Source: Bacteroidota bacterium (GTDB lineage: Bacteria; Bacteroidota; Bacteroidia; J057; JADKCL01). Taken from it: 64,000 nucleotides of DNA. Below are positions 1 through 64,000 of this stretch, piece by piece. A program made the position numbers and the translations under genes. How positions within the stretch are numbered: the first letter of the stretch is position 1; each line of letters opens with the position of its first letter. Location of the stretch: contig JBCCQH010000027.1 in NCBI GenBank assembly GCA_039024435.1, positions 1,963 through 65,962 of the forward strand. Reading direction: 5' to 3'. Under the pieces are notes generated by a model. It had not been told where the DNA came from. It did no database searches and saw only the letters and a list, made by a program, of their open reading frames with translations.

Positions 1-534
1 GTCAACCTCGCCGTGCAACACGCCTACGGAGTGGAGTTCAACCTGGGGTTGGAACCGACCGACTGGTGGAACCTCAACGGCAATTTCAATTTCTACCGGG
101 CCATCACACGCGGCGACTACGAAGGCCAAAATTTTGATGCGGACACCTATACCTGGAATGCACGCCTGTCCAGCAAAATGAAGTTTCCCCGCCTGTTTGA
201 TGCCCAGGTGACCTTTGATTACCGAGCACCGGAGATTCGTCCGCAAGGCCGAATGCTGGCCATCTATTTTATGGACATCGGGCTGTCGCGGGACATTTTG
301 AAGCGCAAGGGTACGTTGACCTTCAGTGTGCGTGATCTTTTCAATAGCCGGCGCTGGCGCTGGACGGTCGAAGAAGAAGATTATTTCCTGGAAAGCGCAT
401 TTCAGTGGCGGCAGCGGCAGTTCCAGTTGAGCTTCAACTACCGACTGAACCAGGAAAAGAAGCGTGGCGGTCGCCGCGGAGGGCGTTCGGGAGGCAGCAA
501 TGGTGGCAGCGGCGGCGGTGGTGGCGACTTTTAA
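1..534 (+). CDS. C-terminal fragment of an outer-membrane beta-barrel (TonB-dependent-receptor-like) protein; the 5' end lies outside the window
   Basis: The frame is open from base 1 to TAA at 532-534. It shows an alternating beta-strand pattern (YGVEFNLGLE, VTFDYRAPE, LTFSVRDLFN, FQLSFNYRL) and a terminal aromatic residue (..GDF). A Gly/Arg-rich tail precedes the final Phe. Confidence 0.5.
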   Translation, partial: VNLAVQHAYGVEFNLGLEPTDWWNLNGNFNFYRAITRGDYEGQNFDADTYTWNARLSSKMKFPRLFDAQVTFDYRAPEIRPQGRMLAIYFMDIGLSRDILKRKGTLTFSVRDLFNSRRWRWTVEEEDYFLESAFQWRQRQFQLSFNYRLNQEKKRGGRRGGRSGGSNGGSGGGGGDF

Positions 535-647
535 ACCTTGGCTCGTCTCACTCCCGGGAGTCAAAGCAAAATCCCCGGATTAAATCAAAAGCGCCTCAGA
601 AGTTGGCAAAGTAAAACTATATTTACGGCGAAATTTTCTTTTCGCGC

Positions 648-1574
648 TTGAACGAAGACAACCAATACGATCTCTCTTCCATGTTCGCGTCCCCCTGGCG
701 CGCGCTGTTTTTGGGCTTCGTGTTGCTGCTGCTGTGCATCATGTTCAGCGCGGTCACCGGTCAGTGGTTGATGAGCCTGTTCGGCGGGGGGGCGGCGACC
801 TTCAATGAATTGGCGCGCACCCAGCCGGGATTTACCCGATTTCTCCAAGGTCTTTCCAATTTGCTTTCCTGGGGCTTGCCAGCCCTCTTCTGGGCGGTGT
901 ACACCGGAGGGTTTCGCCGGCGATTGGGTTTTACTACCCGTCCGCGCGGGATCTTTTTCGGACTGGCCGCCCTGACCATTGTGATCGCGCTGCCCTTCGT
1001 GGAGTCGTTGTTGATCCAAGAGGAAAGCCTGCACGTCACCGAGGGCCTGGAAGGGTTTGAAGAATGGGCCAAGGACCGTGAGGTCGACACCGGAAAAGTA
1101 ATTCTGACCTTGCTCAAGGACACTTCCTTTGTCGGACTCTTCGCCAACGTGATGGTATTTGCCGTGATCCCGGCGGTTTCGGAAGAGTTGTTTTTCCGGG
1201 GCTTTCTCCTGGGCACCCTGAAGCGCAGCGTGGGATTGCACGCGGCCGTTTGGATCAGTGCGACGATCTTTTCGATTGTCCATTTTCAGGTGCTAGGTCT
1301 TTTTTCGCGGATTGTGCTCGGGGCCATGCTGGGGTATTTTTATGCCTATTCTGGAAACCTATGGGCCAGCATTGTGGCGCATTTCACCCACAATCTGGTC
1401 AATATCGTGCTTGCAGTCCTGGCGCTGCGGGGCATTCTCCCGGGAGATGTCACCGTGGGCAGTTTTGATTTCGGGATCGTTGTGGTCATTTTGTCATTCT
1501 TTTTTACCACCTTGCTGGTTTACTATTTCTCCCGCAAAGCGCACCGGTTTAACTCGACATTGAAGTATGAATGA
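648..1574 (+). CDS. CPBP-family (CAAX-type) intramembrane metalloprotease
   Basis: Multi-TM protein with the EELFFRG (EExxxR) motif, FSIVHF, and HFTHNLVN (HxxxN) motifs. The listed start is TTG; an ATG at 681 is an alternative. Confidence 0.72.
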   Translation: MNEDNQYDLSSMFASPWRALFLGFVLLLLCIMFSAVTGQWLMSLFGGGAATFNELARTQPGFTRFLQGLSNLLSWGLPALFWAVYTGGFRRRLGFTTRPRGIFFGLAALTIVIALPFVESLLIQEESLHVTEGLEGFEEWAKDREVDTGKVILTLLKDTSFVGLFANVMVFAVIPAVSEELFFRGFLLGTLKRSVGLHAAVWISATIFSIVHFQVLGLFSRIVLGAMLGYFYAYSGNLWASIVAHFTHNLVNIVLAVLALRGILPGDVTVGSFDFGIVVVILSFFFTTLLVYYFSRKAHRFNSTLKYE

Positions 1575-2475
1575 GATCCTCAAACGCTTCCTGACCGCCG
1601 TCATCGCCGGAGGTACTCTGGTGACCGTCCTCGTGCTGTCGTCCTGGGGGTCGTGGGTCTTTGGGATCGTGGTAGGCCAATTGGGGCTGTACGAATTCTA
1701 CCGCATGACCGGGGTAAAATCGCAGGTCGGCAAGTGGTTCATGCTGGGGGTAGGGGTCGCGATCTGGCTCTACCTGGCTTTTTTCGTACTCTTCCCGATT
1801 TCGATTCAAGCTTCACAGTTTGCGCTCGTCATCGAGACCAATCTGCTTGTCATCAGCATGCTCCTGTTTAGCATCACCGCGATCATCTTGTTGTTCGAGC
1901 GGCAAGTCACTGCGCCGGCGCTGGAGATGAGTACCCTGGCTTTCGGCTTTTTGTACGCTTACCTGCCGATGGTCTTGCTGTTTTTATTGTCGCTGGACCC
2001 CACCCAAATGGCGGACAGCCTCGACTTCAAAAGCATGGAAATGGTGCGGGATCAACACTACAATTTTCGGATTCCGCTGGGCATCCTTATGATCGGCTGG
2101 GGAATGGACACCGCGGCGTACTTCGGCGGGCGGTTCATCGGCGGCAAAAAGCTGTTTGAGCGGATCAGCCCGAACAAAACCTGGGCCGGCGCCATCTGCG
2201 GCGCTGCGGCCAGCATTGCGGTGGGATTTTGGCTGAATGCCATGTGGACCCTGGCCTTCAGTTGGATTGTAGTCTCGGTGATCATCGCCATCTTTGGCCA
2301 ACTGGGGGACCTGGTGGAATCGAGCTTTAAACGGGGGCTCCAAGTCAAAGACTCCGGCGGCATCCTGCCCGGACACGGCGGTATGCTGGATCGTTTTGAC
2401 GGGGTATTCCTTTCGGTTCCGGTGATTTACCTCTACTATCTGATTCGGTTTGTGCTCGATTTCGGGTCGATTTGA
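1567..2475 (+). CDS. cdsA: phosphatidate cytidylyltransferase
   Basis: Polytopic membrane protein carrying the CdsA signature GDLVESSFKRGLQVKDSGGILPGHGGMLDRFDG. Its ATG overlaps the upstream stop by 8 nt. Confidence 0.85.
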   Translation: MNEILKRFLTAVIAGGTLVTVLVLSSWGSWVFGIVVGQLGLYEFYRMTGVKSQVGKWFMLGVGVAIWLYLAFFVLFPISIQASQFALVIETNLLVISMLLFSITAIILLFERQVTAPALEMSTLAFGFLYAYLPMVLLFLLSLDPTQMADSLDFKSMEMVRDQHYNFRIPLGILMIGWGMDTAAYFGGRFIGGKKLFERISPNKTWAGAICGAAASIAVGFWLNAMWTLAFSWIVVSVIIAIFGQLGDLVESSFKRGLQVKDSGGILPGHGGMLDRFDGVFLSVPVIYLYYLIRFVLDFGSI

Positions 2476-2603
2476 ACTTTCAATCGACATTCTTGTCCTT
2501 TTGACAAATATAAGCCGGAGGAAATCACACTTCGGCCCCGACTTAATTTGGGTGCTACGGTCGGATTCGATAAATTGGTGCCCGAACGAAAAAAAGTTCC
2601 TCT

Positions 2604-3875
2604 ATGGCATCTGTAAACACCATACCTTCAGTGGATAGACTTTCCCCGTACGATTCGCTGATGAAGCGCTTCAATGAAGCGGCTGACATCATAAATCTCG
2701 ACGAACGTTTCCGCCACGTCATTGCGGCCCCGGAGAAAATCGTCGAAGTCACTTTGCCGGTTAAACTCGACAACGGCAAGACCAAGGTTTACCGCGGTTA
2801 TCGGGTGATCCATTCCACCATTTTGGGTCCTTCCAAGGGGGGGATCCGTTACTCCACGCACGTCGACAGCAGCGAGGTCAAAGCCCTCGCCGGCTGGATG
2901 ACCCTCAAGTGTGCGATTGTGGGTCTGCCCTACGGCGGCGCCAAAGGCGGGATTGCCATCAATCCCCGCAACCGCAGCGAAGATGAATTGGAGCGGGTAA
3001 CGCGGGCCTACACCCGGGCGCTCAAAGAAGTGTTTGGAACGAACAAGGACATTCCCGCGCCGGATATGAATACCAGCGGGCGGGAAATGGCCTGGATCTT
3101 TGACGAGTACTCGCGCGTATTTGGCTACGAACCGGGCGTGGTGACCGGTAAACCCATCGAACTGGGCGGCTCCCGCGGTCGGGTTGCGGCTACGGGACGC
3201 GGGGTCATGACCACGGCAATGTGCGCCATGGAAAAACTCGGCTGGAACCCCAAGGACGTTTCGGTAGCCGTTCAGGGCTTCGGTAACGTGGGCACTTGGG
3301 CAGCACGCTTGCTCGCGGAAAAAGGGTGTACCGTCGTGGCGATTTCCGATGTTTCCGGGGCTTACTACAATCCCGAGGGTCTGGACATCGAAGCGGCCAT
3401 CGCCTACTGCGACCAGAACAACCGGACCCTGGAAGGGTTTACCGGTGGCGTGCAAATCTCGAATTCCGAATTGCTGGAACTGGACGTGGATCTGCTGGCT
3501 CCCTGCGCCCTAGAAGACCAGATCAACGACAAAAACGCAGCCAACATCAAGGCCAAGCTCATCGTCGAAGGCGCCAACGGCCCTGTTTCCGCCAACGCTG
3601 ACCCCATCCTCGACGAAAATGGCATCCTCATTGTACCCGATATCCTCGCCAATGCGGGCGGGGTGACGGTCTCCTACTTCGAGTGGGTCCAAAACCGCCG
3701 CGGTCACTACTACACCGAGGAAGAGATCAACGACAAAGCGGATCCCATGCTCAAGCGCGCTTTTGAAGACGTCTGGGCCACGCGCAAGCACTTCAATTGC
3801 TCCATGCGCCTGGCCGCCTACATCGTGGGCATCGCCAAAGTCGCCAAAGGCATCGAAATGAAAGGATTCTATTGA
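2604..3875 (+). CDS. gdhA: NAD(P)-specific glutamate dehydrogenase (Glu/Leu/Phe/Val dehydrogenase family)
   Basis: Contains KGGIRY, the catalytic block GLPYGGAKGGI, the Rossmann motif VQGFGNVG, and a C-terminal SYFEWVQN. Confidence 0.88.
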   Translation: MASVNTIPSVDRLSPYDSLMKRFNEAADIINLDERFRHVIAAPEKIVEVTLPVKLDNGKTKVYRGYRVIHSTILGPSKGGIRYSTHVDSSEVKALAGWMTLKCAIVGLPYGGAKGGIAINPRNRSEDELERVTRAYTRALKEVFGTNKDIPAPDMNTSGREMAWIFDEYSRVFGYEPGVVTGKPIELGGSRGRVAATGRGVMTTAMCAMEKLGWNPKDVSVAVQGFGNVGTWAARLLAEKGCTVVAISDVSGAYYNPEGLDIEAAIAYCDQNNRTLEGFTGGVQISNSELLELDVDLLAPCALEDQINDKNAANIKAKLIVEGANGPVSANADPILDENGILIVPDILANAGGVTVSYFEWVQNRRGHYYTEEEINDKADPMLKRAFEDVWATRKHFNCSMRLAAYIVGIAKVAKGIEMKGFY

Positions 3876-3910
3876 GCCGATTCGGCTGAATCCATTTCGT
3901 ACCCTATAGA

Positions 3911-3942
3911 AAAACGGCCCCTCCCCGATGCGGCCGTTTTTT
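3911..3942 (+). terminator. rho-independent terminator after gdhA
   Basis: Stem ACGGCC (3914-3919) pairs with GGCCGT (3932-3937), followed by a T-run to 3942. Confidence 0.6.
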
Positions 3943-3965
3943 ATTGGTTAAATTTGTCCACAACC

Positions 3966-4628
3966 ATGGCCCGCCCCCGCCGATATCGCTACGCTGAATC
4001 CCTCGCCTTGTTGCGGGCTTGGCGGGATGATCCCCCCGGTCACCTGGACTGGGACCGCGCAAAACAAAAATTGACTGTCCGCGATGACGCGGGAGTCAAA
4101 CAATTTACGTTTCGCTTGCCGTTGCCCTTTCCCCCCGCGTCCGAGGGCATTTCCCTGGCCGAATATCTGGAAGACGTACCGGAGACCCCACCACCCTACT
4201 TACTGCTGCTTTTGCAGGCCGGCCACAGCGCCCTGGGCTATTTCGAGGAAGGAGAAGTCGTCCACCACAAGGTGATCAAAAAGTACATGGTGCGGGCCCG
4301 GCAGGGCAAAGCCCAAATCGGCTATCTGAATACCCGCGGCAAGTCGAAGGCCGGTTCCCGGGTGCGCCTCGCCAACACCATCAGCTTCTTCGAAGCCATC
4401 AACGCCAAAGTCACCGAATGGGACATCATGAACGGGGTTGAGCGCATCTTGCTCAGTTGTCCGGTGCGCATGAAGCCCCTGCTGTTCCAATCAAAGGTGC
4501 CCCCGCCCTTCACGAAGGATGACCCGCGGCTGCTCAAGGTGCCGCTCGACATCCACCGGCCCGATTTGGAGGAGCTGAAGCGGGTGAACCGCATCATCCA
4601 AATGGGCGAACGCACCGAGGCGGGCTAA
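3966..4628 (+). CDS. VLRF1-family (Vms1/ANKZF1-like release-factor-like) protein, putative peptidyl-tRNA hydrolase
   Basis: The blocks QAGHSALGYF, HHKVIKKYMVRARQGKAQ and NTRGKSKAGSRVRLAN are colinear with yeast Vms1 as I recall it: GGHFAGA, HRYTTRRKQGGSQS and NAKGKANSAGS.LRRYN. Start taken at the first ATG; a TTG lies at 3954. Confidence 0.6.
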   Translation: MARPRRYRYAESLALLRAWRDDPPGHLDWDRAKQKLTVRDDAGVKQFTFRLPLPFPPASEGISLAEYLEDVPETPPPYLLLLLQAGHSALGYFEEGEVVHHKVIKKYMVRARQGKAQIGYLNTRGKSKAGSRVRLANTISFFEAINAKVTEWDIMNGVERILLSCPVRMKPLLFQSKVPPPFTKDDPRLLKVPLDIHRPDLEELKRVNRIIQMGERTEAG

Positions 4629-4634
4629 CTGACT

Positions 4635-5909
4635 TCAATTGTTGGTTTTGACGGTTGTGACCGTGCTCATCCAGCAGCGCAGCGGCCAGGTATCGCCGTC
4701 GGAGAGGCCCTTGAACTTGGCTTCTTTTACCGTCGGAGTGCTGAGATTGTACTGGTAGATGCGCCGGTCCGCTTCCAACGTAACCGAGGGATCTACATTT
4801 TTCGCATCCTGGCACAGACTTACCGCCAGCCAGTACACCGCTTTCCGATCAAAATCGGAGAATTCGCAAGCATTGCTGCCCTCCAGATAGAGTTCGGCCA
4901 GGCGGATGTAGGGGTAACCCCAGGTCGGCTGGAACTGCATGGCCCGCTCGATTTCGGTGCGGGCTGCGCGGTAATCGCCGTTCAGCGCCAAAATTTCGGC
5001 TACGTTTAGGCAGTCATTCGCCCGCAAGGCGGGATCTTCCCCCAATTCGACGGCCCGGTTCAGGAAGTTGATCGCGGCGAGGAATTCCTGCCGGTTCAAC
5101 GCGTCCGCCGCCGCGAGGCGAAACATCCAGGGCGCTTCCCCTTGTTCACGGGCGCAGTTAAACTCCACCTCCCAAAATTCGTGCTCGGTGTAGCAATCTT
5201 GCAGTGCGTACAGCACCAAAAAACCGGAACAGGTAACTGCCGTCGGATCATTGTGGACCAGGCGCAGCAGATCTTCGCATTCGGGTACGACCCGCCGGAG
5301 CCGCAGCAGAAGGGTCAGTTGCAATCGCCCGGCGGGTTCGGTCGGATCGCCGTGCCGGATCAGGCGGCTCTGCAATAGCTCTGAGGCTTGCCGCCAATCC
5401 GCCGCCAGTTCACCCAGGGTGGCGCGCCCACGCTGGTAATCCTGAATTTCGAATTCCAGCCAGTTTTCGTAAAGGACCAGCGGGCAGCCAAAGGGAGCGG
5501 CCAAAACGGCGCGTTTGATCATGTTGCGCCCTTTTTCCCGGTAAACCTCGGGGTAGCGCAGCACTAGCATGCCCTGGCGGAGGTGCCATTCATTGGGTCC
5601 CATCGGGTCGTAATTCGCACTGAGGCGGTAGACTTCCTGCAAAAGGGCGACCTCATCCGCACCGGGAGCTTGGGTATGGGATTGCCCGGGCAGGACAATG
5701 GACTCCGCAGCGTCTGCAAGGCGAAAAACTGCGGTGCTGTCCCGCATTACGATTTCGCGCAGCAGTCCCAGGGCGGCCTCGCGCTCATTGTCCAATACCA
5801 TCTCCAGGAAACGGTTCTGCCGATCCGGATACAACTGGCCCGCTAACGGTCCGCAACTGATCAGTGTCAGAACCAAGAGGGAAATGTATTTTGCGGGAAA
5901 GTGGGGCAT
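4635..5909 (-). CDS. hypothetical lipoprotein with TPR-like helical repeats
   Basis: Signal peptide with a lipobox-like LISCGP. The rest is helical-repeat-like sequence with no family recognised. ATG at 5909 preferred over TTG at 5915. Confidence 0.5.
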   Translation of the reverse strand: MPHFPAKYISLLVLTLISCGPLAGQLYPDRQNRFLEMVLDNEREAALGLLREIVMRDSTAVFRLADAAESIVLPGQSHTQAPGADEVALLQEVYRLSANYDPMGPNEWHLRQGMLVLRYPEVYREKGRNMIKRAVLAAPFGCPLVLYENWLEFEIQDYQRGRATLGELAADWRQASELLQSRLIRHGDPTEPAGRLQLTLLLRLRRVVPECEDLLRLVHNDPTAVTCSGFLVLYALQDCYTEHEFWEVEFNCAREQGEAPWMFRLAAADALNRQEFLAAINFLNRAVELGEDPALRANDCLNVAEILALNGDYRAARTEIERAMQFQPTWGYPYIRLAELYLEGSNACEFSDFDRKAVYWLAVSLCQDAKNVDPSVTLEADRRIYQYNLSTPTVKEAKFKGLSDGDTWPLRCWMSTVTTVKTNN

Positions 5910-5973
5910 TTGCAAGTCGTTTTATGTACTTACAATAACGCACCGGGGGAAAATCGGTTCATTTCCGGCTGAA

Positions 5974-7662
5974 TCAGTCGACCACGCGCTTGATGAACCA
6001 GACGTCGTTCAGGTTGACCCCGACGCGCAACTGGATCGTGGTTTCTTCCAGCAGGTTTCCCGCCCGGGTGCCGCGCCGTCCCACCGAGAGGCCGAGGTTG
6101 ACCCGAGAAAAATTCGCACCGACCGCATTGAAAAAGCCGATTGGCAGCCCTACCCCAAAGGTGACGCCGTACTCGGGAATGGGATTTCCTTCGAGGGTCA
6201 GGAAAGTCGAGTTGTAGTACCCACCGAGGCGGTAAGCAATCCGGTTGCGGTATTTGCGCGAAATCAAATCGGGGATGATTTCTCCGCCCACGTTGAGATT
6301 GAGTTGCCCGTTGAGCGAATTTGCGTCGTTGAAGTAGGAAAAATTGCTCCAGTCCTGGTAGCTGACGTCGGCGCCAAAAACCCAGCGGTTTGACCGCCCG
6401 AAGGTGAAGCCGAATCCGTACTTCGTGGGAAGGTTGACCTGTCCCTCATCGTTGAAGAGGGTATCAGCGATGAAGCTGTTGTTGAATTCGAGGAGGCGGT
6501 TGCCATTCAGGGAAGTTGCCGGTTCAAAAATGCCCCCAACGCGGATCACAAAGTTTTTCCGGCGCTCTACGGTAGCGGCGCGTTTTCCCGCCCGGATTTC
6601 CGCCAATTCGAGTTCAAGGGCCTCCTTGCGCACACTGAGCTTGCGGCGGCGACCTTTGATGTTGCCCCGGAGATCACTGATTTCTCGGGTCCGATTCTTG
6701 ATTTCGCGGACGACCTTTTTGCGCTGTTTTTCCACCCGGAAGAGCTTGTCCTGTAGCTTGCCGATTTCTTTTTTGTTTTCGTCTTCTTTCTTCATCAATT
6801 CGGCGACCCGGCTTTGCAGACTTTCTTTTTCTTTCTGCAATGCGTCGGCTTTGACCTGTTCTTTTTCCTGCCAGGCGAGCAACTTTTCATTGTCCTTGTC
6901 CAGTTGTTGGTCTTCCTTGTCCAGGTTGGCGAGGGCCTTGTCGATTTCGGCGATGTCTTGTTCGGTGGCTTTGGCCCGGTCGACATTCGTCTTTAGGCGG
7001 AGAGTGTCCCCGTACTGCAAGCCAAACTGAGGCAAAAGGCCACTGAGCTGGCTGCGGTTGAAGATGCTAATCGTATTGAAACCGGTGCTCGTGAAAACCG
7101 AAGTCGTCGTGTAGGTCGTGGATCCAAAAGCGAGGGTGAGGTTTGCGCCTGCGTAAAAGTGGCGAAAGAAGCGGAAACCTGCCCCCAGATAAAACTGGTT
7201 CAACCCACCATCCGAGTTGTAATTGACGGTATAGGGCTCGGAAGCGGTATCGATCTGCAGGGTCTGGGATACGGTCACGTCGTAGCCGGTGGAACTGTAT
7301 GGGGCCAGCCCGGCGACAAAGCCGAAGTTGCGCTTGTTCGAAAAGGCAAAGGAGACATTGTGAAAGCCGGCGGTGCCGACGTTTTGCGAGTTGATGTCCG
7401 ATTCCTGTAGACTGAAAGAGCCGAAGCCATTGATGTCGAGGGTCGTCAGGCGAATGTCGGCGTAGGAAGCGGGATTGATCCGGTTAACGGTGGTTCCATC
7501 GAAGGCCCCGATCCCCACGCTGCCCATGGAAAAGTTCCGGGTGCTGGTCGGATTGTACAGGTCGCCCAGTCCGTAGCGGGAGTAGGGCGAAAGCGAGATC
7601 TGCGCAGCCAGGGGGCTCAGCAGGACAAAGGTGAGGAGAAACAGCGCGATCCGTCTATGCAT
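5974..7662 (-). CDS. outer-membrane beta-barrel (porin-like) protein with a ~145-aa internal coiled-coil insert
   Basis: Signal peptide MHRRIALFLLTFVLLSPLAAQ begins at the internal ATG at 7662. Both halves are Gly/Tyr/Asn-rich with beta-strand periodicity. The central segment (6553-6993) is K/E/Q/R-rich with heptad character. Confidence 0.6.
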   Translation of the reverse strand: MHRRIALFLLTFVLLSPLAAQISLSPYSRYGLGDLYNPTSTRNFSMGSVGIGAFDGTTVNRINPASYADIRLTTLDINGFGSFSLQESDINSQNVGTAGFHNVSFAFSNKRNFGFVAGLAPYSSTGYDVTVSQTLQIDTASEPYTVNYNSDGGLNQFYLGAGFRFFRHFYAGANLTLAFGSTTYTTTSVFTSTGFNTISIFNRSQLSGLLPQFGLQYGDTLRLKTNVDRAKATEQDIAEIDKALANLDKEDQQLDKDNEKLLAWQEKEQVKADALQKEKESLQSRVAELMKKEDENKKEIGKLQDKLFRVEKQRKKVVREIKNRTREISDLRGNIKGRRRKLSVRKEALELELAEIRAGKRAATVERRKNFVIRVGGIFEPATSLNGNRLLEFNNSFIADTLFNDEGQVNLPTKYGFGFTFGRSNRWVFGADVSYQDWSNFSYFNDANSLNGQLNLNVGGEIIPDLISRKYRNRIAYRLGGYYNSTFLTLEGNPIPEYGVTFGVGLPIGFFNAVGANFSRVNLGLSVGRRGTRAGNLLEETTIQLRVGVNLNDVWFIKRVVD

Positions 7663-8419
7663 GATGCATTTGATGTAGTACAATGGCCCAAATTCCTCGC
7701 AGGAGCAAATTGGAATCCACAAAGTTGATGTTTTTCAGGTGATTTCCCAAAAATTCCGCGTCGCCTCCGGTCAGGGCCACTTGAAGGTCGGGACCGGCCA
7801 GTTTGCGGTACCGAGCAGCGATGCCTTCGACCTCCGCGAGCAGCCCATTGACCACGCCCGAGCGGATGCTGGTCGCGGTATCGTCCCCCACAAGTGGCCA
7901 GCGGCCCTCCTCGGAAATCAACGGCAGCGCCGCCGTATAATCGTTGAGGGCCCGAAATCGCGTGCGCAACCCAGGGGAAATGCCTCCCCCACGGTAATTG
8001 CCGTCCCGGTCAATGTAGTCGTAGGTAATCGCCGTTCCCGCGTCGATGGTCAACAACGGTCCGGCGCCGGCCAGGTGCCGGCCGCCCACCGCGGAGCACA
8101 CCCGGTCCATCCCTAGGGTCTCTGGCGTCCGGTAGCTGATCCCAACCGGCAGCGGGGTACTCCGGTTGATTTCGAGCCAGCCGGCGGCGGGAAATGTAGC
8201 TTGTAAAGGGGCGAGCGAACGCATCATATCCTCCTTCCCAACGCTGACCATGCCGATATATTGTACCTCTGAACCGTAGTTCCCGATTTTTGCCGCTTCC
8301 AGCAGGCGCCCGGGAAGCTCGGTGTGGGCGTAGCGGTGGACCGGACCGCAGACCCCATCGACGAAGGCGGCCGCTTTCACAAAAGTATTCCCGATGTCGA
8401 GGGTGAGAATTACAGGCAA
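7655..8419 (-). CDS. coaX: type III pantothenate kinase
   Basis: N-terminal LTLDIGNTFVK ATPase motif, later IDAGTAITYD, and a length of ~254 aa. TTG start. Confidence 0.85.
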   Translation of the reverse strand: MPVILTLDIGNTFVKAAAFVDGVCGPVHRYAHTELPGRLLEAAKIGNYGSEVQYIGMVSVGKEDMMRSLAPLQATFPAAGWLEINRSTPLPVGISYRTPETLGMDRVCSAVGGRHLAGAGPLLTIDAGTAITYDYIDRDGNYRGGGISPGLRTRFRALNDYTAALPLISEEGRWPLVGDDTATSIRSGVVNGLLAEVEGIAARYRKLAGPDLQVALTGGDAEFLGNHLKNINFVDSNLLLRGIWAIVLHQMHHA

Positions 8420-9192
8420 AATGCGACCTCCTTGATGTTGTAGTAATCGAGTTGCTGGCCGTTTTGCAGGGCGAGTCGGCCATGCCGGTCCACCCCCGCA
8501 AGGTAGCGGCGGACCGCCCGCCCATCAATCAGGAGATCAACCTCCTCCTGGTACCCAAAAAGGTGCCGCAGGTAATCGCGCTCGATTTGTTCGGTGCGTC
8601 CAGCGCGGACGGCGAGGATGCGGGCCTCAATCTGGACCAACAGTTTCTCCAGCAGGTACCGCAGCGCGTATTCGCCGCCCGTTTCCCGGCAGAGCGAGGT
8701 CGCGTTGCCGTAGAGCTCCGTGGGAAAAATCCGCTGATTGACATTCAGCCCAATGCCCGCTACGGTGCTGCCAATCACCGGTCCGTTGAACTGGTTTTCA
8801 ATGAGCATCCCCGCGACCTTTTGGCGATTGAGAAGCAAGTCATTTGGCCACTTGATCCAAAGGTCCGCCTCCGGCAACTCCACCCGCAAAAAGTCGTAGA
8901 GCGCGACGGAGAACAGCTTGTTCAGCAGGAAGATCTGTGGAGAAGATAGGTAATGGGGATACAGCACCAAACTAAAAGTGAGGTTCTTACCGGGAGCGCT
9001 GTGCCACTGATTGCCCTGCTGTCCCCGACCTGCCGTTTGGTGGTGGGCCAGGACCACCGTACCCTCCGGAATCCCCGTGGGCAAGAGCTTGGTTGCGTAG
9101 CGATTGGTGCTTTCCACCGCTTGCAGTTCTACAAAATTTTGGCCGATGAACAAGGTATTCAAAGTGATTCTTGTTAGTTTTGCCGGGTACAA
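8410..9192 (-). CDS. birA: biotin--[acetyl-CoA-carboxylase] ligase
   Basis: Contains ESTNRYA, the GRGQQGNQWHS motif (GRGRxGRxW type), and KWPNDLL. TTG start. Confidence 0.8.
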   Translation of the reverse strand: MYPAKLTRITLNTLFIGQNFVELQAVESTNRYATKLLPTGIPEGTVVLAHHQTAGRGQQGNQWHSAPGKNLTFSLVLYPHYLSSPQIFLLNKLFSVALYDFLRVELPEADLWIKWPNDLLLNRQKVAGMLIENQFNGPVIGSTVAGIGLNVNQRIFPTELYGNATSLCRETGGEYALRYLLEKLLVQIEARILAVRAGRTEQIERDYLRHLFGYQEEVDLLIDGRAVRRYLAGVDRHGRLALQNGQQLDYYNIKEVAFCL

Positions 9193-9207
9193 AGATAATG
9201 ATCATGC

Positions 9208-9576
9208 ATGACGCGTAAAATTACCACCGCCGCCGAAGTTTTGTCGGACATCATCATCCAGGGCCTTCAAGAAAAAAAGGGCAATTCCATCACGCGCATG
9301 GACCTGCGCAACGTGAACGGAGCCATCACCGATTATTTTGTGATCTGTACGGGCACCTCAGACCGCCACGTACAAGCCCTGGCCGAGAGTGTAGAAGAAG
9401 TGGTACGCAAAGACCTGCAAGACAAGCCCATCAGCCGGGAAGGCACCCAAAAGGGCGAATGGGTCTTGCTGGACTACGTGGACGTGGTCGTGCATATTTT
9501 CCTTTCGGACAAGCGCCGCTTCTATGACATTGAAGGGTTGTGGGGCGATGCCGAATTCGAGGAAATCGAAGCGTAA
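9208..9576 (+). CDS. rsfS: ribosome silencing factor
   Basis: 122-aa protein with DYFVICTGTSDRHVQALAESV and WVLLDYVDVVVHIF, typical of RsfS/Iojap. Confidence 0.85.
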   Translation: MTRKITTAAEVLSDIIIQGLQEKKGNSITRMDLRNVNGAITDYFVICTGTSDRHVQALAESVEEVVRKDLQDKPISREGTQKGEWVLLDYVDVVVHIFLSDKRRFYDIEGLWGDAEFEEIEA

Positions 9577-9772
9577 CTTCACTACTTGCACCAATAAAAA
9601 CGAGAACGGGGCGCTTTTGCGTCCCGTTTTCATTTTGCGATGCACCTTGACAATGATCCCTGTCCTGCGCAGGGGAAACATTGAAAGTCTGGCGTAGATT
9701 CGTTATTTTCCTACGGTCAATCAACGGTTGCTGGTACAATACCAGTCCATTAAGTCTTACCTATTTTCCCTC

Positions 9773-10897
9773 ATGAAGCCACTGCAAATCACCCTCATCG
9801 TGGCGCTGTTGGGATTGGGCGCTTCGCTCGATGCCCAGACCACGATCACTGCCGGCGCTGCGCCCGGCACCCTTACGCTTATTCCCTTTGTTCCGACCTG
9901 TTTTGGCAATGGATCTACCTCCGCCTCGGCGTGTGGAAACACGGTCACCTTTAACTTCACCAGTTTCCAAATCTCGAGTTGTCCGAGTTCGGGGCAGATG
10001 CCAGCTCCCGGCTCGGTGGCCTTCGGTGGTCCCGGGAGTTCGGCCTCATTTGCTTTTTACCACACGTTGAGCTATTCCCCGGCCAATGAGCACCAACAAC
10101 TTCTTTTCAGCGCACCGATCACAACCTTTCAGTTTTCCTGTTCGGGGCCGTTTGGCGCAGGGGAAGTCTTCAGCGTGCAGGTATACAATGGGGCCACGCA
10201 GGTGGGCAATCACACGTTCAATGTCCCAGGACAGGGCGTCAACCTGACCTACTACATCGGTGGGGCCCCTTTTGACCGGGTCCAATTCACGGAAATCAAT
10301 GCCATCAGTGCCGACGACGAATTGTTCGGCGATTTTTTCGTTGATGGACCGGGCTGTCCCTTGCCGGTAGAAATGATTTCCGCTGAAGCCCGCTTCGAAC
10401 ACGGCCATGCAGTCCACGTCGAATGGGAAACGCACGGGGAATCGGCCCTCAATCACTTTGCGGTGGAGCGCTCCCGAGACGGTCACATCTGGACCGAACT
10501 CGGTCGCAGGGCGGCCCGCAACGCTCCCGGACCCAATTTTTACCAGTATGAGGACCGCGATCCCCGGGTTGGGGCGAACTACTACCGGATTGCCGTTACC
10601 GGACAGAATGGTGAGCAGGAATTCAGTCCGGTACTACAGGTAGCGGTGGAGCGGGCCCCGAATCCGACGGTGTACCTGCTCCCGAATCCTGCCCGCGAAA
10701 CAACGGTCCTGGAACTGAACGGGATGCCCGGCCGCAAGATGGTCAAAATCTCCACTCTGCTCGGGCGCGTGGTGGACCAGTTTTCGGTGGAATCCTCCCG
10801 CGGGGAACTCGACCTCAACGGCTACCCCGCCGGAATTTACCTGATTCAAGTAATCCACGCGGGCACAGTGCGCAATCGCAGACTCATCGTAGAGTAA
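9773..10897 (+). CDS. secreted protein with T9SS C-terminal sorting domain
   Basis: Signal peptide MKPLQITLIVALLGLGASLDAQ. The C-terminal ~80 aa (VYLLPNPARETTVLEL ... GIYLIQV ... RRLIVE) match the Por secretion-tail pattern. Confidence 0.72.
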   Translation: MKPLQITLIVALLGLGASLDAQTTITAGAAPGTLTLIPFVPTCFGNGSTSASACGNTVTFNFTSFQISSCPSSGQMPAPGSVAFGGPGSSASFAFYHTLSYSPANEHQQLLFSAPITTFQFSCSGPFGAGEVFSVQVYNGATQVGNHTFNVPGQGVNLTYYIGGAPFDRVQFTEINAISADDELFGDFFVDGPGCPLPVEMISAEARFEHGHAVHVEWETHGESALNHFAVERSRDGHIWTELGRRAARNAPGPNFYQYEDRDPRVGANYYRIAVTGQNGEQEFSPVLQVAVERAPNPTVYLLPNPARETTVLELNGMPGRKMVKISTLLGRVVDQFSVESSRGELDLNGYPAGIYLIQVIHAGTVRNRRLIVE

Positions 10898-10904
10898 GTA
10901 CTTT

Positions 10905-11870
10905 TCAAGTTGAGGGGGGTGTACTCGCCGTGGGTCGCAGGGCCCCGGGTTTGCGACCGAGGCGGCGTTCCCTCGCCAGATTTGCCGCCTTGACCGCTTC
11001 GGAGGCCCCGGGTGAGAAAGGATAAGTGTGGATCGTACCGAAGGTTTCGGCTTCATCGTCGATGTACCAGATGCCCATTTCGGTGCCCTCCGCCGGAGCG
11101 GGTGCAACCAGGGTGCCAAACACCCAGTCCCACATCGGCCAGACGGAGGCGTAGTTTAACGCTTGGTCCATTTCCTGGCGGTGGTGGGCGCGGTGCATTT
11201 CCGGCCCGGGAAAAATGTAGTTGAAGACTCCGAGTCGCATATCCAGATTCGAATGGTGGATGCCCCCAAGGGCGGTCGGGTGGAACATGACCCAGAAAAA
11301 CGCCTCGTTGGACATCCCGAGGCTGCGGGTAATCGCCAGGACCACAATCAGCGATAGCAAGTCAAAGGTGTGTGCCCGTGCACCGGAGAGTACGGTCAAG
11401 CGGCGCGGTGCGTGGTGGCCCAGGTGCAATTTCCAGAGGAAGCTGTCGCCGGTTTCGTGTTCCAGGCGGTGCCACCAGTACAGCAGCAGGTCGTGAAACG
11501 CGGTCCCCCAGAGGATCTGCGCCCAAATCGGCAAGTCCGCAAAGGGCAAAGCGCCCGGGAACAGACCTTCTTCGGGGATGAACAGCAGAAGGGGATGAAA
11601 GATGCCCAAAAAAACAATTGACCAGGTCGCAAATGCAAAATCGGTCACTCGCTGGCGGGTATTCAGCTCGTAGTGCTGGCTGCGGTGGCGCCACTCAAAG
11701 CCCAGAAGAACGATGCTCAACGCGGTCAGGGCAGCCACAAAGGCGATAAAGTCGGTCAGGATGGGCCCCAGTTGCGCGTGCAGGGTGTCATGGTAGATAA
11801 AAAAGGCGTAGATGCCGTAGGTAATGAGCGCCGAGAAGGGAAAAAGGAAATACCGAACGAAAAATTGCAT
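10905..11870 (-). CDS. fatty acid hydroxylase / sterol desaturase family membrane protein
   Basis: Multi-TM N-terminal region plus histidine boxes HRLEHE, HLGHHAPRR and HRAHH. Confidence 0.75.
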   Translation of the reverse strand: MQFFVRYFLFPFSALITYGIYAFFIYHDTLHAQLGPILTDFIAFVAALTALSIVLLGFEWRHRSQHYELNTRQRVTDFAFATWSIVFLGIFHPLLLFIPEEGLFPGALPFADLPIWAQILWGTAFHDLLLYWWHRLEHETGDSFLWKLHLGHHAPRRLTVLSGARAHTFDLLSLIVVLAITRSLGMSNEAFFWVMFHPTALGGIHHSNLDMRLGVFNYIFPGPEMHRAHHRQEMDQALNYASVWPMWDWVFGTLVAPAPAEGTEMGIWYIDDEAETFGTIHTYPFSPGASEAVKAANLARERRLGRKPGALRPTASTPPST

Positions 11871-12033
11871 GTCAAAATGAAAGTGGCGTTGCGGAAGGTT
11901 TTAGGATCTTTCCGTAAGCTAATGCCACTTGCGACCGGTGTCGTCCGGTCCCGGTCGCGCATACGTCCGCCTGGTCTGGGGGAAGTCCGGCTGCTGGGGC
12001 GCCCCACCAGTCGAACGCTTTAATCACTGATTT

Positions 12034-12408
12034 TCAACGGCTTGCCGACTCAGCGGTTGCGGTTAATGCACTGGTTTCGATCTTCTGGGTGAAGTGCTGT
12101 CCGACTCGGTTTTCTGACCAAATGAAGACCCTGACTTTGTAATGTCCGGGAAACCGGTAGCGGTGCGAAGCGGTGCTTGATTCGGCCACTTCACCATCCC
12201 CAAAGTCCCAGAGCAGTGAAGCGCGGTCGGGCAGCTCGATTCCTACCAATTTAAAGGTGATTTTGCCGCTCAGTGCGTCGGTCCGAAATTCGATGTGGGG
12301 AACATTGTCCTGGGCGCAAACGCAACTTGCAGTTCCCCAAAGCATGACCAGCGGCAAAACAAGGCGAAAAAATGTGGCGGCTTTGGTGGTGGTTTGTGTT
12401 TGATTCAT
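12034..12408 (-). CDS. small secreted PKD-domain protein
   Basis: Signal peptide plus the PKD signature WDFGDGE...HRYRFPGHYKVRV. Confidence 0.65.
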   Translation of the reverse strand: MNQTQTTTKAATFFRLVLPLVMLWGTASCVCAQDNVPHIEFRTDALSGKITFKLVGIELPDRASLLWDFGDGEVAESSTASHRYRFPGHYKVRVFIWSENRVGQHFTQKIETSALTATAESASR

Positions 12409-12513
12409 ACTTCAATATAGGAACGGGTATTGACAACATTTGTCAGTGGGCAGAGGGATTTTTCCTAGGGTTATTTTCGATCAATTGCACCGTGAAAGCG
12501 CTCGCCTTTTTTA

Positions 12514-12677
12514 AGAGGCTGTTTAAATTTAATTCTGCGATTTTGCTATGGCATCTTTTTCCGCCCCTCTTCAGCTATTTTCTCGCCCATAGCTTTGGCT
12601 ATGGACTCCAAAATGAGCTTCGATGGACAAAAAAATCTGCGATAGCAAATTTCACAAACCAATTTTAAACAGCCTCT
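12514..12677. repeat. MITE-like 164-bp repeat, copy A (full length)
   Basis: Perfect 14-bp terminal inverted repeat AGAGGCTGTTTAAA ... TTTAAACAGCCTCT. It has an internal hairpin CCATAGC/GCTATGG. By-eye alignment gives roughly 88 percent identity to 57358-57521. Confidence 0.8.
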
Positions 12678-12792
12678 AAGACGTTGCTTATAAGGCTCTG
12701 GTAGTCCCTCGTCGGTCATCCCGACGACTGGGACAAGGTCAGGAACCCGCCTCACTTGACCAAACAAAAGAACTGACATTTCTAGCTATTCA

Positions 12793-12906
12793 CGCCAATT
12801 TGGCAGCGGCCCGAAACCGAATTGGCGCCATTTTGGCAGTAATAATTTGTGGGTGGCGCCATTTTGGCAGCTTTTGGCACGAAAAATCGACTGGCACGGG
12901 AATTGA
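12793..12906 (+). promoter_or_regulatory. tandem repeats plus sigma-54-like -24/-12 element upstream of the hsp20 gene
   Basis: Three copies of CGCCA(A/T)TTTGGCAG lie at 12793, 12826 and 12857; two carry the palindrome TGGCGCCA. TGGCAC-N5-TTGA follows at 12892-12906, with GG-to-GA spacing equal to the TGGCAC-N5-TTGC consensus and the -12 GC degraded to GA. Confidence 0.3.
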
Positions 12907-12964
12907 AAGCAATGGAGCGTAATCAAAATCCAAAATTGAACGAAAACTTAAAACCGATACAAAA

Positions 12965-13429
12965 ATGAAAATCGCAAAATTTAACCCCCGCCCGAACACG
13001 AACTTCGTCATGGACCGCTTTTTCAACGAAGACTTCTTCAAGCCGTTTTTCGACGATGAGTTCCTTCGCCCCTCTTTCCGCAACCACGTATTCGGGGCCA
13101 CAGTACCGTTTGTGAACATTGCCGAAACCACCGACAGCTTCCGGATTGAAGTTGCCGCTCCGGGCCAGGAAAAGGATGACTTCAAAGTCAACCTGGACAA
13201 AAACCTGCTCAAGATCTCGGTCAAAAACGAAACCAACCCCGATGCGTCCAAGGACAACTACCGCCGGCGTGAATTTAACTTCAGCTCCTTTGAGCGTTCT
13301 TTCCGCCTACCCGAAACGGTCGACCGCGACAAGATCGACGCCAAATACATCAACGGTGTGCTGAACATCATCCTTCCCAAGCTGGAAGCCGCGATTGAAA
13401 AGCCCGCCCGCGACATTGAGATTGGATAA
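12965..13429 (+). CDS. Hsp20/alpha-crystallin family small heat-shock protein
   Basis: Alpha-crystallin domain: VNIAETTDSFRIEVAAPGQEKDDFKV, FERSFRLPETVD, YINGVLNIILPK. Confidence 0.85.
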   Translation: MKIAKFNPRPNTNFVMDRFFNEDFFKPFFDDEFLRPSFRNHVFGATVPFVNIAETTDSFRIEVAAPGQEKDDFKVNLDKNLLKISVKNETNPDASKDNYRRREFNFSSFERSFRLPETVDRDKIDAKYINGVLNIILPKLEAAIEKPARDIEIG

Positions 13430-13650
13430 CCCTCCAACCCGCAGTACAGACCTGCCGGCGCGGAGTTCCGACCAACGGTCCGAACAAACCCGGGCTTAGC
13501 GCCGGCAACCTTACCGCAGACAACCTGCCGTACATAGAAGTGATTATCTGAAGAATATTAGTGGCAAGCTTTTTATATACACAGCCAATCGTGGCGCAAA
13601 GACTCGCAGAGTGGAGTTGGCTGAAATAGTGTTTTGTTTGTAATTCAGGG

Positions 13651-13697
13651 TTTTTATCGAGGTCGGCTCATGGGAATTGGAGCCGACCTCGTTTTTT
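13651..13697. terminator. bidirectional intrinsic terminator between hsp20 and the convergent kinase gene
   Basis: An 11-bp stem, CGAGGTCGGCT (13658-13668) with AGCCGACCTCG (13681-13691), is flanked by T-runs readable on both strands. Confidence 0.65.
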
Positions 13698-13785
13698 ATC
13701 GGCCCGGCACCACTTGACGGTCGATTCAATGGCCGTAGAAAAATTTGAAATTGGGATTTTGCTGCGAAAATTTGGGGAAATCCGC

Positions 13786-15777
13786 TCAATTTTCGAGGGG
13801 CAGGCGAATGAGAAACACCGCGCCGCCACCTTCGGCATCCTGCACCGTGATTTGCCCCTGATGACCCTTGGCGACGGTCTCAAACGCGAGACTCAACCCC
13901 AAGCCCGTGCCCTGATTCGGTGGTTTCGTGGTGAAAAACGGCTCGAATACCTTATCCTTGTGGTCATCGGGAACTCCGGGACCATTGTCCTGAACCCGAA
14001 TCTCCAATTCTGACCCCACCCTTTGCGTCACCACTTTCAGTCGCGGCCCAAATTCCGGCCCTTCCTGGGCGACCCGGCTCCCCAGCGCCTCAAATGCATT
14101 CCCGATCACATTCAGCAAGGCCCGGCCCAGGTCCGCCCGCACCATGGGCACCGCCTTATCGGCCATACCCGGCACGAACTCCACCGCACAATCAAAAGCG
14201 CCGGGCTTTCCGCGCATGCTGTGAAACGCCACCTGTAGGTATTCCTCCACAAACTGATCGACGGCAACGGATTCCTTTTGCTTCTCACTGCCCCCCGCGT
14301 GACGCAACATATCGGTCACGATGCGGCTGGCCCGTTGGCCGTGCTCAAGTACCTTCCCCGAATTCGTACGGATGTCACGGAAATATTCAAATACCGTATC
14401 CGCCGAATCCCCGGAAAAGGGCTGCCCCTGCAAATCAGTCAATTCTTCCGCCGCCTCATCCACCATATCCACACTGAGCCGGGAAAGGCTGTTTACGAAG
14501 TTCAGTGGATTGCGGATTTCGTGGGCAATACCGGCCGTAACCTGCCCCAACGACGCAAGCTTTTCCGTGCGCACCAACTGGTTTTGTGCCCGCTGCAAAC
14601 TGTCTAGCGCAGCCCGCAAACGCCGATTGGCCCGGTTTTTTAGAATGACCGCCCGCGCGAGAACTGCCAGGAAAATCCCCACCAGAATGAGTCCCCCCAG
14701 GATGATGTAAGAGCGCAGGCGCTCGGTCTTCAATTCTTCCTCCGCCAGGGCCGTTTTCGCTCGTTCAAGGTCGACCTGCTGGGCGATTTTTTCATTTTCC
14801 AAGCGCAATTGTTTCTTCTCGTAGCCCGCCACGATGTCCGACAGTTGGCGGGCATTCACGTCCCCGAGCAGGCTGTCGCGCACGACATTGTTCAGTTGGT
14901 AATACTCAGCGGCTTCGGCATCCCGGCCGCGCTCCTTCATCAGGTCCCCCAGCAATTGGTAGAGATCCATGGTGCTGGCGCGCGACCCGATTTCTCGGGC
15001 CAATTTTAGCCCCTTGCGCGCATAGTTTTCGGCGACCAAGTATTTCTTTTCCCCCTGGCTCACCCGGGCCAGCCCGTATTGGGCCCGAACGGTGCGCTCC
15101 CGGTCATTGGTCCGTTCAAACTGATTCAGGGCATCGCGGAAACGCCCTCGAGACAGGGTAAACCGCTTTTTGTCGAGAAAGAGAAATCCCAATTGCAAAT
15201 TGGCGAGGGCAGCGGTTTCCCGATCTTCGACCTTCCGGGCCAGGCGGGCCGCGTCGACGTACATCTTGTGGGCCAGGTTTTGGTTTCCGGCTCCCTCTTC
15301 CAGTTCACCCAAGGCCAGGTAGACCTTGGCCTGGCGTCCCACGTCTTCCGCCTTGCCCAAGCGGTCCAATGCTGCACGATAATACACGCGCGCCGAATCC
15401 AGGGTGTCGAGTTCCCGGTAGACCTCTCCGATTGAAGTCAGGTCCCGCGCTTCTCCGCCGTAATTGCCCAGGATATCTTCGAGCTCGCGGCTGCGCAGCA
15501 AGTCAGGCAGTGCCTCCCGGTAGTGGTTGGCTTGGATCAGGATTTCCGCGCGGTGGCGCACCGCCCGTACGATCAGCCGATCTTTTTCTTCAAATTCCGC
15601 CAGGATCACTGCCCGGTCCGCATAGGCCAGTGCCGAGTCCACCTGCTCCGGCATGAAACGGGTAGAGCGTTGCAAGAGATCCCGGAGGGCGTCCTGGGCC
15701 AAAGTCGACGGGCCAATCAGCCCCCCCAGCAACAGACACAATCCGGCGCGGATCAGTAGAAGGTGCCAATGTTTCAT
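13786..15777 (-). CDS. sensor histidine kinase with N-terminal TPR-like repeats
   Basis: Signal/TM segment, TPR-like repeats, a coiled coil and a TM, then the H-box AHEIRNPLNF and G-box GTGLGLSL. Start chosen at the ATG at 15777, which forms an ATGA overlap with the upstream stop. Confidence 0.8.
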   Translation of the reverse strand: MKHWHLLLIRAGLCLLLGGLIGPSTLAQDALRDLLQRSTRFMPEQVDSALAYADRAVILAEFEEKDRLIVRAVRHRAEILIQANHYREALPDLLRSRELEDILGNYGGEARDLTSIGEVYRELDTLDSARVYYRAALDRLGKAEDVGRQAKVYLALGELEEGAGNQNLAHKMYVDAARLARKVEDRETAALANLQLGFLFLDKKRFTLSRGRFRDALNQFERTNDRERTVRAQYGLARVSQGEKKYLVAENYARKGLKLAREIGSRASTMDLYQLLGDLMKERGRDAEAAEYYQLNNVVRDSLLGDVNARQLSDIVAGYEKKQLRLENEKIAQQVDLERAKTALAEEELKTERLRSYIILGGLILVGIFLAVLARAVILKNRANRRLRAALDSLQRAQNQLVRTEKLASLGQVTAGIAHEIRNPLNFVNSLSRLSVDMVDEAAEELTDLQGQPFSGDSADTVFEYFRDIRTNSGKVLEHGQRASRIVTDMLRHAGGSEKQKESVAVDQFVEEYLQVAFHSMRGKPGAFDCAVEFVPGMADKAVPMVRADLGRALLNVIGNAFEALGSRVAQEGPEFGPRLKVVTQRVGSELEIRVQDNGPGVPDDHKDKVFEPFFTTKPPNQGTGLGLSLAFETVAKGHQGQITVQDAEGGGAVFLIRLPLEN

Positions 15778-17765
15778 CCCCGGTCGACCGCCTCCCGCGG
15801 ACTGATTCCGTAGTGGTCTTTGAAGCATTTTGTAAAGTATGAAGAACTGCCAAACCCAGTTTTCAAAGCGACCTCCCAGACCGGGGCCGAACGCGTAACC
15901 AACATTTGCCGGGCGCGTTCCAAGCGGTAGTTGCGGATAAAGCGTACCGGGGATTCGCCGGTCAGGGCATTCAGTTTGCGGCCCAAAGTCCGGCGGCTCA
16001 TCGCCAGTTCATCGGCCATCATCTCTACCCCAAAAAGTTCATCGTTCAGGTGCGCTTCCATGACGCGCTTGACCTCGCCGAGGAATTGATCTTCCATGGA
16101 GGGGGCTTTGACCTTTTCCGGCCGCAGAAAATCGCGGCGAAATCGTTCCCGCAACCGCTCGCGCTGGTCCAGCAGGGCTTGGATCTGCGCCCGCAGTTCT
16201 TCAGGGTGGAAAGGTTTGCTGAGGTAGGCTTCCGCACCGGTTTGCAGGCCTTCGACGCGGTGGTCCGCTTGGGCCTTTGCCGTGAGAAGGATCACGGGGA
16301 TGTGGCTGGTACTGCGCTCGTGGCGGAGCAATTCCAGCATGCCCACCCCATCCAGCTCCGGCATCATCCAATCGGAAATGATGAGGTCGGGCACGGTTTT
16401 CCGGGCTTTCTCCCAGCCTATTTGTCCATTTTCAGCGGTTTCCAGCCGGAAGCCACCTTGCAACAGATCCACAATGTAGCGGCGCATATCCGGATTGTCC
16501 TCCACCAACAACAAATGCGGTGCATCCTCGGTCGCCGGGTTCTGTACCTCAGGGGAAGGCATTGTGGGGGCAGCCTCGGGCAATTCCGGAGTCTGACTGG
16601 AAAAGCCGCCGGCGGTGCGTTGGGCAGAAAGATGGCGCGGCAGTTGGAGGATAAATTCTGATCCCACCCCAGGCTCGGAATGCAGCTCGATTTGGCCACC
16701 GTGCAGTTCTGCGAGGGCGCGTGACAGCGCCAGTCCAATCCCCGTACCCGGATAGGCGCTGTTTTCGCCGGCGTCGCCTCGACCGAAGCGTTCAAAAATG
16801 CGGTCCAGTTGCTCCGCTGGGATACCGGAGCCATTGTCTTTGACGTGGAAATCGACTCGATTTTCCCGCGGAACCAGCCGGAGTTCCACCCGGCCACCCG
16901 CGGAGGTGAATTTGACCGCATTTGAGAGCAGGTTCATCAGGATGCGAAGCAATTTGGGCGGATCGGCGGTCAGTTCAATGTTTTCCTCGGACGCAGAAAA
17001 TTGCAATTGGAGGTCTTTTTCTTCGGCCAAGGGTCGGAAGGCAGCGATCAAGTCCCGGCCCAGGGCCACGGCTTCCACGGGCTGGAGTTCCAGGTCCATG
17101 CGCCGGGCATCGATTCGGGCAAAGTCCAGCAACTGGTTGATGAGGTCGAGGAGCAGCCGGCCATTGCGCTTGGCTTGGTTGAGGAAGCGGCGCACCGCTT
17201 CTTCCTGGCTCAGGTCAAAGGCCGATTCCAGCGGCCCGAGCAATAGGGTGAGCGGCGTGCGCAATTCGTGAGTGACATTTTCGAAGAACTCCTTTTGCAG
17301 GCGGCGGCTGTACTCGATGCGCTCCTTTTCCCGGCGGGTCTCCTCCAATTGCCGGCTGGCTTCGATGGCTTGCTGGGTCTTCGCCAATTCGCGGACGGCT
17401 TTGTCCAGCACCCGTTCCAACTCTTCCACATCCAAGGGCTTGGTCACAAAGTCGTAGGCCCCCTGGTTCATCGCCTCACGGATATTGGCCATGTCGTCGT
17501 AAGCCGAGATGATGAGGGGAACCAGCAGGGCGCGGTCCAGGGTGCGGATTTCCCGGAGCAGGGCCAGGCCATTCATGACCGGCATGTTGATATCGGTAAA
17601 GACAATGGAAACGGTGGGATCGGCCCGCAAGACTTCCAGGGCAGCCCGACCGTGCTCGGCAAAGGCAAACTCGAGTTCGCCCTTCCGGATACGGCGGCGA
17701 AACTTTTGGCGAAATATGAGTTGGACGTCCGGTTCGTCGTCAACAACAAGGATCTTCAGGCTCAC
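15774..17765 (-). CDS. hybrid REC-HisKA-HATPase-REC-AraC(HTH) regulator
   Basis: Contains ILVVDDEPD and DINMP (REC), THELRTPLT (H-box), GTGIGLAL, a second REC (LLLVEDNPDMR, SDWMMPELDG), and a C-terminal AraC-type HTH. Start moved to GTG at 17765 because the longer ORF would run through the yegP terminator. Confidence 0.8.
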   Translation of the reverse strand: MSLKILVVDDEPDVQLIFRQKFRRRIRKGELEFAFAEHGRAALEVLRADPTVSIVFTDINMPVMNGLALLREIRTLDRALLVPLIISAYDDMANIREAMNQGAYDFVTKPLDVEELERVLDKAVRELAKTQQAIEASRQLEETRREKERIEYSRRLQKEFFENVTHELRTPLTLLLGPLESAFDLSQEEAVRRFLNQAKRNGRLLLDLINQLLDFARIDARRMDLELQPVEAVALGRDLIAAFRPLAEEKDLQLQFSASEENIELTADPPKLLRILMNLLSNAVKFTSAGGRVELRLVPRENRVDFHVKDNGSGIPAEQLDRIFERFGRGDAGENSAYPGTGIGLALSRALAELHGGQIELHSEPGVGSEFILQLPRHLSAQRTAGGFSSQTPELPEAAPTMPSPEVQNPATEDAPHLLLVEDNPDMRRYIVDLLQGGFRLETAENGQIGWEKARKTVPDLIISDWMMPELDGVGMLELLRHERSTSHIPVILLTAKAQADHRVEGLQTGAEAYLSKPFHPEELRAQIQALLDQRERLRERFRRDFLRPEKVKAPSMEDQFLGEVKRVMEAHLNDELFGVEMMADELAMSRRTLGRKLNALTGESPVRFIRNYRLERARQMLVTRSAPVWEVALKTGFGSSSYFTKCFKDHYGISPREAVDRG

Positions 17766-17777
17766 CCCGGAAGATAC

Positions 17778-17806
17778 AAAAAAAAGGGCCGACAAATTGC
17801 CGGCCC
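17778..17806 (-). terminator. rho-independent terminator after the YegP-like gene
   Basis: The minus strand reads GGGCCGGCAATTTGTCGGCCC followed by T8. Confidence 0.7.
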
Positions 17807-17824
17807 GGGTGGGTTTACTTGCGG

Positions 17825-18175
17825 TCAATTGGCTTGCAAGAGGCCCAGGTCGTTGACCCGGCCGAATTGTGCGGCTTTCATCACCGCCCGTACCCCATTG
17901 TCCCGACCCTGTTTCGATTCGTACAATTCGCTCCAGCCGATGATCCGGCCGCTTTTGGAGCGCAACTGGAAGTAAAATTTATGGTTGGCGGAGCGCTTAA
18001 GGGTAAATCGTCCCTCTTCGATGGCATTTTCCATCACGTGGGCGATGCCGTGCAATACCGAAAACTTAGAGCTGTATCCGCGACCGGTCATGATCGGTTC
18101 ACCGTTGGCCGCTTTGAGGCGATAGTAAAACTTGCCGTCCTCGGCGGCGAAGATTTCAAATTTTGGTCTTCTCAT
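17825..18175 (-). CDS. YegP/DUF1508 family protein (two tandem repeats)
   Basis: Duplicated motif: FYYRLKAANGEPIMTGRGYSSK and FYFQLRSKSGRIIGWSELYESK. Confidence 0.75.
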   Translation of the reverse strand: MRRPKFEIFAAEDGKFYYRLKAANGEPIMTGRGYSSKFSVLHGIAHVMENAIEEGRFTLKRSANHKFYFQLRSKSGRIIGWSELYESKQGRDNGVRAVMKAAQFGRVNDLGLLQAN

Positions 18176-18433
18176 AATTTGCAGTTTGAATTGAGGTTTT
18201 TGATGGGGGAGTTCGGATCTTATGCTGCACTTGGCTCGGCAGATTTCAAAATTCCAGTTTGAACCCCTTACCAGCGATTTGTTACTTAAATATACGGGCG
18301 CACCTTGACATCATGTGTCAATGTAAACCGGAAAAACTGTTCCCATACAAGGAAAATGGGGAAACAATTACAGTACAAGTGGGCGGTACAATTGGAATAT
18401 GGGAGACGATGGAAAGCGGTCCATTCGCAATGT

Positions 18434-19168
18434 TTATCGGCGGCGAAGTAAAATTCGGATGAAATTGAGTCCTTCGCCCAGGAGAATGCGCGGATTGACT
18501 TTCGAAAAAACCACGTCGGGCTTCAGTTCGACCGGAGCCGGAAGCAAGCGAATTCCCTTCGCATTCGAAGCGAGGTAGATAAATTCCAGGTCAAAGAGGA
18601 AACGCCGGATGCTGGTTTGGAGAAATAGCTTACGGCCCGTAGCATTGAAGCCCTTGAGGCCACATTGGGTATCGGTGAGGCGAAGGCGGAGAAAGGTCCG
18701 TAGCATCCAGCGCAGCAAGCGAGATATGCGGCGGCGACCCGCGGGAACATTGGTGTAATACCCTTCATCGCGCACCCCGGCGACGATATCGGCTTGCCCC
18801 TCCGCCAGCATCCGGTAGAGGCCGATCAGGCTGTGCTCGCGATAGGGAAAGTCCACATCGGTGTAAATCTGCACTTGTGAGGTCGCCGTCTGCATTCCGG
18901 TGCGCAGAGCGTGGCCTTTCCCACGGTTGGGCGCGTAGGCCAGGTAGCGAAATTGAATTCCGGCGGCGTGAAGTGCCCGCTCCAACTCCAATTCCTCCCC
19001 CCCGGCTTTGGGCAAGCCACGTGTCGAACCATCATTGACCAAAATCACACACAGGTCCGTTTCCACCAACTCCGCCGCAATCTTCCCGAGTGCCTCCACT
19101 ACCCGCTGCCGCCAGCCCGCCGCCGGATTGTAACAAGGCAATACGATATCGAGTGAGGGAAGTGCCAA
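18434..19168 (-). CDS. family 2 glycosyltransferase
   Basis: N-terminal LDIVLPCYNP, VNDGS, and the DxD-like YTDVDFPY. TTG start. Confidence 0.7.
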   Translation of the reverse strand: MALPSLDIVLPCYNPAAGWRQRVVEALGKIAAELVETDLCVILVNDGSTRGLPKAGGEELELERALHAAGIQFRYLAYAPNRGKGHALRTGMQTATSQVQIYTDVDFPYREHSLIGLYRMLAEGQADIVAGVRDEGYYTNVPAGRRRISRLLRWMLRTFLRLRLTDTQCGLKGFNATGRKLFLQTSIRRFLFDLEFIYLASNAKGIRLLPAPVELKPDVVFSKVNPRILLGEGLNFIRILLRRR

Positions 19169-19196
19169 AGGGTAGTCCTGCAGTTGTCGACGGGTT

Positions 19197-19233
19197 TTAA
19201 AAATGCCACCTCATTCTTGCGAATCAGGTGGCA
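19197..19233 (-). terminator. rho-independent terminator after accC
   Basis: Minus-strand hairpin TGCCACCT...AGGTGGCA followed by TTTTT. Confidence 0.6.
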
Positions 19234-19272
19234 GTGGCTCAGGAGCAGAAAGCGGGGACAGAAGCCGTTACC

Positions 19273-20628
19273 TCAGCCCTTTTTCATGATCTCGCTCTGC
19301 TCCAAGTATTTCGTTGAATACACACCCGAACGAAAGACCTCGTCGCGCATGAGGCGCTTGTGAAAAGGAATCGTCGTATGCACCCCTTCCACGATGAACT
19401 CTTCTAGGGCGCGTTCCATCTTGGCGATGACTTCCTCGCGGGTACGCGCGGTCACGATCAGTTTCCCGATCATCGAGTCGTAGTACGGCGGAATCACGTA
19501 ACCGGAGTAGGCGTGGGTATCGACCCGTACCCCATGTCCGCCCGGCTTGTGGAACTCCTTGATGCGTCCCGGACTGGGCCGGAAATCATTGAAGGGGTCC
19601 TCCGCATTGATGCGCACCTCCATGGAGTGGATGTCCTTGGGGAAGTAGTGATTTCCGGAAACCTCGATCCCGGCCGCCGCCTTGATTTGTTCCTTGATCA
19701 AGTCATAATTGAACACTTCCTCGGTCACCGGGTGCTCGACCTGGATCCGGGTGTTCATCTCCATGAAGTAAAACTTGCCGGTATCATCCACGATGAACTC
19801 GACGGTACCGGCACCTTCGTACTGGACTGATTTTGCGGCTTTGATGGCAGCATCGCCCATCTTTTTCCGGAGCTTGTCCGTCATGAAGGGAGCGGGGCTC
19901 GGGCTTTCTTCCACAAGTTTTTGGTGGCGGCGCTGGATCGTGCAGTCGCGCTCGCTCAAGTGGGAAACGTTGCCGTATTGGTCGCCGACCACCTGAATCT
20001 CGATGTGGCGGGGATTGACGATGAATTTCTCCATGTACATCCCATCGTTGCCAAATGCTGCGCCGGCTTCTTTGCGGGCCGATTCCCAGGCTGCCTCGAT
20101 TTCTTCTTCTTCATTGACGATGCGCATCCCTTTGCCGCCCCCGCCCGCGGTGGCTTTGAGCAGTACTGGATATCCGATTTTCGCGCCGACCTTTCTGGCG
20201 TGCTCCAAGTCGCGCAAGAGGCCGTCGGAACCAGGCACCACCGGAACTCCGGCTTTTTTCATCGTCGATTTTGCGGAGGCCTTGTCGCCCATGCCGTTGA
20301 TGGCTTCCGGCGACGGCCCGATGAATTTGATGCCGTAATCACCGCATACCTGAGCAAATTCGGCGTTTTCCGCAAGAAATCCGTATCCTGGGTGAATGCC
20401 ATCGACACCGGTAATTTCGGCCGCCGCGATGATATTCGGGATGTTCAGGTAGCTTTCTTTGCCGGAAGGCGGGCCAATGCAGACCGCTTCATCAGCAAAT
20501 CGTACGTGCAGGGAGTCGCGGTCGGCGGTAGAGTAGACCGCGACCGTTCCGATTCCCATTTCTTTTGCGGTACGTATAATGCGGAGCGCGATCTCACCGC
20601 GGTTCGCAATCAGTATTTTGTTGAACAC
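19273..20628 (-). CDS. accC: acetyl-CoA carboxylase biotin carboxylase subunit
   Basis: Colinear throughout with AccC: [49 protein letters not shown] start. Confidence 0.95.
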
Positions 20629-20640
20629 AAGCGTCCTCCT

Positions 20641-21150
20641 TTATGCAAGCTCAATCAGGAAAAGGGGCTGCTCATATTCGACTGGCTGAGCATTTTCCAC
20701 CAGGACTTTGACCACCGTCCCCGACACGTCGGATTCGATCTCATTGAAGAGTTTCATGGCTTCAATGATGCCGAGCAGGTCACCCGGACTCACCTGGTCG
20801 CCGGCCTTGACGAAGGGTGGCTTGTCCGGCGAGGGCGCACGGTAAAACGTTCCAATGAAGGGCGCTTTGAATTCGAAGAGATTTTTGTTGCTGTCTTCAG
20901 CGGCAGCTTTTGCCGGAGCGGCATCTTTGGCCGGCTCTTCCTTAGCGACCGGAGCCGGAACTTGCGGAACTGCCGCGACCGGAGCCTGCGCCTGCGGGAC
21001 AACTTGCTGGGCGGGAACCGTATTGTAAATGATATTTTCCGGAAGACGACGCTGTACGCGAAGTTTGAAATCTTTCATCTCAAGCTCTACGTCGGTCAAG
21101 TTCGTCCGATTGATGTATTTCAGGAGTTCCTGGATCTCTTTGATTTCCAT
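20641..21150 (-). CDS. accB: acetyl-CoA carboxylase biotin carboxyl carrier protein
   Basis: Ala/Pro-rich linker and the biotinylation motif [10 protein letters not shown]. Confidence 0.9.
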
Positions 21151-21180
21151 GATTGAGTGTTTTGGACGGTGAATGGAGAA

Positions 21181-21747
21181 CTATGCTCTGGAACGTTCCA
21201 TGTAGGAGCCGTCCTCGGTGTTGATTTTCACCCGATCACCGATGTTGATGAACAGTGGGACCCGAATTTCGGCACCCGTTTCCACCGTGGCCGGCTTGAG
21301 GGTATTGGTGGCGGTATCGCCCTTGATCCCGGGTTCGGTATAGGTCACTTCCAGTACCACCGTGGCCGGAGGATCCACCGTCAAAATGGACTCGTCGGCA
21401 GTATTGAACAGGATTTCAACCATGTCACCTTCCTTGATAAACTTAGCGGCAGGTATGTTTTCGGCCAATACCGGAATCTGCTCAAATGTCTCGGTGTCCA
21501 TCAGCATGTAGCTGTCCGATTCCCGATACAAGTACTGGTACTTGCGCCGCTCTACCCGAACGATGTCAATCTTGGCCCCGGAGGGGTAAGTGTTGTCGAG
21601 CACCTTGCCGGTAGTAAGGCTTTTGAGCTTCGTGCGCACAAATGCCGGACCTTTACCGGGTTTCACGTGCAGGAACTCCACAATCGTGAAAATGTCGCTA
21701 TTGTGCCTGATGGTCAGGCCTTTCCGAATTTCAGAGGTTGAACCCAT
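21181..21747 (-). CDS. efp: elongation factor P
   Basis: Starts at the internal ATG (MGSTSEIRKGL..). Contains HVKPGKGPAFVRTKLK and is 188 aa long. Confidence 0.92.
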   Translation of the reverse strand: MGSTSEIRKGLTIRHNSDIFTIVEFLHVKPGKGPAFVRTKLKSLTTGKVLDNTYPSGAKIDIVRVERRKYQYLYRESDSYMLMDTETFEQIPVLAENIPAAKFIKEGDMVEILFNTADESILTVDPPATVVLEVTYTEPGIKGDTATNTLKPATVETGAEIRVPLFINIGDRVKINTEDGSYMERSRA

Positions 21748-22012
21748 ATTGTTACGCGTTTTTTCAGGCGTGCAAAATAATAAAAAAAAGAACACCGCAT
21801 TGAACCGTGATTGCTGCGGGGGGACGGGCATTTTGCCCCGAGCAAGGCAATCTTCGAAGGTTTGAAGTTGATCGTTGGGCCTGCTCGGCTAGCTCGATAA
21901 GCATCGTGATCCTGATCTCCTCCCGCTGACCTCTCGACGCAAGGAGGGATCTTTCACGCGGTGATTTTCCGCTCTCCCAACCCCATAAGCCCACCAGAAA
22001 GAACAAAAACCC

Positions 22013-23677
22013 ATGAACGTGGTCGCCGCGTTTGATCGTAACCGGTCCTCCCGGACCGTTGATCACTCCTTCGCTCGTGGCTTTGCAATTTGTGTAACTT
22101 GCGCCATGGCCAATGCGGTTTCTGTGCGCGAATCATTGGGGCGCTCGCTGCTTTTGTTCCTGGCGGCGCTGCTGCCATCGGCACTGGTGGCCATTTTCCG
22201 CTACGACTGGAGTCTACCCCCCTTCGAAGATGCAGCCATGCTTATGCGGTACGCCGGCCATTTTGCGGAGGGATACGGCATCGTTTGGAATCCGGGCGAT
22301 CCTCCAGTCGACGGTGCTACCGATTTTCTTTTCATGGTGCTGGTCGCCGGAGTTCACAAGCTGGGATTTTCCCTGCCGGATGCAGTGCGGCTGTTGAGTA
22401 CATTGGCCCATGTCGCAACCCTGTGGCTGGTCTTTCGGATCAATGTCCGCCGGCATCGTACGGGGGTGGGCATCGCTTTGGCTTCGGTGGCTTACTTGAG
22501 CTTGGGACCGGGGCTGGTGTACCTAGAATCGTACTTTGGTACGCCGGTGTTTGCGCTGGCCGGGCTGCTGACCTACCGGAGTTTTCTCTGGTTGTTGCAG
22601 CGGGACCGGCCCTCGGATGCCCTTCAGTTTGCGATTTGGGGATTGGTCACGGGCTTGATCCGGCCGGAAGGCGTCTTGCTGGCGGGGGCCATGCTGGTGA
22701 CCTTATTCGTGGCCAAAGGGGGAAAGGCATTTCGCCCGATTGTCCTCGCCTTTGGGATGGTTTTCGGGGTCCTCGGCGGGGCGTATTTCATTTGGCACTG
22801 GTGGTACTTTGGCCATCCCCTGCCGAATCCGTTTTACATCAAAGGTGGGGGCGCGATCTATGTGTCCAGCCTCCGGGCCGCGGTCATCAATACCATGTTG
22901 CTGGCCCTGCCCTTGCTTCCGCTGTTTCTCTACGGAATGTGGAAACAGCGGATGCGCCCCCGGGTGATCATTCTGCTGGCCCCCGTCGTAGGGTTCGTGG
23001 TGGTCTGGATCCTCATGTCCAATGCCATGAATTACGCCATGCGGTTCCAGTATGTCCTGCTTCCCATCCTCATGGTGGCCTGGACGCCGATCCTACAGGA
23101 TCTCCTGCGGAACTATCCGCAGCGCGCCTGGTTGCGCATCGCGGGCAGCGTCCTGGTGGTCGCTGCATTGACTTACCAATACCTCCGCTACCACGATGCG
23201 GCGCGCATGTTTCCGGATGGTCGGGTGGAGTTGGCCAGGACCCTGGCACCCTTTGCCGGGAAGGGCTATACTATGGCGGTCACCGAAGCGGGCAATTTGC
23301 CTCTGTTCAGCCAGTGGCGCGCAGTCGATACCTGGGGATTGAATGACCGGGAAATCGCCCACGCGGGCAGCGTGACCACGGAGTATCTGGACCGTTACCG
23401 CCCGGAGATGATCGTGGTCCACGACTATTGGGCGCCGGGCTACGAAAAGCGCATTCAGGAACCCAAATGGGCCCGGATGACGGACACCTTGGAAACTTAC
23501 GTGGCGGCGCGGGGATACAAACTGGTGGCGTGCTACGGGGCAGATCCCCACAATACGCATTTTTACTACCTGCTTCCCGACTTTCCCGATTTTGCGCGCA
23601 TCCGAACCCTGATTCGCAATCTCCCCTATCCCTGGTACGAAAATGGACGTCCCGCGGTGAACTTTGTCCCCAAGTAG
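22013..23677 (+). CDS. polytopic membrane protein, possibly a GT-C-type glycosyl/arabinosyltransferase
   Basis: At least 10 hydrophobic segments. The N-terminal block EDAAMLMRYAGHFAEGYGIVWNPGDPPVDGATDFLF resembles membrane arabinofuranosyl/mannosyltransferase N-termini. ATG at 22106 is an alternative start. Confidence 0.4.
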   Translation: MNVVAAFDRNRSSRTVDHSFARGFAICVTCAMANAVSVRESLGRSLLLFLAALLPSALVAIFRYDWSLPPFEDAAMLMRYAGHFAEGYGIVWNPGDPPVDGATDFLFMVLVAGVHKLGFSLPDAVRLLSTLAHVATLWLVFRINVRRHRTGVGIALASVAYLSLGPGLVYLESYFGTPVFALAGLLTYRSFLWLLQRDRPSDALQFAIWGLVTGLIRPEGVLLAGAMLVTLFVAKGGKAFRPIVLAFGMVFGVLGGAYFIWHWWYFGHPLPNPFYIKGGGAIYVSSLRAAVINTMLLALPLLPLFLYGMWKQRMRPRVIILLAPVVGFVVVWILMSNAMNYAMRFQYVLLPILMVAWTPILQDLLRNYPQRAWLRIAGSVLVVAALTYQYLRYHDAARMFPDGRVELARTLAPFAGKGYTMAVTEAGNLPLFSQWRAVDTWGLNDREIAHAGSVTTEYLDRYRPEMIVVHDYWAPGYEKRIQEPKWARMTDTLETYVAARGYKLVACYGADPHNTHFYYLLPDFPDFARIRTLIRNLPYPWYENGRPAVNFVPK

Positions 23678-23752
23678 CTCGGCAAGTCATATATTTGCCC
23701 CTGAGTAAGCAGACAGCTCAATCAAGTTCAACTTTACCGCGATTTTTCGGTT

Positions 23753-24871
23753 ATGCAGACGATGAAACATTCTATCCGATTTTGGGTCGTACTCCCTCTG
23801 CTCGTGGCGCTGGGCGGCGGGCTGCCGGCTCAGGACTGCAATTGGCGGGCCCTTCCCGGTATCCAGGGCCAGCCGACGGTGCTGGAACTGCTGACCGGGC
23901 GCTTTTCCGTGGGACAAGGCCGCGAACTGGTCGCCGCCCGCGAGAGTGCTTTTCCGGAGAAATGGCTGGACTATCCCCTCGAAACCCTGCCGCTTGACTC
24001 CGGCGAAACCCGGGGGGCGATTTTTCAGGCTGCCTGGGCGGACATGTCCGGCTGGACCTTCACCGAGGGCGGCCAAGGCGATTTCACGTTCCCTTCTCCG
24101 GATGGCGCCCACATGTTTGCCATGGCCGGTTACGGTTTGAATGAAGACACCGATTGCGGGCTGCGGTTTTTCCGCCTGGCGGGAAGTTACCTGCAGACCT
24201 ACGGAGATGGTCAAACCCCGATTTTCCCCAATTTCAATGGTGGGTTTTACAACTACCTCAAGGACTCCCTGTTCTGGGGAGCGGCGGATACGCTGGACTA
24301 CGACCGGGCGCTGGCGGCGACCGTGGAAATGGTGCAACTCACCCGGGCCCAGACCCCAGCATTCCTGGAGTTGCTGGGCGATCTACTGGTACAGCACCGC
24401 AATTCATTCGTGGGCAATTACTTCGGCTACCTGGCCTACATGAAAGCAGGACTGGCCTCAGGGGAGGGCTTTCGGGAAGAATACGAACGCAAGGCGATTT
24501 TTGCCCTGGAAGCACCGCGCACCAGTGAAGACCGCTTTGATCGGTACCGCTACACCCAATTGCGCAAAGCACTCGCGGAAGATTCGCGCGACGTAAAAGT
24601 GGTCGCGGACGTTGCAGAAGTGGACTTGGCCCCTCCGGTGCGCTTTTTCCCCGACCGCTACGATGGCCGCCTGCAGGGCATGCTGGAAACATCCCAGGCC
24701 CAGCTCAAAAAGCGCGCTGAACGCAAGCTAAAATTTGCCGAAGAGGTGGACCGCGGCGACGTCAAAAGCGATGGCCGCTTCAATTCTTATGCCCTGTTCC
24801 TGATCGCCGTGATCCTCGGTTCGGTGGTCTTTTTCTGGATCCGCCTGCGCCGGGCCGCCCGCACGCGGTAG
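23753..24871 (+). CDS. hypothetical exported protein with C-terminal TM anchor
   Basis: Signal peptide (WVVLPLLVALGGGLPAQ) and a C-terminal TM (YALFLIAVILGSVVFFWI) with a basic tail. No family recognised. Confidence 0.5.
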   Translation: MQTMKHSIRFWVVLPLLVALGGGLPAQDCNWRALPGIQGQPTVLELLTGRFSVGQGRELVAARESAFPEKWLDYPLETLPLDSGETRGAIFQAAWADMSGWTFTEGGQGDFTFPSPDGAHMFAMAGYGLNEDTDCGLRFFRLAGSYLQTYGDGQTPIFPNFNGGFYNYLKDSLFWGAADTLDYDRALAATVEMVQLTRAQTPAFLELLGDLLVQHRNSFVGNYFGYLAYMKAGLASGEGFREEYERKAIFALEAPRTSEDRFDRYRYTQLRKALAEDSRDVKVVADVAEVDLAPPVRFFPDRYDGRLQGMLETSQAQLKKRAERKLKFAEEVDRGDVKSDGRFNSYALFLIAVILGSVVFFWIRLRRAARTR

Positions 24872-24910
24872 TCATCGGCAGAAGTCCCGCATTCTCCCAA
24901 AATTCAACTT

Positions 24911-25384
24911 ATGTCCTGGACCCGAAGCAAAGGCATGCAGCAAATGGGGCGCTACTGCGCTTACCAAGAGCGGAGCCACTCCGAGGTCCGCCGGAAACTG
25001 CGGCAACTCAAGTGTCCTCCCGATGAAGCCGAGGAGGTCATGGTGCAGTTGATTGAAATGGGATTCCTGAACGAAGAGCGGTTCGCGCGGAGCTACGCCC
25101 GGGGAAAATTCCGGCAAAAATCCTGGGGCCGGCACAAAATTCGCCAGGGACTTCGGGAAAAAGGCATCGGGGAACACCTGCTCGAAATGGCCCTGCGGGA
25201 AGAGATTTCCGAGACCGATTACCGGGACACTTTGCGGCGGGAAATGCAGAAAAAATGGCCCACCGAAACGCCTCCCGGCTACGAAGACCGGCAGAAAGTC
25301 CGCCAACATTTCATCCGGCGCGGATTTGAATGGGAACTGGTCGACGAAATCGCAAATGCGCTTTTTGGTTCGGACCGTGCTTAA
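24911..25384 (+). CDS. recX: RecX family regulatory protein
   Basis: 157 aa with CAYQERSHSEVRRKL and repeated three-helix units (FLNEERFARSYARGK, IRQGLREKGI). Confidence 0.72.
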   Translation: MSWTRSKGMQQMGRYCAYQERSHSEVRRKLRQLKCPPDEAEEVMVQLIEMGFLNEERFARSYARGKFRQKSWGRHKIRQGLREKGIGEHLLEMALREEISETDYRDTLRREMQKKWPTETPPGYEDRQKVRQHFIRRGFEWELVDEIANALFGSDRA

Positions 25385-25505
25385 AATTGCGGGGCTTTGC
25401 CTATCTTACGCCCTCCATCTTCATCGTTCAAGTTTTCCGAATCGGCGGGCAGTACGCCCGGCGGTCTCTCGGGCAAACCCAACCGACAATCGATACCGAC
25501 ACCTG

Positions 25506-28500
25506 ATGGTTTCCAAATTTCCATTCTGGTTGCTGCACGCGAGCTTACTGCTGCTGCTCAATGGGCCGATGAATCACCTGCGCGCCCAGGTGATCGCGGC
25601 GACCCACTTTGATGTGGAAGAGGGGCTGCCCAGCAACAATGTCTACCGGGCCATGCAGGACACCAAGGGATTCATGTGGTTCCCCACCGATGCGGGCGTG
25701 GTGCGCTACGACGGCAAAACGTTTGAGATTTTTACCCGGGAGGATGGGGTCACCAACAATGACGTCCTCGGGATTTACGAAGACTCACAGGGAAGGATTT
25801 GGTTTCTGACCCTGGCCGGAGGGCTGTGTTACTACTACAAAGGTCGGATCTACCATCCCAAGAACCATCCGGCCCTGGCGGATGGCCCCAAGGACTCTTT
25901 TGTCGGAATGGCGTTTGAAGATTCCCGCCGCCGTCTCTGGTTCGCGACCCGCAGTGAAGGGGTATACTGCCTCGATGGCCGGAAGCTGATTCATTACTCC
26001 ATGCCCTACGATGTCTTCAAAATGGGTACCGGCGGCTTCATCGAGGAAGAAGGTCGCATCTACGCCCGGCTGTACGGCGAGCTGTGGCAGATTTACCCCG
26101 AAGAAAAGTGCATCCGGGAAATGGACGTGGGATTTACCCTCCAGTCGGCAAACTACTCGCGCTGGGACCTCGCCTGCGCCCTGCTCTGCGATTTCAACGG
26201 CCAACTCATCCGGCAGTCCGTGCGCACGGACTCGGTGATTGTTGTTTCAAGCCGGGCGCCCTACAAGACTTATTACACCAATCTCATCGGCGATACGGCC
26301 ATCTGGCTGAACAACAATTCGGGAGGGGTCGAGGAGTTTCGGATGGACCCGGCGACCGCTCACTGGCAAAGTCACCGGACATTGCTGGAAAATGAAATGG
26401 TCAACTCGGTGGAAGTGGACCGTGAAGGCAACACCTGGGTCACTACCCGCGGCAATGGCGTGTTCATGTACCGTCCCCAAAAGATCATCAATGTCCCCGG
26501 GAAAGACGGGGAAGGGATTCGCAGCCTTTTTCGGCGCGCAGATGGCTACTACTGGATGACCACGACCGACCAGCACCTGGCGCGTTCTCGAACCACCAAT
26601 TTGCAAGATGGATATACCGTCTTCAATTACTTCTTCGGGTCGGAATTCAATGGTTTTGTGGAACTGAAAGACAAGCGGCTGCTGGCCTACGGGCCGGGGG
26701 CGGTGCTGATGAAGCGGTTTGACTTTGACTCGATTTCCCTCGAGCAGTCCTTTACACCAGTTCACCCTCTGGACGACGAACCCCCGATCTACGAGTCTAC
26801 CGAAGTCAATCACATCGGGGGAGCAGGAAGCATCAAAAAAATTTACCTCAGCGAGGAAAATACCATCTGGATCGTCAGCAACCGGTACTTCGCGTCATTC
26901 AACTACCATTCAGTGGACCAGTACGAAATCAAACGCATTTTTCCGGGACGATTTACTTCCGTGACCGAGGACGATGGGGGCACGCTGTGGATCGGCAAGG
27001 ACAATGGCTTGTTCCGCTACGTGGACGGTGAGCTGGTGAGTTACCAGGACAAGCACACGGCGTTTTCCACTGCGCCACTGGACCTGGCATTCAGCAACCG
27101 GACCGGACTTTGGATCGCAACCAATGGGCAGGGCCTGATCAACTACGATCCCCGCACCGGCAAGATCATCGCCATCGGGGAGGAAGAGGGCCTGGCCGCC
27201 AATCTGTGCCAGCGCATCTACCTCCGCGGTGACGAGCAACTCTGGGTGGCGACCAAGCGCGGTATCAGTTGCATCAATTTGCGGGGTGACATGACGAATC
27301 TGCCCGGCACCACGATCAATTCCATGAGCCGAGAGGAGGGCCTGATCGCCAATGAGGTGTTCAGCCTCGCATTTGTGGGGGACACGGTGGTAGCGGCGAC
27401 CCCCAAGGGCCTTTCCATTTTCCACAAAAAGGAAATCGACTACGAGCTGCCGCCGCCTTTTACCGTTCTGAAAAATATCCGGCAGGGCAACCAAATCTAT
27501 CTGCCGGACGAGTCGCTCTCGTTTTCCTTCCAGGAGAATTCGCCGATCTTTTACCCCGCCGGAATTTCGTTTGGCAGTGGCAAGGAAATCGACTTTCGCT
27601 ACCGCCTCGACCCCATCGACGACCAGTGGCACGAGACTGAACTGCCGGAGATCGTCTACAACCAGCTTCCACCAAACGATTATGTATTCCGGCTGCGCTC
27701 CATCAACAAGGACGGGATCATTTCGGACTCCGAAGCCCGGTACACCTTTAAGGTGCGCAAAGCCTGGTGGCACACCTGGTGGTTCCGCAGTGGGGGGATC
27801 TTTTTGGCCTTTGGGCTACTTTGGGTGGGGATCAATTGGCGGTACCAACAGCGCAACGTGCGGGTTGAGATGCAGCGGAAACTGGTCGATGCCGAGCGCA
27901 AAGCCCTCCGCGCCCAGATGAACCCGCACTTCATCTTCAACTCCTTGAATTCCATTCAGAATTTTCTGGCCCGCAACGACCGCAAAGCGGCCTACACTTA
28001 TCTGGCACGGTTCGGGAAGCTGATGCGCAACATCTTAGAGAACTCGGACAAAACCAGCGTCTCGGTCGACGAGGAATTAACGGTGCTGCGGTTGTATTTG
28101 CAGATGGAAGCCCTCCGGGCGGATCACCGATTCCAATATGCAATCACCCTCGACGATTCCATCCGCCCCCTCAACGACCGCATCCCACCCATGCTCCTCC
28201 AACCCTACGTGGAAAACGCCATCTGGCACGGGGTCATGCCCCTGGAGTCAGGGGGCCGCATCGATGTCCATTTGCAGCGGGAAAACGATGGCATCCTGTG
28301 CCGAATCGAAGACAACGGTGTCGGGCGGGAAGCCGCTTCCCGGAACCGCAACCAACCCGGCCAGGTCAAGGTCCGTTCATTTGGCACCCGGATCACCGAG
28401 GAGCGCCTGGACCTGATGAACAATCGCCAGAAGCGCAACATCACAGTGCGCATCACCGACCTCAAAAACCCCGAAGACCAGGCCTGTGGCACCCGGGTCG

Positions 28501-28532
28501 AACTGTTTGTACCGCTATTTTCCGTCGAATAG
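25506..28532 (+). CDS. sensor histidine kinase: periplasmic two-component-regulator propeller repeats + TM + LytS/YehU-type kinase
   Basis: Signal peptide at the internal ATG at 25506. Repeated propeller motifs (MWFPTDAGVVRYDG, IWFLTLAGGLCYY, LWIGKDNGLFRY, LWIATNGQGLINY, LWVATKRGISCI) and a TM (FLAFGLLWVGI) follow. The kinase part shows LRAQMNPHFIFNSLNSI and LLQPYVENAIWHG. Confidence 0.82.
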   Translation: MVSKFPFWLLHASLLLLLNGPMNHLRAQVIAATHFDVEEGLPSNNVYRAMQDTKGFMWFPTDAGVVRYDGKTFEIFTREDGVTNNDVLGIYEDSQGRIWFLTLAGGLCYYYKGRIYHPKNHPALADGPKDSFVGMAFEDSRRRLWFATRSEGVYCLDGRKLIHYSMPYDVFKMGTGGFIEEEGRIYARLYGELWQIYPEEKCIREMDVGFTLQSANYSRWDLACALLCDFNGQLIRQSVRTDSVIVVSSRAPYKTYYTNLIGDTAIWLNNNSGGVEEFRMDPATAHWQSHRTLLENEMVNSVEVDREGNTWVTTRGNGVFMYRPQKIINVPGKDGEGIRSLFRRADGYYWMTTTDQHLARSRTTNLQDGYTVFNYFFGSEFNGFVELKDKRLLAYGPGAVLMKRFDFDSISLEQSFTPVHPLDDEPPIYESTEVNHIGGAGSIKKIYLSEENTIWIVSNRYFASFNYHSVDQYEIKRIFPGRFTSVTEDDGGTLWIGKDNGLFRYVDGELVSYQDKHTAFSTAPLDLAFSNRTGLWIATNGQGLINYDPRTGKIIAIGEEEGLAANLCQRIYLRGDEQLWVATKRGISCINLRGDMTNLPGTTINSMSREEGLIANEVFSLAFVGDTVVAATPKGLSIFHKKEIDYELPPPFTVLKNIRQGNQIYLPDESLSFSFQENSPIFYPAGISFGSGKEIDFRYRLDPIDDQWHETELPEIVYNQLPPNDYVFRLRSINKDGIISDSEARYTFKVRKAWWHTWWFRSGGIFLAFGLLWVGINWRYQQRNVRVEMQRKLVDAERKALRAQMNPHFIFNSLNSIQNFLARNDRKAAYTYLARFGKLMRNILENSDKTSVSVDEELTVLRLYLQMEALRADHRFQYAITLDDSIRPLNDRIPPMLLQPYVENAIWHGVMPLESGGRIDVHLQRENDGILCRIEDNGVGREAASRNRNQPGQVKVRSFGTRITEERLDLMNNRQKRNITVRITDLKNPEDQACGTRVELFVPLFSVE

Positions 28533-28597
28533 CCTTTGCCCGGATGATTCCAACCCGCAATTTTAAATGATCGCTTAATCAACAAAACCCAAGTAAA

Positions 28598-29353
28598 ATG
28601 TCAGAATTTACCGCCTTGATCGTCGACGATGAACGCAGCAACCGCGAATTTCTCACGGTAATCCTGGAAGATTTCTGCCCGGAAATCCGGGTGGTGGGCC
28701 AGGCTGATTCGGTGAAAATGGGATTGGAGCAGTTGGAGGAGCACGATCCGGACATTCTGTTTCTGGACGTTAAAATGCCGAATGGAGATGGCTTTCAACT
28801 CTTGGAACAAGTCGAGAAGCCACGGTTCCAGCTCATCTTCACTACCGCCTACGACCAGTACGCGATCCGATCATTCAAGTACAGCGCGGTCGATTACCTC
28901 CTCAAGCCAGTAGATCCCGAAGACATGGTCCGGGCGGTCAATCGCGCCAAGGAGCGCCTAAGCAAAGGCGAACTCAACGTACAGTTGGAAGCCTTGCTGG
29001 AAAATCTGCGGCAGCAAGGATCTGGCCCCCGTAAGCTCATCGTACCCGACCAGCACGGATTCGTTGTGATCCGCGTAGAGGAAGTCATCCGGGTAGAAGC
29101 CGAAGGGAATTATTCCACCATTGTGCTGACTTCTCGCAAGGAGATACTCGCCTCCAAACCAATCAAGTACTTTGAAAAGCTGCTGGAGGGGAAGGAATTT
29201 GCCCGAATCCACAACAAATACCTGGTGAACTTGGACCACGTAGTAAAGTACCTACGGCGGCGGCGGCCGGTCGTGGTCACCAGCGACGGAATGGAATTGG
29301 AAGTTTCGCGGCGAAAAAAAGAGGAGTTCCTAAAGCGCCTGATCGGCCAGTGA
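28598..29353 (+). CDS. LytR/AlgR-family response regulator (REC + LytTR)
   Basis: REC domain: ALIVDDE, LFLDVKMPNGDG. LytTR domain: IRVEAEGNYSTIVL, HNKYLVNLDHV. Confidence 0.88.
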   Translation: MSEFTALIVDDERSNREFLTVILEDFCPEIRVVGQADSVKMGLEQLEEHDPDILFLDVKMPNGDGFQLLEQVEKPRFQLIFTTAYDQYAIRSFKYSAVDYLLKPVDPEDMVRAVNRAKERLSKGELNVQLEALLENLRQQGSGPRKLIVPDQHGFVVIRVEEVIRVEAEGNYSTIVLTSRKEILASKPIKYFEKLLEGKEFARIHNKYLVNLDHVVKYLRRRRPVVVTSDGMELEVSRRKKEEFLKRLIGQ

Positions 29354-29359
29354 GGGGAC

Positions 29360-29887
29360 TCAATACGTCAAGTCGACCCGAGGCATCATGTTGCGGATGG
29401 CAATCACCTCATCCGGGGTAATGCGGTTCCGGGAGATGTCCAGGCGGCGCAGACGGCCCATTCCTCCCACCCAAACCGGCAAGAAAGTCAGGCGATTGCG
29501 CCCCAAATAGAGGACTTCCAGTTTGGAGAGTTCCCGGAATTCCGGAGGGATAAATTTGAGCTTGTTGCCGTAGAGGCTGAGCATTTGCAGGTGCTTCAGA
29601 TTTTTAATTTCGATGGGCAATGCTTTGAGACCGCAGTTGCTGAGGTTGAGCACCTGTAAGTTTTTGAGTTTGCCGATTTCCGGGGGGAGAGCTTTGAGTT
29701 GCTGATCCGAGAGGGACAGTTTGTACACCTTATCTGGATCGGCGAGGGCGGATTCCAAGTCGTAGAACCAGTTTTTATCGCGCAGTTGCGAGGCGCTCAA
29801 CAACCGGCCATTGCTGCCCTCATTTTGGGCCAGCAGCGGAAGACTCAACAAGGAAAAAGCAAAGAATAATACAGCAACTCTTTTCAT
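29360..29887 (-). CDS. secreted leucine-rich-repeat protein
   Basis: Signal peptide MKRVAVLFFAFSLLSLPLLAQ at the internal ATG at 29887, followed by LRR units (LQVLNLSNCGLKALP, LQMLSLYGNKLKFIP, LEVLYLGRNRLTFLP, LRRLDISRNRI). Confidence 0.72.
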   Translation of the reverse strand: MKRVAVLFFAFSLLSLPLLAQNEGSNGRLLSASQLRDKNWFYDLESALADPDKVYKLSLSDQQLKALPPEIGKLKNLQVLNLSNCGLKALPIEIKNLKHLQMLSLYGNKLKFIPPEFRELSKLEVLYLGRNRLTFLPVWVGGMGRLRRLDISRNRITPDEVIAIRNMMPRVDLTY

Positions 29888-30079
29888 ACAGTAAAATCGT
29901 TTATCGGCGGTCCGAGTGGGGACATTGCGCGACACCATGCGGCAGTTTGAAAATAGCATTAATCCCGAAGCGTGTTTATTCATTGCGGAACAATTGGCCC
30001 GGCCTGCCTCAACAGGAATACCAAAAATAACAAATCTCCGCAAATGCCCCAACAAAAGGGGAAATTGACGGGAAAAACG

Positions 30080-30137
30080 GATCACGCTTTCTTGGGGTCG
30101 ATCTGGATCTTTTCCGAAGATTGATCTACATTAGATC
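30080..30137. promoter_or_regulatory. cluster of five GATC sites (four as GATCT) in the divergent intergenic region at the island's left edge
   Basis: GATC at 30080, 30100, 30106, 30123 and 30134, i.e. five within 58 bp. The cluster lies 39-96 nt upstream of the ATG at 30176. Confidence 0.35.
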
Positions 30138-30175
30138 TATTCATTGCCTTTTCATTTAACTAAGGATTGATTGAC

Positions 30176-31828
30176 ATGCCGAATAAGTACAACCTCTACC
30201 GGGTAGAGGCATCCCGTTATGCCTCCCTGGTAAAAAGCTTGGAGGATGCCGGATTTTCAAAAACGGATGCCTCCGCCCAAACCCGCGGTTTCACCCTGGA
30301 TTTTTACCTGGGACACGACGCTCCCCGTACCCCGCGCTGGTTGGGGTTGTACCGGGCTTTTCTGCCCCCGGAGACGGTGCTCCGCAATCAAATGCACTCG
30401 GCAGCCCTGGTGATCCACAATGAACAACACTGCTACGTTGCCGCCATCGGCCGCGCCTTCCACCCGATCCAAAAAGTCTGTGACCGGGAATTTGGGCTGA
30501 ACCTGGCCGAACGGATCGCCAACCCGGAGGAAGTCAAACAGAAAGCTTCCCGCTTCTTCCAAAGCCAGCGGAGAAAATCCATCCAGTCTTTCCTGCGCAA
30601 CAATCCCTTTTCCTACGACAGCGGCGAGTCGGTCACCTACATGAAGGCCCGAACCCTTGACGCCAAATTGTGGGGCGAAAGGGCCGAATTCGGGGTTTCC
30701 TTTCGCTTCCACTCCCACCTGGATCCCGGACGCCTCGTCGAGCTGGTGGAAATCATCATCGGGAAACTGCAAGGCAAGGGCAATTTTGCCTTTCCCCGGA
30801 CCGAAGTGGTCAAAGACGTCGCTTTGCGCACGACCCTCGACCAGATCCTCGCCGGTCAGATTCTCAGCGATCAGGATGGCGCATCCGGCCACGTAGCGGT
30901 GGATGATTTCCAGTTGCAGGGCTGCGACTTTGTGTTCTACAATGCCCTGGATTTCCAAGCATTTGTGTACGGGCAAATGAAAGCCACCCTGACCCCACTG
31001 CCCAACCGCAGCCTCGCCGACCTCCGGGCATTCATTGCGGATCAGTCCCTGGACGAAGCGGAACTCCTGCGCCAGGTACGAATCCAGGTGGTCCGGGACG
31101 AAGGCTCCAAGCTCAAGTTCAAGCTCGCCGGAATCCTGGACATCGTAGTCGAACAGGGCAACAAAAGTTACTGCCTGATTTCAGGAGAATGGGTGAAATT
31201 TTCCCGCTCTTACCTCGACTTTCTCAACGAGCAAATTGCCGCGCTGGAGCACGAGAATGCCCACCTTTACGACTTCATCGAAGGCAAAGGTGAGCCCAAC
31301 CGCAAAGGCCAGAAGGGCGCTGCGGGCCGGGATGAAGAGTGGTTCATCGCCCAGGTCCGGAAGCATGATCCGAGCTATGAATCCTACCACAACACAGATT
31401 TTGCCCGGAACTTCAAGGCAAAAATGCTCCGGCACAAGGTAGAACTGATGGATCTGCTCCGCGAGAAAACCCTGTACGTAGTCAAGCGGGGGAAGACCCA
31501 AAAGCTCGGCTATGCCCTCGATCAGGCCATCGCTACGGTCAATCTCCTGAAGGACCTGCGGTTCAAACTCAAACTGCCCTGGGAAAAAGCGCGCCGCACC
31601 AAGACCATCCGTCCCAAAGTCATCACGGTCTGGCTCGTGGTCACCCGCAAGGCCCCAATTGCTCAACTTTCTGAACTCAATTCCACCATTCTCAAGATGA
31701 AACTCCTCGAGTTTAACCGCGTGGCCCGGGATGCGGGCTTGCAGCCGCAAATCCGGTTTTCCTACGAAATCGCTCCCCGGCACCAAAAAAACTATCCGCT
31801 GGCGCAATCGGTCATTGAACGCAGTTGA
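30176..31828 (+). CDS. hypothetical defence-island protein, possibly TIGR04141/DUF6119-like with a PD-(D/E)xK-like C-terminal module
   Basis: Length is ~550 aa. The C-terminal block VELMDLLREKTLYVVKRGKTQKLGYALDQAIATV resembles the E.cD......hhh.K......LSHL..Q pattern I associate with that family. Assigned from memory only. TTG at 30167 is an alternative start. Confidence 0.35.
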   Translation: MPNKYNLYRVEASRYASLVKSLEDAGFSKTDASAQTRGFTLDFYLGHDAPRTPRWLGLYRAFLPPETVLRNQMHSAALVIHNEQHCYVAAIGRAFHPIQKVCDREFGLNLAERIANPEEVKQKASRFFQSQRRKSIQSFLRNNPFSYDSGESVTYMKARTLDAKLWGERAEFGVSFRFHSHLDPGRLVELVEIIIGKLQGKGNFAFPRTEVVKDVALRTTLDQILAGQILSDQDGASGHVAVDDFQLQGCDFVFYNALDFQAFVYGQMKATLTPLPNRSLADLRAFIADQSLDEAELLRQVRIQVVRDEGSKLKFKLAGILDIVVEQGNKSYCLISGEWVKFSRSYLDFLNEQIAALEHENAHLYDFIEGKGEPNRKGQKGAAGRDEEWFIAQVRKHDPSYESYHNTDFARNFKAKMLRHKVELMDLLREKTLYVVKRGKTQKLGYALDQAIATVNLLKDLRFKLKLPWEKARRTKTIRPKVITVWLVVTRKAPIAQLSELNSTILKMKLLEFNRVARDAGLQPQIRFSYEIAPRHQKNYPLAQSVIERS

Positions 31829-31840
31829 GAATTGGCGAAT

Positions 31841-31930
31841 GAGAATTTCCAATTGGCGCATTCCGAACGCGCAACCAACAATTCCATCTATTTGCAATGC
31901 ACTCCAGCGAAGCGCCAATTGAAAATTCTC
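31841..31930. repeat. 19-nt inverted repeat between convergent genes (possible bidirectional terminator or protein-binding site)
   Basis: GAGAATTTCCAATTGGCGC (31841-31859) pairs with GCGCCAATTGAAAATTCTC (31912-31930) with one mismatch. No flanking T-run. Confidence 0.35.
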
Positions 31931-31942
31931 CACCCCGGCAAT

Positions 31943-33448
31943 TTAACGGATCAAGTCTGCGATCTGCCGGCCCAGCAGCTTGCTCTTGGTCCAGTAAAGG
32001 ACTTCCTCCATTCCTGGCCGCAGCTTTTGGGCCGACATTTGTTCCAACTCGTCGTGGAGTTGGCGGATGACGTTGTGCCGGGCTTTGGGGTCGCCGCGCT
32101 GCATCAGGCGGACCATTCCGTTTAGCACGCTCCGCGCAAAGGAGCGGGCCAGTCCCTTTTTGCGCAACCATTCGGCCCCAGCCTTCGCGCGGGAAATCAG
32201 GTGCTCGTAATCGCCGTCGTCCACCAACTCATAGGCGGTAACCACCGAAAATATCCGGGCCAAGCCTTGCAGGTCCACCCGCTGTTGGGTCAAAGGGTGC
32301 CGTTGCAATTGTTCGGCCCAGTGATTCGCCTGGCGAAAATCACCCGCCCAAAAGTGCGTCAGCAGCAGATTTGCCTGGAAGCCCAGCCGGGTCGAATCTA
32401 CGAGCTTGGTCCCGTAGCGGTCCAGCTTTTCCGGCACCGTCGCCATGAGCGCCAGGGCGTCATCGAGCCGCCGTTCATTCAGCGCGAGCAGGTGCCGGTA
32501 AAACAATCCCACCGAAAAGGCTTCGATTTCGTCTTCCTCACTCTCTACCGGTAGACTTTCCAATCGGTCCAGCACCGGGGCAAAAGCATCGTACCGAGAA
32601 TTGTTCGCCGCGCAGTGCAGGAAATTGCAGAGGAAAAGCCGGAACTCAGGGTACAACTCCTCCTGCTGGTGGGGATGCGCCTCCCAATGGGCCAGCAACT
32701 GGCGGTAGGCGGTAAATTCCTGCTCCCGCTGCTCGTGAAAACCCAGGAGAAAACAGCGCGATTGCAGGTAGAGCCGGCGCGCGGTGAATCCCGCGGGCCG
32801 GTAGTCGGGCTGCAGCGCAGGATGCTGGGCCACCGCTTCGATTTCGCGGAGGTGCTCGGCCGAAAGCTGGCTGAGGTTGAGGCGGATGTAGATGCCCAGC
32901 CGGTCGTAGAGTACTTCCTGTTGTTCCCGTTCTTCCCGGCGCGCCTTCAAGGCAGTTTGGGTGCTCAGCAGGTCCGCGAGGGCCTGCTGAAATTTTTTGC
33001 GCTGGTACAGCTTCAGGATGTTCCGTTCCAAGCGGTTGAGCTGCAATTGCAGGTCGATGAATTCGTACTCGTCCGCGATCTTGTGCGCCGTGCGGAGTTC
33101 CTTGCGGGCTGCGGAGACGATTCCGCGTTGGTGCAGGAGGTGCGCCCGGTCGAGGCACCGCCGGCACTGGTCGTACTTGTGATTTTCCGGAGCGTAAATC
33201 AGCAGGAAGTCATTCAGCAGATTCCAAAGGTAATTCTTCGCCGCGGCAAAACTGCGGTCTTCGAATTCGTCGGCGACCGCCGCTTTCAGCGCCTTTTCGT
33301 CGTAGTGTGACTGGCGCTGCATCTTGGTAAAGAGCAGCCAGTACTTTTTTTCTCCGTCGCGGTATTTCTGCGTGTACAGCCGAAAGTTCCGTTTCTCCGA
33401 ACGGCTCATCCGCTGAATCAATTGAAATAAATCGTCACTTGGCTTCAT
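31943..33448 (-). CDS. hypothetical all-alpha (TPR-like) protein
   Basis: 501-aa ORF with helical-repeat composition. N-terminus: LFQLIQRMSRSEKRNFRLY. No catalytic motif recognised. Transcribed divergently from the pAgo operon. Confidence 0.5.
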   Translation of the reverse strand: MKPSDDLFQLIQRMSRSEKRNFRLYTQKYRDGEKKYWLLFTKMQRQSHYDEKALKAAVADEFEDRSFAAAKNYLWNLLNDFLLIYAPENHKYDQCRRCLDRAHLLHQRGIVSAARKELRTAHKIADEYEFIDLQLQLNRLERNILKLYQRKKFQQALADLLSTQTALKARREEREQQEVLYDRLGIYIRLNLSQLSAEHLREIEAVAQHPALQPDYRPAGFTARRLYLQSRCFLLGFHEQREQEFTAYRQLLAHWEAHPHQQEELYPEFRLFLCNFLHCAANNSRYDAFAPVLDRLESLPVESEEDEIEAFSVGLFYRHLLALNERRLDDALALMATVPEKLDRYGTKLVDSTRLGFQANLLLTHFWAGDFRQANHWAEQLQRHPLTQQRVDLQGLARIFSVVTAYELVDDGDYEHLISRAKAGAEWLRKKGLARSFARSVLNGMVRLMQRGDPKARHNVIRQLHDELEQMSAQKLRPGMEEVLYWTKSKLLGRQIADLIR

Positions 33449-33650
33449 CTTTTTATCTCAAAAAAGCAAAATTTTGTTTCTCTCTGAACCTCTATTGATC
33501 TCTTCCGGAATATCCGCAATTCTGAGATAAAACGTGCGGTTTCCCCCCAAATTCTTGTCCGTGAACTTCTGATAATCCCAAAAAAATCTGGTGGTCTGCC
33601 GGATCCTTTTCCCGCTACTTGCCGGCAGTTAAACCACAAAAAATACCATT

Positions 33651-34079
33651 ATGTCTGACACGTATTCCATTTCCAACCACCAGCCCCAGTTCAATGCGGA
33701 CTTCAGCGAGTTGGAGATCCACAACCTCACCACGGGAACCATCGAAGAAACCTACGATCTCACCCAATCCACCAAAGTATCGGTCACCTCGGGCAATTAT
33801 GTCGTCGACCAAAATACCTGTACCGGGTGCTTCTCCCAATCTTTTGACGCGGACGAACAGGAAACGGTCTCGTTCAGCGGGGCCCGCATGGCCGGCGTGA
33901 CCATCATGCGACTGGAAGGAACGCTCAAGCCCCATTTAGAGTACGACTTTGATCTGGATGCCTGTCCGGTGTACCTGAAGTACGACGGCGACAAGCTCAA
34001 GGTCGAGGCCTCCCAGGACAGCGGTGGAGCCGGGTTTGATCCTTGCTGCGTGACCATTCGCCAGCTCACTTCTGCCTGA
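33651..34079 (+). CDS. hypothetical 142-aa protein, first gene of the pAgo operon
   Basis: ATG start, with the stop 6 nt before the next ATG. Beta-rich composition with several Cys (CTGC, DACP, DPCC). No family recognised. Confidence 0.5.
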   Translation: MSDTYSISNHQPQFNADFSELEIHNLTTGTIEETYDLTQSTKVSVTSGNYVVDQNTCTGCFSQSFDADEQETVSFSGARMAGVTIMRLEGTLKPHLEYDFDLDACPVYLKYDGDKLKVEASQDSGGAGFDPCCVTIRQLTSA

Positions 34080-34085
34080 TCGCCG

Positions 34086-35201
34086 ATGCTTCCGGAAAAT
34101 CCATCCTTGTCGACGATCTCGGAAGTGGCGGTTCTCCAGGTCCGCACCCCGGAGCACCCGGAGGAATTCCGCTCGGAATTCCCGGGCCTGGAGGCCGTCT
34201 TCCCGAACCCGGTCCGGGTCTATTGGCTGTTTCCGGAGATGGCGTCCCGCCCCCGGATCGCCCCGTTTTCCTGGCGGCACCTGACCATCCATCCGGTTCC
34301 CTTTCCGCGGGTGGATGCTCGGGTCCGCAGCGGGAACTGGGAGTGGCTGCAGGACCCTTTCCTGGTCGTTCCGGGAGACCGGCCCCGCTTCGTCATTCCC
34401 GCCCAAGCGACGGTCCAGGATCAACTGATCGTGACCGCGCTGGCCCGTGCCGCGGGCGCTTACGTGCGCATGGCCGGGACCTACTTTGAAGGGGGAAATC
34501 TGTTCTGGATGGGCCAGCACATCCTCGCCGGTCGCGATACCCTGCTGCACAATCCCGCACTCCTGGCGGAAGGCGACCTTTTCTCCACCCAGCGGCGAAT
34601 CGAAGCGGATTTCCGGCCGGCCGAGATCCACTGGATCGGGGATCACCTGACGCAGACCCGATCTCCCTGGCAGCCTTGTGGTGAGGCGGACAGCTTCCAA
34701 CCCTTTTTTCACCTGGATCTGTACGTGATGCCCGCCGGGAGAAACTTGCAAGGAAATGCCCGCGTTGCCGTGGCGGACCTGCCGGCCGATCTCACCGACG
34801 CCGATGGCGTCGCGGCGCAGGCGCTGGTCACCCGGTTGCGGCAGCAATTGGCCCGCACCGAGGAGCAAGTCCGCGCCTCGGCTGGCCCCGAGACCGAAGT
34901 GATCCGGGTACCCATGGTGCTGCGTTGCCACGCGTCCCAGCCCCGGGTGTTCTCCCCTTGCAATGGACTCTACGAATCCACCCCGGCGGGCGACCGGATC
35001 TTGCTTCCGGATTATGTCACCCACGCTCCGGTCCGCTACTGGCGACCGCGACTGAAAGCCCAAAAACGGCAGATTGAAGCCCTCTGGGAAGCCCGCGGGG
35101 CCAGCGTCCACTGGGTCACGGGAAACTATTTCGAGGACTCCGACAAGTGCGGGGCCTTGCACTGCCGCATCAAAATCATTCAACGTGTATCCACTTCCTG
35201 A
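34086..35201 (+). CDS. guanidino-group-modifying (pentein fold) enzyme-like protein, agmatine/peptidyl-arginine-deiminase-like
   Basis: The motif order matches the agmatine deiminase/PAD_porph layout: NWEWLQDPFLVV (W..D.GP-like), YFEGGNLFWMGQHILAGRDTLL (EGG...G), FFHLDLYV (H.D), SPCNGLY (SY.N-like), and C-terminal GALHCRIKI (GG..HC). Confidence 0.55.
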   Translation: MLPENPSLSTISEVAVLQVRTPEHPEEFRSEFPGLEAVFPNPVRVYWLFPEMASRPRIAPFSWRHLTIHPVPFPRVDARVRSGNWEWLQDPFLVVPGDRPRFVIPAQATVQDQLIVTALARAAGAYVRMAGTYFEGGNLFWMGQHILAGRDTLLHNPALLAEGDLFSTQRRIEADFRPAEIHWIGDHLTQTRSPWQPCGEADSFQPFFHLDLYVMPAGRNLQGNARVAVADLPADLTDADGVAAQALVTRLRQQLARTEEQVRASAGPETEVIRVPMVLRCHASQPRVFSPCNGLYESTPAGDRILLPDYVTHAPVRYWRPRLKAQKRQIEALWEARGASVHWVTGNYFEDSDKCGALHCRIKIIQRVSTS

Positions 35202-35203
35202 TT

Positions 35204-37054
35204 ATGAATTTGCAACAAAACTGGTTTCCCATTGTCTTCCGGGGAGATGCAATTCCCCTTTGGCAGACGGGACGGGCCAATGACCACAATGCTCCCACTC
35301 ACCGCACACTTCCAAACTGGACGGAAAATGGCAAGCAGTACTTCTGGCCCCCCGCTGGGCAGACGCTTCCCGAGGGAGGAACCCTCCAAAAACTCTCTCC
35401 GCACCTCATTCCGCAACTGACGGCGGAGATCGTCCGCTGGGCCTTGCTCCAGCTTCCCCATCCCGGTTTGGAGCGCGACGAGGACGAGATCATTTTTCCG
35501 CATCAAGGGTCCACCCTGCGCCTGGCGGTGATTCCTCCCGCCCCGCACAACACAGAATTCTGCCTGAGCATCCGCCCGGAAGATCCGCCCCCCGCCGCCA
35601 AAGAAGCTTACCGCCAAGTCCACGATGCCTTCGCCGTACTGGCGCAATCCCCCTTTACCAATGGTGCCGGCACAGAATTCACCCTGGAATCGGAGCGGGT
35701 GGAAGTCGAGTACCCCTCTTTTGCCCGCCCCCGACTCTATTTCCAGCCCAGCGGCATCGGCAATACCAATGACAAGTGGAAAGGCATCCTGAACAAAGGG
35801 CCCTTCAGCAAAGCCCACTTCCGCCACCGGGAACTGCACTGTCTGGTGATCGCCGGGGCCCGGGACGAGGGCGTGACCAAGCGGGCCCTCGGTGAACTGG
35901 AACGGGGGCTCCCGAGTGTGGACCACACCTCCGAGTTCCAGAGTCCATTCCCGAAAGGCTGGGCCGAACTCTTCCGGTTCAAAAGCTGGACCCCGTATTA
36001 CCTTTGGCTCCGCGGCCCCGCCGAGTGGGAGAATCTGGAACAACAGGTGCAGGAAGCGGTCCAGGCGCAGTGCCGGGAAGGACGGGAAGGCTTTGATCTG
36101 GCCTGGATCATGCCGCCGCGGGCCCATCGCAATGCGCCCCAGCTCATTGCCGGTGCGACGGCTACCCTGCTCGAATTTGGCATTCCGGCTCAGGTCTGGG
36201 ACCTGGATCCCTTCCGGCCCGGAGCCCCGCCCGGGAGCGCCGGCCAACGGCTGCGCGAACTCGCCCTCAAGAGCTACGTCAAGGTCGGGGGGATCCCCTG
36301 GCTGCTGCCGAGTGACCGGTCCAGCGACCGCCTCGTGGTCATCGGGGTGGGCAGCACCGAGCTTACGGAGGGTGTCGCTGGATTCTGCACCATTTTTGAA
36401 CGGGACGGGACCTTCCGCCTGGGCAATGCTTCGGCCCAGCCGAGCTTCCGGGACTGGCTGCGGGACCTGAGTGGTTTCGTCCGGGCCCAGGTGCGAAAAC
36501 TCGCCGATCAGGACAACTGGCAAGCGGGGGATCGGGTCGAGCTGGTCTTTCACCTTCCGGGGCCCGAATACTTCGGGCAGGTGGGCGCATTGCGGGAACA
36601 GTTGACCGGGGTGACCCTGGCCCAGTACCAGGTCTCGATGAGTTTTCTTGGGATCGACTACGCCCACCGGGACCGCCTCTGGGACTTGGAACGCCGGGGA
36701 CGGGGCGCAGAAAGCCGGGCCGCCTACATTCCCAAAATCGGTCAGGCCAGCATCGGCGGAGAAGAAGCCTGGTTGCAGTTGCGCGGAATCGAGCACGAGC
36801 GGGCCGAGGATCCCCCCTTGCGGATCTTGCTCCATCCCGACTCGGAAAACCTGGACCTCACCGAATTCACCCACCAGATATTCCGCTTTGCCGCCTTGTC
36901 CTGGCGCACCTACGGCCTGGAAGATCTGCCCGCGACGCTGGCCTACGGCAATGCCCTCACCGACCTGCTTTACCGCATCCACCAAGCGGGGCGCAGTACC
37001 GAGGTCGCCCGCGCCCTCCACAACTTTCCCCACCTCAAAACCTGGTTCCTATGA
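35204..37054 (+). CDS. short prokaryotic Argonaute (MID-PIWI), predicted catalytically inactive
   Basis: PIWI blocks: LKSYVKVGGIPWLL (36281-36301 encodes KVGGIPW), VVIGVGS, VFHLPGPEYFGQ, YAHRDRLWD, LPATLAYGNALTDL. The DEDX positions read G, L and N. The ATG lies 2 nt after the upstream stop. Confidence 0.8.
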   Translation: MNLQQNWFPIVFRGDAIPLWQTGRANDHNAPTHRTLPNWTENGKQYFWPPAGQTLPEGGTLQKLSPHLIPQLTAEIVRWALLQLPHPGLERDEDEIIFPHQGSTLRLAVIPPAPHNTEFCLSIRPEDPPPAAKEAYRQVHDAFAVLAQSPFTNGAGTEFTLESERVEVEYPSFARPRLYFQPSGIGNTNDKWKGILNKGPFSKAHFRHRELHCLVIAGARDEGVTKRALGELERGLPSVDHTSEFQSPFPKGWAELFRFKSWTPYYLWLRGPAEWENLEQQVQEAVQAQCREGREGFDLAWIMPPRAHRNAPQLIAGATATLLEFGIPAQVWDLDPFRPGAPPGSAGQRLRELALKSYVKVGGIPWLLPSDRSSDRLVVIGVGSTELTEGVAGFCTIFERDGTFRLGNASAQPSFRDWLRDLSGFVRAQVRKLADQDNWQAGDRVELVFHLPGPEYFGQVGALREQLTGVTLAQYQVSMSFLGIDYAHRDRLWDLERRGRGAESRAAYIPKIGQASIGGEEAWLQLRGIEHERAEDPPLRILLHPDSENLDLTEFTHQIFRFAALSWRTYGLEDLPATLAYGNALTDLLYRIHQAGRSTEVARALHNFPHLKTWFL

Positions 37055-38061
37055 TTTTGATCCCCGATTTTTTCGCCCGGACCGCGGTATTCTTGGAAGG
37101 AACCCATCCGGTGCAGCAAGCATTTCTCCACCATTTGTTCCCGGAATCGGTGCCCTTTCCCCACGCCACTGCCCCCGGCGCCATCAAAGGCAACAATGCC
37201 GACTACCCCAAAGTGGCCCTGCTCGGTTTCTGGTCCCTCTTCGCGCCGGAGTTTGCCGCGCGCTTTCGGGTGGCCTTCTCGCGCTACCGCTTCCGCAAGC
37301 TCGAAAGTGAGCACTACATCCTCGAAGATCTGGCCGCCCTGATCGGGATCTCCCAAGGTTTGCGGAAACACGGTGGCCCGGAAGACCACAAGTGGTGGAT
37401 CCGGCAAGTGGAACTCTGGCAACTGGCCTTTCCGGAAATGGAGGAAGTGCGGCAGTTCATCCGCTACCTCACCCAGGGAGGACTCCCGCCGGCCGGCCGC
37501 ATTTCACCGACCTACCTCGTCTACCTCGTGGTTCAGGAGCAGGACTGGAATCCGCAGTTTGCCGAGGTTGTGAGGCGATTTTACCTGCGCACCCGGAAGT
37601 TGCCGATGCCCGGGCCGGATGATCACTTTGGGCAAACGATGCTCAACCACTACGGTCTGGATGCCTGTTTCCGGCGCTGTATCTGGGAAGAAGACAAGAT
37701 CCTCACCTTGCAGCAAGCCGCGGTGGCCGGGGTTCACCACCGGGTAGAGGCCCGGGCCGTACGCCGGGCCAAGCGCCTGGTCGCCGCCGCTTACCTCCTG
37801 GGCATCCCCGGAATCGCGCTCTGCAACATCGCCTTCTTCTCGAATCTGGACGCGTTTGCCGAGTGGCGGAACCTTTGGGATGTCGCCGAAGACACCTTGC
37901 TTTTCGCCGGAGGCCCCTTTTCCGCCGCCTTGCTGTTCGTAAATGTGCTTTTGCAACTGGCGGGCCGCCACCCCCTTTCCCTCAAGTACGCCGGTCTGAC
38001 CCGGAGCCTGGCCGCCCGACTCACCAAACGGCACAAGCACCGCCTGGGCCTCGCCGGATAA
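37051..38061 (+). CDS. pAgo-associated protein with C-terminal two-TM hairpin
   Basis: ATGA overlap with the pAgo stop. The ~240-aa N-terminal domain is soluble. TM1 is LVAAAYLLGIPGIALCNIAFF (37777-37839) and TM2 is TLLFAGGPFSAALLFVNVLLQLA (37894-37962). The tail RLTKRHKHRLGLAG is basic. Confidence 0.6.
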   Translation: MILIPDFFARTAVFLEGTHPVQQAFLHHLFPESVPFPHATAPGAIKGNNADYPKVALLGFWSLFAPEFAARFRVAFSRYRFRKLESEHYILEDLAALIGISQGLRKHGGPEDHKWWIRQVELWQLAFPEMEEVRQFIRYLTQGGLPPAGRISPTYLVYLVVQEQDWNPQFAEVVRRFYLRTRKLPMPGPDDHFGQTMLNHYGLDACFRRCIWEEDKILTLQQAAVAGVHHRVEARAVRRAKRLVAAAYLLGIPGIALCNIAFFSNLDAFAEWRNLWDVAEDTLLFAGGPFSAALLFVNVLLQLAGRHPLSLKYAGLTRSLAARLTKRHKHRLGLAG

Positions 38062-38175
38062 TCCGCCGGTTCCCCGTTGATCCACCGAATCCTTCCCGGT
38101 GACCGCCTCGGTCGCCCCCAATCCCCATGTCTTTTCACCTCCAAAATTCCGGGCACAGGCCCGGACCGGAAACCT

Positions 38176-39246
38176 ATGTCATTTACCGTTAAAACATTCA
38201 CTTTGAAGCCCTTGAGAGCCGAACAACGCGAACACTTGGTGCGTCCATTTATGCGCTGGGTCGGAGGAAAGCAACGATTGGTCGGACAGTTGTTGAATTA
38301 TCTCCCTCCGGAGGACACCTATTCCCGCTACTACGAATTGTTCCTCGGGGCTGGATCCTTGTTCCTGGCCCGGAACTTCCCCAATCCGGTCCTGAACGAC
38401 CTCAATTTCCACCTGATCAATACCTACCAGCAGGTGCGCTCCCGTCCGGAAGCGGTTCACCGTTTGATCACGGAGCACGCCCGCCAACTCACCCGGGACC
38501 ACCGCCGCAACTTCGGCGGAGATTGGGAAAACTACCGGGGCAAGCGGGGCCGAGGCTCCTACTACTACACGGTCCGGGATGCCTACAACGCCCACCTTGA
38601 ACTGCCGGACGATATTTTTGATCCCGAACGTCTGCGGCAGGCGGCGCGTTTCCTCTTCCTGATCCATTCCAATTACAACGGCCTCTTCCGCGTGAACCAG
38701 CGGGGCGCTTACAATGTCCCCTTCGGCAAAAAACTGACCCACGTGCCGGACCTGGAACAACTCAATCGGATCAGCGCCCGGCTCCAAAACGCCCGGCTCA
38801 CCAATCACAGCTTTGAAGAACTGGAACCGGAAATCGGGGCTGGCGCCTTTGTCTACCTGGATCCTCCGTACCCGGATTTGCAGCCCCAGGATCTTTTTCA
38901 CCAGACAAACCGGTCCCAGAAAGCTTCCTTTACCGCGTACAATGCCCCGCCTTTTGAAACTCCGGAACACCAACAACTCGCCGCTTTTGCCGACCGCATC
39001 CGCCGGCGTGGGGCCAAAGTCATGGTGTCTATCGTGGAGCCTTTTGGCGTCCACAAAGCGGATCCCCGTCGAACCATGTTGCGGGAGTGGTATCCCGAAG
39101 CCCACTGGTGCTACCACCGAACGAAGTTCAAGCGCACCCTCGGTCCCCGCAAGGATCCCCAATTGGTACACGAGCTCATTCTCACCTCCTACGAGACGAA
39201 AAAGTGCCGCCCCGGTCACAAACTCAAAAGAAACCGCCGAAAATGA
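38176..39246 (+). CDS. Dam-family (D12 class) N6-adenine DNA methyltransferase
   Basis: Contains RWVGGKQRL, ELFLGAGSLF, NDLNFHLINTY, FRVNQRGAYNVPFG, and YLDPPYP (DPPY at 38860-38871). Start chosen at the internal ATG at 38176. Confidence 0.85.
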   Translation: MSFTVKTFTLKPLRAEQREHLVRPFMRWVGGKQRLVGQLLNYLPPEDTYSRYYELFLGAGSLFLARNFPNPVLNDLNFHLINTYQQVRSRPEAVHRLITEHARQLTRDHRRNFGGDWENYRGKRGRGSYYYTVRDAYNAHLELPDDIFDPERLRQAARFLFLIHSNYNGLFRVNQRGAYNVPFGKKLTHVPDLEQLNRISARLQNARLTNHSFEELEPEIGAGAFVYLDPPYPDLQPQDLFHQTNRSQKASFTAYNAPPFETPEHQQLAAFADRIRRRGAKVMVSIVEPFGVHKADPRRTMLREWYPEAHWCYHRTKFKRTLGPRKDPQLVHELILTSYETKKCRPGHKLKRNRRK

Positions 39247-41774
39247 ACTACTGGAAATGGAACACCGCCCTCGGGGATTTCTTTTTCCGGAATTCCCGCA
39301 AAGGCCAGCGCATCCTGTTTTACCTGGACCGCAAACTCATCGACCGGATCGGACAGGAACAAGGTCTCCCCGGCTGGGAAGATTTCTGCGCCAGCGTCCG
39401 CCAGGGTCCGCTGGAAGCATCCTGGCCCCACTACCTGCCGGAACTCGTGCAAGTGTGGTCCGATGGTCCCGAGTTTCACTACCCCTTTTTCCTGAATGGG
39501 ATTGCGGCCCTCATCCTGGCCCACACCGAACGCCCGCATCCCGATATGGGCTATTATGAATCCCTGGCCCATTTCGGGAAGCACCACCTGCATTCCACTG
39601 CCGATGCCCGGTCTGTGGTCCCACCGCTGGTCAATGCCTTTGCCCACATCCGGGAGTGGTCGGAAGCCTGGCCGGAAGTCCCCGGAACCTTCATCGACGA
39701 ACCGATCCAGGAGTACCGCTACGTGGGCCGCATCCGCCACCACGCCCTGATCTCCCCGGCCGAACGCCGCAATCTCCACCTGATCTGGCGGGACCTCACC
39801 CTAGAACCGGGACAGGGTCCCCACCTCGAATGGCTGATCTATACGCTGGAGCAGCACCCCGAATCGGCGAGCTGGATTCCGGGAATGCTGACCTTGTTCG
39901 GGCACCGCAGTCCTGAGGTACGGAAGGTGGTCCACCACTGGCTGCTGGAAGAACTGCGCACTTGGGATGGCAGTGCCCCGCCGACGCCCCAGTTGTACGA
40001 GCCGCCTTTTGAGGAAGGATTTGCCCTGCGGATGTCTTGGAGTCGCCGGGTGGGGATGGGCCTGCGCTTGCACCACCCCGACTGGAGCGGAGAGGTAACC
40101 CTGCGCCGGAAAGAAGCCCAAATCACCCTGCAAATCGGGGCGGATGGCTGGTCCCGGAACTTTACCTTTCCCGGAGGTGGAATAAATTTTACCGCGGAGG
40201 CCCCGGAGATCCGGGTACAAATGATCCAGCCCGTCCCGCGGGAGCTGTCGGCGTCTGTGTTTTCCTACTACTACCCCGCCGATGCCCTGGGCACCCTGGG
40301 ATCGGATTACATCGGGCACGACCGGATGCTCCGGGAACGGCCGCTGCAGCACTGCTTTCCGGCGCGTGAGCTGGCGTCCTGGCGGCAGTGGGCAAAAGAA
40401 CACCGGGTAGAAAACTGGCGGGCAAAAGAAGCTCCGGCGGGATTTCCTCCCGGCTGGAAATTCTACGCTGCCGAGCAGATTCCCCCGCCGGAAACTTCTC
40501 CTGGCGCACACCTGCCCCGGGTTCGGCCCCCGGCTCCGCTGAGCAAAGTATTTCCGCTTTCGGCCGCGCACCGCACGCAACAGTGGCAGTATGCCGCGGA
40601 TGGTCGCCGCTTGTCGCCTCCGGAAAGTGGAATCGGCCATTTCTTCCTGGATGGAGTAGAGCACCGGTGCGTGGCAACTTGCGAATGGACCCTGGACCTC
40701 TCGGGCAAAGCGGATCCGCCCCCACCGGAAGCGGATCGGCTGGCCCCTCTGCTGGCGAAAAGGCAGGCGGTTATCCCCTTTCGGCAGTACTACGATCTAT
40801 TGCAAGCGATTGCGGCGGAGCGGGGCGAGTCCCTGGACACCGTCGAAGCGCGCTACTACCGGCGCCTGACGGCGGCTTTGGGGTATTTTTTCGAAGATTC
40901 CCCCCGGCAGCAATTGCAACTGGCCCCCCCGGCGTTTGCCCTGTTGCCGGACAATCACCACGCAATCCGGGCTTCGCTCACCGGGATCTGGACGGCGGAC
41001 TTGCGGAACATCGTGGTACAATGGTGCCAGGATCCGGCGCACGGACTTCAATTGGCGTGGGAGGAATCTACTGATCCCTACCTGCCCGCCGCCGGGTTCC
41101 TTACTTGTTTCCGCTTGGACTACCTGGTCGCCTTGCACGCCGAATTGGAGCGCCGCTTTCCGGGGGTGGTCGGTCGGTGGACCCCTTGTTCCTATTCCCA
41201 AGCCCTGATCGAACGGCTCACCGTGCCGCGCCACCGCGGCTGGTTCAGCGAAGCGGAGGGATTGCGGAAACAAGTGGGTTCACCGGAAGCCCATTTCCTT
41301 TCCCCGGAAGACTACCGCTTCATCCCCCAAACGGGCGCGCCCATCTTCCCGATGCTCACCCGCAGCTACCACGAATGGTACGGCTACCCGATTTATACCT
41401 GGTGGGAAAGTGAGCAACAAGGTCACGACTGCAACGGCAACTGGGCGGTTTGGCGGCTGCTCCACGCCCATGGGGTTCCGGTCCTGTTCTCGGATCACCG
41501 CTGGAGCGACCACCTGTTGCTTCCGGTCCACTTGCCGCTGCCGGCGCTGGTGCGGCGGGCCCTCACCATGGCTTCTGGACTTCCGGGGAGTCCGGAAACC
41601 CATCCGCTTCCCGGCGGGCCGGAGCTGACCTGGCAACGCTACCCCAACATTCGCTACCCGATTCGGCGCCACCTGCCGCGTTTGCTTCTGGGCGCCACCG
41701 GTGTTTCCGCCCCTGAGTCGTTTTTCCACCGTCTCCATCCCCAACCGCACAACCATGGACCAATTAATCAGTAA
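39243..41774 (+). CDS. hypothetical 843-aa protein (position-equivalent to Druantia DruH or DISARM DrmE; no motif recognised)
   Basis: ATGA overlap with the methyltransferase stop and a 20-nt overlap with the downstream helicase start. Composition is coding-like. No domain recognised by eye. Confidence 0.45.
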   Translation: MNYWKWNTALGDFFFRNSRKGQRILFYLDRKLIDRIGQEQGLPGWEDFCASVRQGPLEASWPHYLPELVQVWSDGPEFHYPFFLNGIAALILAHTERPHPDMGYYESLAHFGKHHLHSTADARSVVPPLVNAFAHIREWSEAWPEVPGTFIDEPIQEYRYVGRIRHHALISPAERRNLHLIWRDLTLEPGQGPHLEWLIYTLEQHPESASWIPGMLTLFGHRSPEVRKVVHHWLLEELRTWDGSAPPTPQLYEPPFEEGFALRMSWSRRVGMGLRLHHPDWSGEVTLRRKEAQITLQIGADGWSRNFTFPGGGINFTAEAPEIRVQMIQPVPRELSASVFSYYYPADALGTLGSDYIGHDRMLRERPLQHCFPARELASWRQWAKEHRVENWRAKEAPAGFPPGWKFYAAEQIPPPETSPGAHLPRVRPPAPLSKVFPLSAAHRTQQWQYAADGRRLSPPESGIGHFFLDGVEHRCVATCEWTLDLSGKADPPPPEADRLAPLLAKRQAVIPFRQYYDLLQAIAAERGESLDTVEARYYRRLTAALGYFFEDSPRQQLQLAPPAFALLPDNHHAIRASLTGIWTADLRNIVVQWCQDPAHGLQLAWEESTDPYLPAAGFLTCFRLDYLVALHAELERRFPGVVGRWTPCSYSQALIERLTVPRHRGWFSEAEGLRKQVGSPEAHFLSPEDYRFIPQTGAPIFPMLTRSYHEWYGYPIYTWWESEQQGHDCNGNWAVWRLLHAHGVPVLFSDHRWSDHLLLPVHLPLPALVRRALTMASGLPGSPETHPLPGGPELTWQRYPNIRYPIRRHLPRLLLGATGVSAPESFFHRLHPQPHNHGPINQ

Positions 41775-44700
41775 AGAACCGATTTCCGCTTTTGAAGCCA
41801 TCCGGGACAAATTCATCTTGTACCTGCAGACCGCTTACCGGACCCGCTTCCGGTCCCTCGAACAGGAAAAGGAAGCCCTGCTGAAGCAGGCGCCCAACCT
41901 GTTTCAGTGGCCCTATGTGGAATTACAGCCAGACTACGCTTCTTCGGGAAAAAAGATCCCTGAACTCAGCCTCGAAGATCTGCCCGCGCTGGGAGCGTTG
42001 CTGGACCGGTTCAAGCTTCTAGTGGGCGGCAATCTCTTTTCGAACAAATACGCCCTCTACACCCACCAGTACGAGATGCTGTGTACCGCCCTGAGCGGTC
42101 GCCACAGCCTGATCACCTCGGGCACGGGCTCCGGAAAAACCGAATCGTTTTTGCTGCCCCTGGTGGCCCAGTTGGTGAAGGAGTCGGGTCACTGGGGACC
42201 GATCAACCGCCACGAACTGGGGGACCGGTCCTGGTACGAGCAAGAAGGGGCAACGGCCCGGGCCCATCCCTACCGCGCCCACGAAACCCGTCCCGCCGCA
42301 GTCCGGGCCTTGGTGGTCTACCCGATGAATGCCTTGGTGGAAGACCAGCTCACCCGCCTGCGCAAGGCCCTGGACGGTCCCCGGGTGTGGGACATCTACG
42401 ACGATCCGGAAGGATTTGCCGGGAACCGCATCTACTTCGGACGCTACATCGGGCCGACGCCGGTCTCCGGAACCGAAGAGCCAGAAACCACCGGCGACTC
42501 TGGAGATGCTACCCGGCAGGTCAACCGCAAGTCAAAGTCATTTGCCAACCGCAGCCGCATCCAGGCGATGCGCAGCGATTACGAAAAGATCACGACTTTT
42601 CTCAGTCAGGAATTTATCCCCGAAACCCTGCGGGACGAGGACATCCAATTCACCGTGCCGGCTTTTCCCGAGTGCCGCCAGGGGGTGGAGCTTCCGGTCA
42701 GTGCAGAAATGCGCACCCGGTGGGACATGCAGGCCACGCCCCCCGATATCCTGATCACCAACTTTTCCATGTTGAGCATCATGCTGATGCGGGCGGTTGA
42801 AGCGCCGATCTGGTCCCAGACCCAGGCCTGGTTTCACGGGGAAGACCTCACGGACCGCGATGCGCTTTCCCGGGAAGTCGTCCTCCAGGACCGCATCTTC
42901 CACGTCATCATCGATGAGCTGCACTTGTACCGCAATTCCGAGGGCATGGAAGATGCGGCCCTGCTGCGGAGTCTGCTCCTGAGCCTCAACATGATCGATG
43001 CCGACGGCCAACTGCATCCCCGGGTCCGGATCCTCACCTCGAGTGCTTCCCTGGGCGACGGCCAAGAAACCCAAGACTTCCTCGCGAAGTTTTTTGGGGT
43101 ATTTGCCTCCGGAGAGGCGAAAACTCCGGCTTTTTCGGTCATCAACGGTGATTCGCGCCCATTTGACCGGGAGGTCCCCGCAACGATGCCCCACGCCGAA
43201 GAACTGGTGCGCCTGGCGGAACTGCCCGGATTTCCCGAGCCCGATCCCGGAGAGGTCGCGGATATTTTGCGGAAAATGGTCGCGTCGCCGGTGGATCACG
43301 CTGCTTCGGGTCCGGAATTGATTCGGATCTGGTACGCCGAACACCAACTGAAAGACCGCATCAAGGCGACCTTTCAACGGCATCCCCGACGGGAAGATGA
43401 GCCGGCGACCATTCCCCGGAGCGTAGAAGTGCTGGGTCAAAAGTGGTTTCCGAAGCTTGCTGATTTCGCAGCGATCAAGGCCCTGAAGGCATTTTTCTAC
43501 CTCCGGGGACGCCTGCACGACCGCGAATACCCCAGCCTGCGGTTCCACTACTTCTTCAAGTTCATCCAGGGACTTTGGGCGGAAGCCCAACCCAATCGCG
43601 GGACCAAGCCCGAACCGGGCCACCACCTCAAGGAGCAGAAGCCGGTCGGGCAACTCTCCTACACCCCGCGCCAACTGGCCCCGGGGAGCAACAACCGGAT
43701 GTTTGACTTTTTGCGCTGCGAAGTCTGCGGTACGGTATTCCTCGGCGGACAAAAGAAATACATCTCCCCGAACAACCACGCCGAGTGCCAGGTCACCATT
43801 TCCAGTCCCGATCTCGAAAGCCCCCTGGGCAATCTCCCCACGATATCCCGCCAAAACTACCTCGATTACGCAGTGTTTTGGCCATTTTCGGATGCCCTCG
43901 ACGATGAGGTCGATTCCCAAAAGCCCTACCTCAAGCGGGACATCCCCATGGACTGGAACCAGCGGATCCCCAACTCGGGCAAGCGCGACCGGGGCACCTG
44001 GGTAAAGGCCAGCCTCAATACCGAGCTGGGGATCCTAAGCGAGGGCACAGCAATCGGCGATGCGTACGCCAATGGCTACTGGTTCCAAGTGCGACGCATA
44101 AAGAATGGGGCGCTCGTCCACCAGCGGGATCCTATGAAAATAGCACTGCACGCTGCCTTGCCCAACGCCTGTCCCTGTTGCAAGCAGAATTGGGGCAATC
44201 GCCAGTTTGTGAAATCTCCCATCCGGTCTTTTCGCACGGGTTTTGGCAAGATGAATCAGGTTTTGCTCAAGGAGCTGGCCTACCAGCTCGACCACGATCC
44301 CGACCAGGGACACTTCCGCAAGCTGGTGGCCTTTTCCGACTCCCGGGAAGATGCAGCCCGCCTGGCGTTTGACATCGAAAACCAGCATTTTCTGAATGTG
44401 GTGGAGGAGTACATGATGGAAATCTTCCAGCACCACCGGAAGGAAGAACAGGTAGAAGAAGAGCAGTTGCGCGGCATCCGCAAGCGGCAAATCGAGATGC
44501 TGGACCGCCTGCAGCGGGAGGAGGATGGCCCGGAAATCAAGGAATGGGCGCAAGCAAATCCCGACGCCTACCGGGAGGTCGCACAACTCCACAATTGGAG
44601 CAAAAGTTTCCTCGAAGAAGAGCAGGCCCAAGCCCAAGCCCAACGGGAAAAGTGGCAGCGCAAGGTGGATGGGCCCATTGAAGAGGTGCGGGTGGTGCCG

Positions 44701-47700
44701 GCCTGGAAATTGCTGGGCAAAGCGGGCAATACCACCGAGATGGGGCTGCTGATCGTGCGCTTGCTCCAGAAGGGAATCAATCCCGCCGGGGCCGATTCCC
44801 ACGCCCAGTTCCACCAGGGATTTCCCTGGTATGAGTTCCTGAAAGTGGACCTCAGCAACGAACAGTTTGCCTGGAAAACCCCCGAGGAGATGGACCTGCG
44901 CACCGGGGAGGAGGACGTGATTCAGGAGTTTCAAAAAAAGGTCATCCGCAAACTGCGCGACTCGATCAGCGATGTGTTCTTCTCGAAGTTGGTGTACAGC
45001 CTGGAAGCGGCGGGGCAGGGCTATGCCTGCGTAAAGGCCGATCCGGATGAGCTGGAAACACATTTCCAAAGCTACGGCGACACGAAGGTGGCGGGCGAAT
45101 TGCTGTATCAGTTTCTCAATGCGACGATCCGGGTGCTGGGCAACAATTTCAAGTACGAGATGGCAAGTTCGCGCTACGCACCGAATGTCCTGCCTTTTGA
45201 TGCGCAAAACGATTGGGGCAAACAGGTGGAACGTTACCTGGCGCAGGCGGCGGAGGTGCTGCAAGTGGAAGATCCCCGGGTGCTGAAGCAGTTCTTTCTC
45301 GACCAGGCCCGGAAACAAAAAGTGCTCAAGGAATACCGCCCTTCTCGGGAAGGCTCCCAGGCGGGGGAAAGTTCGGGCTACTTGCTCTCACCGGATGACC
45401 TGCACCTGTACCTGGCCGAGCCACCGGATCCGGTGTGGCGTTGCGGCAAGTGCCAGCGCGATCACTTGCACCCATCGGCGGGGGTCTGTACGTTTTGTTT
45501 TTCGCCCTTGGCGGCGGAGCCCACTCCCGAACTCAGCAGCCGCAAGCTGGCGGTGCAGAATTACATTTCCCATCCCATCGTCCACCGGCGGGAGCCCATC
45601 CGAATCCACTGCGAAGAATTGAGTGGGCAAACCGACGATCCCACCGCCCGCCAGATCGAGTTCAAGGGGGTCTTTCCGGAGGAGAACGAGCAAAAGTACC
45701 GGGTGGCGCGGCAGTTCCGGGAGATCGACGTGCTCAGCGTGACCACCACCATGGAAGTCGGGGTGGACATCGGGTCGCTGCAGGCGGTGTACCAGGCAAA
45801 TATGCCGCCGACCCGCTACAACTACCAGCAGCGTGTGGGCCGCGGCGGGCGCAGTGGACAGGCGTTCAGTGTGGCCTTGACGCTGTGCCGGGGACGCAGC
45901 CACGACCAGTACTATTTTGAAAATGGCCTGCACCGCATCACCGGAGATCCCGCGCCGCCGCCCAAGTTGTCTTTTCGCTACGAAGTCATTCGCCGGAGCA
46001 TCACCAAGCACGTCCTGCGCCTGGCGTTTGCTCACCTGAAGACGGAGCACGAAGTCGCGCTGTCGTCCTCCCACAAGGACATGCACGGCGAGTTTGGCAG
46101 CCTGGGCGATTGGGTGGGAGGCACCAATTTCGTCGAGCAGTTGCGCGCCTGGTTGGGCGGTGACCGCTGTACCGGCGAAGTCCGCAAGATGTGGAAGGCG
46201 CTGGTCCCCCCGGATTCTGACCTCACGGACAAGGTGGGCGACTACCTGAACTGGCTCCGCTACGCGGAAAGCGGCTTGGTCGACCAGATCGATCAGGCCA
46301 TTCGCAAAGACCTGGATATTCAACCCCACGAAACCCTCCAGGACCTCCGACGGGAGAACCAGCCCAAGGGACAGCTTCGTTTGTCCGAGCGCCTGTCCGA
46401 GTATGGTTTCCTCCCCGCCTACGGCATGCCGAGCAACGTGCGGAGCTTTTTTCACGGGAGTAAAAAAGGGGAGATGCTATCGATTGATCGGGACCTCGAA
46501 CTGGCGATATTTGAGTTTTCGCCCGGTGCAGTGCGCACCAAGGACAAGGCCGAGTACCAGGTCGCGGGCCTCAGCTACCCGATGTACTTCGGCAAACAAC
46601 GGAAGCGAAACCAATACCCCTTTCTCCCCGCTGATCCCAATGATCGCTCGGCGATCATCGACCAGATCAATGCTTTTCCGGTGATGCGCTGCAAGGAATG
46701 CGGCAAAATCCACGGGCGCGCGGAAATCGAGGCCCAGGAATACGCCTGCGATTGTGGCCGCACCGATGAGGCAAGCCATTTTGACGACTTCACGATTGTC
46801 ATTCCCAAGGCGTTCCGGGCGACCTATCTCGGCACCCAAAATGGCAAAACGGTCAAGCAGGAAGATTCCCGGTTTGCCTCGGCGGGATCGGTGACCATTG
46901 CCCAACCGCACAACCTGGAGGAGGTGCCACTGCTGGAGCAAAATGTCAAGCTGGAATTTTCCGACAGCCACCGGGAGCACCCCAGTTTTGTCTGGAAACT
47001 CAACACCAATGGCGGCAACTACTTCCGGGGCCACCTGTACGATGACGGTGAACTGGTCAATCAGTGGTTCCCGGAAAATATGCAACCCAGATCGGCCCAA
47101 CTGAGCAAAGAAAAAGCCCCGGAAAACATCGCTTTGGGAATGAAGAAGGTGACCGATTTGTTGTTCATTTCGCCGCGGGAGATTCCCGCGGGACTCAAGT
47201 TGCAGCCTCCCGGCAAAACCGAGGATCCGCAAGTCATTGCCCTCAATACGGCCCGGCAGGCGGCGGTCCTCTCCGGAGCGTACATCCTGCAGAAGGTGTT
47301 TGCCGAGCGGATGGACATTGCCCCGGAGGAGATCGAGATTCCCCAATTGGATTTTGACGGCGCGCATCCCCGGATTGTGCTGGCGGACAAGCTCGCCAAT
47401 GGGGCCGGCTTCGTCGCCGAGCTCAAGGACAACTTTGGGCGGATCCTCACCGCGGCGATCGATGCCGGGCCGGGGACTTTTCTCAGTCATGCATTGGCGC
47501 ACGCCACGGGGCCCGATGCATGTGTTTCGAGTTGTCCGCAGTGCTTGCAGACCTACCTCAACCGGCAGGTCCACCACTTGCTGGACTGGCGGCTGGGGAT
47601 TTCTTATCTGCGCTTGCTGGCCCAAGGCGAGAAATTTGATGCCCACCTGGGGTTTGCTTCGTGGGAGAACGAAGCGTATCCCGAAATCACCGACTATTTC

Positions 47701-47994
47701 CGCCTGGCGGATGAATTTGCCGAGCGCATCGTCAAGTGGACCCACGAAAGCTACGCCCGGGTGGAGCAAGCGGGCCTGCACCTGCCGGTGCTTCTCAGCA
47801 AGGGCCCAGGGTTGCCGCGGGCCATCTTGTTGGTGCATCCGTTTTGGGATTTGGACCGTCCGGGGGAGGTGCTTGAGGGGGCGATTCAGCTTGCGCTGGA
47901 CCACACGGAGAAGCGGGCGCACTTGCGGTTTTTGGACGTGTTCAATCTGGTGCGCCGCCCGGCTTGGGTCAAGCAGTTCCTGATCGATGATTGA
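41755..47994 (+). CDS. 2079-aa SF2 (DEAD/DEAH-like) helicase with C-terminal DUF1998-like zinc domain; DruE-like or fused DrmA-DrmB-like
   Basis: Motif I TSGTGSGKTE (42121-42141), motif II IIDELHLY (DELH at 42913-42924), SSASLG, motifs V/VI VTTTMEVGVDIG ... QQRVGRGGRSGQ. Several Cys4 ribbons are present (CEVCG, CPCC, CGKC..CTFC, CKECG..CDCG). The C-terminal CVSSCPQCLQTYLNRQVHHLLDW is DUF1998-like. Confidence 0.75.
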   Translation: MDQLISKEPISAFEAIRDKFILYLQTAYRTRFRSLEQEKEALLKQAPNLFQWPYVELQPDYASSGKKIPELSLEDLPALGALLDRFKLLVGGNLFSNKYALYTHQYEMLCTALSGRHSLITSGTGSGKTESFLLPLVAQLVKESGHWGPINRHELGDRSWYEQEGATARAHPYRAHETRPAAVRALVVYPMNALVEDQLTRLRKALDGPRVWDIYDDPEGFAGNRIYFGRYIGPTPVSGTEEPETTGDSGDATRQVNRKSKSFANRSRIQAMRSDYEKITTFLSQEFIPETLRDEDIQFTVPAFPECRQGVELPVSAEMRTRWDMQATPPDILITNFSMLSIMLMRAVEAPIWSQTQAWFHGEDLTDRDALSREVVLQDRIFHVIIDELHLYRNSEGMEDAALLRSLLLSLNMIDADGQLHPRVRILTSSASLGDGQETQDFLAKFFGVFASGEAKTPAFSVINGDSRPFDREVPATMPHAEELVRLAELPGFPEPDPGEVADILRKMVASPVDHAASGPELIRIWYAEHQLKDRIKATFQRHPRREDEPATIPRSVEVLGQKWFPKLADFAAIKALKAFFYLRGRLHDREYPSLRFHYFFKFIQGLWAEAQPNRGTKPEPGHHLKEQKPVGQLSYTPRQLAPGSNNRMFDFLRCEVCGTVFLGGQKKYISPNNHAECQVTISSPDLESPLGNLPTISRQNYLDYAVFWPFSDALDDEVDSQKPYLKRDIPMDWNQRIPNSGKRDRGTWVKASLNTELGILSEGTAIGDAYANGYWFQVRRIKNGALVHQRDPMKIALHAALPNACPCCKQNWGNRQFVKSPIRSFRTGFGKMNQVLLKELAYQLDHDPDQGHFRKLVAFSDSREDAARLAFDIENQHFLNVVEEYMMEIFQHHRKEEQVEEEQLRGIRKRQIEMLDRLQREEDGPEIKEWAQANPDAYREVAQLHNWSKSFLEEEQAQAQAQREKWQRKVDGPIEEVRVVPAWKLLGKAGNTTEMGLLIVRLLQKGINPAGADSHAQFHQGFPWYEFLKVDLSNEQFAWKTPEEMDLRTGEEDVIQEFQKKVIRKLRDSISDVFFSKLVYSLEAAGQGYACVKADPDELETHFQSYGDTKVAGELLYQFLNATIRVLGNNFKYEMASSRYAPNVLPFDAQNDWGKQVERYLAQAAEVLQVEDPRVLKQFFLDQARKQKVLKEYRPSREGSQAGESSGYLLSPDDLHLYLAEPPDPVWRCGKCQRDHLHPSAGVCTFCFSPLAAEPTPELSSRKLAVQNYISHPIVHRREPIRIHCEELSGQTDDPTARQIEFKGVFPEENEQKYRVARQFREIDVLSVTTTMEVGVDIGSLQAVYQANMPPTRYNYQQRVGRGGRSGQAFSVALTLCRGRSHDQYYFENGLHRITGDPAPPPKLSFRYEVIRRSITKHVLRLAFAHLKTEHEVALSSSHKDMHGEFGSLGDWVGGTNFVEQLRAWLGGDRCTGEVRKMWKALVPPDSDLTDKVGDYLNWLRYAESGLVDQIDQAIRKDLDIQPHETLQDLRRENQPKGQLRLSERLSEYGFLPAYGMPSNVRSFFHGSKKGEMLSIDRDLELAIFEFSPGAVRTKDKAEYQVAGLSYPMYFGKQRKRNQYPFLPADPNDRSAIIDQINAFPVMRCKECGKIHGRAEIEAQEYACDCGRTDEASHFDDFTIVIPKAFRATYLGTQNGKTVKQEDSRFASAGSVTIAQPHNLEEVPLLEQNVKLEFSDSHREHPSFVWKLNTNGGNYFRGHLYDDGELVNQWFPENMQPRSAQLSKEKAPENIALGMKKVTDLLFISPREIPAGLKLQPPGKTEDPQVIALNTARQAAVLSGAYILQKVFAERMDIAPEEIEIPQLDFDGAHPRIVLADKLANGAGFVAELKDNFGRILTAAIDAGPGTFLSHALAHATGPDACVSSCPQCLQTYLNRQVHHLLDWRLGISYLRLLAQGEKFDAHLGFASWENEAYPEITDYFRLADEFAERIVKWTHESYARVEQAGLHLPVLLSKGPGLPRAILLVHPFWDLDRPGEVLEGAIQLALDHTEKRAHLRFLDVFNLVRRPAWVKQFLIDD

Positions 47995-48945
47995 TCATTC
48001 CAGGAGGCCGTCGAGCAGCAGTTCGCGGTAGGTGCGGCCATTTTCTGTATGAACCCAAGACCGAGGTCCGGCAGTCTGGCGACCTAGAACGGTAGAAGAG
48101 GCCGCACTTGTGGAACTAAAGACGACATCTTCGGTGAATCGGTAGTGTTTTCCATCTCGTACTACCAACCCTTCGAGCATGAGCTTTTCCCGCAGCCGGA
48201 TCCAGTTGGCACCAATCGACTTTGAGACGCCGTATTTCATCTGTGAGCCCTTGGTTACGACGATGTGGCCGTCTTTGATGTACATGAATGCTTTGAGTCT
48301 GGTCGACTTTATCCGGTACAGGTCTACCGCTTGCTGAATGGGCGACTCCTCTTTCTTCGAAGGAGGTGTCACAGGGTCAGGAGCAGGTTCTTTTTCCGGC
48401 GAAGGCGCACTTTCCTGATTCGGAGCGGTAAGTAGTACGGTCGGATTGGTAAACTCAAACCCCAACAGCGGAAGCAATATCTGCATGTTGCCCAGAAAGT
48501 CGTTCATGCTGTAGCGTTTGCCTTCCGACATGGGCGGCGCTTTGGAGTCTTGTTTGTTTTCGACTTCGGAGGTTTTGTTGTCGTGGGCGAGTTTGATCAA
48601 ACGGTGTTCCAGGTACTTGATGCTGTTGATGTTGAGCAGGGTATCGGTGCTGGTAAAGGCCACAAAAGCATCAAAGGAGCGCCGAGAGCTTTTCGCCAGA
48701 TGGGTCCGCAAACGGTCCCGCAAAGTGCCCGATTGCCCGATGTAAACGCGTTCGGTAAAAGCGTGTCTCTGAGGGGGAGATTTCAATATGTAGACCCCCG
48801 GACGGTCAAATTCGGCGCGTTTCAGGATTTCCCCGGCCCGTTCCACCGGCGAATAGGTCGCCCGGCCCACCCAACTGGTGATCAAGGCCGTCTTAGGACC
48901 TTCCGGAGTTCCGTCCAAAAGCAGCATTTCAATCTCTTTGGCCAT
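47995..48945 (-). CDS. GIY-YIG nuclease domain protein with DUF4357-like C-terminal domain
   Basis: Internal ATG at 48945 (MAKEIEMLLLDG). GIY-YIG motifs: GVYILK ... RVYIGQSGTLRDRLRTH ... YLEHRL. C-terminus: FMYIKDGHIVVTKGS ... FSSTSAASSTVLG. The longer 514-aa ORF extension was rejected. Confidence 0.68.
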   Translation of the reverse strand: MAKEIEMLLLDGTPEGPKTALITSWVGRATYSPVERAGEILKRAEFDRPGVYILKSPPQRHAFTERVYIGQSGTLRDRLRTHLAKSSRRSFDAFVAFTSTDTLLNINSIKYLEHRLIKLAHDNKTSEVENKQDSKAPPMSEGKRYSMNDFLGNMQILLPLLGFEFTNPTVLLTAPNQESAPSPEKEPAPDPVTPPSKKEESPIQQAVDLYRIKSTRLKAFMYIKDGHIVVTKGSQMKYGVSKSIGANWIRLREKLMLEGLVVRDGKHYRFTEDVVFSSTSAASSTVLGRQTAGPRSWVHTENGRTYRELLLDGLLE

Positions 48946-49230
48946 CGCTATACCCTCACAATTTTGCCCTAAATATACAATTTGTCGAATTAATTCATTG
49001 GCGGGTGCTTTGCACGGACGGATGGCACTTTTGCCTGAGAGACCGGGATAGTCCAAACTTTGCTCAGTTGTCGTCTTTTCATGGATTAACTGCCCAATTC
49101 TCAAGCAGTCGTACCGAGAAAGCTGGGGCTGATTCATCGCAACTGCGATGCCGAGGGCGCGTTTTCGGTCGATGATTGGGGACGGAACAATTGCATTGCG
49201 CGGCGGTGGCGGAGCGCGTAAATTATCGGC

Positions 49231-49647
49231 ATGCCATTCCCTTCGTCCACTTCCCGAATCGAGGCATACCCACCCCAAAAAGAAAACCGGGGGACCCGAT
49301 TCCTCCGGATCGCGCTGTACGTGCTGATTGTTCCGCCCCTGGCGTGGACCGCCAGCCTCTTTGCGCTGTATTGCCACGCCGCTTACCTGCTGGGCCATTT
49401 TCCGCACTACAACTTCCCCGACCCCGAACAATTGTTTATTTACGACAGCTATGCCCCGGTCGTAGATTCGGCATTTTCCGTTTGGTTCCTGAGTTTTATT
49501 CCCTGGCTGATTTTGCTGATCACTGCAATTGCCCTCCACTACCGGCGGACCAGTCGGGTGGCGCTACCCATCCTGCTCGGTGGGATCGCTCGGTGCCTAG
49601 CGGTTGGGATTGCCCTGTCGGAAATATTTACCTGGTACGGCGCTTGA
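49231..49647 (+). CDS. hypothetical small membrane protein (3-4 TM)
   Basis: Hydrophobic segments IALYVLIVPPLAWTASLFALY, FSVWFLSFIPWLILLITAIAL and LPILLGGIARCLAVGIAL. Confidence 0.5.
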   Translation: MPFPSSTSRIEAYPPQKENRGTRFLRIALYVLIVPPLAWTASLFALYCHAAYLLGHFPHYNFPDPEQLFIYDSYAPVVDSAFSVWFLSFIPWLILLITAIALHYRRTSRVALPILLGGIARCLAVGIALSEIFTWYGA

Positions 49648-49858
49648 GCCCAGCCCGAGCCCAAGCGCACCAATTCGGGACCGCAAGGTCCAGAAAACAA
49701 CAATACCAGACGAAAACGTGTGCCGGCCCGGCGGTGCTGACCGGACTGGGGTTTCGCCGGGGAGGGGGACTACAAGGAAATGAATACCGTGCCCCGCCAG
49801 GATCACTTTCTCATGATCACATCGGTCGCCGATCCGTTCTCAACCGGCGCGCTCCGGT

Positions 49859-51217
49859 TTAGAGCAATTCCCCGATCAACTGCTCGGCTTGCGCCAGATC
49901 GGCGTGGTCGGCGTGGTCGATGTCTTCGGCCAAAGTGTGCAAGATCTGCTCGTTGATCTCACCCTTGCGCATCGCTTCCGCGTAGGGAGTCCGGGTAAAT
50001 GACACCATCTCGTACAGCGAAATGTAGCGCTCGGGGAAGGTCCGCTCCAGGCGGAATTCAATGGCCTTGCGCAGCAACCAGTCGGAATCCCCGACGCTGT
50101 CGCGCATCTCGATGTAGTGCTCCTGGGCCAAGGTGGCAATGGCCTGGCCATTGGCGACGCGGCGGGAATTGTAGCGTTCAAAGGCGGTCTGCCAGTCCCG
50201 CGATGCTTGAATGCATTCGTGCATCACGGTGCAGTCTTCAAAGGCCGCATTCATGCCCTGGCCGTAAAAGGGCACCACGGCGTGAGCGGCATCGCCCAGC
50301 AGCGCGACTTTGTCCCGGTACACCCAAGGGGAACAACGTACGGTGACCAGATCGGCGGTGGGATTGGCGGTGAATTCCTCGGCAAAATCTGGAATTAGAT
50401 CGAGGGCATCCGGGAATTCGCGGCGGAAAAAGGCTTCGGCCTCGGCTACGGAAGCGTCCAGCGTGGCGAAGCTCTCCTCGCCTTCGCGGGGATAGAACAG
50501 CGTCACGGTAAAGCTGCCGTCCAGATTGGGCAAGGCGATCAGCATGTAGCCACCCCGCGGCCAGATGTGCAGTGCGTGCTTGTCCACCCGCCAGCCTCCA
50601 CCGGCAGCGGGAGGAAAACTCAGCTCTTTGTAAGCGTGACTGTGGAACTCCTGGGAATAGTTGAAGCGCGGAGTTTTTTGCAGGCTGTAGCGCACACCCG
50701 AAAAAGCGCCGTCGCAGGCGAGTACGACCTGACCCTGCACCGAGTGGGTCTCCCCGGTGGCCTCGTGGCGCATTTCTACCGCCCCGGTATCGACATCCAG
50801 CCCCACACAGCGGTAGCGGAAATGAAACCGGATATTGTCGTAGGCGTCCGCCTCGTTGATGAGTAGAAGGTTGAGATCGCCCCGGGAAATGGAGTTGATC
50901 GCGGTGGTGCCGTCCTTGCTGTAGGGCTGGAAATTCGTGTCACCGGCGAGGTCGTGGACGACCCGCCCGCGCATGGGGACGCACATTTTTTTGACCTCTT
51001 CCAGCAGGCCCACTTCCTCCATGGCGTGGAGGCCGCGTACCGAAATCGCCAAATTGATCGAGCGGCCCGCGTACTGTTCGGTGGTCCGCATGTCGGGGCG
51101 GCGTTCGTAGACTTCGACCCGGTAGCCCTGCCGGGCCAGGTACAAGGCCATGAGTGAACCGGCCAGTCCGGCTCCTTGGATGACAATGGGTTCTTGCTTA
51201 TTGATTGACTTCACCAT
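49859..51217 (-). CDS. kmo: kynurenine 3-monooxygenase (FAD-dependent)
   Basis: Start at the internal ATG at 51217. Contains IVIQGAGLAGSLMALYLARQGYRVEVYERRPD, AGRSINLAISVRG, VPMRGRVVH, and LLGDAAHAVVPFYGQGMN. Confidence 0.82.
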   Translation of the reverse strand: MVKSINKQEPIVIQGAGLAGSLMALYLARQGYRVEVYERRPDMRTTEQYAGRSINLAISVRGLHAMEEVGLLEEVKKMCVPMRGRVVHDLAGDTNFQPYSKDGTTAINSISRGDLNLLLINEADAYDNIRFHFRYRCVGLDVDTGAVEMRHEATGETHSVQGQVVLACDGAFSGVRYSLQKTPRFNYSQEFHSHAYKELSFPPAAGGGWRVDKHALHIWPRGGYMLIALPNLDGSFTVTLFYPREGEESFATLDASVAEAEAFFRREFPDALDLIPDFAEEFTANPTADLVTVRCSPWVYRDKVALLGDAAHAVVPFYGQGMNAAFEDCTVMHECIQASRDWQTAFERYNSRRVANGQAIATLAQEHYIEMRDSVGDSDWLLRKAIEFRLERTFPERYISLYEMVSFTRTPYAEAMRKGEINEQILHTLAEDIDHADHADLAQAEQLIGELL

Positions 51218-51323
51218 GCGCGAAAGTATTGAATTTAAAACAACTAGGGCCTGCGATTGTTGGGATTCTCGCTGAATTGCACCGTCGGCAATTTGACGCT
51301 GCCGCAATTCCAAACAATCCGCT

Positions 51324-52058
51324 TTGTTTTCCCGTAATATGAACACTATGGCTCAAAACGACGGCAAACGCATCCTGCGCAGTCTGAAGGTCGCTGGCAT
51401 TGTGGTCGGCCTTCTCTGGGTCATCCATTTTGCCCTGTGGCTCCTGGAGGTAAACGTCGGGGTGCTCGGCATTGTTCCGCGCAGTGTGGCCGGCCTCTCG
51501 GGAATTTTGACCGCACCGCTGGTGCACGGCGATATATTTCACCTGATGTCAAACAGTGCCCCGCTCTTCTTCTTCACCGCCGGCATGCTCTATTTTTATC
51601 CGCGCATCTCCGCGAAGGCATTCGCCTGGATGTATCTGATGACCGGGGTTTGGGTGTGGATTGCGGCCCACGAGGGCTCCCACATTGGGGCTTCGGGGAT
51701 CGTCTATGCTCTGGCGGGGTTTCTCTTTTTCAGTGGGGTGTTTCGGCGGGAAACCCGCAGCATCGCACTGTCTTTGGTGATTGCATTCTTTTACGGAGGA
51801 ATGGTCTGGGGCGTGCTGCCGGGACAGGAAGGCATCTCCTGGGAGTCGCATTTGTTCGGATTGGTGGCCGGTGCGGTGTGTGCATTTTTCTACCGCAAAC
51901 AAGATCTGCCCCTCCGCAAAAAGTACAATTGGGAAGACGACCCAGAATGGGATCCCAACGACGACAAAGCAGTCTGGAACTACGAAAAAAACTGGTCCGG
52001 CGCCCGCGTGGTCTACGTACCGAATTCGTCCGGACCGGACAATGCCGGGGAAGATTGA
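51324..52058 (+). CDS. rhomboid family intramembrane serine protease
   Basis: Six TM-like segments with HGDIFHLMSN, the catalytic GASGIVYALAG, and a His in SHLFGLVAG. The listed start is TTG; ATGs at 51339 and 51348 are alternatives. Confidence 0.75.
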   Translation: MFSRNMNTMAQNDGKRILRSLKVAGIVVGLLWVIHFALWLLEVNVGVLGIVPRSVAGLSGILTAPLVHGDIFHLMSNSAPLFFFTAGMLYFYPRISAKAFAWMYLMTGVWVWIAAHEGSHIGASGIVYALAGFLFFSGVFRRETRSIALSLVIAFFYGGMVWGVLPGQEGISWESHLFGLVAGAVCAFFYRKQDLPLRKKYNWEDDPEWDPNDDKAVWNYEKNWSGARVVYVPNSSGPDNAGED

Positions 52059-52698
52059 CCGCCGGGCTCCCGCAACTATCATCCACACGAAATTTACTGG
52101 GTCGCCCGTAGCGTACCGTACTTGGGACACTACGGGCGATGGATGTATGGTTGGAGTTCGGAGGCAATCAAGGGAATGGCGTCCTCGGCGATTGCCTTCC
52201 ATCGAAGCGTGGATCCTTGCGGCGCGCAGGTTTTGATCAGATTTGTGGTATGGTTCAAGCTGCCGCCCGAAATGGGTGGTTTGCTACGGTCATGAAAAAG
52301 GCTTGCAATAAGGTAGGCGCGGCGGATAGGATCGCAAATTGCCGGGGATTGCTACCGCGCACTCAGGCGGCTTGGGTGTGCGGTTACCGTGGAAGGAAGG
52401 ATGATAAAAGCAGAGACAAGTTGCAATGGCATTGCAAATCGGTACATGGCGTAGATGTTGGTGTTGGTACTAATGTGGGACCAGTTGATCCGGAATGCTA
52501 GTTACCGATTTCTGAGGGCGTCGACAATTGGACCTCGGGCATTTCTTACCCCGATTCGGTTTCCAAAGGAGCTTTTTTCGCCGAAAACTGGGTTTTTATC
52601 GGCCAATGCCTTACGCCTTCAGCCGATCCGCTCACCGGTGTACTTACACTTTGCCCCCACAATTTTTTCAATGCGGTCTCTCCCCAGTGCCACAAAGG

Positions 52699-52734
52699 AA
52701 AAGCGCCCACAGTCTACCGAGCCGGGGCGCTTTT
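52699..52734. terminator. bidirectional intrinsic terminator downstream of the SDR gene
   Basis: AAAAGCGCCC (stem 52702-52708) ... GGGCGCTTTT (stem 52725-52731), with an A-run before and a T-run after. Confidence 0.55.
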
Positions 52735-52826
52735 ATCAAAATAATGAGGAGCTACAAATTTTTCTCAGTCCAGGGCATCGGAGGTCCGAAACCGAGAGGA
52801 CTGCTTTCCGAGCCAGAAGCGAGGGG

Positions 52827-53801
52827 TCAGCCTTCCAGGGGAGAAGCCGGAAACTGTAGCGGAATATTTTGCAACATCTCTTCCGTCATGCGGACGAGGT
52901 CATATTCTGGCTGCCAGCCCCAATCCTGTCTTGCTGCCGAATCATCAATGCTGCTCGGCCAGGAATCGGCAATCGCTTGGCGAAAATCCGTAGAGTAATT
53001 TACTACAAAATTTGGAATAAAGGATTGAATTTGCGCCGCAATTTCCGCCGGGGTAAAACTCAAGGCTCCAATGTTATAGCTGGAGCGAATCTTAATTTGT
53101 TCGGCGGGGGCGTCCATCAATTGCACGGTGGCCCGGATTGCATCCTCCATGTACATCATAGGCAGACAGGCATCGGGCTGTAAAAAGCACTCGTAACGGC
53201 GAGCGGGCGCCAAGGCGTGGTGAAAAATGTCCACCGCATAGTCGGTTGTTCCGCCGCCGGGCAGCGATTTGTATCCGATCAGGCCCGGATAGCGGAGGCT
53301 GCGCACGTCTACCTCGTAGCGCTGGAAGTAGTATTCACACCAGCGTTCCCCGGCCAGCTTGGAGATCCCGTACACCGTATTGGGATCCATCACCGTGTCC
53401 TGTGGCGTCGCTTCCCGCGGGGTTCCTGGACCAAACACCGCAATCGAACTTGGCCAAAACACCTTTTCCAGAGAGGGGCAATCCCGGGCGCAGTTCAGCA
53501 CGTTGAAGAGGCCGTCCATGTTCAGCCGCCAAGCAAATTCCGGATTCTTTTCGCTGGTCGCCGACAGCAGAGCAGCCAGCAGGTAAACCTGGGTGATCCG
53601 CTCGTATTCGACCAGTTCGTAGATGGCTTCGCGGTCCAGGACATCGAGGATCCGAAACGGGCCTTCCTGGGGACGGTCGGGCACCCGCAGATCGCTGGCA
53701 ATGACCGCATTGACTCCGTGACGGGCGCGCAGGAACTGAGTCAGTTCCGTTCCGATTTGGCCGTTGGCTCCGAGAATCAACACCTTGTCTTTTCCTGACA
53801 T
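52827..53801 (-). CDS. NAD-dependent epimerase/dehydratase family protein, likely SDR-type L-threonine 3-dehydrogenase
   Basis: Contains VLILGANGQIGTEL, the catalytic YGISK, and RYPGLIG. The overall layout matches extended-SDR TDHs. Confidence 0.62.
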   Translation of the reverse strand: MSGKDKVLILGANGQIGTELTQFLRARHGVNAVIASDLRVPDRPQEGPFRILDVLDREAIYELVEYERITQVYLLAALLSATSEKNPEFAWRLNMDGLFNVLNCARDCPSLEKVFWPSSIAVFGPGTPREATPQDTVMDPNTVYGISKLAGERWCEYYFQRYEVDVRSLRYPGLIGYKSLPGGGTTDYAVDIFHHALAPARRYECFLQPDACLPMMYMEDAIRATVQLMDAPAEQIKIRSSYNIGALSFTPAEIAAQIQSFIPNFVVNYSTDFRQAIADSWPSSIDDSAARQDWGWQPEYDLVRMTEEMLQNIPLQFPASPLEG

Positions 53802-54020
53802 AGCGATAATGGTTTGGTAGGAAATACGGTACTAAAAATAAAGTATTTTACTCCTCGAACCAAACGATTGTTCGTTTTGTTTTTCCGCTTCACCGGAAAG
53901 ACAAAGTGACAAAATTGGGCTGGAGACCCGGGAAAATGATCCAGTATTTTTTTGCGGTTAAGCTCGTTTGCTCCGGACCATTCCCCTGCGGTGCGCCGGA
54001 ATTTTCCGCATATTTGGAGC

Positions 54021-54680
54021 ATGAAACTCAACTGGCGCACGGTCAAAAGCTACCTCCGGGATGAAGTCGTAGAGGTCAGCGACAGTCCACACAATGGACG
54101 GTTAGAAGTTGGGTACGCCTACGGCAAACTGATGCTGAATACAGAAAATGTAAACTACAGTTACGGGTTGCTGGACAAGGTCATGCGCACGGCGATCTAC
54201 CGGTTGAAGGTTGAGCGCCGGGCGGTCCACGATGTCCTTTTGCTCGGCTTGGGGGCGGGAAATCTCGCCGCGATCCTCGGTGAGCACAAACGGCCCTACC
54301 GCATGGTGGGGGTGGAAATCGATCCCGAGGTGGTGCGACTGGGAAGGAGACACTTTGGGCTGGACGCCTACCCCAGCCTGGAAGTGGTTGTGGCGGATGC
54401 CGTCGACTACATCCGCCAGTGTACCGATCGTTACGATCTCATCATTGTGGACCTGTTTCGGGACGCCTACGTGCCCCGTACCGCCGAGACGGACCAATTT
54501 ATGCTCGGCCTCGCCCGCTGCTTGCACCGGGAAGGCTTGCTGATGTGGAACCGGCTCATGCTGGATGCGGAATTGCGTCAACAAACGGAATCCTTCACCC
54601 GTAAAATGCAGGGCATATTGCCGGGAACCAGCTACATTTCAGCGGCCGGAAATCGCATGTTGTACTATGAAAGAAAATGA
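54021..54680 (+). CDS. spermidine-synthase-like SAM-dependent methyltransferase
   Basis: Contains VLLLGLGAGNLA, VGVEIDPEVV, and YDLIIVDLF. Start at the internal ATG at 54021. Confidence 0.6.
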   Translation: MKLNWRTVKSYLRDEVVEVSDSPHNGRLEVGYAYGKLMLNTENVNYSYGLLDKVMRTAIYRLKVERRAVHDVLLLGLGAGNLAAILGEHKRPYRMVGVEIDPEVVRLGRRHFGLDAYPSLEVVVADAVDYIRQCTDRYDLIIVDLFRDAYVPRTAETDQFMLGLARCLHREGLLMWNRLMLDAELRQQTESFTRKMQGILPGTSYISAAGNRMLYYERK

Positions 54681-55218
54681 ATTTCTGATGACGGTTCTGG
54701 CCGCGGTGGTCCTGGTCCTCGCCGTGAGTGGCTGCGGACCGGGGAAAAATATCATTGGGGCCAATGGAATTAAGGGCGTGCGGCTGGGCGACGAAATGCC
54801 CGCCTACGACGTGGAAAAGGTTGCGGGGATTCCGGTGACTGGCGACAGCATCGCCGAGGAAGGCGAATTTACCTGGCGGGTAGCCACCCTGGGCTACAAG
54901 AAAGGGCCAGTCTACCTGGAAAGTGATTTTTACGGGGCAGAAAATCTCAACCGCATCCGCATCGAAACCCCGGAACTGCGCTTGCGCAATGGCCTCCGCG
55001 TGGGCATGACCGTCGGTGACCTCACCCAAAAGTCGAGTAACTGGATCATTTCCCCGCTGCCCAAGTACAAGCTGTTTGATTTTTACTCCCGCCGCTATCC
55101 CGGAACCCATTTTCTGGTCCACGACCCCGGCCGGTCAATGGAGGACCCCGATTGGGAGAGCTATCGCCCGGACCAGTTTGCGACCGAAGCACCGATTGTG
55201 GCCATCGTGGTGTTGTAA
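54667..55218 (+). CDS. hypothetical lipoprotein
   Basis: Signal peptide with lipobox LAVSGCG. Start at the internal ATG at 54667, overlapping the upstream stop by 14 nt. Confidence 0.55.
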   Translation: MKENEFLMTVLAAVVLVLAVSGCGPGKNIIGANGIKGVRLGDEMPAYDVEKVAGIPVTGDSIAEEGEFTWRVATLGYKKGPVYLESDFYGAENLNRIRIETPELRLRNGLRVGMTVGDLTQKSSNWIISPLPKYKLFDFYSRRYPGTHFLVHDPGRSMEDPDWESYRPDQFATEAPIVAIVVL

Positions 55219-55339
55219 ATGCACAGTGTTAAGGAGCAAAATCCGGGTGGTTCCAGCACAATTTCTGCTCCCCCCACCAACGCGTCGCCCACATTGCTTG
55301 CAGGTTGCAACATTTGTCCCACGACTCCGTTATCACTCT

Positions 55340-55636
55340 ATGAATAAGTTCATGGTCACTATGAGTTTTCCGCCATTCTTGACCGACGAGTTCGTCGCGT
55401 TGATCCCGCGGCAGCGCGCCATGATCGTACAGCTGCTGTCAAATGGAAAACTGACCAACTTTAGCTTGAACGATCAGCGCAGCAATGCCTGGATGGTCAT
55501 CAATGCCAAGTCGGAACAAGAAGTCGAAGAACTGCTTGCACGATTTCCCTTGCACGACTTCTTCGATTATGAGATCCATACGCTCGTCGTACACGATACG
55601 GCATTCATGGGACTTCCGAAAGTTGTGCTCAATTGA
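55340..55636 (+). CDS. small conserved hypothetical protein (98 aa)
   Basis: Internal ATG at 55340 (MNKFMVTMSFPPFLTDEFVALIP...). Composition suggests a compact alpha/beta protein. The long upstream ORF extension is Pro/Arg-rich and implausible. Confidence 0.5.
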   Translation: MNKFMVTMSFPPFLTDEFVALIPRQRAMIVQLLSNGKLTNFSLNDQRSNAWMVINAKSEQEVEELLARFPLHDFFDYEIHTLVVHDTAFMGLPKVVLN

Positions 55637-55946
55637 CACATCGTCCAAAAAACTAAACGTTTTTCTTGCAAAAAAGAGCAGTCCACGCGCGGTGGGCTGC
55701 TCTTTTTCCTTGGGGTTTCCGGGCCAGCTTTTTGCCCACACCCAATTATCTGAATCCTTTTACCCGGCGAGGAGATAAGATTCACCGCTCAATCCGCGCC
55801 CTTTCCCGTTACATTTTTGTTTTTGCGGGTCGCAATGAGCAGGATCTTTGCTCATTCTTTTTCGTAGTCCAGAGACGAATTGTATCTTTCGTCACCCGTA
55901 ATCACTTGCCGGCCTCACTACCCGGCGCAAAACATTCTGTGCTGTC

Positions 55947-57305
55947 ATGAAAAGCTTCTCCCAAACGAGCAAGTGGATCACGGTCTTGTGTTCCATTTTA
56001 ATTCTTGCTGGATGCCGATTGGATCCCCAGGTCGGCACCGACCTCGATTCTGAACTCGATGCGGCCTTGCGCGCCGCCTCTAACGGGCGGGGACGCGCCC
56101 ATTTTGTCTTGCCGGATGACGGCCAGTACAGCCGATTGCCCCAGGATCCCCGCAATCCGATTACCCAACAAAAGGTTGAACTGGGCAAACTGCTCTTTCA
56201 CGAAACTGCTTTGGGGACCAATCCCCGCATTGCTAGTGGAACCGGAAAATATTCTTGCGCCAGTTGCCACCACGCAGCGGGGGGATTTCAGGCCGCCCTG
56301 AAACAAGGCATCGGTGAAGGCGGAGTCGGTTTTGGGACGACGGGGGAAGCCCGGGTTCCGGACGCGCGCTACCCCATCGACTCGATTGACGTCCAGCCCA
56401 TCCGCACGCCTTCGGCGCTCAACATCACCTACCAAGAAATCTTGCTTTGGAATGGGCAGTTTGGAGCTACGGGAATGAACGCCGGTACGCAGGCTCAGTG
56501 GACGCCCGGCACGCCGAAAGCGGTCAACAACCTGGGTTACCACGGCACCGAAATTCAGGCGATTGCCGGGATGGATGTACACCGCTTGGTAGTCGATCCG
56601 GCCACCCTCGCCGGGGCATCGACCGATTATGAAGCCTTGTTTGCGGCGGCCTTTCCCTCGGTTCCGGCCGGGGAGCGGCTGGACAACGAACACGCGGGGC
56701 TGGCCATCGCCGCTTTCGAACGGACCCTTCTGGCAAATCGCGCGCCCTTCCAGCGCTGGTTGCGGGGTGAACACGGTGCTATGACCGAGCAGGAAAAGCG
56801 CGGTGCCATCACCTTCTTTGGCAAGGCCAACTGTGGGTCCTGTCACGGTGGCCCCGCTCTGAACTCTATGGACTTTCACGCCCTGGGCATGGGCAATCTG
56901 GACGGTTCCGGCACCTACGGGGTCAACCCCACCCACGTCGCTCATCTGGGCCGGGGCGGATTTACGGGCCACGCGGAGGACAACTACAAGTTCAAAGTCC
57001 CGCAATTGTACAACCTGAAAGATTCGCCGTTTTACGGCCACGGCGGTACTTTCACCACCCTGGAAGCGGTCGTGCGCTACAAAAATGCGGCGGTTCCACA
57101 GAACCCCGACGTCCCCGTAGCGCAATTGGCGACGCAGTTCCGCCCGCTGAATCTGAGCGAACAGGAAGTCACCGATCTGGTGGCCTTCCTCGAGCGCGGC
57201 CTGCACGACAACAGCCTCTACCGGTACGAACCGTCTTCGCTACCCTCCGGGAACTGCTTCCCGAACAACGATATGGAGTCGCGTTACGATTTGGGCTGCA
57301 ACTGA
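55947..57305 (+). CDS. di-haem cytochrome c peroxidase family protein
   Basis: Lipoprotein-like signal (LILAGC) and two CxxCH haem motifs (CASCHH, CGSCHG). Also contains FKVPQLYNL and PFYGHGG. Confidence 0.85.
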   Translation: MKSFSQTSKWITVLCSILILAGCRLDPQVGTDLDSELDAALRAASNGRGRAHFVLPDDGQYSRLPQDPRNPITQQKVELGKLLFHETALGTNPRIASGTGKYSCASCHHAAGGFQAALKQGIGEGGVGFGTTGEARVPDARYPIDSIDVQPIRTPSALNITYQEILLWNGQFGATGMNAGTQAQWTPGTPKAVNNLGYHGTEIQAIAGMDVHRLVVDPATLAGASTDYEALFAAAFPSVPAGERLDNEHAGLAIAAFERTLLANRAPFQRWLRGEHGAMTEQEKRGAITFFGKANCGSCHGGPALNSMDFHALGMGNLDGSGTYGVNPTHVAHLGRGGFTGHAEDNYKFKVPQLYNLKDSPFYGHGGTFTTLEAVVRYKNAAVPQNPDVPVAQLATQFRPLNLSEQEVTDLVAFLERGLHDNSLYRYEPSSLPSGNCFPNNDMESRYDLGCN

Positions 57306-57357
57306 GCGCAGCCGCTGGCCGGACTTTCCCACGCACCGGCAGGGATCGCTTGTCCTC

Positions 57358-57521
57358 AGAGGCGGTTTAAATTTAATCCTGTGATTTTGCTCTGGCATCT
57401 TTTTCCGGCCCTCTTCAGTTATTTTCTCACCCATAGCTCGGGCTATGGACTCCAAAATGAGCTTCGAGGAACAAAAAATCTGCACTAACAAATTTCACCA
57501 ACCAAGTTTTAAACCGCCTCT
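57358..57521. repeat. MITE-like 164-bp repeat, copy B (full length)
   Basis: Terminal inverted repeat AGAGGCGGTTTAAA ... TTTAAACCGCCTCT. Same length and internal hairpin as copy A. Confidence 0.8.
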
Positions 57522-57552
57522 CGGGGTTCTGCATTTTGCGTACCTTGGAAAT

Positions 57553-57981
57553 ATGGACTATCATTTTTCCAGGGAGCCGGAGGCTTCTGCCGAGGACCAG
57601 GAGTACGTCATCGACCGCTTGCGGGCATACAACGATTCCCAGGTGAAGAGACATTGGGAGCGGCGCATGGTGCGCGTATTTGTCCGGGACGAAACCGGGG
57701 AAATCCTAGCCGGTGTATTTGGGATGGTCAGCATGCACGCTCTGGTGATCGATACCATGTGGGTGGATCCCCGCTGCCGGGGAAAAGGCATTGGAGGAGA
57801 ATTGCTGGCCCGCGCGGAAGCAGAAGCCCGGGAAGCCGGCGCGATCTGGTCCCTGGTGGATACGACTTCTTTTCAAGCCCGGCCCTTTTACGAGCAGCAC
57901 GGATACCAGGTGTTTGGTCAAGTGGCGGACCTGCCCATCGGTCACACAAGTTTCTTTATGCGGAAGCGGTTGAACAGATAG
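57553..57981 (+). CDS. GNAT family N-acetyltransferase
   Basis: Motif A: WVDPRCRGKGIGGELLARAE. Also contains FYEQHGYQVFG. Start at the internal ATG at 57553, outside the repeat. Confidence 0.72.
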   Translation: MDYHFSREPEASAEDQEYVIDRLRAYNDSQVKRHWERRMVRVFVRDETGEILAGVFGMVSMHALVIDTMWVDPRCRGKGIGGELLARAEAEAREAGAIWSLVDTTSFQARPFYEQHGYQVFGQVADLPIGHTSFFMRKRLNR

Positions 57982-58810
57982 TGCTTTAGGTGCTTTTCTG
58001 GCGCCGGGGGATTCATCTTGGGACGTTGCTCGAATGGCGTCGGAGAGGGTGGAGAGCTTTTCGATGCCGCGCAGAAGAGGCTGGCGGGTGCGCTGAATTC
58101 CGGCCTCCATTTCTTGGAGGGCCTGATCGATTTCTTGGGGAGATTTGGGTTTCATGGGGGGGGGGTTGGAAGGAGGGGCGGCGGATTAGCAGAAATGTGC
58201 GCAATGAAAGTGGCGGGACCGTCAACGCCGAATTGCGCTCATGGGGCCTTTTCTGGCCCGACTAATCTCAACCTGCCCCCCCTCCAAACAGTCAACCTTG
58301 GTCGTCAGTTTGGCCCTAAATCGCTGGGATCCGAGGAGACCGGAACACTCTGCCGCACCGGCAAATGGCGGAGACGAGACCGGCCCAAGTGGATGGCGAT
58401 GGCTTCTTTCGGGCAGTTCTCTACGCTTCCGAAACATCTCAGATGACGTCGAAAAGCGGTAAGAACGCATTACAGCTCGAAATTTACAGCCTGGGCTCCA
58501 CGACTACCCTGGGCAGTATGCGGGGGCTTCCTCGTTTTTGTTAGAACGACGCTTCAATGATACATGGATAACTTAGTTTGTGAAAGTAAAAAGTGCTTTT
58601 GCGTACGGAACGTTTATTTTCGTCGGGAAAAAGAGGTTATACTGTTCCGTGGAAGGTGAGATCGTAATCAGTTATCAATGGCCCGCGCTATCAGCGGTGA
58701 TATTCACCGAATAGCCCCCCCTCACTTTGGGTGAATATCAGACATTGATTGACCAAGCGATGCGCGGTGTCCATTCCCACGTAAAAAAGTGAGAGAAGCC
58801 TACGGATCTG

Positions 58811-58870
58811 AGAGGCTGTTTAAATTTAATCCTGTGATTTTGCTATGGCATCTTTTTCCGCCTCTTACGA
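58811..58870. repeat. MITE-like repeat, truncated copy C (left ~55-60 bp only)
   Basis: AGAGGCTGTTTAAATTTAATCCTGTGATTTTGCTATGGCATCTTTTTCCGCC matches the left end of copies A and B and then diverges. Confidence 0.7.
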
Positions 58871-58943
58871 TAGCGGGCAAAATCACTCAACGATCTTGAA
58901 AGGAAATCGTCCAGCAGCGTAATCACGGGATTCCCCTCGCACG

Positions 58944-59204
58944 TCACCCGGTACTGCCCTCCCCCAGATATTCCACGGTCACCGTCCCGTTCCGGTAGCC
59001 GTTCTGCAATGCCACCGGGGAAATTTCGCCTCCGTGTTGGTTGGCAAACTTAGGAACGGCCTCCGCAAAGACTTGGTACAGGGTCAACTCATCAATCGTT
59101 GGGTACAACTGAACGACACCCGAGGCAGGCAAAAACCCAATCGGTGAAACCACACTCACCCACAGCATACCCAGCATGAAGAGCAGTAGCAACGCTTTTT
59201 TCAC
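58944..59204 (-). CDS. hypothetical small secreted protein (86 aa)
   Basis: Clear signal peptide MKKALLLLFMLGMLWVSVV. No family recognised. Confidence 0.45.
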   Translation of the reverse strand: MKKALLLLFMLGMLWVSVVSPIGFLPASGVVQLYPTIDELTLYQVFAEAVPKFANQHGGEISPVALQNGYRNGTVTVEYLGEGSTG

Positions 59205-59550
59205 GATCTTAATTTAAAATTTCAAGTGTGTAACGAACGCAAAATACAATTTTTCCGGGCGGGGAACTGCCTCAGAAATCAATGGCGCGCCACCATTGCT
59301 CGGATCCGAAAGCATCCCGGAGGTTCTCAAGTGCCCTGACTGATACGGCGAAACGACATTTCGAACCAAAAAACCCGCCATTCAGGCCCCAAATGTAACG
59401 GTGGAATCCGATTTTACGTTTAAAAAGTTAAAGATCTTTGAAAATAGCAATTGCGGTGCGCGCATAGCGCCATGTAAGTTTTAATGTACAGCATTTGTCG
59501 ACAAACCGGCTGTATTTTATCTCAGTTTAAAAGAAAGAAAGGAAAAAAGC

Positions 59551-59640
59551 ATGACACCAGAAACAATCACAGGCCTGGTGGTACTTGCAGCCGTTATCGT
59601 AACGGGATTACTCACTGCAGTACGACTGTCCAAAAGGTAA
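59551..59640 (+). CDS. possible 29-aa single-TM peptide
   Basis: ATG preceded by a purine-rich AAGAAAGAAAGGAAAAAAGC. The peptide reads MTPETITGLVVLAAVIVTGLLTAVRLSKR and is followed by a strong terminator. It is below the ORF-track length cut-off. Confidence 0.3.
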   Translation: MTPETITGLVVLAAVIVTGLLTAVRLSKR

Positions 59641-59674
59641 AATGACCCGGCGCATCCAGGATGCGTCCCAAAAT

Positions 59675-59711
59675 AAAAAGCCGGTTACATCAATAACCGG
59701 CTTATTTTTTT
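59675..59711. terminator. bidirectional intrinsic terminator (small ORF and bcp)
   Basis: AAGCCGGTTA (59678-59687) pairs with TAACCGGCTT (59694-59703), with an A-run before and a T-run after. Confidence 0.7.
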
Positions 59712-59751
59712 GCGGAGGCCCGGGAAAATCCCGGCCGCAACGAAGAGAAAA

Positions 59752-60222
59752 TCAATTGTAGAGGGCAAGCACCTGTGCGGTGTGCTCCCCGGCTTTGACC
59801 TTGGGAATCACGTGCTCAATCTTTCCGTTTTCGTCGATCACGTAGGTCACGCGGTAGGTACCTTCGTACTTGCGGCCGTACATGCTTTTCTCTCCCCAGA
59901 CCTTGTATTTGTTCACGATGTCGTGTTCAGTATCCGCCAGCAGGGCAAACGGCAAATCGTACTTCTTGATGAACTTTTGGTGGGAAGCTTCGCTGTCTAC
60001 ACTCACCCCGAGTACCACAAATCCCTGTTCGGTCAGGACCGCGTGGTTGTCGCGGAGGTTGCAAGCCTCTTTGGTGCAGCCGGGAGTATTGTCCTTGGGG
60101 TAGAAATAAAGGATGACCTTCTGACCGCGGAAATCAGTGAGGGAGACATCTTCACCGGCTTGGTTCTTGACGGTGAACTCGGGAGCGTCCGCTCCGGCTT
60201 CGAGCAATTCGAGTTTGGGCAT
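59752..60222 (-). CDS. bcp: thioredoxin-dependent thiol peroxidase (peroxiredoxin Bcp)
   Basis: Contains FYPKDNTPGCTKEAC and VLGVSVDS. Length 156 aa. Confidence 0.9.
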   Translation of the reverse strand: MPKLELLEAGADAPEFTVKNQAGEDVSLTDFRGQKVILYFYPKDNTPGCTKEACNLRDNHAVLTEQGFVVLGVSVDSEASHQKFIKKYDLPFALLADTEHDIVNKYKVWGEKSMYGRKYEGTYRVTYVIDENGKIEHVIPKVKAGEHTAQVLALYN

Positions 60223-60299
60223 AATTACAAGAAAAGATCAGTTTTACCATTTCGGAGGCGGTAGTTTTGGGCGCAGCGACGCTGCATCCGACCCCCGTT

Positions 60300-62270
60300 T
60301 CAAAAGTATAGGTAAAACGACTGCTGGGCTAAATTGTTCGCATTGTCGTAGACCATGACGTCGAGGCGGTGGCGGCCCGAAGAAGGGCGCCGGCGCAGGC
60401 GGTGGGTGATACTGCTCGACTTCGCATCGAATTCAAATAGTACCCAGCGGTCGTCGAGCGTGCAGTGGATCCGTGGGCTTTGGATGCCGGAGAAGTTGTC
60501 GCTGAGGCGCAGGCGCAGGGTTTTTTGCCGCTCGGTGATCCGGTCACCATTGCGGAAATTTGTGGGCTTGAGCCGGGGAGGCACGCTGTCGCCCATCACA
60601 CAAAAGGTGCCGAAGCTGCCGGACGAAGCGTAAATGCTGCCGTCTTCCTTGATTTCATTTCCGATGTAGCGCCAGTTGCCGTTGCGGGTGCGGGCGGCGA
60701 TGATCATGTGATTGGGATTGCCGGTTTTGTTGGGGGAGAAGTTCAGCACAAAGGACTTGAGCAGCGGTACTTCTGTATTGCCCACTTCGTAGATGTCCGA
60801 GTACATCTTGCGGTCCCCGGGATAGCGGCGCACGTGCAGGGCCAGGGTGTCGAAGACCGCCGTGTAGGGAAAGTAGGCTTGCAGTTCGCCGGTGTCGACG
60901 ATGTTGTTCTTATCTGGCAATACCGTTTGGGCGAGGTGCAGATTGATCTCCTTACCGGTAATGGGGTCGGTGACCTTTTCCGGCAGCCTCCACTTAGCGA
61001 GATTCAGCAGGAAGACGAGGTTTTTTCCCTCTAAATAGGCCGGGCGCAGGCGTTCGGTTGCGCCGTCCTGGAACTGCACGTCGATGCCCCGCAGGTGGGC
61101 CGTCGACGGGTTACTGACCGTGATGACAAAAACATTGCGCTTGGCCTTGCCCCGCAAGGTGGTTGTCCCGGGAAAACTCAGGGACGCCGGCAGATTGACC
61201 GCGCGGGCGTCTTTGCGGATGCGGGCCTTTACCACCGTCGTATTGTGGTAACCGTCGCCCAATTCCAAGCGCAGCTTGTGCGTTGCGTAGTCCTTGAGGT
61301 GAAGCACCCCGCCGTTGACCAGGTTTTTGTACGTCGCCAATTGGTTGCCCCGGTCCAGGTAGCACTTTTGGAATTTGCGGCCGGTGCGCTTGTGGTACAG
61401 ATAGTCAAAGTGGACGTTGATGTATTTCTTCTCGTCAAAGCTGAACCGATCAATCTCAAATTCATAGACGAGTTTGTCGTCCAGGTAGAGCCGCGCGTAG
61501 TTGATCCCGCAGTGATTGCCCGCGCCGTCGAGCAGGTCAAAGGCCATGTACTCCATGCCTACCGGCCCGCGGACCTCGATCAGGTCGCGCACGGTGTAGT
61601 TGCCATTGCTGCCTTCGGGCACAATTTCCACCTTGCCGAATTTGCCTCTCACCCGGGAGGTGACGTCCAAAGCTTCAAACGCGATCCGCTGTACGATCGG
61701 TTTCTTATTGTCCCGCACGTAGCGGCGGTAGTGCTTGAGCGGATTGGTGATGCGTTCGTCCGGATCCCGAATCTCAAAGTGCAGGTGTGGCCCCAGCGAA
61801 CTGCCCGAGTTGCCGCTGTAACCAATCAGTTGGCCTTGCTTCACCGGCATCTGATGCTCCGGCAGGTAGATTTCTTGTTCGTATTTTTTGGAGGCGTATT
61901 GCTTCTGGTAGACAAACTCTTCAATCGCCTCGTTGAAACCGTTCATGTGGCCGTAGACGGAAAACTGGCCGTCGGGATGCCGGAGGTAGATCGCCTTGCC
62001 GAAACCGTAAGGACTGACCTTAATTCGATATATGTACCCGTCACGCACCGCATAGAGGGGAATGCCCACCTCGCCGCCGGTCTTGATGTCGATGCCGGAG
62101 TGAAAATGATTGGACCGGAGCTCGGCAAATGATCCCGAGAGCAAAAAGTCAGAGCCGTTCATCGGGAAGCGGTACAAGCCCGCCGGGGGGTCGGGTTCCA
62201 CCATCCCCGCCGCCAGCCAAAAGATCAAGGTGAGCGCGGCTACCGCGCCGATGGTACGTTTACCTGACAT
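60300..62270 (-). CDS. M23 family metallopeptidase with large C-terminal extension
   Basis: Signal/TM at the N-terminus. Contains HSGIDI (HxxxD) and GPHLHFEIR (HxH). Confidence 0.8.
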   Translation of the reverse strand: MSGKRTIGAVAALTLIFWLAAGMVEPDPPAGLYRFPMNGSDFLLSGSFAELRSNHFHSGIDIKTGGEVGIPLYAVRDGYIYRIKVSPYGFGKAIYLRHPDGQFSVYGHMNGFNEAIEEFVYQKQYASKKYEQEIYLPEHQMPVKQGQLIGYSGNSGSSLGPHLHFEIRDPDERITNPLKHYRRYVRDNKKPIVQRIAFEALDVTSRVRGKFGKVEIVPEGSNGNYTVRDLIEVRGPVGMEYMAFDLLDGAGNHCGINYARLYLDDKLVYEFEIDRFSFDEKKYINVHFDYLYHKRTGRKFQKCYLDRGNQLATYKNLVNGGVLHLKDYATHKLRLELGDGYHNTTVVKARIRKDARAVNLPASLSFPGTTTLRGKAKRNVFVITVSNPSTAHLRGIDVQFQDGATERLRPAYLEGKNLVFLLNLAKWRLPEKVTDPITGKEINLHLAQTVLPDKNNIVDTGELQAYFPYTAVFDTLALHVRRYPGDRKMYSDIYEVGNTEVPLLKSFVLNFSPNKTGNPNHMIIAARTRNGNWRYIGNEIKEDGSIYASSGSFGTFCVMGDSVPPRLKPTNFRNGDRITERQKTLRLRLSDNFSGIQSPRIHCTLDDRWVLFEFDAKSSSITHRLRRRPSSGRHRLDVMVYDNANNLAQQSFYLYF

Positions 62271-62871
62271 AAAAATCCAACAGGTCTTGGTTCTCCAATG
62301 AGGCTTGTAACCGGTCGCCCCGCTTAACCGCCGCTACCCCAGAGGGCGTCCCGGTAAAAAGCAAATCTCCAGGCTTCAGGGTGATAAAACGCGTGACGTA
62401 TTCGATTAAGTATCCAAGGTCAAAAATCATGTCCCCGGTCCAGCCCTGCTGCCGGGGTTCCCCGTTGATCCGCAGTTCGAAGCGCAGGTTCTTGTGGTCG
62501 GCAAACTGGTCCGGATCCAGGAATTCCGAAACTGGAGCCGAATCATTGAACATTTTGGCGAGGGTCCAGGGATGTCCTTTCTTCTTGAGGATGCTTTGGA
62601 CATCGCGGGCGGTAAAATCGATTCCCAGCCCGACACCGTCTACGTAGTTCCGGGCAAAGCGCCGGTTGACAAACTTGCCTTCCCGAGCGATACGGTACAC
62701 CAATTCGCATTCGTGGTGGACATCCTGGCTGTGTTCCGGATGGTAGAAATCTTCGTTTTCCCGCAGCAGTGCCGTGTCCGGCTTCATAAAAATGAGCGGT
62801 TCCGAGGGCACCGGATTCGCCAGTTCCTTTGCGTGCTCCTGGTAGTTCCGACCGATGCAAATGATCTTCAT
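62260..62871 (-). CDS. fumarylacetoacetate hydrolase family protein
   Basis: Starts at the internal ATG (MKIICIGRNYQEHAKEL). Contains HECELV, GIDFTARD, and LLFTGTPSGV. Confidence 0.8.
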   Translation of the reverse strand: MKIICIGRNYQEHAKELANPVPSEPLIFMKPDTALLRENEDFYHPEHSQDVHHECELVYRIAREGKFVNRRFARNYVDGVGLGIDFTARDVQSILKKKGHPWTLAKMFNDSAPVSEFLDPDQFADHKNLRFELRINGEPRQQGWTGDMIFDLGYLIEYVTRFITLKPGDLLFTGTPSGVAAVKRGDRLQASLENQDLLDFYVR

Positions 62872-63323
62872 CAGAGGTCTCCGCATTTATTGCTCTGTAG
62901 CTCCGATTCGGAGAACGGATCTTTGAACTTGACCGGCCCTTCGCCGAAGCTGTAGCCAGATTCCGCTTGCCAGATTTCCAGTGCGGCGGCGGCGCACTTG
63001 ACCAGCGGGTTGGAGGATTCGTCGCTTTTGGCGAATTCTACTGTCCAGACGTTGCGCTCGTCGTTATAGGTCAGCGTGTAGTTGCCTTCGCATTTTTCCG
63101 GCAGCAAGCCGTTTCCAAATGGATTGGGCTTGTTGCGGCGGCTGAGGTAGCGGCCTTCAGCGGTCAGTTCGAGGCGGCTGCGGAAATCACCCGAGCAAAA
63201 TTCGCCTACCACTTTGGCTCTGACCTCTTCCTCGGAAGGGTGCTCCGGTCCGGTGTCGCAGCCGGTAAGGGCAACGCCCAGGAACAAGGCCAGCAGGCAG
63301 ATTGATTGTGTCACTTTTCTCAT
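62871..63323 (-). CDS. hypothetical lipoprotein
   Basis: Signal peptide with lipobox LALFLGVALTGCD. Its stop shares one base with the downstream start. Confidence 0.55.
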   Translation of the reverse strand: MRKVTQSICLLALFLGVALTGCDTGPEHPSEEEVRAKVVGEFCSGDFRSRLELTAEGRYLSRRNKPNPFGNGLLPEKCEGNYTLTYNDERNVWTVEFAKSDESSNPLVKCAAAALEIWQAESGYSFGEGPVKFKDPFSESELQSNKCGDL

Positions 63324-63596
63324 GGTAAAGACGAAATTACAAAACCCAGCTCATTATGAAAATCAACCCTGTGGAGGCGGGTGTGTACTTTGTCGGACGT
63401 TGGGGGATTTGCCTGTCCCAAATTGGATATTAAGTGCCGAAAAAATTCCTCTCCGGCGCATCGGGGGGCTGTACGTTTAAATAGCCTCTCCCGATAATAG
63501 TTTACGATTCTCCTCGCCTCCGCCTTTTTGCGGCTCACCGACGTTTGCGCCCAGCGTCCGGATACTGCGTTTTCCTTCGTTCCGCCGGAAGCCGGC

Positions 63597-63998
63597 ATGG
63601 GAGAAACGCGCTATTTGCTGGTCAAATGGACCAACCAGACGGGCCAAACCTTCCAGCCGACCAACTTTGTTGCTGCAATCAGTCGGGATGAACCTACTTA
63701 CGTGGAACCCCGATTTGCCAACTTCTACGGGGAATGGTACCGTGCCCCTTACCAGGAGACTTACGGTATCGCCCAGAGCGAAAATCGCATCGGGATCCTT
63801 CATCCTTACGATGCTGGTTGCGGCGGCGGGGGAATCAGCCTGATTTCAGAATGGGCTCCGGCAGGCGAAGGATATCGTCTGGTCCAGATCTACAACATTG
63901 GCATTGCGACGTCGGCCGGTGTGGTCATTGGTTCGCTGCACGTGCTGGATGATGAGCGGGCCTTGCTGTTCGGTGCGCTGTTCGCCCCCCGGGATTAA
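63597..63998 (+). CDS. hypothetical protein
   Basis: ORF with coding-like composition, taken from the first ATG (MGETRYLLVKW...). No family recognised. Confidence 0.35.
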   Translation: MGETRYLLVKWTNQTGQTFQPTNFVAAISRDEPTYVEPRFANFYGEWYRAPYQETYGIAQSENRIGILHPYDAGCGGGGISLISEWAPAGEGYRLVQIYNIGIATSAGVVIGSLHVLDDERALLFGALFAPRD

Positions 63999-64000
63999 AT

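Follow-up and report, generated by a model that had tools for sequence, protein, structure and literature searches.

An inactive Argonaute (pAgo) of long-B type and its probable membrane effector lie directly behind an uncharacterised deiminase cassette in the window, that is, the whole 64,000-nucleotide stretch of DNA that was analysed, from contig JBCCQH010000027.1 of a Bacteroidota bacterium. The explanation to which we give a roughly even chance is that the locus is a composite operon, in which two modules with separate histories, a g0-g1-g2 cassette and a pAgo-g4 sensor-effector pair, share transcription.

Four tightly spaced ORFs, g1, g2, pAgo and g4, are found on the plus strand. As an earlier note on this DNA had reported, g1 and g2 are separated by 6 nt and g2 and pAgo by 2 nt, and pAgo and g4 overlap by 4 nt (ATGA). 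Homologues of all four occur in the same order in four other distinct contigs at 38–56% amino acid identity and, with the order unchanged, in a fifth contig at 25–30%. Because order and sequence are kept across these five contigs, g1 to g4 are real genes. The ATGA overlap is retained in 6/6 loci, and, across the six loci of this pAgo clade, the gap between g2 and pAgo measures −4 to 16 nt in all but L004, where the gene call gives 71 nt. No plus-strand terminator-like site was detected between g1 and the methylase gene downstream of g4.

The Argonaute and its membrane partner

The 616-aa pAgo (35204..37054, plus strand) is matched by the PADLOC model pAgo_II (9.2e-65) and the NCBIfam model for Rhodobacter-type Argonaute (6e-30), and its closest PDB matches are RsAgo (1.6e-27) and EcAgo (3.8e-24). 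Its translation contains the blocks KVGGIPW, VIGVGS, HLPGPEYFGQ, HRDRLWD and LPATLAYGNAL, on which the earlier note had based its call of an inactive PIWI protein, and the PADLOC and RsAgo matches bear that call out. The ATG at 35204 is the start codon, since the N-terminus that it gives, MNLQQNWFPIVF, can be aligned both with homologues and with the L-N motif that long-B pAgos conserve. In an alignment with 64 full-length long-B pAgos, the L1/PAZ region is 104 aa long as against 220 aa, indicating a loss of about 116 aa, and neither the NPYxxxK motif nor the MID Tyr-Lys dyad, conserved at 92–100% among long-B pAgos, is retained. The label of a short Argonaute is therefore rejected on the alignment and the PADLOC and PDB matches: the protein is of long-B type with the PAZ region deleted. 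Because the dyad is lost, this pAgo may not load guides in the canonical manner and may need proteins of the cassette, a dependence that would speak against two separate modules.

The 336-aa g4 protein (37051..38061, plus strand) consists of a helical N-terminal domain followed by the C-terminal transmembrane (TM) hairpin that had been predicted for it, with hydrophobic segments at residues 242–264 and 282–303 (Kyte-Doolittle 19-residue mean of about 2.0); no TM-like segment was found by the same measure in g1, g2 or pAgo. All six g4 homologues match the PADLOC model Aga_Helical-REase, in the N-terminal domain only. In bAgaN-like partners the g4 HMM matches the N-terminal domain (conditional E of 1e-8 to 1e-11); it also matches a 316-aa partner, built likewise of the N-terminal domain and a TM hairpin, of a cassette-free full-length long-B pAgo (L060, L074). 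Comparison of the g4 family with the single EcbAgaN sequence by hhalign found nothing. The g4 N-terminal domain thus appears to be common to bAgaN-type partners of pAgos, with weak homology, and this weakness counts against the two-module explanation. In E. coli, the N-terminal domain of bAgaN docks with the target-bound pAgo at MID/PIWI, and the domain has been stated to be absent from TM effectors (PMC13535254). The g4 protein and the L060/L074 partner suggest, to the contrary, that a bAgaN-like N-terminal domain does occur with TM effectors. Because it shares this docking domain and carries a TM hairpin in place of the nuclease, g4 is likely to be the pAgo effector.

The pentein cassette

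The 371-aa g2 protein (34086..35201, plus strand) is predicted to be an active guanidino-group-modifying enzyme. Its best Foldseek matches are the C. jejuni agmatine deiminase 6b10 (1.2e-5), DDAH-1, PAD2, eIF6 and ArgZ. The g2 sequence itself falls below detection by Pfam; the PAD_porph model is matched by 19 of 55 members of the g2 family, g2 is 21–25% identical to members that match it, and the family profile matches PDB 1xkn at 1.5e-7. A tblastn search with g2 retrieved a Vibrio 'agmatine deiminase family protein' (4e-13, 24% identity). In alignment, the catalytic Asp/His/Asp/Cys set corresponds to the motifs W-x-Q-D-P, E-G-G-N, H-x-D and G-x-L-H-C, and D90, H209, D211 and C360 are invariant across the 55 sequences; C360, encoded at 35163–35165, is the Cys of the GALHC motif singled out earlier. 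Judged by fold and sequence, g2 is a true pentein that belongs to the agmatine-deiminase/PAD_porph lineage and has its catalytic set intact. Unlike those enzymes, it is invariably accompanied by a RusR-like TPR gene and, in most cases, by a small partner protein.

The small partner is g1 (33651..34079, plus strand), a soluble protein of 142 aa, beta-rich in our reading of the sequence. Its homologues of 136–171 aa stand directly 5' of a pentein gene in 16 aligned loci, and the alignment contains no invariant residue. Neither g1 nor g2 has a model in Pfam, NCBIfam, PADLOC or PHROGs, g1 giving no significant match in any of the four. No APAZ or bAgaN-type docking domain was found in either protein with Pfam and PADLOC.

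The divergent gene g0 (31943..33448, minus strand) encodes an all-alpha TPR protein similar to RusR (BT2802). The NCBIfam model BT_2802_fam covers it at full length (9.5e-27) but far below the family cut-off. Its AF2 model is all-helical with a pLDDT of 87, and Foldseek aligns this model with TPR proteins, among them Rap/NprR and MalT domain III, at TM scores of 0.5 or less. RusR has been described as a putative positive regulator (bioRxiv 10.1101/574913). As the homology is distant and the regulatory role of RusR is itself putative, g0 is a candidate DNA-binding, signal-sensing activator of the divergent operon; the distance of the homology also counts against the two-module explanation. The g0–g1 intergenic region contains a 35-nt non-coding block, TGAACTTCTGATAATCCCAAAAAAATCTGGTGGTC (33562..33596, plus strand), which is largely kept in L001, L004, L005 and L006 although identity between the flanking proteins has dropped to about 50%, and a related half-site, GAACCTCTA, lies at 33486–33494. 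The block is a candidate operator or promoter.

By its distribution, the set of g0, g1 and g2 is an autonomous Bacteroidota cassette, separate from pAgo-g4. A g0 homologue adjoins a g2 homologue in about 21 Bacteroidota loci, where the cassette is found by itself or precedes either SMODS/NARF genes or pAgo. It is present in 6/6 loci of the pAgo clade, with Druantia-like genes behind it each time, and lacks any pAgo in about 15 others. In L011–L015 it lies alone between ECF sigma/anti-sigma genes and panC-glgA-DUF4270-glmS, and ordinary genes surround it in L018, L019, L053 and L055. NARF and a SMODS cyclase come 0–15 nt behind g1-g2 in L008 (two copies), L010 and L016; beyond these, L010 has an IetA-like AAA protein and an MkoA-like helicase, and L008 an SF1 helicase (Pfam AAA_11/AAA_12). 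The length, architecture and invariant residues of g2 are alike in pAgo-linked and pAgo-free loci, and therefore the pAgo-linked g2 has no added docking domain. None of the 80 other long-B pAgo loci has g0, g1 or the pentein. Conversely, the clade of pAgos lacking PAZ and the Tyr-Lys dyad is found only directly behind g1-g2 (6/6 loci, down to 25% identity), an association that fits direct functional dependence equally well as shared transcription.

The co-conserved block and its interpretation

The unit is larger than the four genes originally described. Its left end is a DUF6119/TIGR04141 'sporadically distributed' protein (30167..31828, plus strand; Pfam DUF6119 1.8e-30, NCBIfam TIGR04141 3.2e-23), which has a homologue of 49–53% identity in the equivalent position in L001, L004, L005 and L006, followed by the divergent g0. 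Downstream of g4, at a spacing of about 70–180 nt in 6/6 loci, there is a DruM-like D12-class N6-adenine DNA methyltransferase (38176..39246, plus strand, start inferred at the ATG at 38176; Pfam MethyltransfD12 2.8e-39, PADLOC MTase_II 7.7e-59). Next come a DruF-like protein (39243..41774, plus strand), whose start is taken from the match start and homologue gene calls and which joins an N-terminal DruF match (PADLOC DruF4 3.2e-20, DruF2 1.2e-16) to a C-terminal DruL-like one (DruL4 5.4e-9), and a DruE helicase similar to Druantia types II/IV (41755..47994, plus strand; PADLOC DruE2, 1404 bits, full length). DruE is found in all pAgo-clade loci long enough to show it, as is the complete block in unchanged order, while the outer flanks differ. 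The GC content climbs from about 0.56 to about 0.63 at g2/pAgo and stays high through DruE.

In the composite operon, g0 would probably sense a signal and activate the divergent promoter. The pAgo-g4 genes, together with the Druantia II/IV-like module, would have been captured downstream of g2 and transcribed from this g0-controlled promoter. The PAZ-less pAgo would act as the nucleic-acid sensor of a derived long-B system; g4 would be recruited to it through its bAgaN-like helical domain, and the TM hairpin would kill or arrest the cell in an abortive infection as in BPAN/BPAM. The pentein would act upstream of or parallel to the pAgo within the cassette's own role, and might deiminate a guanidino group carried by g1, by some other protein or by a small molecule. 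Because pAgo-g4 would be a separate module captured downstream of g2, the pentein would not be its docking effector.

It is unlikely that the two modules have no functional link at all, with g0-g1-g2 serving as a physiological cassette (for example, in regulated catabolism or modification of guanidino compounds) behind which defence genes landed and were co-inherited. The cassettes amid housekeeping genes would fit this, as would the more distant g0 relatives that adjoin leucine-biosynthesis and lipid genes, and the GC rise is compatible with acquired cargo. However, the genes are closely packed at the junctions (a gap of 2 nt in the window and, at four of the five other pAgo loci, −4 to 16 nt; about 15 nt or less before NARF), and this spacing persists over deep divergence with no terminator. 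Moreover, two unrelated defence-type modules are both joined right after g2 in the same orientation, and the pAgo clade is found nowhere else.

Distinctly unlikely is a model along the lines of the earlier note, in which the pentein, perhaps together with g1, would truly serve the pAgo as effector or signal-processing enzyme: target recognition would lead the pAgo to activate g2, which would deiminate a protein arginine or a guanidino metabolite, while g4 adds membrane damage. The pentein and TM genes are indeed conserved neighbours of the pAgo in 6/6 clade loci across 25–55% identity, the g2–pAgo gap not exceeding 16 nt in five; the g2 catalytic residues are all kept; the pAgos of this clade, with an aberrant MID pocket and no PAZ, are never seen without g1-g2; and the set is in none of the catalogues searched. 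Against this, about 15 loci, several with housekeeping surroundings, have g2 together with g0 and g1 but no pAgo; no extra domain sets the pAgo-linked g2 apart; no pentein lies at any of the 80 other long-B pAgo loci; and the docking domain is found in g4.

That all nine genes form one integrated super-system, in which the pAgo and Druantia-like modules would cooperate (the pAgo might, for instance, guide DruE to its target, or the methylase might mark self and non-self for both), is very improbable: the order of the block is kept, even the 25–40% identical L009 retains the methylase and DruF-like gene after g4, and no Druantia, methylase or DUF6119 homologue lies near the 80 other long-B pAgo loci, but the gap before the methylase contrasts with overlaps inside each module, Druantia and long-B pAgo are each catalogued in PADLOC as stand-alone defence systems, BPAN and BPAM work as two-gene systems (PMC10620215), and defence-island co-inheritance within one lineage explains the pattern.

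Relation to known systems

The locus resembles BPAM (EaAgo-EabAgaM) of Elizabethkingia anophelis, also of the Bacteroidota, in which an inactive long-B-type pAgo lies directly 5' of a partner of about 300 aa that is soluble in its N-terminal part and ends in a TM hairpin, and BPAM toxicity requires the TM region (PMC10620215). The same abortive-infection logic would be expected here. However, hhalign gives no homology between g4 and EabAgaM (probability 0.07%); EabAgaM matches PADLOC PDLC02409 (1e-139) while g4 does not; the pAgo of the window lacks PAZ and the MID dyad; and two upstream genes and a divergent regulator are added. The likeness to BPAN (EcAgo-EcbAgaN) of E. coli (PMC10620215, PMC13535254) lies in the pAgo, nearest to RsAgo and EcAgo, and in the g4 helical domain, which appears homologous to that of a bAgaN subfamily, although similarity to EcbAgaN itself is undetectable by hhalign and the C-terminal PD-(D/E)XK nuclease has given way to a TM hairpin. 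SiAgo-Aga1-Aga2 of Sulfolobus islandicus is likewise a multi-gene operon with an inactive pAgo that ends in a membrane effector, but SiAgo is a short pAgo whereas that of the window is of long-B descent, and no Aga1- or Aga2-like PADLOC model matches g1, g2 or g4.

Regulatory cassettes common to several defence systems include CapH-CapP and CapW/BrxR, small regulator-bearing gene sets that precede unrelated defence modules as g0-g1-g2 does here. The latter contains a pentein and a TPR protein where the others have an HTH repressor with a protease or a WYL protein, to our knowledge has no sequence relationship to them, and is also found without any defence genes.

The impression that the gene set matches no described system holds: the set g1-g2-pAgo-g4 is without a model in PADLOC, Pfam, NCBIfam and PHROGs, and no paper in the literature searched ties a deiminase to a pAgo or to anti-phage defence. 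Of the new effector logic suggested for it, the pAgo, the pentein, the TM protein and their neighbourhood stand, whereas the pentein as sensor-effector partner is not supported, though it may have a functional link of another kind with the pAgo. The locus thus joins a long-B pAgo to an uncharacterised deiminase cassette, a combination absent from the catalogues searched.

The four-gene operon and its Argonaute

Four plus-strand ORFs, g1 (33651-34079, 142 aa), g2 (34086-35201, 371 aa), the pAgo gene (35204-37054, 616 aa) and g4 (37051-38061, 336 aa), follow one another in the window with a 6-nt gap between g1 and g2, a 2-nt gap between g2 and pAgo and an ATGA overlap between pAgo and g4, exactly as an earlier note on this DNA had given them. 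A longer pAgo ORF starting with GTG at 35147 was rejected because the homologues and the N-terminal L-N motif of long-B pAgos align with the ATG at 35204. No plus-strand terminator-like site was found between g1 and the downstream methylase gene in a scan of the window, and a sigma-70 promoter scan gave no information, as expected for Bacteroidota. The order g1-g2-pAgo-g4 recurs on four further distinct contigs at 38-56% identity and in a further locus, L009, at 25-30%. Because this order is kept on other contigs across such divergence, the four genes are real. The strongest coupling in the operon is that of pAgo and g4, whose 4-nt ATGA overlap is invariant in the six loci of this pAgo clade (6/6). 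The g2-pAgo junction is likewise tight, with a gap of 2 nt in the window, of -4 to 16 nt at four further loci, and of 71 nt in the clade locus L004 as its genes are called. A phage or plasmid origin was rejected: g2 has no relative among the viral contigs of IMG/VR, the operon has no match in PHROGs, and the only plasmid match is a single distant one. The window contains no tRNA genes.

The pAgo matches the PADLOC Class II model pAgo_II (9.2e-65) and the NCBIfam model of the Rhodobacter-type Argonaute (6e-30). A PDB search returned RsAgo (1.6e-27), EcAgo (3.8e-24) and AfPiwi (2.6e-5) and no short-pAgo structure at E<1, so that among solved structures the inactive long-B pAgos RsAgo and EcAgo come closest; this long-B grouping is one of profile and structure-database scores and of alignment. 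When the six clade pAgos are aligned with 64 full-length long-B pAgos from metagenomes, the L2-MID-PIWI part is colinear (437 aa versus a median of 433, about 24% identity) and the first ~75 residues are retained. The L1/PAZ stretch measures 104 aa versus a long-B median of 220 and lacks the residues that long-B pAgos conserve there. By sequence comparison, the pAgo is a PAZ-deleted long-B-type protein outside the short clade. Truncated long pAgo variants without PAZ have already been noted (PMC6299218), and the L1/PAZ deletion corresponds to them. The label of a short Argonaute, used in the earlier note, has to be dropped on account of the long-B grouping, of the ~180-aa N-terminal region kept before L2-MID-PIWI, and of the lack of any APAZ, TIR, SIR2 or nuclease match in g1, g2 and g4 (Pfam, PADLOC). 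In SPARTA, SPARSA and SPARDA, by contrast, the pAgo consists of MID-PIWI and works with an APAZ effector; the window pAgo has neither trait.

The same note had called the PIWI protein catalytically inactive, and this part of its description stands. The PIWI motifs carry residues of the long-B type, G381/G383 and F449-H450, common to the 64 long-B pAgos. At the two Asp positions of the Piwi consensus, the pAgo has G (VIGVGS) and L/P (FHLPG). As judged from these motifs, the PIWI domain is without the DEDX catalytic tetrad, which is missing from all long-B pAgos (Ryazansky et al., PMC6299218). Unexpectedly, the MID motif N-P-Y-x-x-x-K, whose Y occurs in 100% and whose K in 92% of the 64 long-B pAgos, has given way to variable residues in each of the six clade pAgos (residues 313-319 of the window pAgo), with I/F/L/L/A/gap at the position of Y and T/Q/Q/K/R/E at that of K. 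The later MID-pocket residues Q330 and K360 are kept in the clade. Because the YK 5'-phosphate-binding motif is "almost always" present in long-B pAgos (Ryazansky et al., PMC6299218), binding of the guide 5' end may be non-canonical in this clade.

The predicted membrane partner

Among the four operon proteins, g4 alone has any hydrophobic segments (residues 242-264 and 282-303). Residues ~17-136 match the N-terminal half of the PADLOC model Aga_Helical-REase Class II in 6/6 homologues (7e-8 to 8e-6). The REase part of that model is unmatched, and g4 ends in a TM hairpin. An HMM of g4 matches the N-terminal domain of the bAgaN-like nuclease partners of five long-B pAgos, with conditional E values of 1e-8 to 1e-11. 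Between the g4 family and EcbAgaN itself, hhalign found no signal, and the g4 profile has no match in the PDB; the g4-bAgaN link is a weak homology that rests on the PADLOC matches and on our own HMM matches to a different bAgaN subfamily. The g4 HMM also matches a 316-aa protein that likewise ends in a TM hairpin and is the partner of a 758-aa full-length long-B pAgo in two surveyed loci (L060, 8123-9073; L074, 1075-2025). This pair occurs without the pentein cassette. Long-B pAgos thereby have a second family of TM effectors besides bAgaM.

A homology of g4 with bAgaM was rejected: hhalign against EabAgaM gives a probability of 0.07%, and EabAgaM matches PADLOC PDLC02409 at 1e-139 whereas the g4 homologues do not. 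The likeness to BPAM is one of architecture only, a soluble domain with a TM hairpin. In BPAM, as in the window, the pAgo gene lies directly upstream of that of its partner, but the window operon has extra genes. In BPAN, bAgaN has a C-terminal PD-(D/E)XK nuclease where g4 has the TM hairpin. Cryo-EM of EcBPAN has shown that, once EcAgo is bound to its target, the N-terminal domain of bAgaN docks onto it at the MID/PIWI interface and relieves autoinhibition (PMC13535254), and the TM region is required for the toxicity of BPAM (PMC10620215 supplementary data). By analogy with these systems, we infer that g4 would be an effector recruited by the pAgo, in which a membrane-disrupting module replaces the nuclease.

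The pentein and its cassette

As a single sequence, g2 has no match in Pfam, NCBIfam, PADLOC, PHROGs or the PDB, and a six-sequence profile found nothing meaningful in the PDB; identification succeeded only with a 55-sequence profile and a fold search. Close relatives number only five in a set of 5.8 billion clustered proteins, and an exhaustive profile search yields 390 relatives at E<1e-3. The link of g2 to Pfam PAD_porph is transitive, via relatives and the family profile, the model being matched by 19 of the 55 best relatives (best 3.5e-11). In the PDB, the 55-sequence profile matches the Chlorobium PAD-like protein 1xkn (1.5e-7) and the agmatine deiminase of C. jejuni, with whose GSLHC the GxLHC of the g2 family aligns. 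A tblastn search with g2 finds, on a plasmid of Vibrio, a gene with the annotation "agmatine deiminase family protein" (4e-13). The AF2 model of g2 has a pLDDT of 59 and a pTM of 0.59, and its best Foldseek matches are nearly all penteins (agmatine deiminase 6b10 at 1.2e-5, DDAH-1, PAD2, eIF6 and ArgZ), with TM-scores of only 0.3-0.4 because the model is mediocre. D90, H209, D211 and C360 are invariant in 55/55 family sequences, in the motifs W-x-Q-D-P, E-G-G-N, H-L-D and G-A-L-H-C. These results connect the family with the agmatine-deiminase/PAD_porph lineage and agree with the pentein assignment of the earlier note; by the Foldseek matches, g2 has the pentein fold, which consists of repeated beta-beta-alpha-beta units. 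Because the catalytic Cys near the C-terminus, the His and the two guanidinium-binding Asp residues are invariant and the family is tied to agmatine deiminases and PAD_porph, g2 is predicted to be an active enzyme, with an agmatine-like small molecule or peptidyl-arginine as possible substrate.

The steady neighbour of g2-type genes is not pAgo but a homologue of g0, a divergent gene for a 501-aa protein (31943-33448, minus strand in the window), and a small g1-like protein is usually encoded between the two. The g2 profile, run over one genome per species, gave 53 loci; this arrangement is found in about 21 loci and in four contexts. The cassette stands alone among housekeeping genes in L011-L015, flanked by ECF sigma/anti-sigma genes and by panC, glgA, DUF4270 and glmS. 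It lies among ordinary genes, including those for AspRS, a C25 peptidase, an amidase and a tyrosinase, in L018, L019, L053 and L055. In L008 (twice), L010 and L016, NARF and a SMODS cyclase follow at most about 15 nt after g1-g2; beyond them L010 has an IetA-like AAA ATPase and an MkoA-like helicase, and L008 an SF1 helicase (Pfam AAA_11/AAA_12). In the window clade, L009 included, g1-g2 is followed by pAgo-g4 and then by Druantia-like genes. The length and the invariant residues of g2 are identical across all contexts. Thus, g2 belongs to an autonomous cassette separate from the pAgo module. More distant penteins (L020-L059) have no conserved neighbours and are hence uninformative on function.

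Several of these loci have features of their own. L008, from a single Bacteroidia MAG, holds two cassettes in tandem (1242-4652 and 5554-8906). A SMODS-type nucleotidyltransferase comes after each of them, and after the second there are also NARF and a 1291-aa SF1 helicase. In L055 (7458-15672) the pentein gene is near that of a 1348-aa C25 gingipain-like peptidase, and in L019 (5996-8522) an S8 subtilase is encoded between g0 and g2; this proximity to secreted proteases is reminiscent of the way PPAD and gingipains are paired in Porphyromonas, and may be fortuitous. L012 (CALRTD020000212.1) is a 7.5-kb contig binned as Synechococcus whose cassette has anti-sigma/panC/glgA flanks like those of L011 and L014, which are Bacteroidota loci; the contig is probably mis-binned.

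Over its full length, g0 is distantly homologous to BT2802/RusR, the putative positive regulator of the ribose operon in Bacteroides. The confident AF2 model of g0 (pLDDT 87) is an all-alpha TPR superhelix, with best matches including Rap/NprR-type receptors and MalT domain III. More distant relatives of g0 adjoin unrelated metabolic operons, as expected of a regulator family. A 35-nt non-coding block in the g0-g1 intergenic region (33562-33596) is kept in five close loci whose flanking proteins are ~50% identical, and is a candidate operator or promoter. A related half-site, GAACYTCTR, lies upstream at 33486-33494; this site and the block hold the only two matches to it in the window. For the fold of g1, a lipocalin-like Pfam match (GH43_C, E 0.018) fell below threshold. 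The g1 alignment contains an Arg-containing loop (DLRD / RLEG / GRG). The idea that g1 is citrullinated at an invariant Arg was dropped, as no column is invariant and one member is without the loop.

The defence island and the possible function of its modules

Downstream of g4 lies a Druantia II/IV-like module (38176-47994) that encodes a D12 methylase, a DruF-like protein with a DruL-like C-terminus and a 2080-aa DruE. The PADLOC matches are DruE2 at 1404 bits, DruF4 at 3.2e-20, DruF2 at 1.2e-16 and D12 MTase_II at 7.7e-59, with DruL4 matched by the DruF-like protein at its C-terminus; no separate DruG turned up in this module. By these matches, the Druantia type II/IV feature set (DruE, DruM methylase and DruF) is present. 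The nine genes from DUF6119 to DruE are inherited together as a block, and the outer flanks differ between loci. A DUF6119/TIGR04141 "sporadically distributed" protein (30167-31828), on whose family a literature search found no relevant paper, forms the left edge in the four loci that reach far enough. The left flank of the island (25326-30085) encodes a hybrid sensor kinase with Reg_prop/Y_Y_Y, a LytTR response regulator and a leucine-rich-repeat protein. The gene directly after DruE (47995-49539, minus strand), for a 514-aa protein with a C-terminal DUF4357 and a strong match to the phage family phrog_12629 (3.6e-48), may mark the right edge. The G+C content is 0.60-0.63 over g2 to DruE (34000-48000) versus 0.53-0.56 in the flanks, and g0 and DUF6119 are flank-like. 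This step is compatible with acquisition of the cargo downstream of an older cassette.

The locus is best described as a composite operon, in which the first module would be a g1-g2 cassette regulated by g0 and the second a captured, derived long-B pAgo system of pAgo and g4, with the Druantia-like module downstream. The most likely reading, to which we give about an even chance, is that pAgo and g4 are sensor and killer of one pair, with the cassette providing transcription under regulation and possibly some accessory function. The pentein would then not be a pAgo-docked effector. The chief argument against this reading is the pAgo clade itself, which is degenerate (no PAZ, no YK) and never seen without g1-g2, so that it may depend on them directly. 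That the cassette and the pAgo module are purely adjacent and have no functional link is unlikely. The earlier note had taken the pentein for the effector of the pAgo. The conservation of pentein and TM neighbours that this entails is found in all six clade loci. However, the cassette is autonomous, the constant neighbour of g2 is g0 and not pAgo, and none of g0, g1 and g2 is found near the other long-B pAgo loci (0/80), so that the effector role is only partly supported and appears quite improbable. Integration with Druantia into one super-system we consider very improbable; the Druantia-like module follows the pAgo operon at every clade locus, L009 (25-40% identity) included, and is near none of the 80 other long-B pAgos.

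PADLOC, Pfam, NCBIfam and PHROGs contain no model for g1, g2 or the gene set, in line with the earlier note, which could match the partner set to no described pAgo system. A literature search found nothing that ties a deiminase, citrullination, agmatine deiminase or a pentein to pAgo or anti-phage defence. Among long-B systems, which are known, pAgo-g4 is a new variant, and the cassette g0-g1-g2 is uncharacterised. The chance that immunity here uses a truly new chemistry, deimination, is small. It is likewise doubtful that g0-g1-g2 is a new modular immune component, in which a TPR sensor and a peptidyl-arginine/guanidino deiminase gate or carry out defence and have been joined time and again to different sensor/effector modules (the PAZ-less, YK-less pAgo with a TM killer in the window, SMODS/NARF nucleotide signalling elsewhere); if so, deimination (citrullination) would be a previously undescribed chemistry in prokaryotic immunity, on which this pAgo clade with its degenerate 5'-end pocket would depend.

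The pAgo clade has lost PAZ and the MID Tyr-Lys dyad and is still under selection, which raises the question of what such pAgos bind. The g4 family would join a bAgaN-type docking domain to a TM hairpin, also beside the full-length long-B pAgo of L060 and L074. Together, g4 and these two loci speak against a recent claim that the docking domain occurs only in nuclease effectors, and point to effector exchange on a common adaptor domain. The cassette lies directly ahead of two unrelated defence-type modules, and if its enzyme serves defence, deimination of guanidino groups would be a new immune chemistry. If g2 does not act in defence, the cassette would still be an uncharacterised recurrent regulon of Bacteroidota, with a promoter that defence genes have put to their own use.

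What the first reader, a model, noticed from the sequence alone, without database searches (positions are those of the whole stretch)
33651..47994. pAgo module and methylase/giant-helicase module form one co-directional 14.3-kb seven-gene train with no visible terminator between them
Seen: all seven genes are on the plus strand. The only non-overlapping junction of note is the 114 nt at 38062-38175. It contains a short GC hairpin (CCGGGC...GCCCGG) but no T-run.

Established: a pAgo-like protein can work with a helicase-nuclease partner (DdmE with DdmD in Vibrio), and defence systems cluster and sometimes cooperate.

Inference: two readings are possible. (a) Two adjacent systems share an island. 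(b) This is a composite system in which the dead pAgo supplies nucleic-acid-guided recognition and the helicase/methylase supplies processing and self-marking. Option (b) would be new.
Basis: inference. Interest (0 to 1): 0.78.

Follow-up and report, generated by a model that had tools for sequence, protein, structure and literature searches.

The report
Argonaute genes fused to Druantia operon
A catalytically dead Argonaute gene set and a Druantia-type giant-helicase/methylase gene set have stayed joined in the same order in every related locus I could inspect, so they look like one previously undescribed eight-gene bacterial immune system rather than chance neighbours.

Summary
Seven plus-strand genes run from 33651 to 47994. 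The only real spacer is 114 nt (38062-38175), and it holds a GC hairpin with no T-run.

The second half is a Druantia type II/IV-like module: a Dam-like methylase, a DruF-DruL-like protein and DruE. The first half is a compact long-B pAgo, a membrane protein carrying a pAgo-associated helical domain, a PAD/pentein-like protein and a small protein.

Ten lineages had context I could read. All ten carry the same eight genes in the same order. The eighth is a divergent RusR-like regulator gene at 31943-33448. pAgo identity falls to 22-26% between the deepest lineages, and the flanking genes differ. The eight genes diverge in step (r = 0.91-0.98).

Outgroups lack the linkage. The one ordinary Druantia IV locus examined has no pAgo. 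None of 80 canonical long-B pAgo loci has any of the partner genes.

The spacer hairpin recurs with different stem sequences, so it looks like a conserved intercistronic element rather than a terminator.

Best reading: one co-inherited composite system, apparently confined to Bacteroidota. Functional coupling is inferred, not shown. I found no report of it in the searched literature.

The parts
31943..33448 (-). B: RusR (BT2802)-like putative transcription regulator, transcribed divergently from the train
   Evidence: NCBIfam NF058569 matches end to end (1-497 of 501 aa against 1-499 of 502) at E=9.5e-27, but 94 bits is far below the curated 550. RusR is a candidate positive regulator in Bacteroides. 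An ortholog sits in the same position and orientation in all 10 lineages at 28-57% identity.
33449..33650 (+). Divergent control region between B and g1, with a conserved motif TTGAA..(G)ATAAT..TCTGG at about 33561-33591
   Evidence: The motif aligns in all 10 lineages about 60-90 nt upstream of the g1 ATG. A loose version of the pattern occurs only here within the train. Promoter or operator function is inferred.
33651..34079 (+). g1: 142-aa protein of unknown function with conserved cysteines
   Evidence: No Pfam, PADLOC or NCBIfam family. Orthologs are present in 10 of 10 lineages at 30-56% identity. Absent from 80 canonical long-B pAgo loci.
34086..35201 (+). g2: 371-aa putative pentein-fold (PAD/agmatine-deiminase-like) enzyme
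   Evidence: Motifs WxQD, FEGGN, HxD and GALHC are invariant in 10 lineages. The weak PDB profile hits are peptidyl-arginine/agmatine deiminases (1xkn E=0.042; 6b2w; 6b10). Pfam PAD_porph hits 3 of 10 members, best E=0.019. The single-sequence AF2 model failed at pLDDT 34.
35204..37054 (+). g3: compact long-B prokaryotic Argonaute, catalytically inactive
   Evidence: PADLOC pAgo_II E=9e-65. PDB profile hits are EcAgo at 6e-42 and RsAgo at 1e-40. The AF2 model has pLDDT 91. Foldseek's best match is RsAgo at TM 0.79-0.80 over the whole chain. The position of the first catalytic Asp is an invariant Gly (IGVGS).
37051..38061 (+). g4: pAgo-associated helical domain fused to two C-terminal transmembrane helices; putative membrane effector
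   Evidence: PADLOC Aga_Helical-REase (Class II pAgo partner) matches the N-terminal part in 10 of 10 orthologs, best E=7.6e-11. Hydropathy gives TM segments at 243-261 and 283-301; 8 of 10 orthologs have two segments and all have at least one. The start overlaps the pAgo stop by 4 nt.
38062..38175 (+). Intercistronic spacer with hairpin 1 (38098-38116), hairpin 2 (38149-38164) and an AGGAAAyCT-like stretch before the MTase ATG
   Evidence: The 3' 55 nt are nearly identical in the 5 closest lineages, with one compensatory C-G to U-A change. A hairpin of at least 5 bp ending 8-11 nt before the MTase ATG occurs in 8 of 10 lineages, with unrelated stem sequences in the deeper ones. The background rate is 8.6%, and 0-1 of 10 at other gene starts. 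No T-run and no terminator-scan site. No Rfam family.
38176..39246 (+). g5: Dam-family D12 N6-adenine DNA methyltransferase
   Evidence: Pfam MethyltransfD12 E=1.9e-39. TIGR00571 dam E=3.3e-53. PADLOC MTase_II E=5e-59. Orthologs at this position in 10 of 10 lineages at 39-68% identity.
39243..41774 (+). g6: DruF-like N-terminal domain plus a DruL-like C-terminal region in one 843-aa protein
   Evidence: PADLOC DruF4 E=2.7e-20 and DruF2 E=9.8e-17 on residues 1-245; DruL4 E=4.6e-9 on residues 709-780. The same pattern holds in deep orthologs. Long DruF2 profiles themselves contain a DruL-like C-terminus.
41755..47994 (+). g7: DruE, the Druantia signature YprA-family giant helicase (2079 aa)
   Evidence: PADLOC DruE2 scores 1404 bits and DruE4 1233 bits, both end to end. 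Pfam gives DEAD, Helicase_C and MZB/DUF1998. The closest solved relative is 9wae at E=4e-175. It belongs to a distinct DruE subclade (at least 37% identity, 2043-2097 aa), set apart from ordinary DruE by a drop from 1325 to 963 bits.

Best explanation
The seven-gene train plus the divergent gene B is one co-inherited, probably co-regulated, eight-gene defence locus of Bacteroidota. It amounts to a Druantia-type system whose accessory set includes a long-B Argonaute module.

Shown:
- A specific pAgo subfamily (about 580-617 aa) and a specific DruE subclade (about 2043-2097 aa) occur together in all 10 lineages with readable context.
- The order is always B(-), g1, g2, pAgo, g4, Dam-like MTase, DruF/L, DruE.
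- All eight genes diverge in step.

Inferred:
1. The RusR-like protein B acts on the conserved control region upstream of g1 and drives transcription of the whole train.
2. The hairpins in the g4-MTase spacer are not terminators. They are intercistronic RNA elements that set the relative stability or translation of the two halves.
3. The MTase marks host DNA with m6A.
4. DruF/L-DruE loads on invader DNA and unwinds it, by analogy with type III DruE.
5. The dead pAgo, probably carrying small RNA guides like RsAgo, reads the exposed single strands.
6. Target recognition then recruits the helicase further, as in DdmDE, and/or switches on the membrane protein g4 and the PAD-like enzyme g2 as an abortive-infection backstop.
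For: - Linkage. The 4 pAgo homologs from the first search all sit in the same block. The next DruE tiers, at 43-45% and 37-39% identity, carry the same eight genes in 5 of 5 informative look-ups.
- Intact genes. All eight genes were translated in the ten lineages by a script set to report any internal stop, and it reported none.
- Co-divergence. Pairwise identities correlate at r=0.91-0.98 between any two of the eight genes, with the same sister pairs.
- Depth. The deepest linked pAgos are only 22-26% identical.
- Flanks. The flanks share nothing beyond DUF6119 in the closest clade.
- Outgroups. The DruE at 35% identity lies in a classic Druantia IV locus (DruF4 1e-222, DruL4 4e-93) with no pAgo and no D12 MTase. 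Across 80 canonical long-B pAgo loci (1.06 Mb), there are 0 homologs of B, g1, g2, g4, g5 or g6 and no DruE.
- Operon features. Genes overlap by 4 nt within each half. One conserved upstream motif is present in 10 of 10 lineages. No terminator-scan site lies in the spacer.
- Spacer hairpin. It is conserved in position with different stem sequences: 8 of 10 lineages against an 8.6% background.
- g4 is a true pAgo partner: the Aga helical domain matches in 10 of 10 orthologs.
- Background for the analogy. Type III DruE unwinds and degrades forked or 3'-overhang DNA. Ref: PMC10620215 suggests ssDNA targets may limit long-B pAgo activation.
Against: - Each half resembles a system that is self-sufficient elsewhere: long-B pAgo with a TM effector (BPAM, PMC10620215), and Druantia II/IV.
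- A spacer of 55-203 nt separates the halves in every lineage. It holds a folded hairpin in nine of them. It could hide an internal promoter; in the deepest lineages it is about 200 nt long.
- No large DruE insertion specific to the pAgo-linked subclade was found that could serve as a docking domain.
- All lineages probably descend from one fusion event within one phylum, so the 10 of 10 measures retention, not 10 independent origins.
- Only about half of the roughly 19 DruE clusters and roughly 17 pAgo clusters of these subfamilies could be checked for context.
- One extra pAgo contig (P0131) ends before the Druantia position.
- There are no expression, interaction or phenotype data.
Confidence: 0.6

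Rival explanations
1. Two mechanistically autonomous systems are kept adjacent by selection for synergy or joint transfer, without physical or signalling coupling. One is a BPAM-like long-B pAgo system (g1-g4). The other is a Druantia II/IV-like system with its own methylase (g5-g7). This would resemble the conserved Zorya II-Druantia III-ARMADA II array of E. coli.
For: - Each half has the parts of a known complete system (PMC10620215; PADLOC paper).
- A conserved structured spacer sits exactly at the module boundary.
- Conserved co-directional arrays of separate systems with phage-specific synergy are documented (PMC12458937).
Against: - The E. coli array is conserved within a species-level group. 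Here the order is strict, nothing is inserted, and all genes stay intact while pAgo identity decays to 22-26% and the flanks turn over.
- Neither subfamily was seen alone.
- There is a single deeply conserved control region, and the regulator gene sits at the head only.
Confidence: 0.3
2. The adjacency is accidental: two unrelated systems landed side by side in a defence island in this genome.
For: Defence systems do cluster. A third candidate defence gene (PDC-S14) abuts the train, and a DUF6119 gene lies upstream.
Against: The same eight-gene order is found in 10 of 10 lineages with different flanks, the genes co-diverge at r>0.9, and the linkage is absent from outgroups on both sides.
Confidence: 0.02
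3. The locus is not primarily anti-phage or anti-plasmid immunity. Instead it is a regulated DNA-transaction or epigenetic system under a RusR-like metabolite-responsive regulator, for example control of natural transformation, of mobile elements, or of methylation state.
For: - B resembles a nutrient-responsive activator.
- The MTase is Dam-like with no recognisable cognate endonuclease.
- g1 and g2 have no defence annotation.
Against: Every recognisable core part belongs to families known from defence (pAgo_II, the Aga helical domain, DruF, DruL, DruE). The distribution is patchy, and candidate defence genes lie nearby.
Confidence: 0.06

Closest known systems
Druantia type II (DruM-DruF-DruG-DruE) and type IV (DruF-DruL-DruE; PADLOC, PMC8565338)
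   Same: - End-to-end DruE; the best profile is DruE2, then DruE4.
- A DruF-like N-terminal domain and a DruL-like C-terminal region.
- A methylase immediately upstream, as in type II.
- Co-directional, overlapping genes.
   Different: - There is no DruG.
- DruF-like and DruL-like parts are in one protein of 843-962 aa, of which only about 250 aa plus about 70-100 aa are recognisable.
- The methylase is a Dam-type D12 enzyme that hits no DruM profile.
- DruE forms a separate subclade (a drop from 1325 to 963 bits).
- Above all, four extra genes including a pAgo, plus a regulator, are invariably attached.
Long-B pAgo systems BPAM/BPAN (Song et al. 2023, PMC10620215; EcBPAN, PMC13535254) and RsAgo
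   Same: - Inactive long-B type pAgo; RsAgo and EcAgo are the best matches by fold and profile.
- The downstream overlapping gene encodes a partner with the Aga helical domain.
- That partner has C-terminal TM helices, like bAgaM.
   Different: - The pAgo is about 140-170 aa shorter than canonical long-B pAgos.
- Two extra upstream genes (g1 and the PAD-like g2) are found in none of 80 canonical long-B loci.
- The module is never seen without Druantia genes.
- Homology of g4 to bAgaM itself was not tested.
DdmDE (Vibrio cholerae): pAgo-like DdmE plus helicase-nuclease DdmD
   Same: The concept is the same: a catalytically inactive Argonaute-like protein is encoded with a large SF2 helicase.
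   Different: - There is no detectable homology. DdmE is absent from the PDB profile hits and from the top 50 structural matches.
- DruE is a YprA-family helicase, not DdmD.
- This locus has eight genes and includes a methylase, a membrane protein and a regulator.
Conserved Zorya II-Druantia III-ARMADA II array (PMC12458937; PMC13463889)
   Same: A Druantia system held in a fixed co-directional arrangement with another defence system, with synergy demonstrated in that case.
   Different: That array is conserved among E. coli strains and sits on recognisable mobile elements. Here the linkage survives to 22-26% protein identity. No tRNA, flanking direct repeat or viral contig was found.

Membership tests
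Druantia (any type) | DruE: a helicase of about 2000 aa from the YprA family, with DEAD, Helicase_C and DUF1998/MZB domains | tested here: met
   PADLOC DruE2 E=0 covers residues 7-2074 of 2079. Pfam finds DEAD, Helicase_C and MZB.
Druantia type IV | DruF present | tested here: inconclusive
   Only the N-terminal 245 aa of g6 match DruF4 or DruF2 (E=2.7e-20), covering positions 1-248 of a 678-position profile.
Druantia type IV | DruL encoded as a separate gene | tested here: not met
   There is no separate DruL gene. A DruL4-like stretch (E=4.6e-9) lies at residues 709-780 of g6. The true type IV outgroup L017 has separate DruF (693 aa) and DruL (336 aa).
Druantia type IV | No methylase (DruM) and no DruG in the system | tested here: not met
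   A D12 MTase sits directly upstream of g6, overlapping it by 4 nt, in 10 of 10 lineages. No DruG hit was found.
Druantia type II | DruM methylase | tested here: inconclusive
   A methylase occupies the equivalent position, but it matches generic Dam/type II MTase profiles. No DruM profile is among its 20 PADLOC hits.
Druantia type II | DruG present | tested here: not met
   No gene lies between g6 and DruE, and none of the seven proteins hits a DruG profile.
Long-B prokaryotic Argonaute | Bilobed long-pAgo fold related to RsAgo | tested here: met
   The AF2 model has pLDDT 91. Foldseek matches RsAgo at E=4e-38 and TM 0.79-0.80 over the whole query. Profile hits are EcAgo and RsAgo. The protein is about 140-170 aa shorter than typical members.
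Long-B prokaryotic Argonaute | Loss of the DEDX catalytic tetrad | tested here: met
   The strand that carries the first catalytic Asp reads IGVGS, with G381 and G383 invariant in 18 subfamily members. The strand that usually carries the RDG Asp reads FHLPG. Motif positions are assigned from general knowledge of PIWI domains.
BPAM (long-B pAgo with trans-membrane effector) | Adjacent gene encodes a trans-membrane partner | tested here: met
   g4 overlaps the pAgo stop codon. It has two predicted TM helices in 8 of 10 orthologs and at least one in all.
BPAM (long-B pAgo with trans-membrane effector) | Partner is homologous to bAgaM (og_100) | not tested
   No bAgaM sequence was available. g4 does match the PADLOC Aga_Helical-REase helical part in 10 of 10 orthologs. 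No g4 homolog was found in 80 canonical long-B loci by tblastn at 1e-4.
DdmDE | DdmE-type pAgo-like protein and DdmD-type helicase-nuclease | tested here: not met
   No DdmE chain appears among the PDB profile hits at E<=0.01 or among the top 50 Foldseek matches. The helicase is DruE of the YprA family.
Pentein / guanidino-group-modifying enzymes (g2) | Catalytic Cys-His plus acidic substrate-binding residues in a PAD/agmatine-deiminase-like fold | tested here: inconclusive
   WxQD, FEGGN, HxD and GALHC are invariant. The only weak PDB hits are agmatine/peptidyl-arginine deiminases at E=0.04-1.2. PAD_porph hits 3 of 10 members, best E=0.019. No usable structure model was obtained.
RusR / BT2802 family (gene B) | Score above the NCBIfam curated cut-off | tested here: not met
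   The alignment is full length at E=9.5e-27 but scores 94 bits against a cut-off of 550. B is a distant homolog, not a family member in the curated sense.
Type II restriction-modification | Methylase paired with a cognate restriction endonuclease | tested here: not met
   None of the eight proteins hits a restriction-endonuclease profile.

The most novel reading that the evidence does not exclude
A guide-loaded, catalytically dead Argonaute is an integral subunit of a Druantia helicase machine. That would make this the first Druantia type with nucleic-acid-guided (programmable) target selection, and a second, independent invention of the Argonaute-plus-helicase principle seen in DdmDE. It would carry a built-in m6A self-mark and a membrane/PAD-like suicide arm.
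Probability: 0.35. Interest if true: 0.9.

Novelty: new variant of a known kind. Interest (0 to 1): 0.8.

Why it matters
- How Druantia types I, II and IV recognise invaders is still open; only type III has been worked out in the papers read here. A Druantia clade that always carries an Argonaute suggests a concrete, testable answer for at least this clade.
- It also addresses how dead long-B pAgos gain access to single-stranded targets.
- If the halves are coupled, a helicase and an Argonaute have been joined twice independently (DdmDE and here). That would point to a general design rule.
- The locus also contributes candidate new parts: a PAD/pentein-like enzyme as a possible pAgo-linked effector, a RusR-type regulator on a defence operon, and a conserved intercistronic RNA hairpin.
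- If instead the halves are autonomous, this is an unusually ancient case of two defence systems locked together. That is useful for studying synergy.

Tried and rejected
- **g6 homolog search.** The word-index search with g6 found only itself and one ortholog, so it was not useful for context.
- **Genome scan with the pAgo alignment.** It found only one MAG already in hand, plus a spurious 27-aa hit.
- **Viral contigs.** None.
- **Broad pAgo alignment.** The 18-sequence alignment was too divergent to seed a metagenome scan. The narrower one returned only canonical long-B pAgos. I used these as an outgroup control, not as new members.
- **Structure of g2.** The single-sequence AF2 run failed at pLDDT 34.
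- **PDB profile searches.** Searches for g4, g6, B and DUF6119 gave nothing meaningful.
- **Rfam.** No family in the spacer. The one sub-threshold BjrC68 hit inside g4 on the minus strand is probably chance.
- **Promoter scan.** The sigma-70 scan is not informative for this host.
- **Upstream ATG in the spacer.** I considered whether the ATG at 38127 is an alternative MTase start or a uORF. It is out of frame, and it is not conserved in L001. Rejected.
- **DruE docking insertion.** I looked for an insertion specific to the pAgo-linked subclade. Only two small ones of 9 and 14 aa turned up.
- **Mobile-element signatures.** I looked for tRNA genes and flanking direct repeats. None were found.
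- **Organism names.** The cluster-member look-up gave none.
Full report
**1. The observation**

The ORF map and three database proteins identical to window products (P0001, P0006, P0008) fix seven plus-strand genes:
- g1 33651-34079
- g2 34086-35201
- g3 35204-37054
- g4 37051-38061
- g5 38176-39246
- g6 39243-41774
- g7 41755-47994

Within each half the genes touch or overlap:
- g1/g2: 6-nt spacer
- g2/g3: 2-nt spacer
- g3/g4: 4-nt overlap
- g5/g6: 4-nt overlap
- g6/g7: 20-nt overlap

The only real spacer is 38062-38175. It contains CCGGGC-acag-GCCCGG at 38149-38164 with no T-run. A second hairpin lies at 38098-38116. The terminator scan finds nothing in the spacer.

**2. What the genes are**

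- g7 is DruE, the signature helicase of Druantia. PADLOC DruE2 scores 1404 bits and DruE4 1233 bits, both end to end. Pfam gives DEAD, Helicase_C and MZB.
- g6 has a DruF-like N-terminus and a DruL-like C-terminal stretch.
- g5 is a Dam-family D12 methylase.
- The PADLOC paper defines type IV as DruE+DruF+DruL without DruM or DruG, and type II as having DruM and DruG. This module sits between the two: methylase present, DruG absent, DruF and DruL parts in one protein.
- g3 is a long-B type pAgo. PADLOC pAgo_II gives E=9e-65. The best PDB profile hits are EcAgo and RsAgo. An AF2 model at pLDDT 91 superposes on RsAgo at TM 0.79-0.80. It is about 140-170 aa shorter than canonical long-B pAgos. 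The position of the first catalytic Asp is an invariant Gly.
- g4 carries the helical domain of the PADLOC 'Aga_Helical-REase' pAgo partner in all ten orthologs. Two C-terminal TM helices replace the nuclease part. This resembles the BPAM arrangement of Song et al..
- g2 has invariant WxQD, FEGGN, HxD and GALHC motifs. Its only weak database matches are agmatine/peptidyl-arginine deiminases. I read it as a probable pentein-fold enzyme, but this is not proven, and the structure model failed.
- g1 has no match anywhere.

**3. The decisive comparison**

- The pAgo has only four detectable close relatives (45-50% identity). All four lie in the same block.
- A DruE search gives a graded series: 61-63%, 43-45% and 37-39% identity. 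It then drops sharply, from 1325 to 963 bits, to thousands of ordinary DruE at 33-35%.
- Look-ups in the 43-45% and 37-39% tiers returned the same genes in the same order in all five informative cases: B(-), g1, g2, pAgo, g4, D12 MTase, DruF/L, DruE.
- One contig was cut before the relevant region.
- tblastn confirms orthology of all eight genes in ten lineages.
- The one ordinary DruE examined (35% identity) sits in a textbook type IV locus with no pAgo and no D12 methylase.
- Conversely, 80 canonical long-B pAgo loci from metagenomes (1.06 Mb) contain no homolog of B, g1, g2, g4, g5 or g6 and no DruE.
- A full HMMER search shows that the compact pAgo subfamily is small, about a dozen 50%-identity clusters. 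That is similar to the number of DruE clusters in the linked subclade.
- One further pAgo contig shows B, g1, g2, pAgo and the start of g4 before it ends.

**4. Co-inheritance**

- Pairwise identity matrices for the eight genes correlate at r=0.91-0.98 and show the same sister pairs.
- The deepest linked pAgos share only 22-26% identity.
- Outside the block, only DUF6119 is shared, and only in the closest clade. Otherwise the flanks differ.
- No gene showed an internal stop in the translations, which were scripted to report any.
- This is one ancient joining event followed by strict retention. It is not ten independent events, and I treat it that way.

**5. Regulation**

- Gene B (31943-33448, minus strand) aligns end to end with the BT2802/RusR family, far below the curated cut-off. 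RusR is a candidate positive regulator in Bacteroides.
- The B-g1 intergenic region carries a motif conserved in all ten lineages.
- The g4-MTase spacer is 55-203 nt in all lineages once the MTase starts are corrected.
- In the five closest lineages its 3' half is almost invariant, with one compensatory change in the hairpin.
- In deeper lineages a hairpin recurs 8-11 nt before the MTase ATG with unrelated stem sequences. It is present in 8 of 10 lineages by strict criteria, against an 8.6% background and 0-1 of 10 at other gene starts. The five closest lineages are not independent in that count.
- I interpret this as a conserved intercistronic RNA element that tunes the downstream half. It is not a terminator. 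An internal promoter cannot be excluded.

**6. Host and mobility**

- T9SS sorting domains, hybrid two-component regulators and RusR point to Bacteroidota, both in the window and in related contigs. This is an inference.
- No tRNA, flanking repeat or viral contig was found.
- GC is somewhat higher in the block (about 0.57-0.66) than in its immediate flanks (0.52-0.61) or the window as a whole (0.57).

**7. Literature**

Searches combining Druantia, DruE, Argonaute and pAgo found no report of this linkage. That includes the YprA-family survey and a 566-locus DruE phylogeny. The library is incomplete, so this is absence of evidence only.

**8. Mechanism**

The linkage, the co-divergence and the gene identities are shown. 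Everything about how the parts act is inferred.
- RusR-like control of one promoter.
- m6A self-marking by the methylase.
- DruF/L-DruE unwinding invader DNA, by analogy with type III DruE.
- The dead pAgo reading the exposed strands with guides, like RsAgo.
- Output through helicase recruitment (DdmDE-like logic) and/or through the membrane protein g4 and the PAD-like g2.

The main rival is that the two halves are autonomous but locked together for synergy. The data do not exclude it.

**9. Verdict**

This is a real and apparently undescribed composite: a Druantia-type locus with an obligate Argonaute module. I rate it a new variant of known kinds.

Noticed in passing
window 30167-31828 (+): A DUF6119/TIGR04141 gene lies just upstream of gene B in the window and in the four other closest lineages (49-53% identity), but not in the deeper ones. 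It has a weak hit to a PADLOC 'pAgo_I' profile (E=2e-4, residues 399-493). It may be an add-on to the locus or a separate defence gene.
   Followed up: partly
window 47995 to about 48950 (-): A PDC-S14 candidate defence gene (DUF4357 C-terminus; PADLOC E=2.6e-72) converges on the DruE stop codon. Similar DUF4357 genes abut the block in L009 (upstream) and in L015/L016 (downstream).
   Followed up: partly
L011 16261-17112; L012 9145-10002; L014 16223-17005: Two related lineages carry a second D12 methylase directly after DruE. Another has a DpnI_C-domain protein there. If the locus methylase made GATC m6A, that protein would be awkward, which hints at a different target motif.
   Followed up: no
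window 38126-38139 and 38175-38188: The sequence around the MTase start (TATGTCATTTACC) is echoed 49 nt upstream (CATGTCTTTTCACC), on either side of hairpin 2. The echo is conserved in most close lineages, but its ATG is out of frame and is lost in L001. It could be a protein-binding repeat.
   Followed up: partly
window 33561-33591: The motif TTGAAC-TTCT-GATAAT-N-TCTGG is conserved in all ten lineages upstream of g1. It does not match the sigma-70, sigma-54 or classic Bacteroides -7/-33 consensus as I recall them.
   Followed up: partly
window 33936-35183 (-), 35180-37033 (-), 38179-39219 (-), and others: Long antisense ORFs of 346-617 aa shadow the real genes. I take them to be shadow ORFs of the high-GC coding sequence rather than genes; the plus-strand frames are the ones with family hits or conserved orthologs.
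   Followed up: partly
window 37688-37768 (-): A sub-threshold Rfam hit to BjrC68 sRNA (24.8 bits against a gathering score of 39) lies inside g4 on the opposite strand. It is probably chance.
   Followed up: no
window 25326-30085: Immediately upstream of the defence block lie a Y_Y_Y/Reg_prop histidine kinase, a LytTR response regulator and an LRR protein. None is conserved in related loci.
   Followed up: partly

Follow-up and report, generated by a model that had tools for sequence, protein, structure and literature searches.

The protein encoded at positions 34086 to 35201 (plus strand, 371 aa) of the window, i.e., the whole 64-kb stretch of Bacteroidota DNA that we analyzed, adopts a pentein, or guanidino-modifying, fold according to its predicted structure and to sequence profiles, and it represents a deep branch related to the PAD_porph/agmatine deiminases. 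Its gene stands directly upstream of an Argonaute (pAgo) gene. Our best explanation, which we put forward tentatively on the strength of alignments and a structural model, is that this protein may be an active deiminase-type hydrolase belonging to a cassette that was recruited into immune operons.

Fold, motifs, and relatives of the enzyme

The enzyme gene begins with ATG and ends with TGA, and its product (pI 6.9) has no predicted transmembrane (TM) segment, indicating a soluble protein. The preliminary description of this DNA proposed an agmatine/arginine-deiminase-like protein on the basis of several short motifs. We found that the open reading frame (ORF) is a genuine gene in which each of these motifs is in place: NWEWLQDPF (residues 84 to 92, nt 34335 to 34361), F-E-G-G-N (residues 134 to 138, nt 34485 to 34499), H209-L-D211 (nt 34710 to 34718), SPCNGLY (residues 290 to 296), and GALHC (residues 356 to 360, with the codon for Cys360 at 35163 to 35165).

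When 1.84 billion representatives were searched with a profile, 390 relatives emerged at E≤1e-3, and a further protein search with an 84-sequence profile gave 11 matches; no relative was found among IMG/VR viral contigs. One relative bears the JGI name "agmatine/peptidylarginine deiminase." All motifs were kept in five close homologues (52 to 99% identity). Among 57 genome-derived relatives, which came from a scan seeded with a 16-sequence alignment carrying the family's own motifs, so that motif-less relatives fall outside the sample, D90, H209, and D211 were each present in 57/57 and N293 and C360 each in 55/57. Three of the four exceptions were alignment gaps, presumably due to contig or ORF truncation, and the fourth was a Cys in place of N293 in one locus (L044). 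These five residues were also invariant in the 84-sequence alignment, and together with the GGN loop they are conserved despite overall identities of only 20 to 55% among the relatives. The earlier claim that the nucleophilic Cys and the His are retained therefore stands, both being conserved among homologues (C360 in 55/57 and H209 in 57/57 relatives), whereas three of the motifs had been drawn too widely. At the EGG site, the conserved unit is G136-G137-N138 (57/57), and Glu135 is variable (Q in 24 and E in 22 of the 57); in SPCNGLY, Asn293 is conserved and Cys292 is not (N in 44/57); and in GALHC, Cys360 is kept in 55/57, with His359 replaced by R or N in 9/57.

Structure prediction with AF2 from 84 sequences yielded a model with a pLDDT of 94.2 and a pTM of 0.92, superseding an earlier model from 6 sequences (pLDDT 59), the fold matches of which were already pentein-like and included eIF6. 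A Foldseek search of the PDB returned 50 matches at E<1e-3, every one a member of the guanidino-modifying superfamily (i.e., agmatine deiminases, PPAD, PAD1/2/3, DDAH, amidinotransferases, and ArgZ). The best of these were the agmatine deiminases 2jer, 1zbr, 1xkn, and 6b10 (E of about 2e-11, TM scores of 0.55 to 0.65), and TM scores against PPAD were 0.5 to 0.58. Consistently, the 84-sequence profile matched 1xkn in the PDB at 7.8e-9, as well as 3hvm, 2cmu, and 6b10, the matched structures being annotated as agmatine deiminase or "putative PAD"; W87xxD90, the GG of EGG, N293 (SYxNF), and GxxHC aligned to the deiminase motifs of 1xkn. The proposed pentein-superfamily membership thus holds, in that the profile and all 50 of the fold matches agree, and the expected five-fold beta-beta-alpha-beta propeller is implied by the model, which matched superfamily members only. 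Both of the checks run on the fold (hhalign and Foldseek) gave significant pentein-family matches.

At the level of families, PF04371 (PAD_porph) was matched individually by 39/84 relatives at E≤1 (best, 3.5e-11), and hhalign against a PF04371-annotated protein gave a probability of 98% and an E value of 2.9e-13, with the HxD of the enzyme aligned to HID. Weak PF03068 matches were obtained for 9/84 relatives. Searches with the single enzyme sequence gave no match in Pfam (E≤0.1), PDB, PADLOC, or NCBIfam, and a 6-sequence profile found only noise in the PDB. As the enzyme itself misses the PF04371 model while its relatives match it, we regard it as a related outlier rather than a clear PAD_porph member.

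In PPAD, D130, H236, D238, N297, and C351 are five residues "strictly conserved among GMEs" (PMC4893104). The enzyme carries D90, H209, D211, N293, and C360 in the same order, which also matches PAD4 (D350/H471/D473/C645), and these five are its candidate catalytic residues, as judged by alignment.

The operon and its flanking genes

Four genes, for a small protein, the enzyme, the pAgo, and a TM protein, follow one another with gaps of 6 nt, 2 nt, and -4 nt. They form a tightly packed unit, and a RusR-like gene diverges from it. No terminator-like site was found on the plus strand between 33651 and 38061, and this absence is the only result that we took from the accompanying scan, given that its sigma-70 promoter part is uninformative for Bacteroidota. 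The enzyme stop codon is separated by 2 nt from the pAgo ATG at 35204, and in orthologous loci the two genes are spaced by gaps of 5, 11, or 71 nt or overlap by 4 nt.

The leading gene (33651 to 34079, plus strand) encodes an acidic protein of 142 aa (pI 4.2) and stops 6 nt short of the enzyme gene. This protein occurs in the window, L001, L004 to L006, L008 (twice), L009, L010, and L016 (L numbers designate individual loci), and a homologous protein of 152 to 171 aa occurs in L011 to L015 (hhalign probability 94.5%, E = 7.8e-8) and in L053, so that a small protein lies directly upstream of the enzyme in 14 distinct loci. Searches of Pfam and PDB gave it no family or fold assignment. Two ideas about its nature were discarded: (i) a conserved, Arg-bearing substrate is unlikely, as Arg is conserved nowhere in the alignment; and (ii) an origin as an N-terminal domain detached from the longer enzymes of the outgroup received an hhalign probability of 0.1%.

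On the minus strand, a divergently transcribed gene at 31943 to 33448 encodes a helical protein of 501 aa that aligned to NCBIfam NF058569 over positions 1 to 497 of 502 (E = 9.5e-27). Its score of 94 bits is below the curated cutoff of 550, and hence the model is not passed; the same model was matched by 20/20 orthologues (best, 6.3e-52), and Pfam and PDB gave weak TPR matches only. By sequence, this protein is a distant full-length homologue of BT2802/RusR, from a distinct subfamily. RusR is a candidate transcriptional activator of the Bacteroides ribose-utilization locus (bioRxiv 10.1101/574913). Apart from the end-to-end homology, the two resemble each other in lying just upstream of the genes to be controlled; they differ in the score (94 versus 550 bits) and in that the neighbors of the window gene are not a sugar-utilization locus. 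The RusR-like gene adjoins the enzyme in 21 of 58 fetched loci (19 after removal of duplicate records), the genes of which were called by a crude longest-ORF rule, and it is likely to be the regulator of the small protein/enzyme/pAgo operon. Between the divergent genes lies an AT-rich promoter region of about 200 bp (33449 to 33650) with a conserved non-coding block at about 33560 to 33600 (TGAACTTCTGATAATCCC...TCTGGTGG), which may serve as an operator or promoter. When the intergenic regions of five orthologous loci were aligned, blocks of invariant columns stood out, even though the flanking proteins are only about 50% identical; a short repeated intergenic motif was not significant by itself.

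The pAgo gene (35204 to 37054, plus strand) encodes a 616-aa, N-terminally shortened Argonaute of the long-B group. It matched PADLOC pAgo_II at 9.2e-65, only from position 248 of 724, and NCBIfam ProtArgonAgoRhdb at 6e-30, under the cutoff. Its best PDB relatives are RsAgo (1.7e-27; residues 179 to 593 of the query aligned to 311 to 757) and EcAgo (3.8e-24). Alignments begin at about residue 161 to 179 of the pAgo versus 272 to 344 in the RsAgo/EcAgo structures, and its length compares with 731 to 791 aa in the structures, so that it is about 120 to 160 aa shorter at the N terminus and lacks the full N-L1-PAZ-L2-MID-PIWI long-B architecture. The last gene of the unit (37051 to 38061, plus strand; 336 aa) shares 4 nt with the end of the pAgo gene and encodes a two-TM protein with predicted C-terminal helices at about residues 242 to 264 and 282 to 303, the hydropathy of which is kept in 5 orthologues. 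Residues 18 to 120 matched PADLOC Aga_Helical-REase (7.6e-6), weak homologues stand directly downstream of 5 distant pAgos, and no relative was found in the PDB. Based on its position and predicted helices, the 336-aa protein is probably the membrane effector of the pAgo, similar to that of BPAM systems. Together, the pAgo and the TM protein have the appearance of a full BPAM-type system in themselves.

Downstream, Druantia-like genes recognized by Pfam and PADLOC matches extend on the plus strand from 38077 to 47994: a D12 N6-adenine methyltransferase (38077 to 39246), a DruF/DruL-like protein (about 39237 to 41774), and a DruE helicase (41701 to 47994). Their order is the same in L001, L004, and L006, and is kept as far as the contigs reach in L005, where 367 aa of the gene that follows DruF are covered, and in L009, where the contig extends into DruF. 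On the other side, a plus-strand gene at 30167 to 31828 encodes a 553-aa DUF6119/TIGR04141 "sporadically distributed" protein (Pfam, 1.8e-30; NCBIfam TIGR04141, 3.2e-23), which occupies the matching position in L001, L004, L005, and L006. We treat the Druantia-like genes and the DUF6119 gene as conserved neighbors of the operon and not as demonstrated members of a system. The 64-kb window contains no tRNA gene, and a literature search on DUF6119 and NARF returned nothing relevant.

Distribution and comparison with known systems

The enzyme is encoded directly upstream of the pAgo in 6/6 lineages of the pAgo subclade (five database clusters and L009), an arrangement that persists down to 25% enzyme identity. 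At 80 more distant long-B-like pAgo loci, no enzyme gene is present. In a simple neighbor-joining tree, built without support values, the RusR-linked enzymes form one clade with one subclade each for pAgo-linked, cyclase-linked, and stand-alone enzymes, the pAgo-linked ones being monophyletic. The enzyme clade thus also exists without pAgo. In a sister clade, a trio formed by the regulator, small-protein, and enzyme genes directly precedes NARF/SMODS genes, and the genes after the cassette include a PADLOC "Cyclase" (7.8e-34), an IetA-like ATPase, Mokosh MkoA (1.3e-119), and MkoB. An immune cassette is joined to the trio in each of two subclades, co-oriented and 2 to 90 nt away, which perhaps reflects two independent events. 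Elsewhere, the trio has no immune genes in its vicinity: in L011 to L015, it is flanked by ECF sigma/anti-sigma genes and panC/glmS, and in L055, it lies beside aspS. The small protein/enzyme module is tandemly duplicated in L008. Outgroup members of the enzyme family occur singly, dispersed over diverse contexts. Taken together, the distribution shows that the trio is the older and wider unit, which the pAgo-TM pair joined in one subclade only. Since the trio also occurs without nearby immune genes, a housekeeping role under a nutrient-type regulator is possible. Neighbors were clustered over 52 loci, with the recurrent or adjacent genes of the trio loci annotated; among these there was no transporter and no agmatine-pathway enzyme, i.e., no N-carbamoylputrescine amidase, putrescine carbamoyltransferase, or agmatine antiporter. 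The functional links drawn from these neighborhoods are guilt by association over about 19 non-redundant loci.

Compared with the PAD_porph/agmatine deiminases (PF04371: 2jer, 1xkn, 1zbr, 6b10, and 3h7c; PPAD: 4ytb/5ak7), the enzyme shares the five-bladed propeller fold (TM scores of 0.5 to 0.65, E of about 1e-11), an identical order of WxxD, GG, HxD, N, and GxxHC, and a similar size (about 330 to 370 aa). In contrast, identity to these proteins is just 10 to 15%, the enzyme has a signature of its own, G[SA]LHCxTK[VI]LxR, and the polyamine partners of the agmatine deiminase pathway have no counterpart among its annotated neighbors. PPAD Arg152 and Arg154 bind the C-terminal carboxylate of the substrate (PMC4893104). 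These residues are unmatched in the enzyme, which at a roughly corresponding offset, by position, has Q111-D112-Q113, invariant in the close clade. Unlike PPAD, which is secreted and has Ig-like and CTD domains, the enzyme has no signal peptide by inspection of its N terminus; in the AF2 model the propeller fills the whole chain, leaving no extra domain for pAgo docking or second-messenger binding. To our knowledge, a small acidic protein, a RusR-like regulator, and a pAgo or cyclase have not been known as genomic partners of the PAD_porph family. The bacterial PADs of PF03068 are also cytoplasmic and of the same superfamily, and they too are encoded away from their substrate. A Streptomyces PAD of this type makes citrulassin by citrullinating a peptide, and PF03068 PADs, which are 42 to 47% similar to the calcium-dependent human PADs, keep the Ca-binding residues of the latter (bioRxiv 10.1101/2020.07.16.207027). 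They constitute a different family, and the window family aligns better with PF04371.

With regard to the pAgo, a BPAM system consists of a long-B pAgo and a downstream trans-membrane protein, bAgaM, with a model system from Elizabethkingia (Song et al. 2023, PMC10620215). The window operon resembles it in that (i) the pAgo is nearest to RsAgo and EcAgo, both long-B; (ii) the TM-protein gene is immediately downstream and overlaps the pAgo stop; and (iii) the host belongs to Bacteroidota, as in the Elizabethkingia model. It differs in the pAgo being about 120 to 160 aa shorter at its N terminus, in comprising four genes versus 2 to 3, the first two of which encode the small protein and the deiminase-fold enzyme, and in the Druantia-like genes that come after it. 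The enzyme gene is co-encoded and co-inherited with an inactive-type pAgo, as in SPARSA/SPARTA (SIR2- or TIR-APAZ), bAgaN, and bAgaS. The enzymatic partner in short-pAgo systems is often the upstream gene, and partners in SPARSA/SPARTA, bAgaN, and bAgaS carry an APAZ or docking region and co-vary with the pAgo family-wide. In contrast, the window enzyme is a single propeller domain from a family mostly unlinked to pAgo, and its putative chemistry, guanidino hydrolysis, is a different one.

Competing explanations and implications

If the enzyme is an active hydrolase, as we tentatively propose, it would turn a guanidino group into a ureido group (or an amidino group into an amide) and release ammonia, the reaction passing through a covalent thiouronium adduct of Cys360, with D90 and D211 holding the guanidinium and H209 serving as acid/base; protein arginine, free arginine or agmatine, or another guanidino/amidino compound could be the substrate. 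The small acidic protein may cooperate with the enzyme or keep it in check, and the RusR-like regulator would drive expression of both, along with that of the pAgo. The cassette would then be a module of conflict (immune) systems, recruited by different sensors, namely pAgo in the window and a CBASS-type cyclase in the sister clade, in which the enzyme might serve as a second enzymatic arm or a conditioning enzyme of the immune operon, being neither the sole pAgo effector nor a polyamine-pathway enzyme.

The earlier description implied a role as pAgo effector. In its full form, an inactive pAgo binds the enzyme and activates it upon guide-target pairing, whereupon protein deimination or arginine/agmatine depletion arrests the infected cell, by analogy with the SIR2, TIR, and nuclease partners of short and long-B pAgos. 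What holds of this is the strict co-occurrence (6/6 lineages) and tight spacing (2 nt, or a 4-nt overlap) within one pAgo subclade, where the two genes also co-diverge. Among solved structures, RsAgo and EcAgo are nearest to the pAgo; both belong to the long-B group, whose members are described as lacking catalytic activity and depending on associated effectors (PMC10620215). Because the pAgo lacks about 130 N-terminal residues relative to both, a partner might compensate. We nevertheless consider such a dedicated effector unlikely. The enzyme clade is wider than the pAgo link and includes stand-alone and cyclase-linked loci; its constant partners are the small protein and the RusR-like gene, which these stand-alone and cyclase-linked loci always carry; 80 related pAgo loci are devoid of the enzyme; the enzyme has no APAZ-like or other extra domain; and the pAgo already has a TM partner of its own, in the canonical downstream position. 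Somewhat less doubtful, though still not probable, is an ordinary metabolic role, in which a nutrient or stress cassette hydrolyzes a guanidino compound for nitrogen or detoxification, switched on by the RusR-like protein as a metabolite-sensing activator, and the immune genes borrow its promoter or share an island hotspot with no functional cross-talk. RusR is a candidate activator of a nutrient locus, the trio sits among panC, glmS, aspS, and ECF sigma genes in L011 to L015 and L055, agmatine deiminases are the closest solved relatives, the JGI name of one relative points the same way, and the outgroup relatives are single genes in scattered contexts. Against this, the annotated recurrent neighbors include no transporter, carbamoyltransferase, or N-carbamoylputrescine amidase; the enzyme passes no canonical agmatine-deiminase model; two different immune cassettes are joined to the trio on the same strand at gaps of 2 to 90 nt in two subclades; and the pAgo link is held down to 25% enzyme identity.

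An improbable alternative is a toxin-antitoxin-like or abortive-infection pair, in which the acidic protein neutralizes a toxic deiminase and the pAgo and Druantia-like genes are mere neighbors. The layout resembles type II systems (a small acidic gene first, close to or overlapping the enzyme gene that follows), half of the loci lie inside defense-gene clusters, and the module is tandemly duplicated in L008; however, the small protein shows neither a DNA-binding signature nor that of a known antitoxin, a dedicated large regulator takes the place of autoregulation, stand-alone chromosomal copies are conserved in a syntenic housekeeping context, and the tight coupling to pAgo suggests more than neighborhood. 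Most improbable by far is a pseudoenzyme or scaffold that keeps the fold for a structural subunit role only. Pentein-fold proteins without deiminase chemistry do exist, eIF6 having appeared among the first-model matches, and no curated family model recognizes the window protein, yet conservation of the five catalytic/binding residues and the GGN loop in 55 to 57 of 57 relatives at 20 to 55% identity is not expected of a scaffold.

A bolder version of the recruited-hydrolase proposal, which we view as speculative and somewhat doubtful, would make the small protein/enzyme pair the first pentein-fold immune effector module, released or induced upon sensing and deiminating a guanidino or amidino target so as to stop the cell or the invader. 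Sensing would fall to the pAgo here and to the CBASS-type cyclase in the sister clade, and the RusR-like protein would act as a transcriptional gate. Candidate targets are arginines of essential host or phage proteins (citrullination) or the free arginine/agmatine pool and, more speculatively, amidino-type phage DNA bases, e.g., the formamidino group of 7-deazaguanine derivatives.

Catalytically inactive Argonautes fight invaders via partner effectors such as nucleases, NADases, and membrane proteins. In the literature searched, we found neither an operon pairing of a deiminase-fold enzyme with an Argonaute nor a guanidino-modifying enzyme described in a prokaryotic immune system, in agreement with the preliminary remark that no defense effector of the pentein fold was known. 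The enzyme-pAgo pairing belongs to a rare bacterial lineage. Regardless of function, three entities are newly defined: a large, uncharacterized deiminase-superfamily branch with 390 representative clusters; a module of three genes, conserved in Bacteroidota, for a RusR-like regulator, a small acidic protein, and the enzyme; and a composite island in which the pAgo and TM-protein genes are combined with Druantia-like genes under a RusR-like regulator. If the enzyme acts in defense, it would bring a new chemistry, arginine/guanidino deimination, to bacterial immunity, an echo of the PAD-driven citrullination in animal innate immunity.

Fold and catalytic residues of the enzyme

The deiminase-fold ORF at 34086-35201 (forward strand) encodes 371 aa, and its stop codon lies 2 nt before the pAgo ATG at 35204. 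Translation recovered every motif of the preliminary description at its assigned position, including FEGGN (34485-34499), H209-L-D211 (34710-34718), and the Cys360 codon (35163-35165), all on the forward strand. Long antisense ORFs lie opposite the enzyme gene (415 aa, 33936-35183, reverse strand) and the pAgo gene (617 aa, 35180-37033, reverse strand); both are probably by-products of high G+C, and homologues with invariant motifs, together with a confidently predicted fold, identify the plus strand as carrying the enzyme's real frame.

Searched as a single sequence, the enzyme had no match in Pfam, PDB, PADLOC, or NCBIfam, and only five close homologues were present in a 5.8-billion-protein index, one of them (99% identical) from a Bacteroidota MAG. 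From 1.84 billion representatives, a homologue profile retrieved 390 relatives at E ≤ 1e-3, of which 128 also passed E ≤ 1e-10; they share a core (residues 86-368), and the family's C-terminal signature is G[SA]LHCxTK[VI]LxR. An alignment of 84 family sequences, in which D90, G149, H209, D211, N293, and C360 are invariant, was the basis of the profile, hhalign, and AlphaFold2 evidence. Its profile matched agmatine-deiminase-type structures in the PDB (1xkn [7.8e-9], 3hvm, 2cmu, and 6b10), with the WxxD, EGG, SYxNF, and GxxHC motifs in register. Singly, 39 of the 84 relatives matched PF04371 (PAD_porph) and nine matched PF03068 (PAD), and hhalign against a PF04371-annotated protein (probability 98%, E 2.9e-13) placed FHLD over HID. 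Likewise, Foldseek searches of the PDB with the AlphaFold2 model (pLDDT 94.2, pTM 0.92) gave 50 matches below 1e-3, every one a guanidino-modifying enzyme: agmatine deiminases ranked highest (~2e-11, TM 0.55-0.65), and PPAD (a solved peptidylarginine deiminase), DDAH-1, PAD1/2/3, the amidinotransferases SxtG and HsvA, and ArgZ were also matched. The pentein fold proposed from sequence thus stands, since a significant family match, the right predicted fold, and conserved Cys and His are each the opposite of what would speak against it. We consider the fold well supported, and the family forms a new and uncharacterised branch within a known superfamily.

Guanidino-modifying enzymes share five strictly conserved polar residues, which in PPAD are Asp130, His236, Asp238, Asn297, and Cys351; the Asp pair binds the guanidinium, Cys makes the attack on C-zeta, and His serves as acid/base (PMC4893104). 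The PAD4 counterparts are D350, H471, D473, and C645. The family invariants D90, H209, D211, N293, and C360 follow the PPAD order and are kept in 57, 57, 57, 55, and 55 of 57 genome-derived relatives, respectively. The four exceptions are three alignment gaps, taken to be putative truncated ORFs, and a Cys at N293 in one locus (L044). Two residues highlighted in the preliminary description did not hold up among these relatives: the Glu of EGG (Q in 24, E in 22) and Cys292, which is mostly Asn. At the sequence level, catalytic competence is well supported, and the protein would be an active Cys-hydrolase. The carboxylate-binding Arg152 and Arg154 of PPAD have no counterpart, Q111-D112-Q113 occupying the matching offset from the first Asp; the substrate therefore cannot be predicted from PPAD. 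In some relatives (P0036, P0049, P0053, P0056, and others), the His before the catalytic Cys is Asn or Arg (GSLNC/GALRC) with the pentad intact, a possible sign of a subfamily whose chemistry or substrate differs.

The pAgo operon and its neighbours

Four forward-strand genes, encoding a 142-aa acidic protein (pI 4.2; 33651-34079), the enzyme, pAgo (35204-37054), and a 336-aa protein predicted to have two TM helices near its C terminus (37051-38061), are spaced by 6, 2, and -4 nt, with no plus-strand terminator-like site between them. The closest matches to pAgo, RsAgo (1.7e-27) and EcAgo (3.8e-24), are both long-B. Because their alignment to this 616-aa protein starts only at about residue 161-179, pAgo is shortened at its N terminus. 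Within residues 1-178 (35204-35740), the N-terminal 130-180 residues are unalignable to N-L1-PAZ of RsAgo/EcAgo, and this region stands in for about 250-310 of their residues. By gene order, the pAgo and its downstream TM gene match the BPAM arrangement of Song et al. 2023 (PMC10620215), in which a TM-protein gene comes after that of a long-B pAgo.

A 200-bp AT-rich region parts this unit from a divergent gene for a 501-aa helical protein (31943-33448, reverse strand), which gave only weak TPR matches in Pfam and no match in the PDB. It aligned full-length to NCBIfam NF058569, the BT2802 family (E 9.5e-27; 94 bits, far under the 550-bit cutoff), and 20 of 20 orthologues matched the same family (best, 6.3e-52). 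BT2802 is RusR; when it is deleted, ribose-induced transcription drops to only about 10% (bioRxiv 10.1101/574913). Given this full-length homology, we infer that the 501-aa protein is the operon's transcriptional regulator. In the intergenic region (33449-33650), a block at about 33560-33600 holds stretches invariant in five orthologous loci (e.g., TGAAyTyC..A.AAT....A.AA..CTGGTGG) between proteins only about 50% identical, and may be an operator or promoter for this RusR-like protein.

Fifteen nucleotides after the pAgo-TM pair begins a forward-strand Druantia-like set: a D12 methyltransferase (N6-adenine type; 38077-39246), an 845-aa DruF/DruL-like protein (about 39237-41774), and the 2097-aa DruE (41701-47994; PADLOC DruE2, E=0). 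This order is kept in related lineages up to the contig ends and, with the short gap, suggests that pAgo and Druantia may be a single composite island or system. A DUF6119/TIGR04141 'sporadically distributed' protein (30167-31828, forward strand; Pfam, NCBIfam) marks the 5' boundary of the block and is conserved there in five lineages; its residues 399-493 weakly match PADLOC pAgo_I (E 2e-4). G+C is 0.59-0.63 over the pAgo/Druantia part (34000-48000) versus about 0.54-0.56 in both flanks, and GC skew is negative throughout 30-44 kb, a pattern consistent with horizontal acquisition of the block. The window contains no tRNA gene.

Contexts of the enzyme in other genomes

Four diverged enzyme homologues (52-55% identity) share this block but not its flanks. 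All nine block genes, through DruE, are present at L001 and L006; L004 has the full block except that the 849-aa gene at the DruF position has no Pfam call, and the L005 contig stops 367 aa into the gene following DruF. Those block genes that could be compared have diverged to a similar degree (38-68% identity). When 185,579 species genomes were scanned, with motifs of the family itself as seeds, 52 loci were obtained; HMMs of window genes were run over the ORFs of fetched loci, with genes called by a longest-ORF rule. The 501-aa gene adjoins the enzyme in 21 of 58 fetched loci (19 after removal of duplicate records), and the small protein lies directly 5' of the enzyme in 14 distinct loci, counting a homologous 152-171-aa form (hhalign probability 94.5%, E 7.8e-8).

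Outside the window's clade, the pAgo, TM protein, methyltransferase, and DruF were met again only at L009, whose enzyme is only 25% identical to that of the window. Within the protein index, the pAgo subclade numbers no more than the five clusters already noted; with L009 added, the enzyme is upstream of pAgo in all six lineages. Among the best 80 of 138 loci with more distant pAgos (21-28% identity; metagenome scan), none carried the enzyme, small protein, or 501-aa gene, and five had a weak TM-protein homologue just 3' of pAgo.

At L008, L010, and L016, NARF and SMODS genes follow the trio of RusR-like gene, small protein, and enzyme on the same strand; in PADLOC, these neighbours score as a cyclase of the CBASS type (7.8e-34), an IetA-like ATPase, and the Mokosh proteins MkoA (1.3e-119) and MkoB. 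L008 (3242-13121) carries the module twice in tandem, each copy followed by a SMODS/cyclase gene, then by this Mokosh-like MkoA and MkoB. At L011-15, the trio is by itself, flanked by ECF sigma/anti-sigma genes on one side and panC/glmS on the other. Distant relatives (Kocuria, Pontibacter, Microcoleus, Rhizobium, and others) are solitary genes whose surroundings vary. In a crude neighbour-joining tree without support values, every 501-aa-gene-linked enzyme other than those of L019 and L038 falls into one clade, which has pAgo-linked, cyclase-linked, and stand-alone subclades. A subtilase (Peptidase_S8, 1.3e-45) replaces the small protein between RusR-like gene and enzyme at L019 (4979-9216), and at L055 (9458-17672), near aspS, a C25 (gingipain-family) peptidase sits 1.2 kb away from the pair. 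These peptidases recall the gingipain-PPAD partnership, but may be there by chance.

Biological role of the cassette

Unlike its fold and catalytic competence, the enzyme's biological role is not well supported. A strict, close pAgo link that persists at 25% enzyme identity favours function rather than accident; set against it are the stand-alone cassettes without immune genes, the canonical TM partner that pAgo already has, and the enzyme's lack of a docking domain, and we graded the readings on this balance. A dedicated pAgo effector, which the strict link would suit, is consequently unlikely. That the cassette serves regulated metabolism, with immune genes hitch-hiking, agrees with the RusR-like gene and the stand-alone trios and deserves somewhat more credence, the persistent pAgo link weighing against it. 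An independent toxin-antitoxin-like pair of small protein and enzyme is improbable, and a pseudoenzyme, beside the retained pentad, scarcely credible. We tentatively prefer a recruited conflict-system module, a possibility to which we give the greatest weight while holding it short of probable.

No link between pAgo and a deiminase, SMODS and arginine deiminase, or penteins and anti-phage activity was found in 8 million full texts, and no enzyme relatives were found on IMG/VR viral contigs. Structural relatives of the model in BFVD were only phage amidinotransferase-like proteins (Campylobacter phage CP20, 6.6e-6; uncultured Caudovirales phage, 8.5e-5), indicating that pentein-fold enzymes also occur in phages.

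The picture that best fits the data is an old two-gene cassette of small acidic protein and deiminase-fold hydrolase, under a RusR-like regulator, to whose 3' end two different immune cassettes would have been joined in sister lineages. The operon described here adds a new variant to the long-B pAgo systems.
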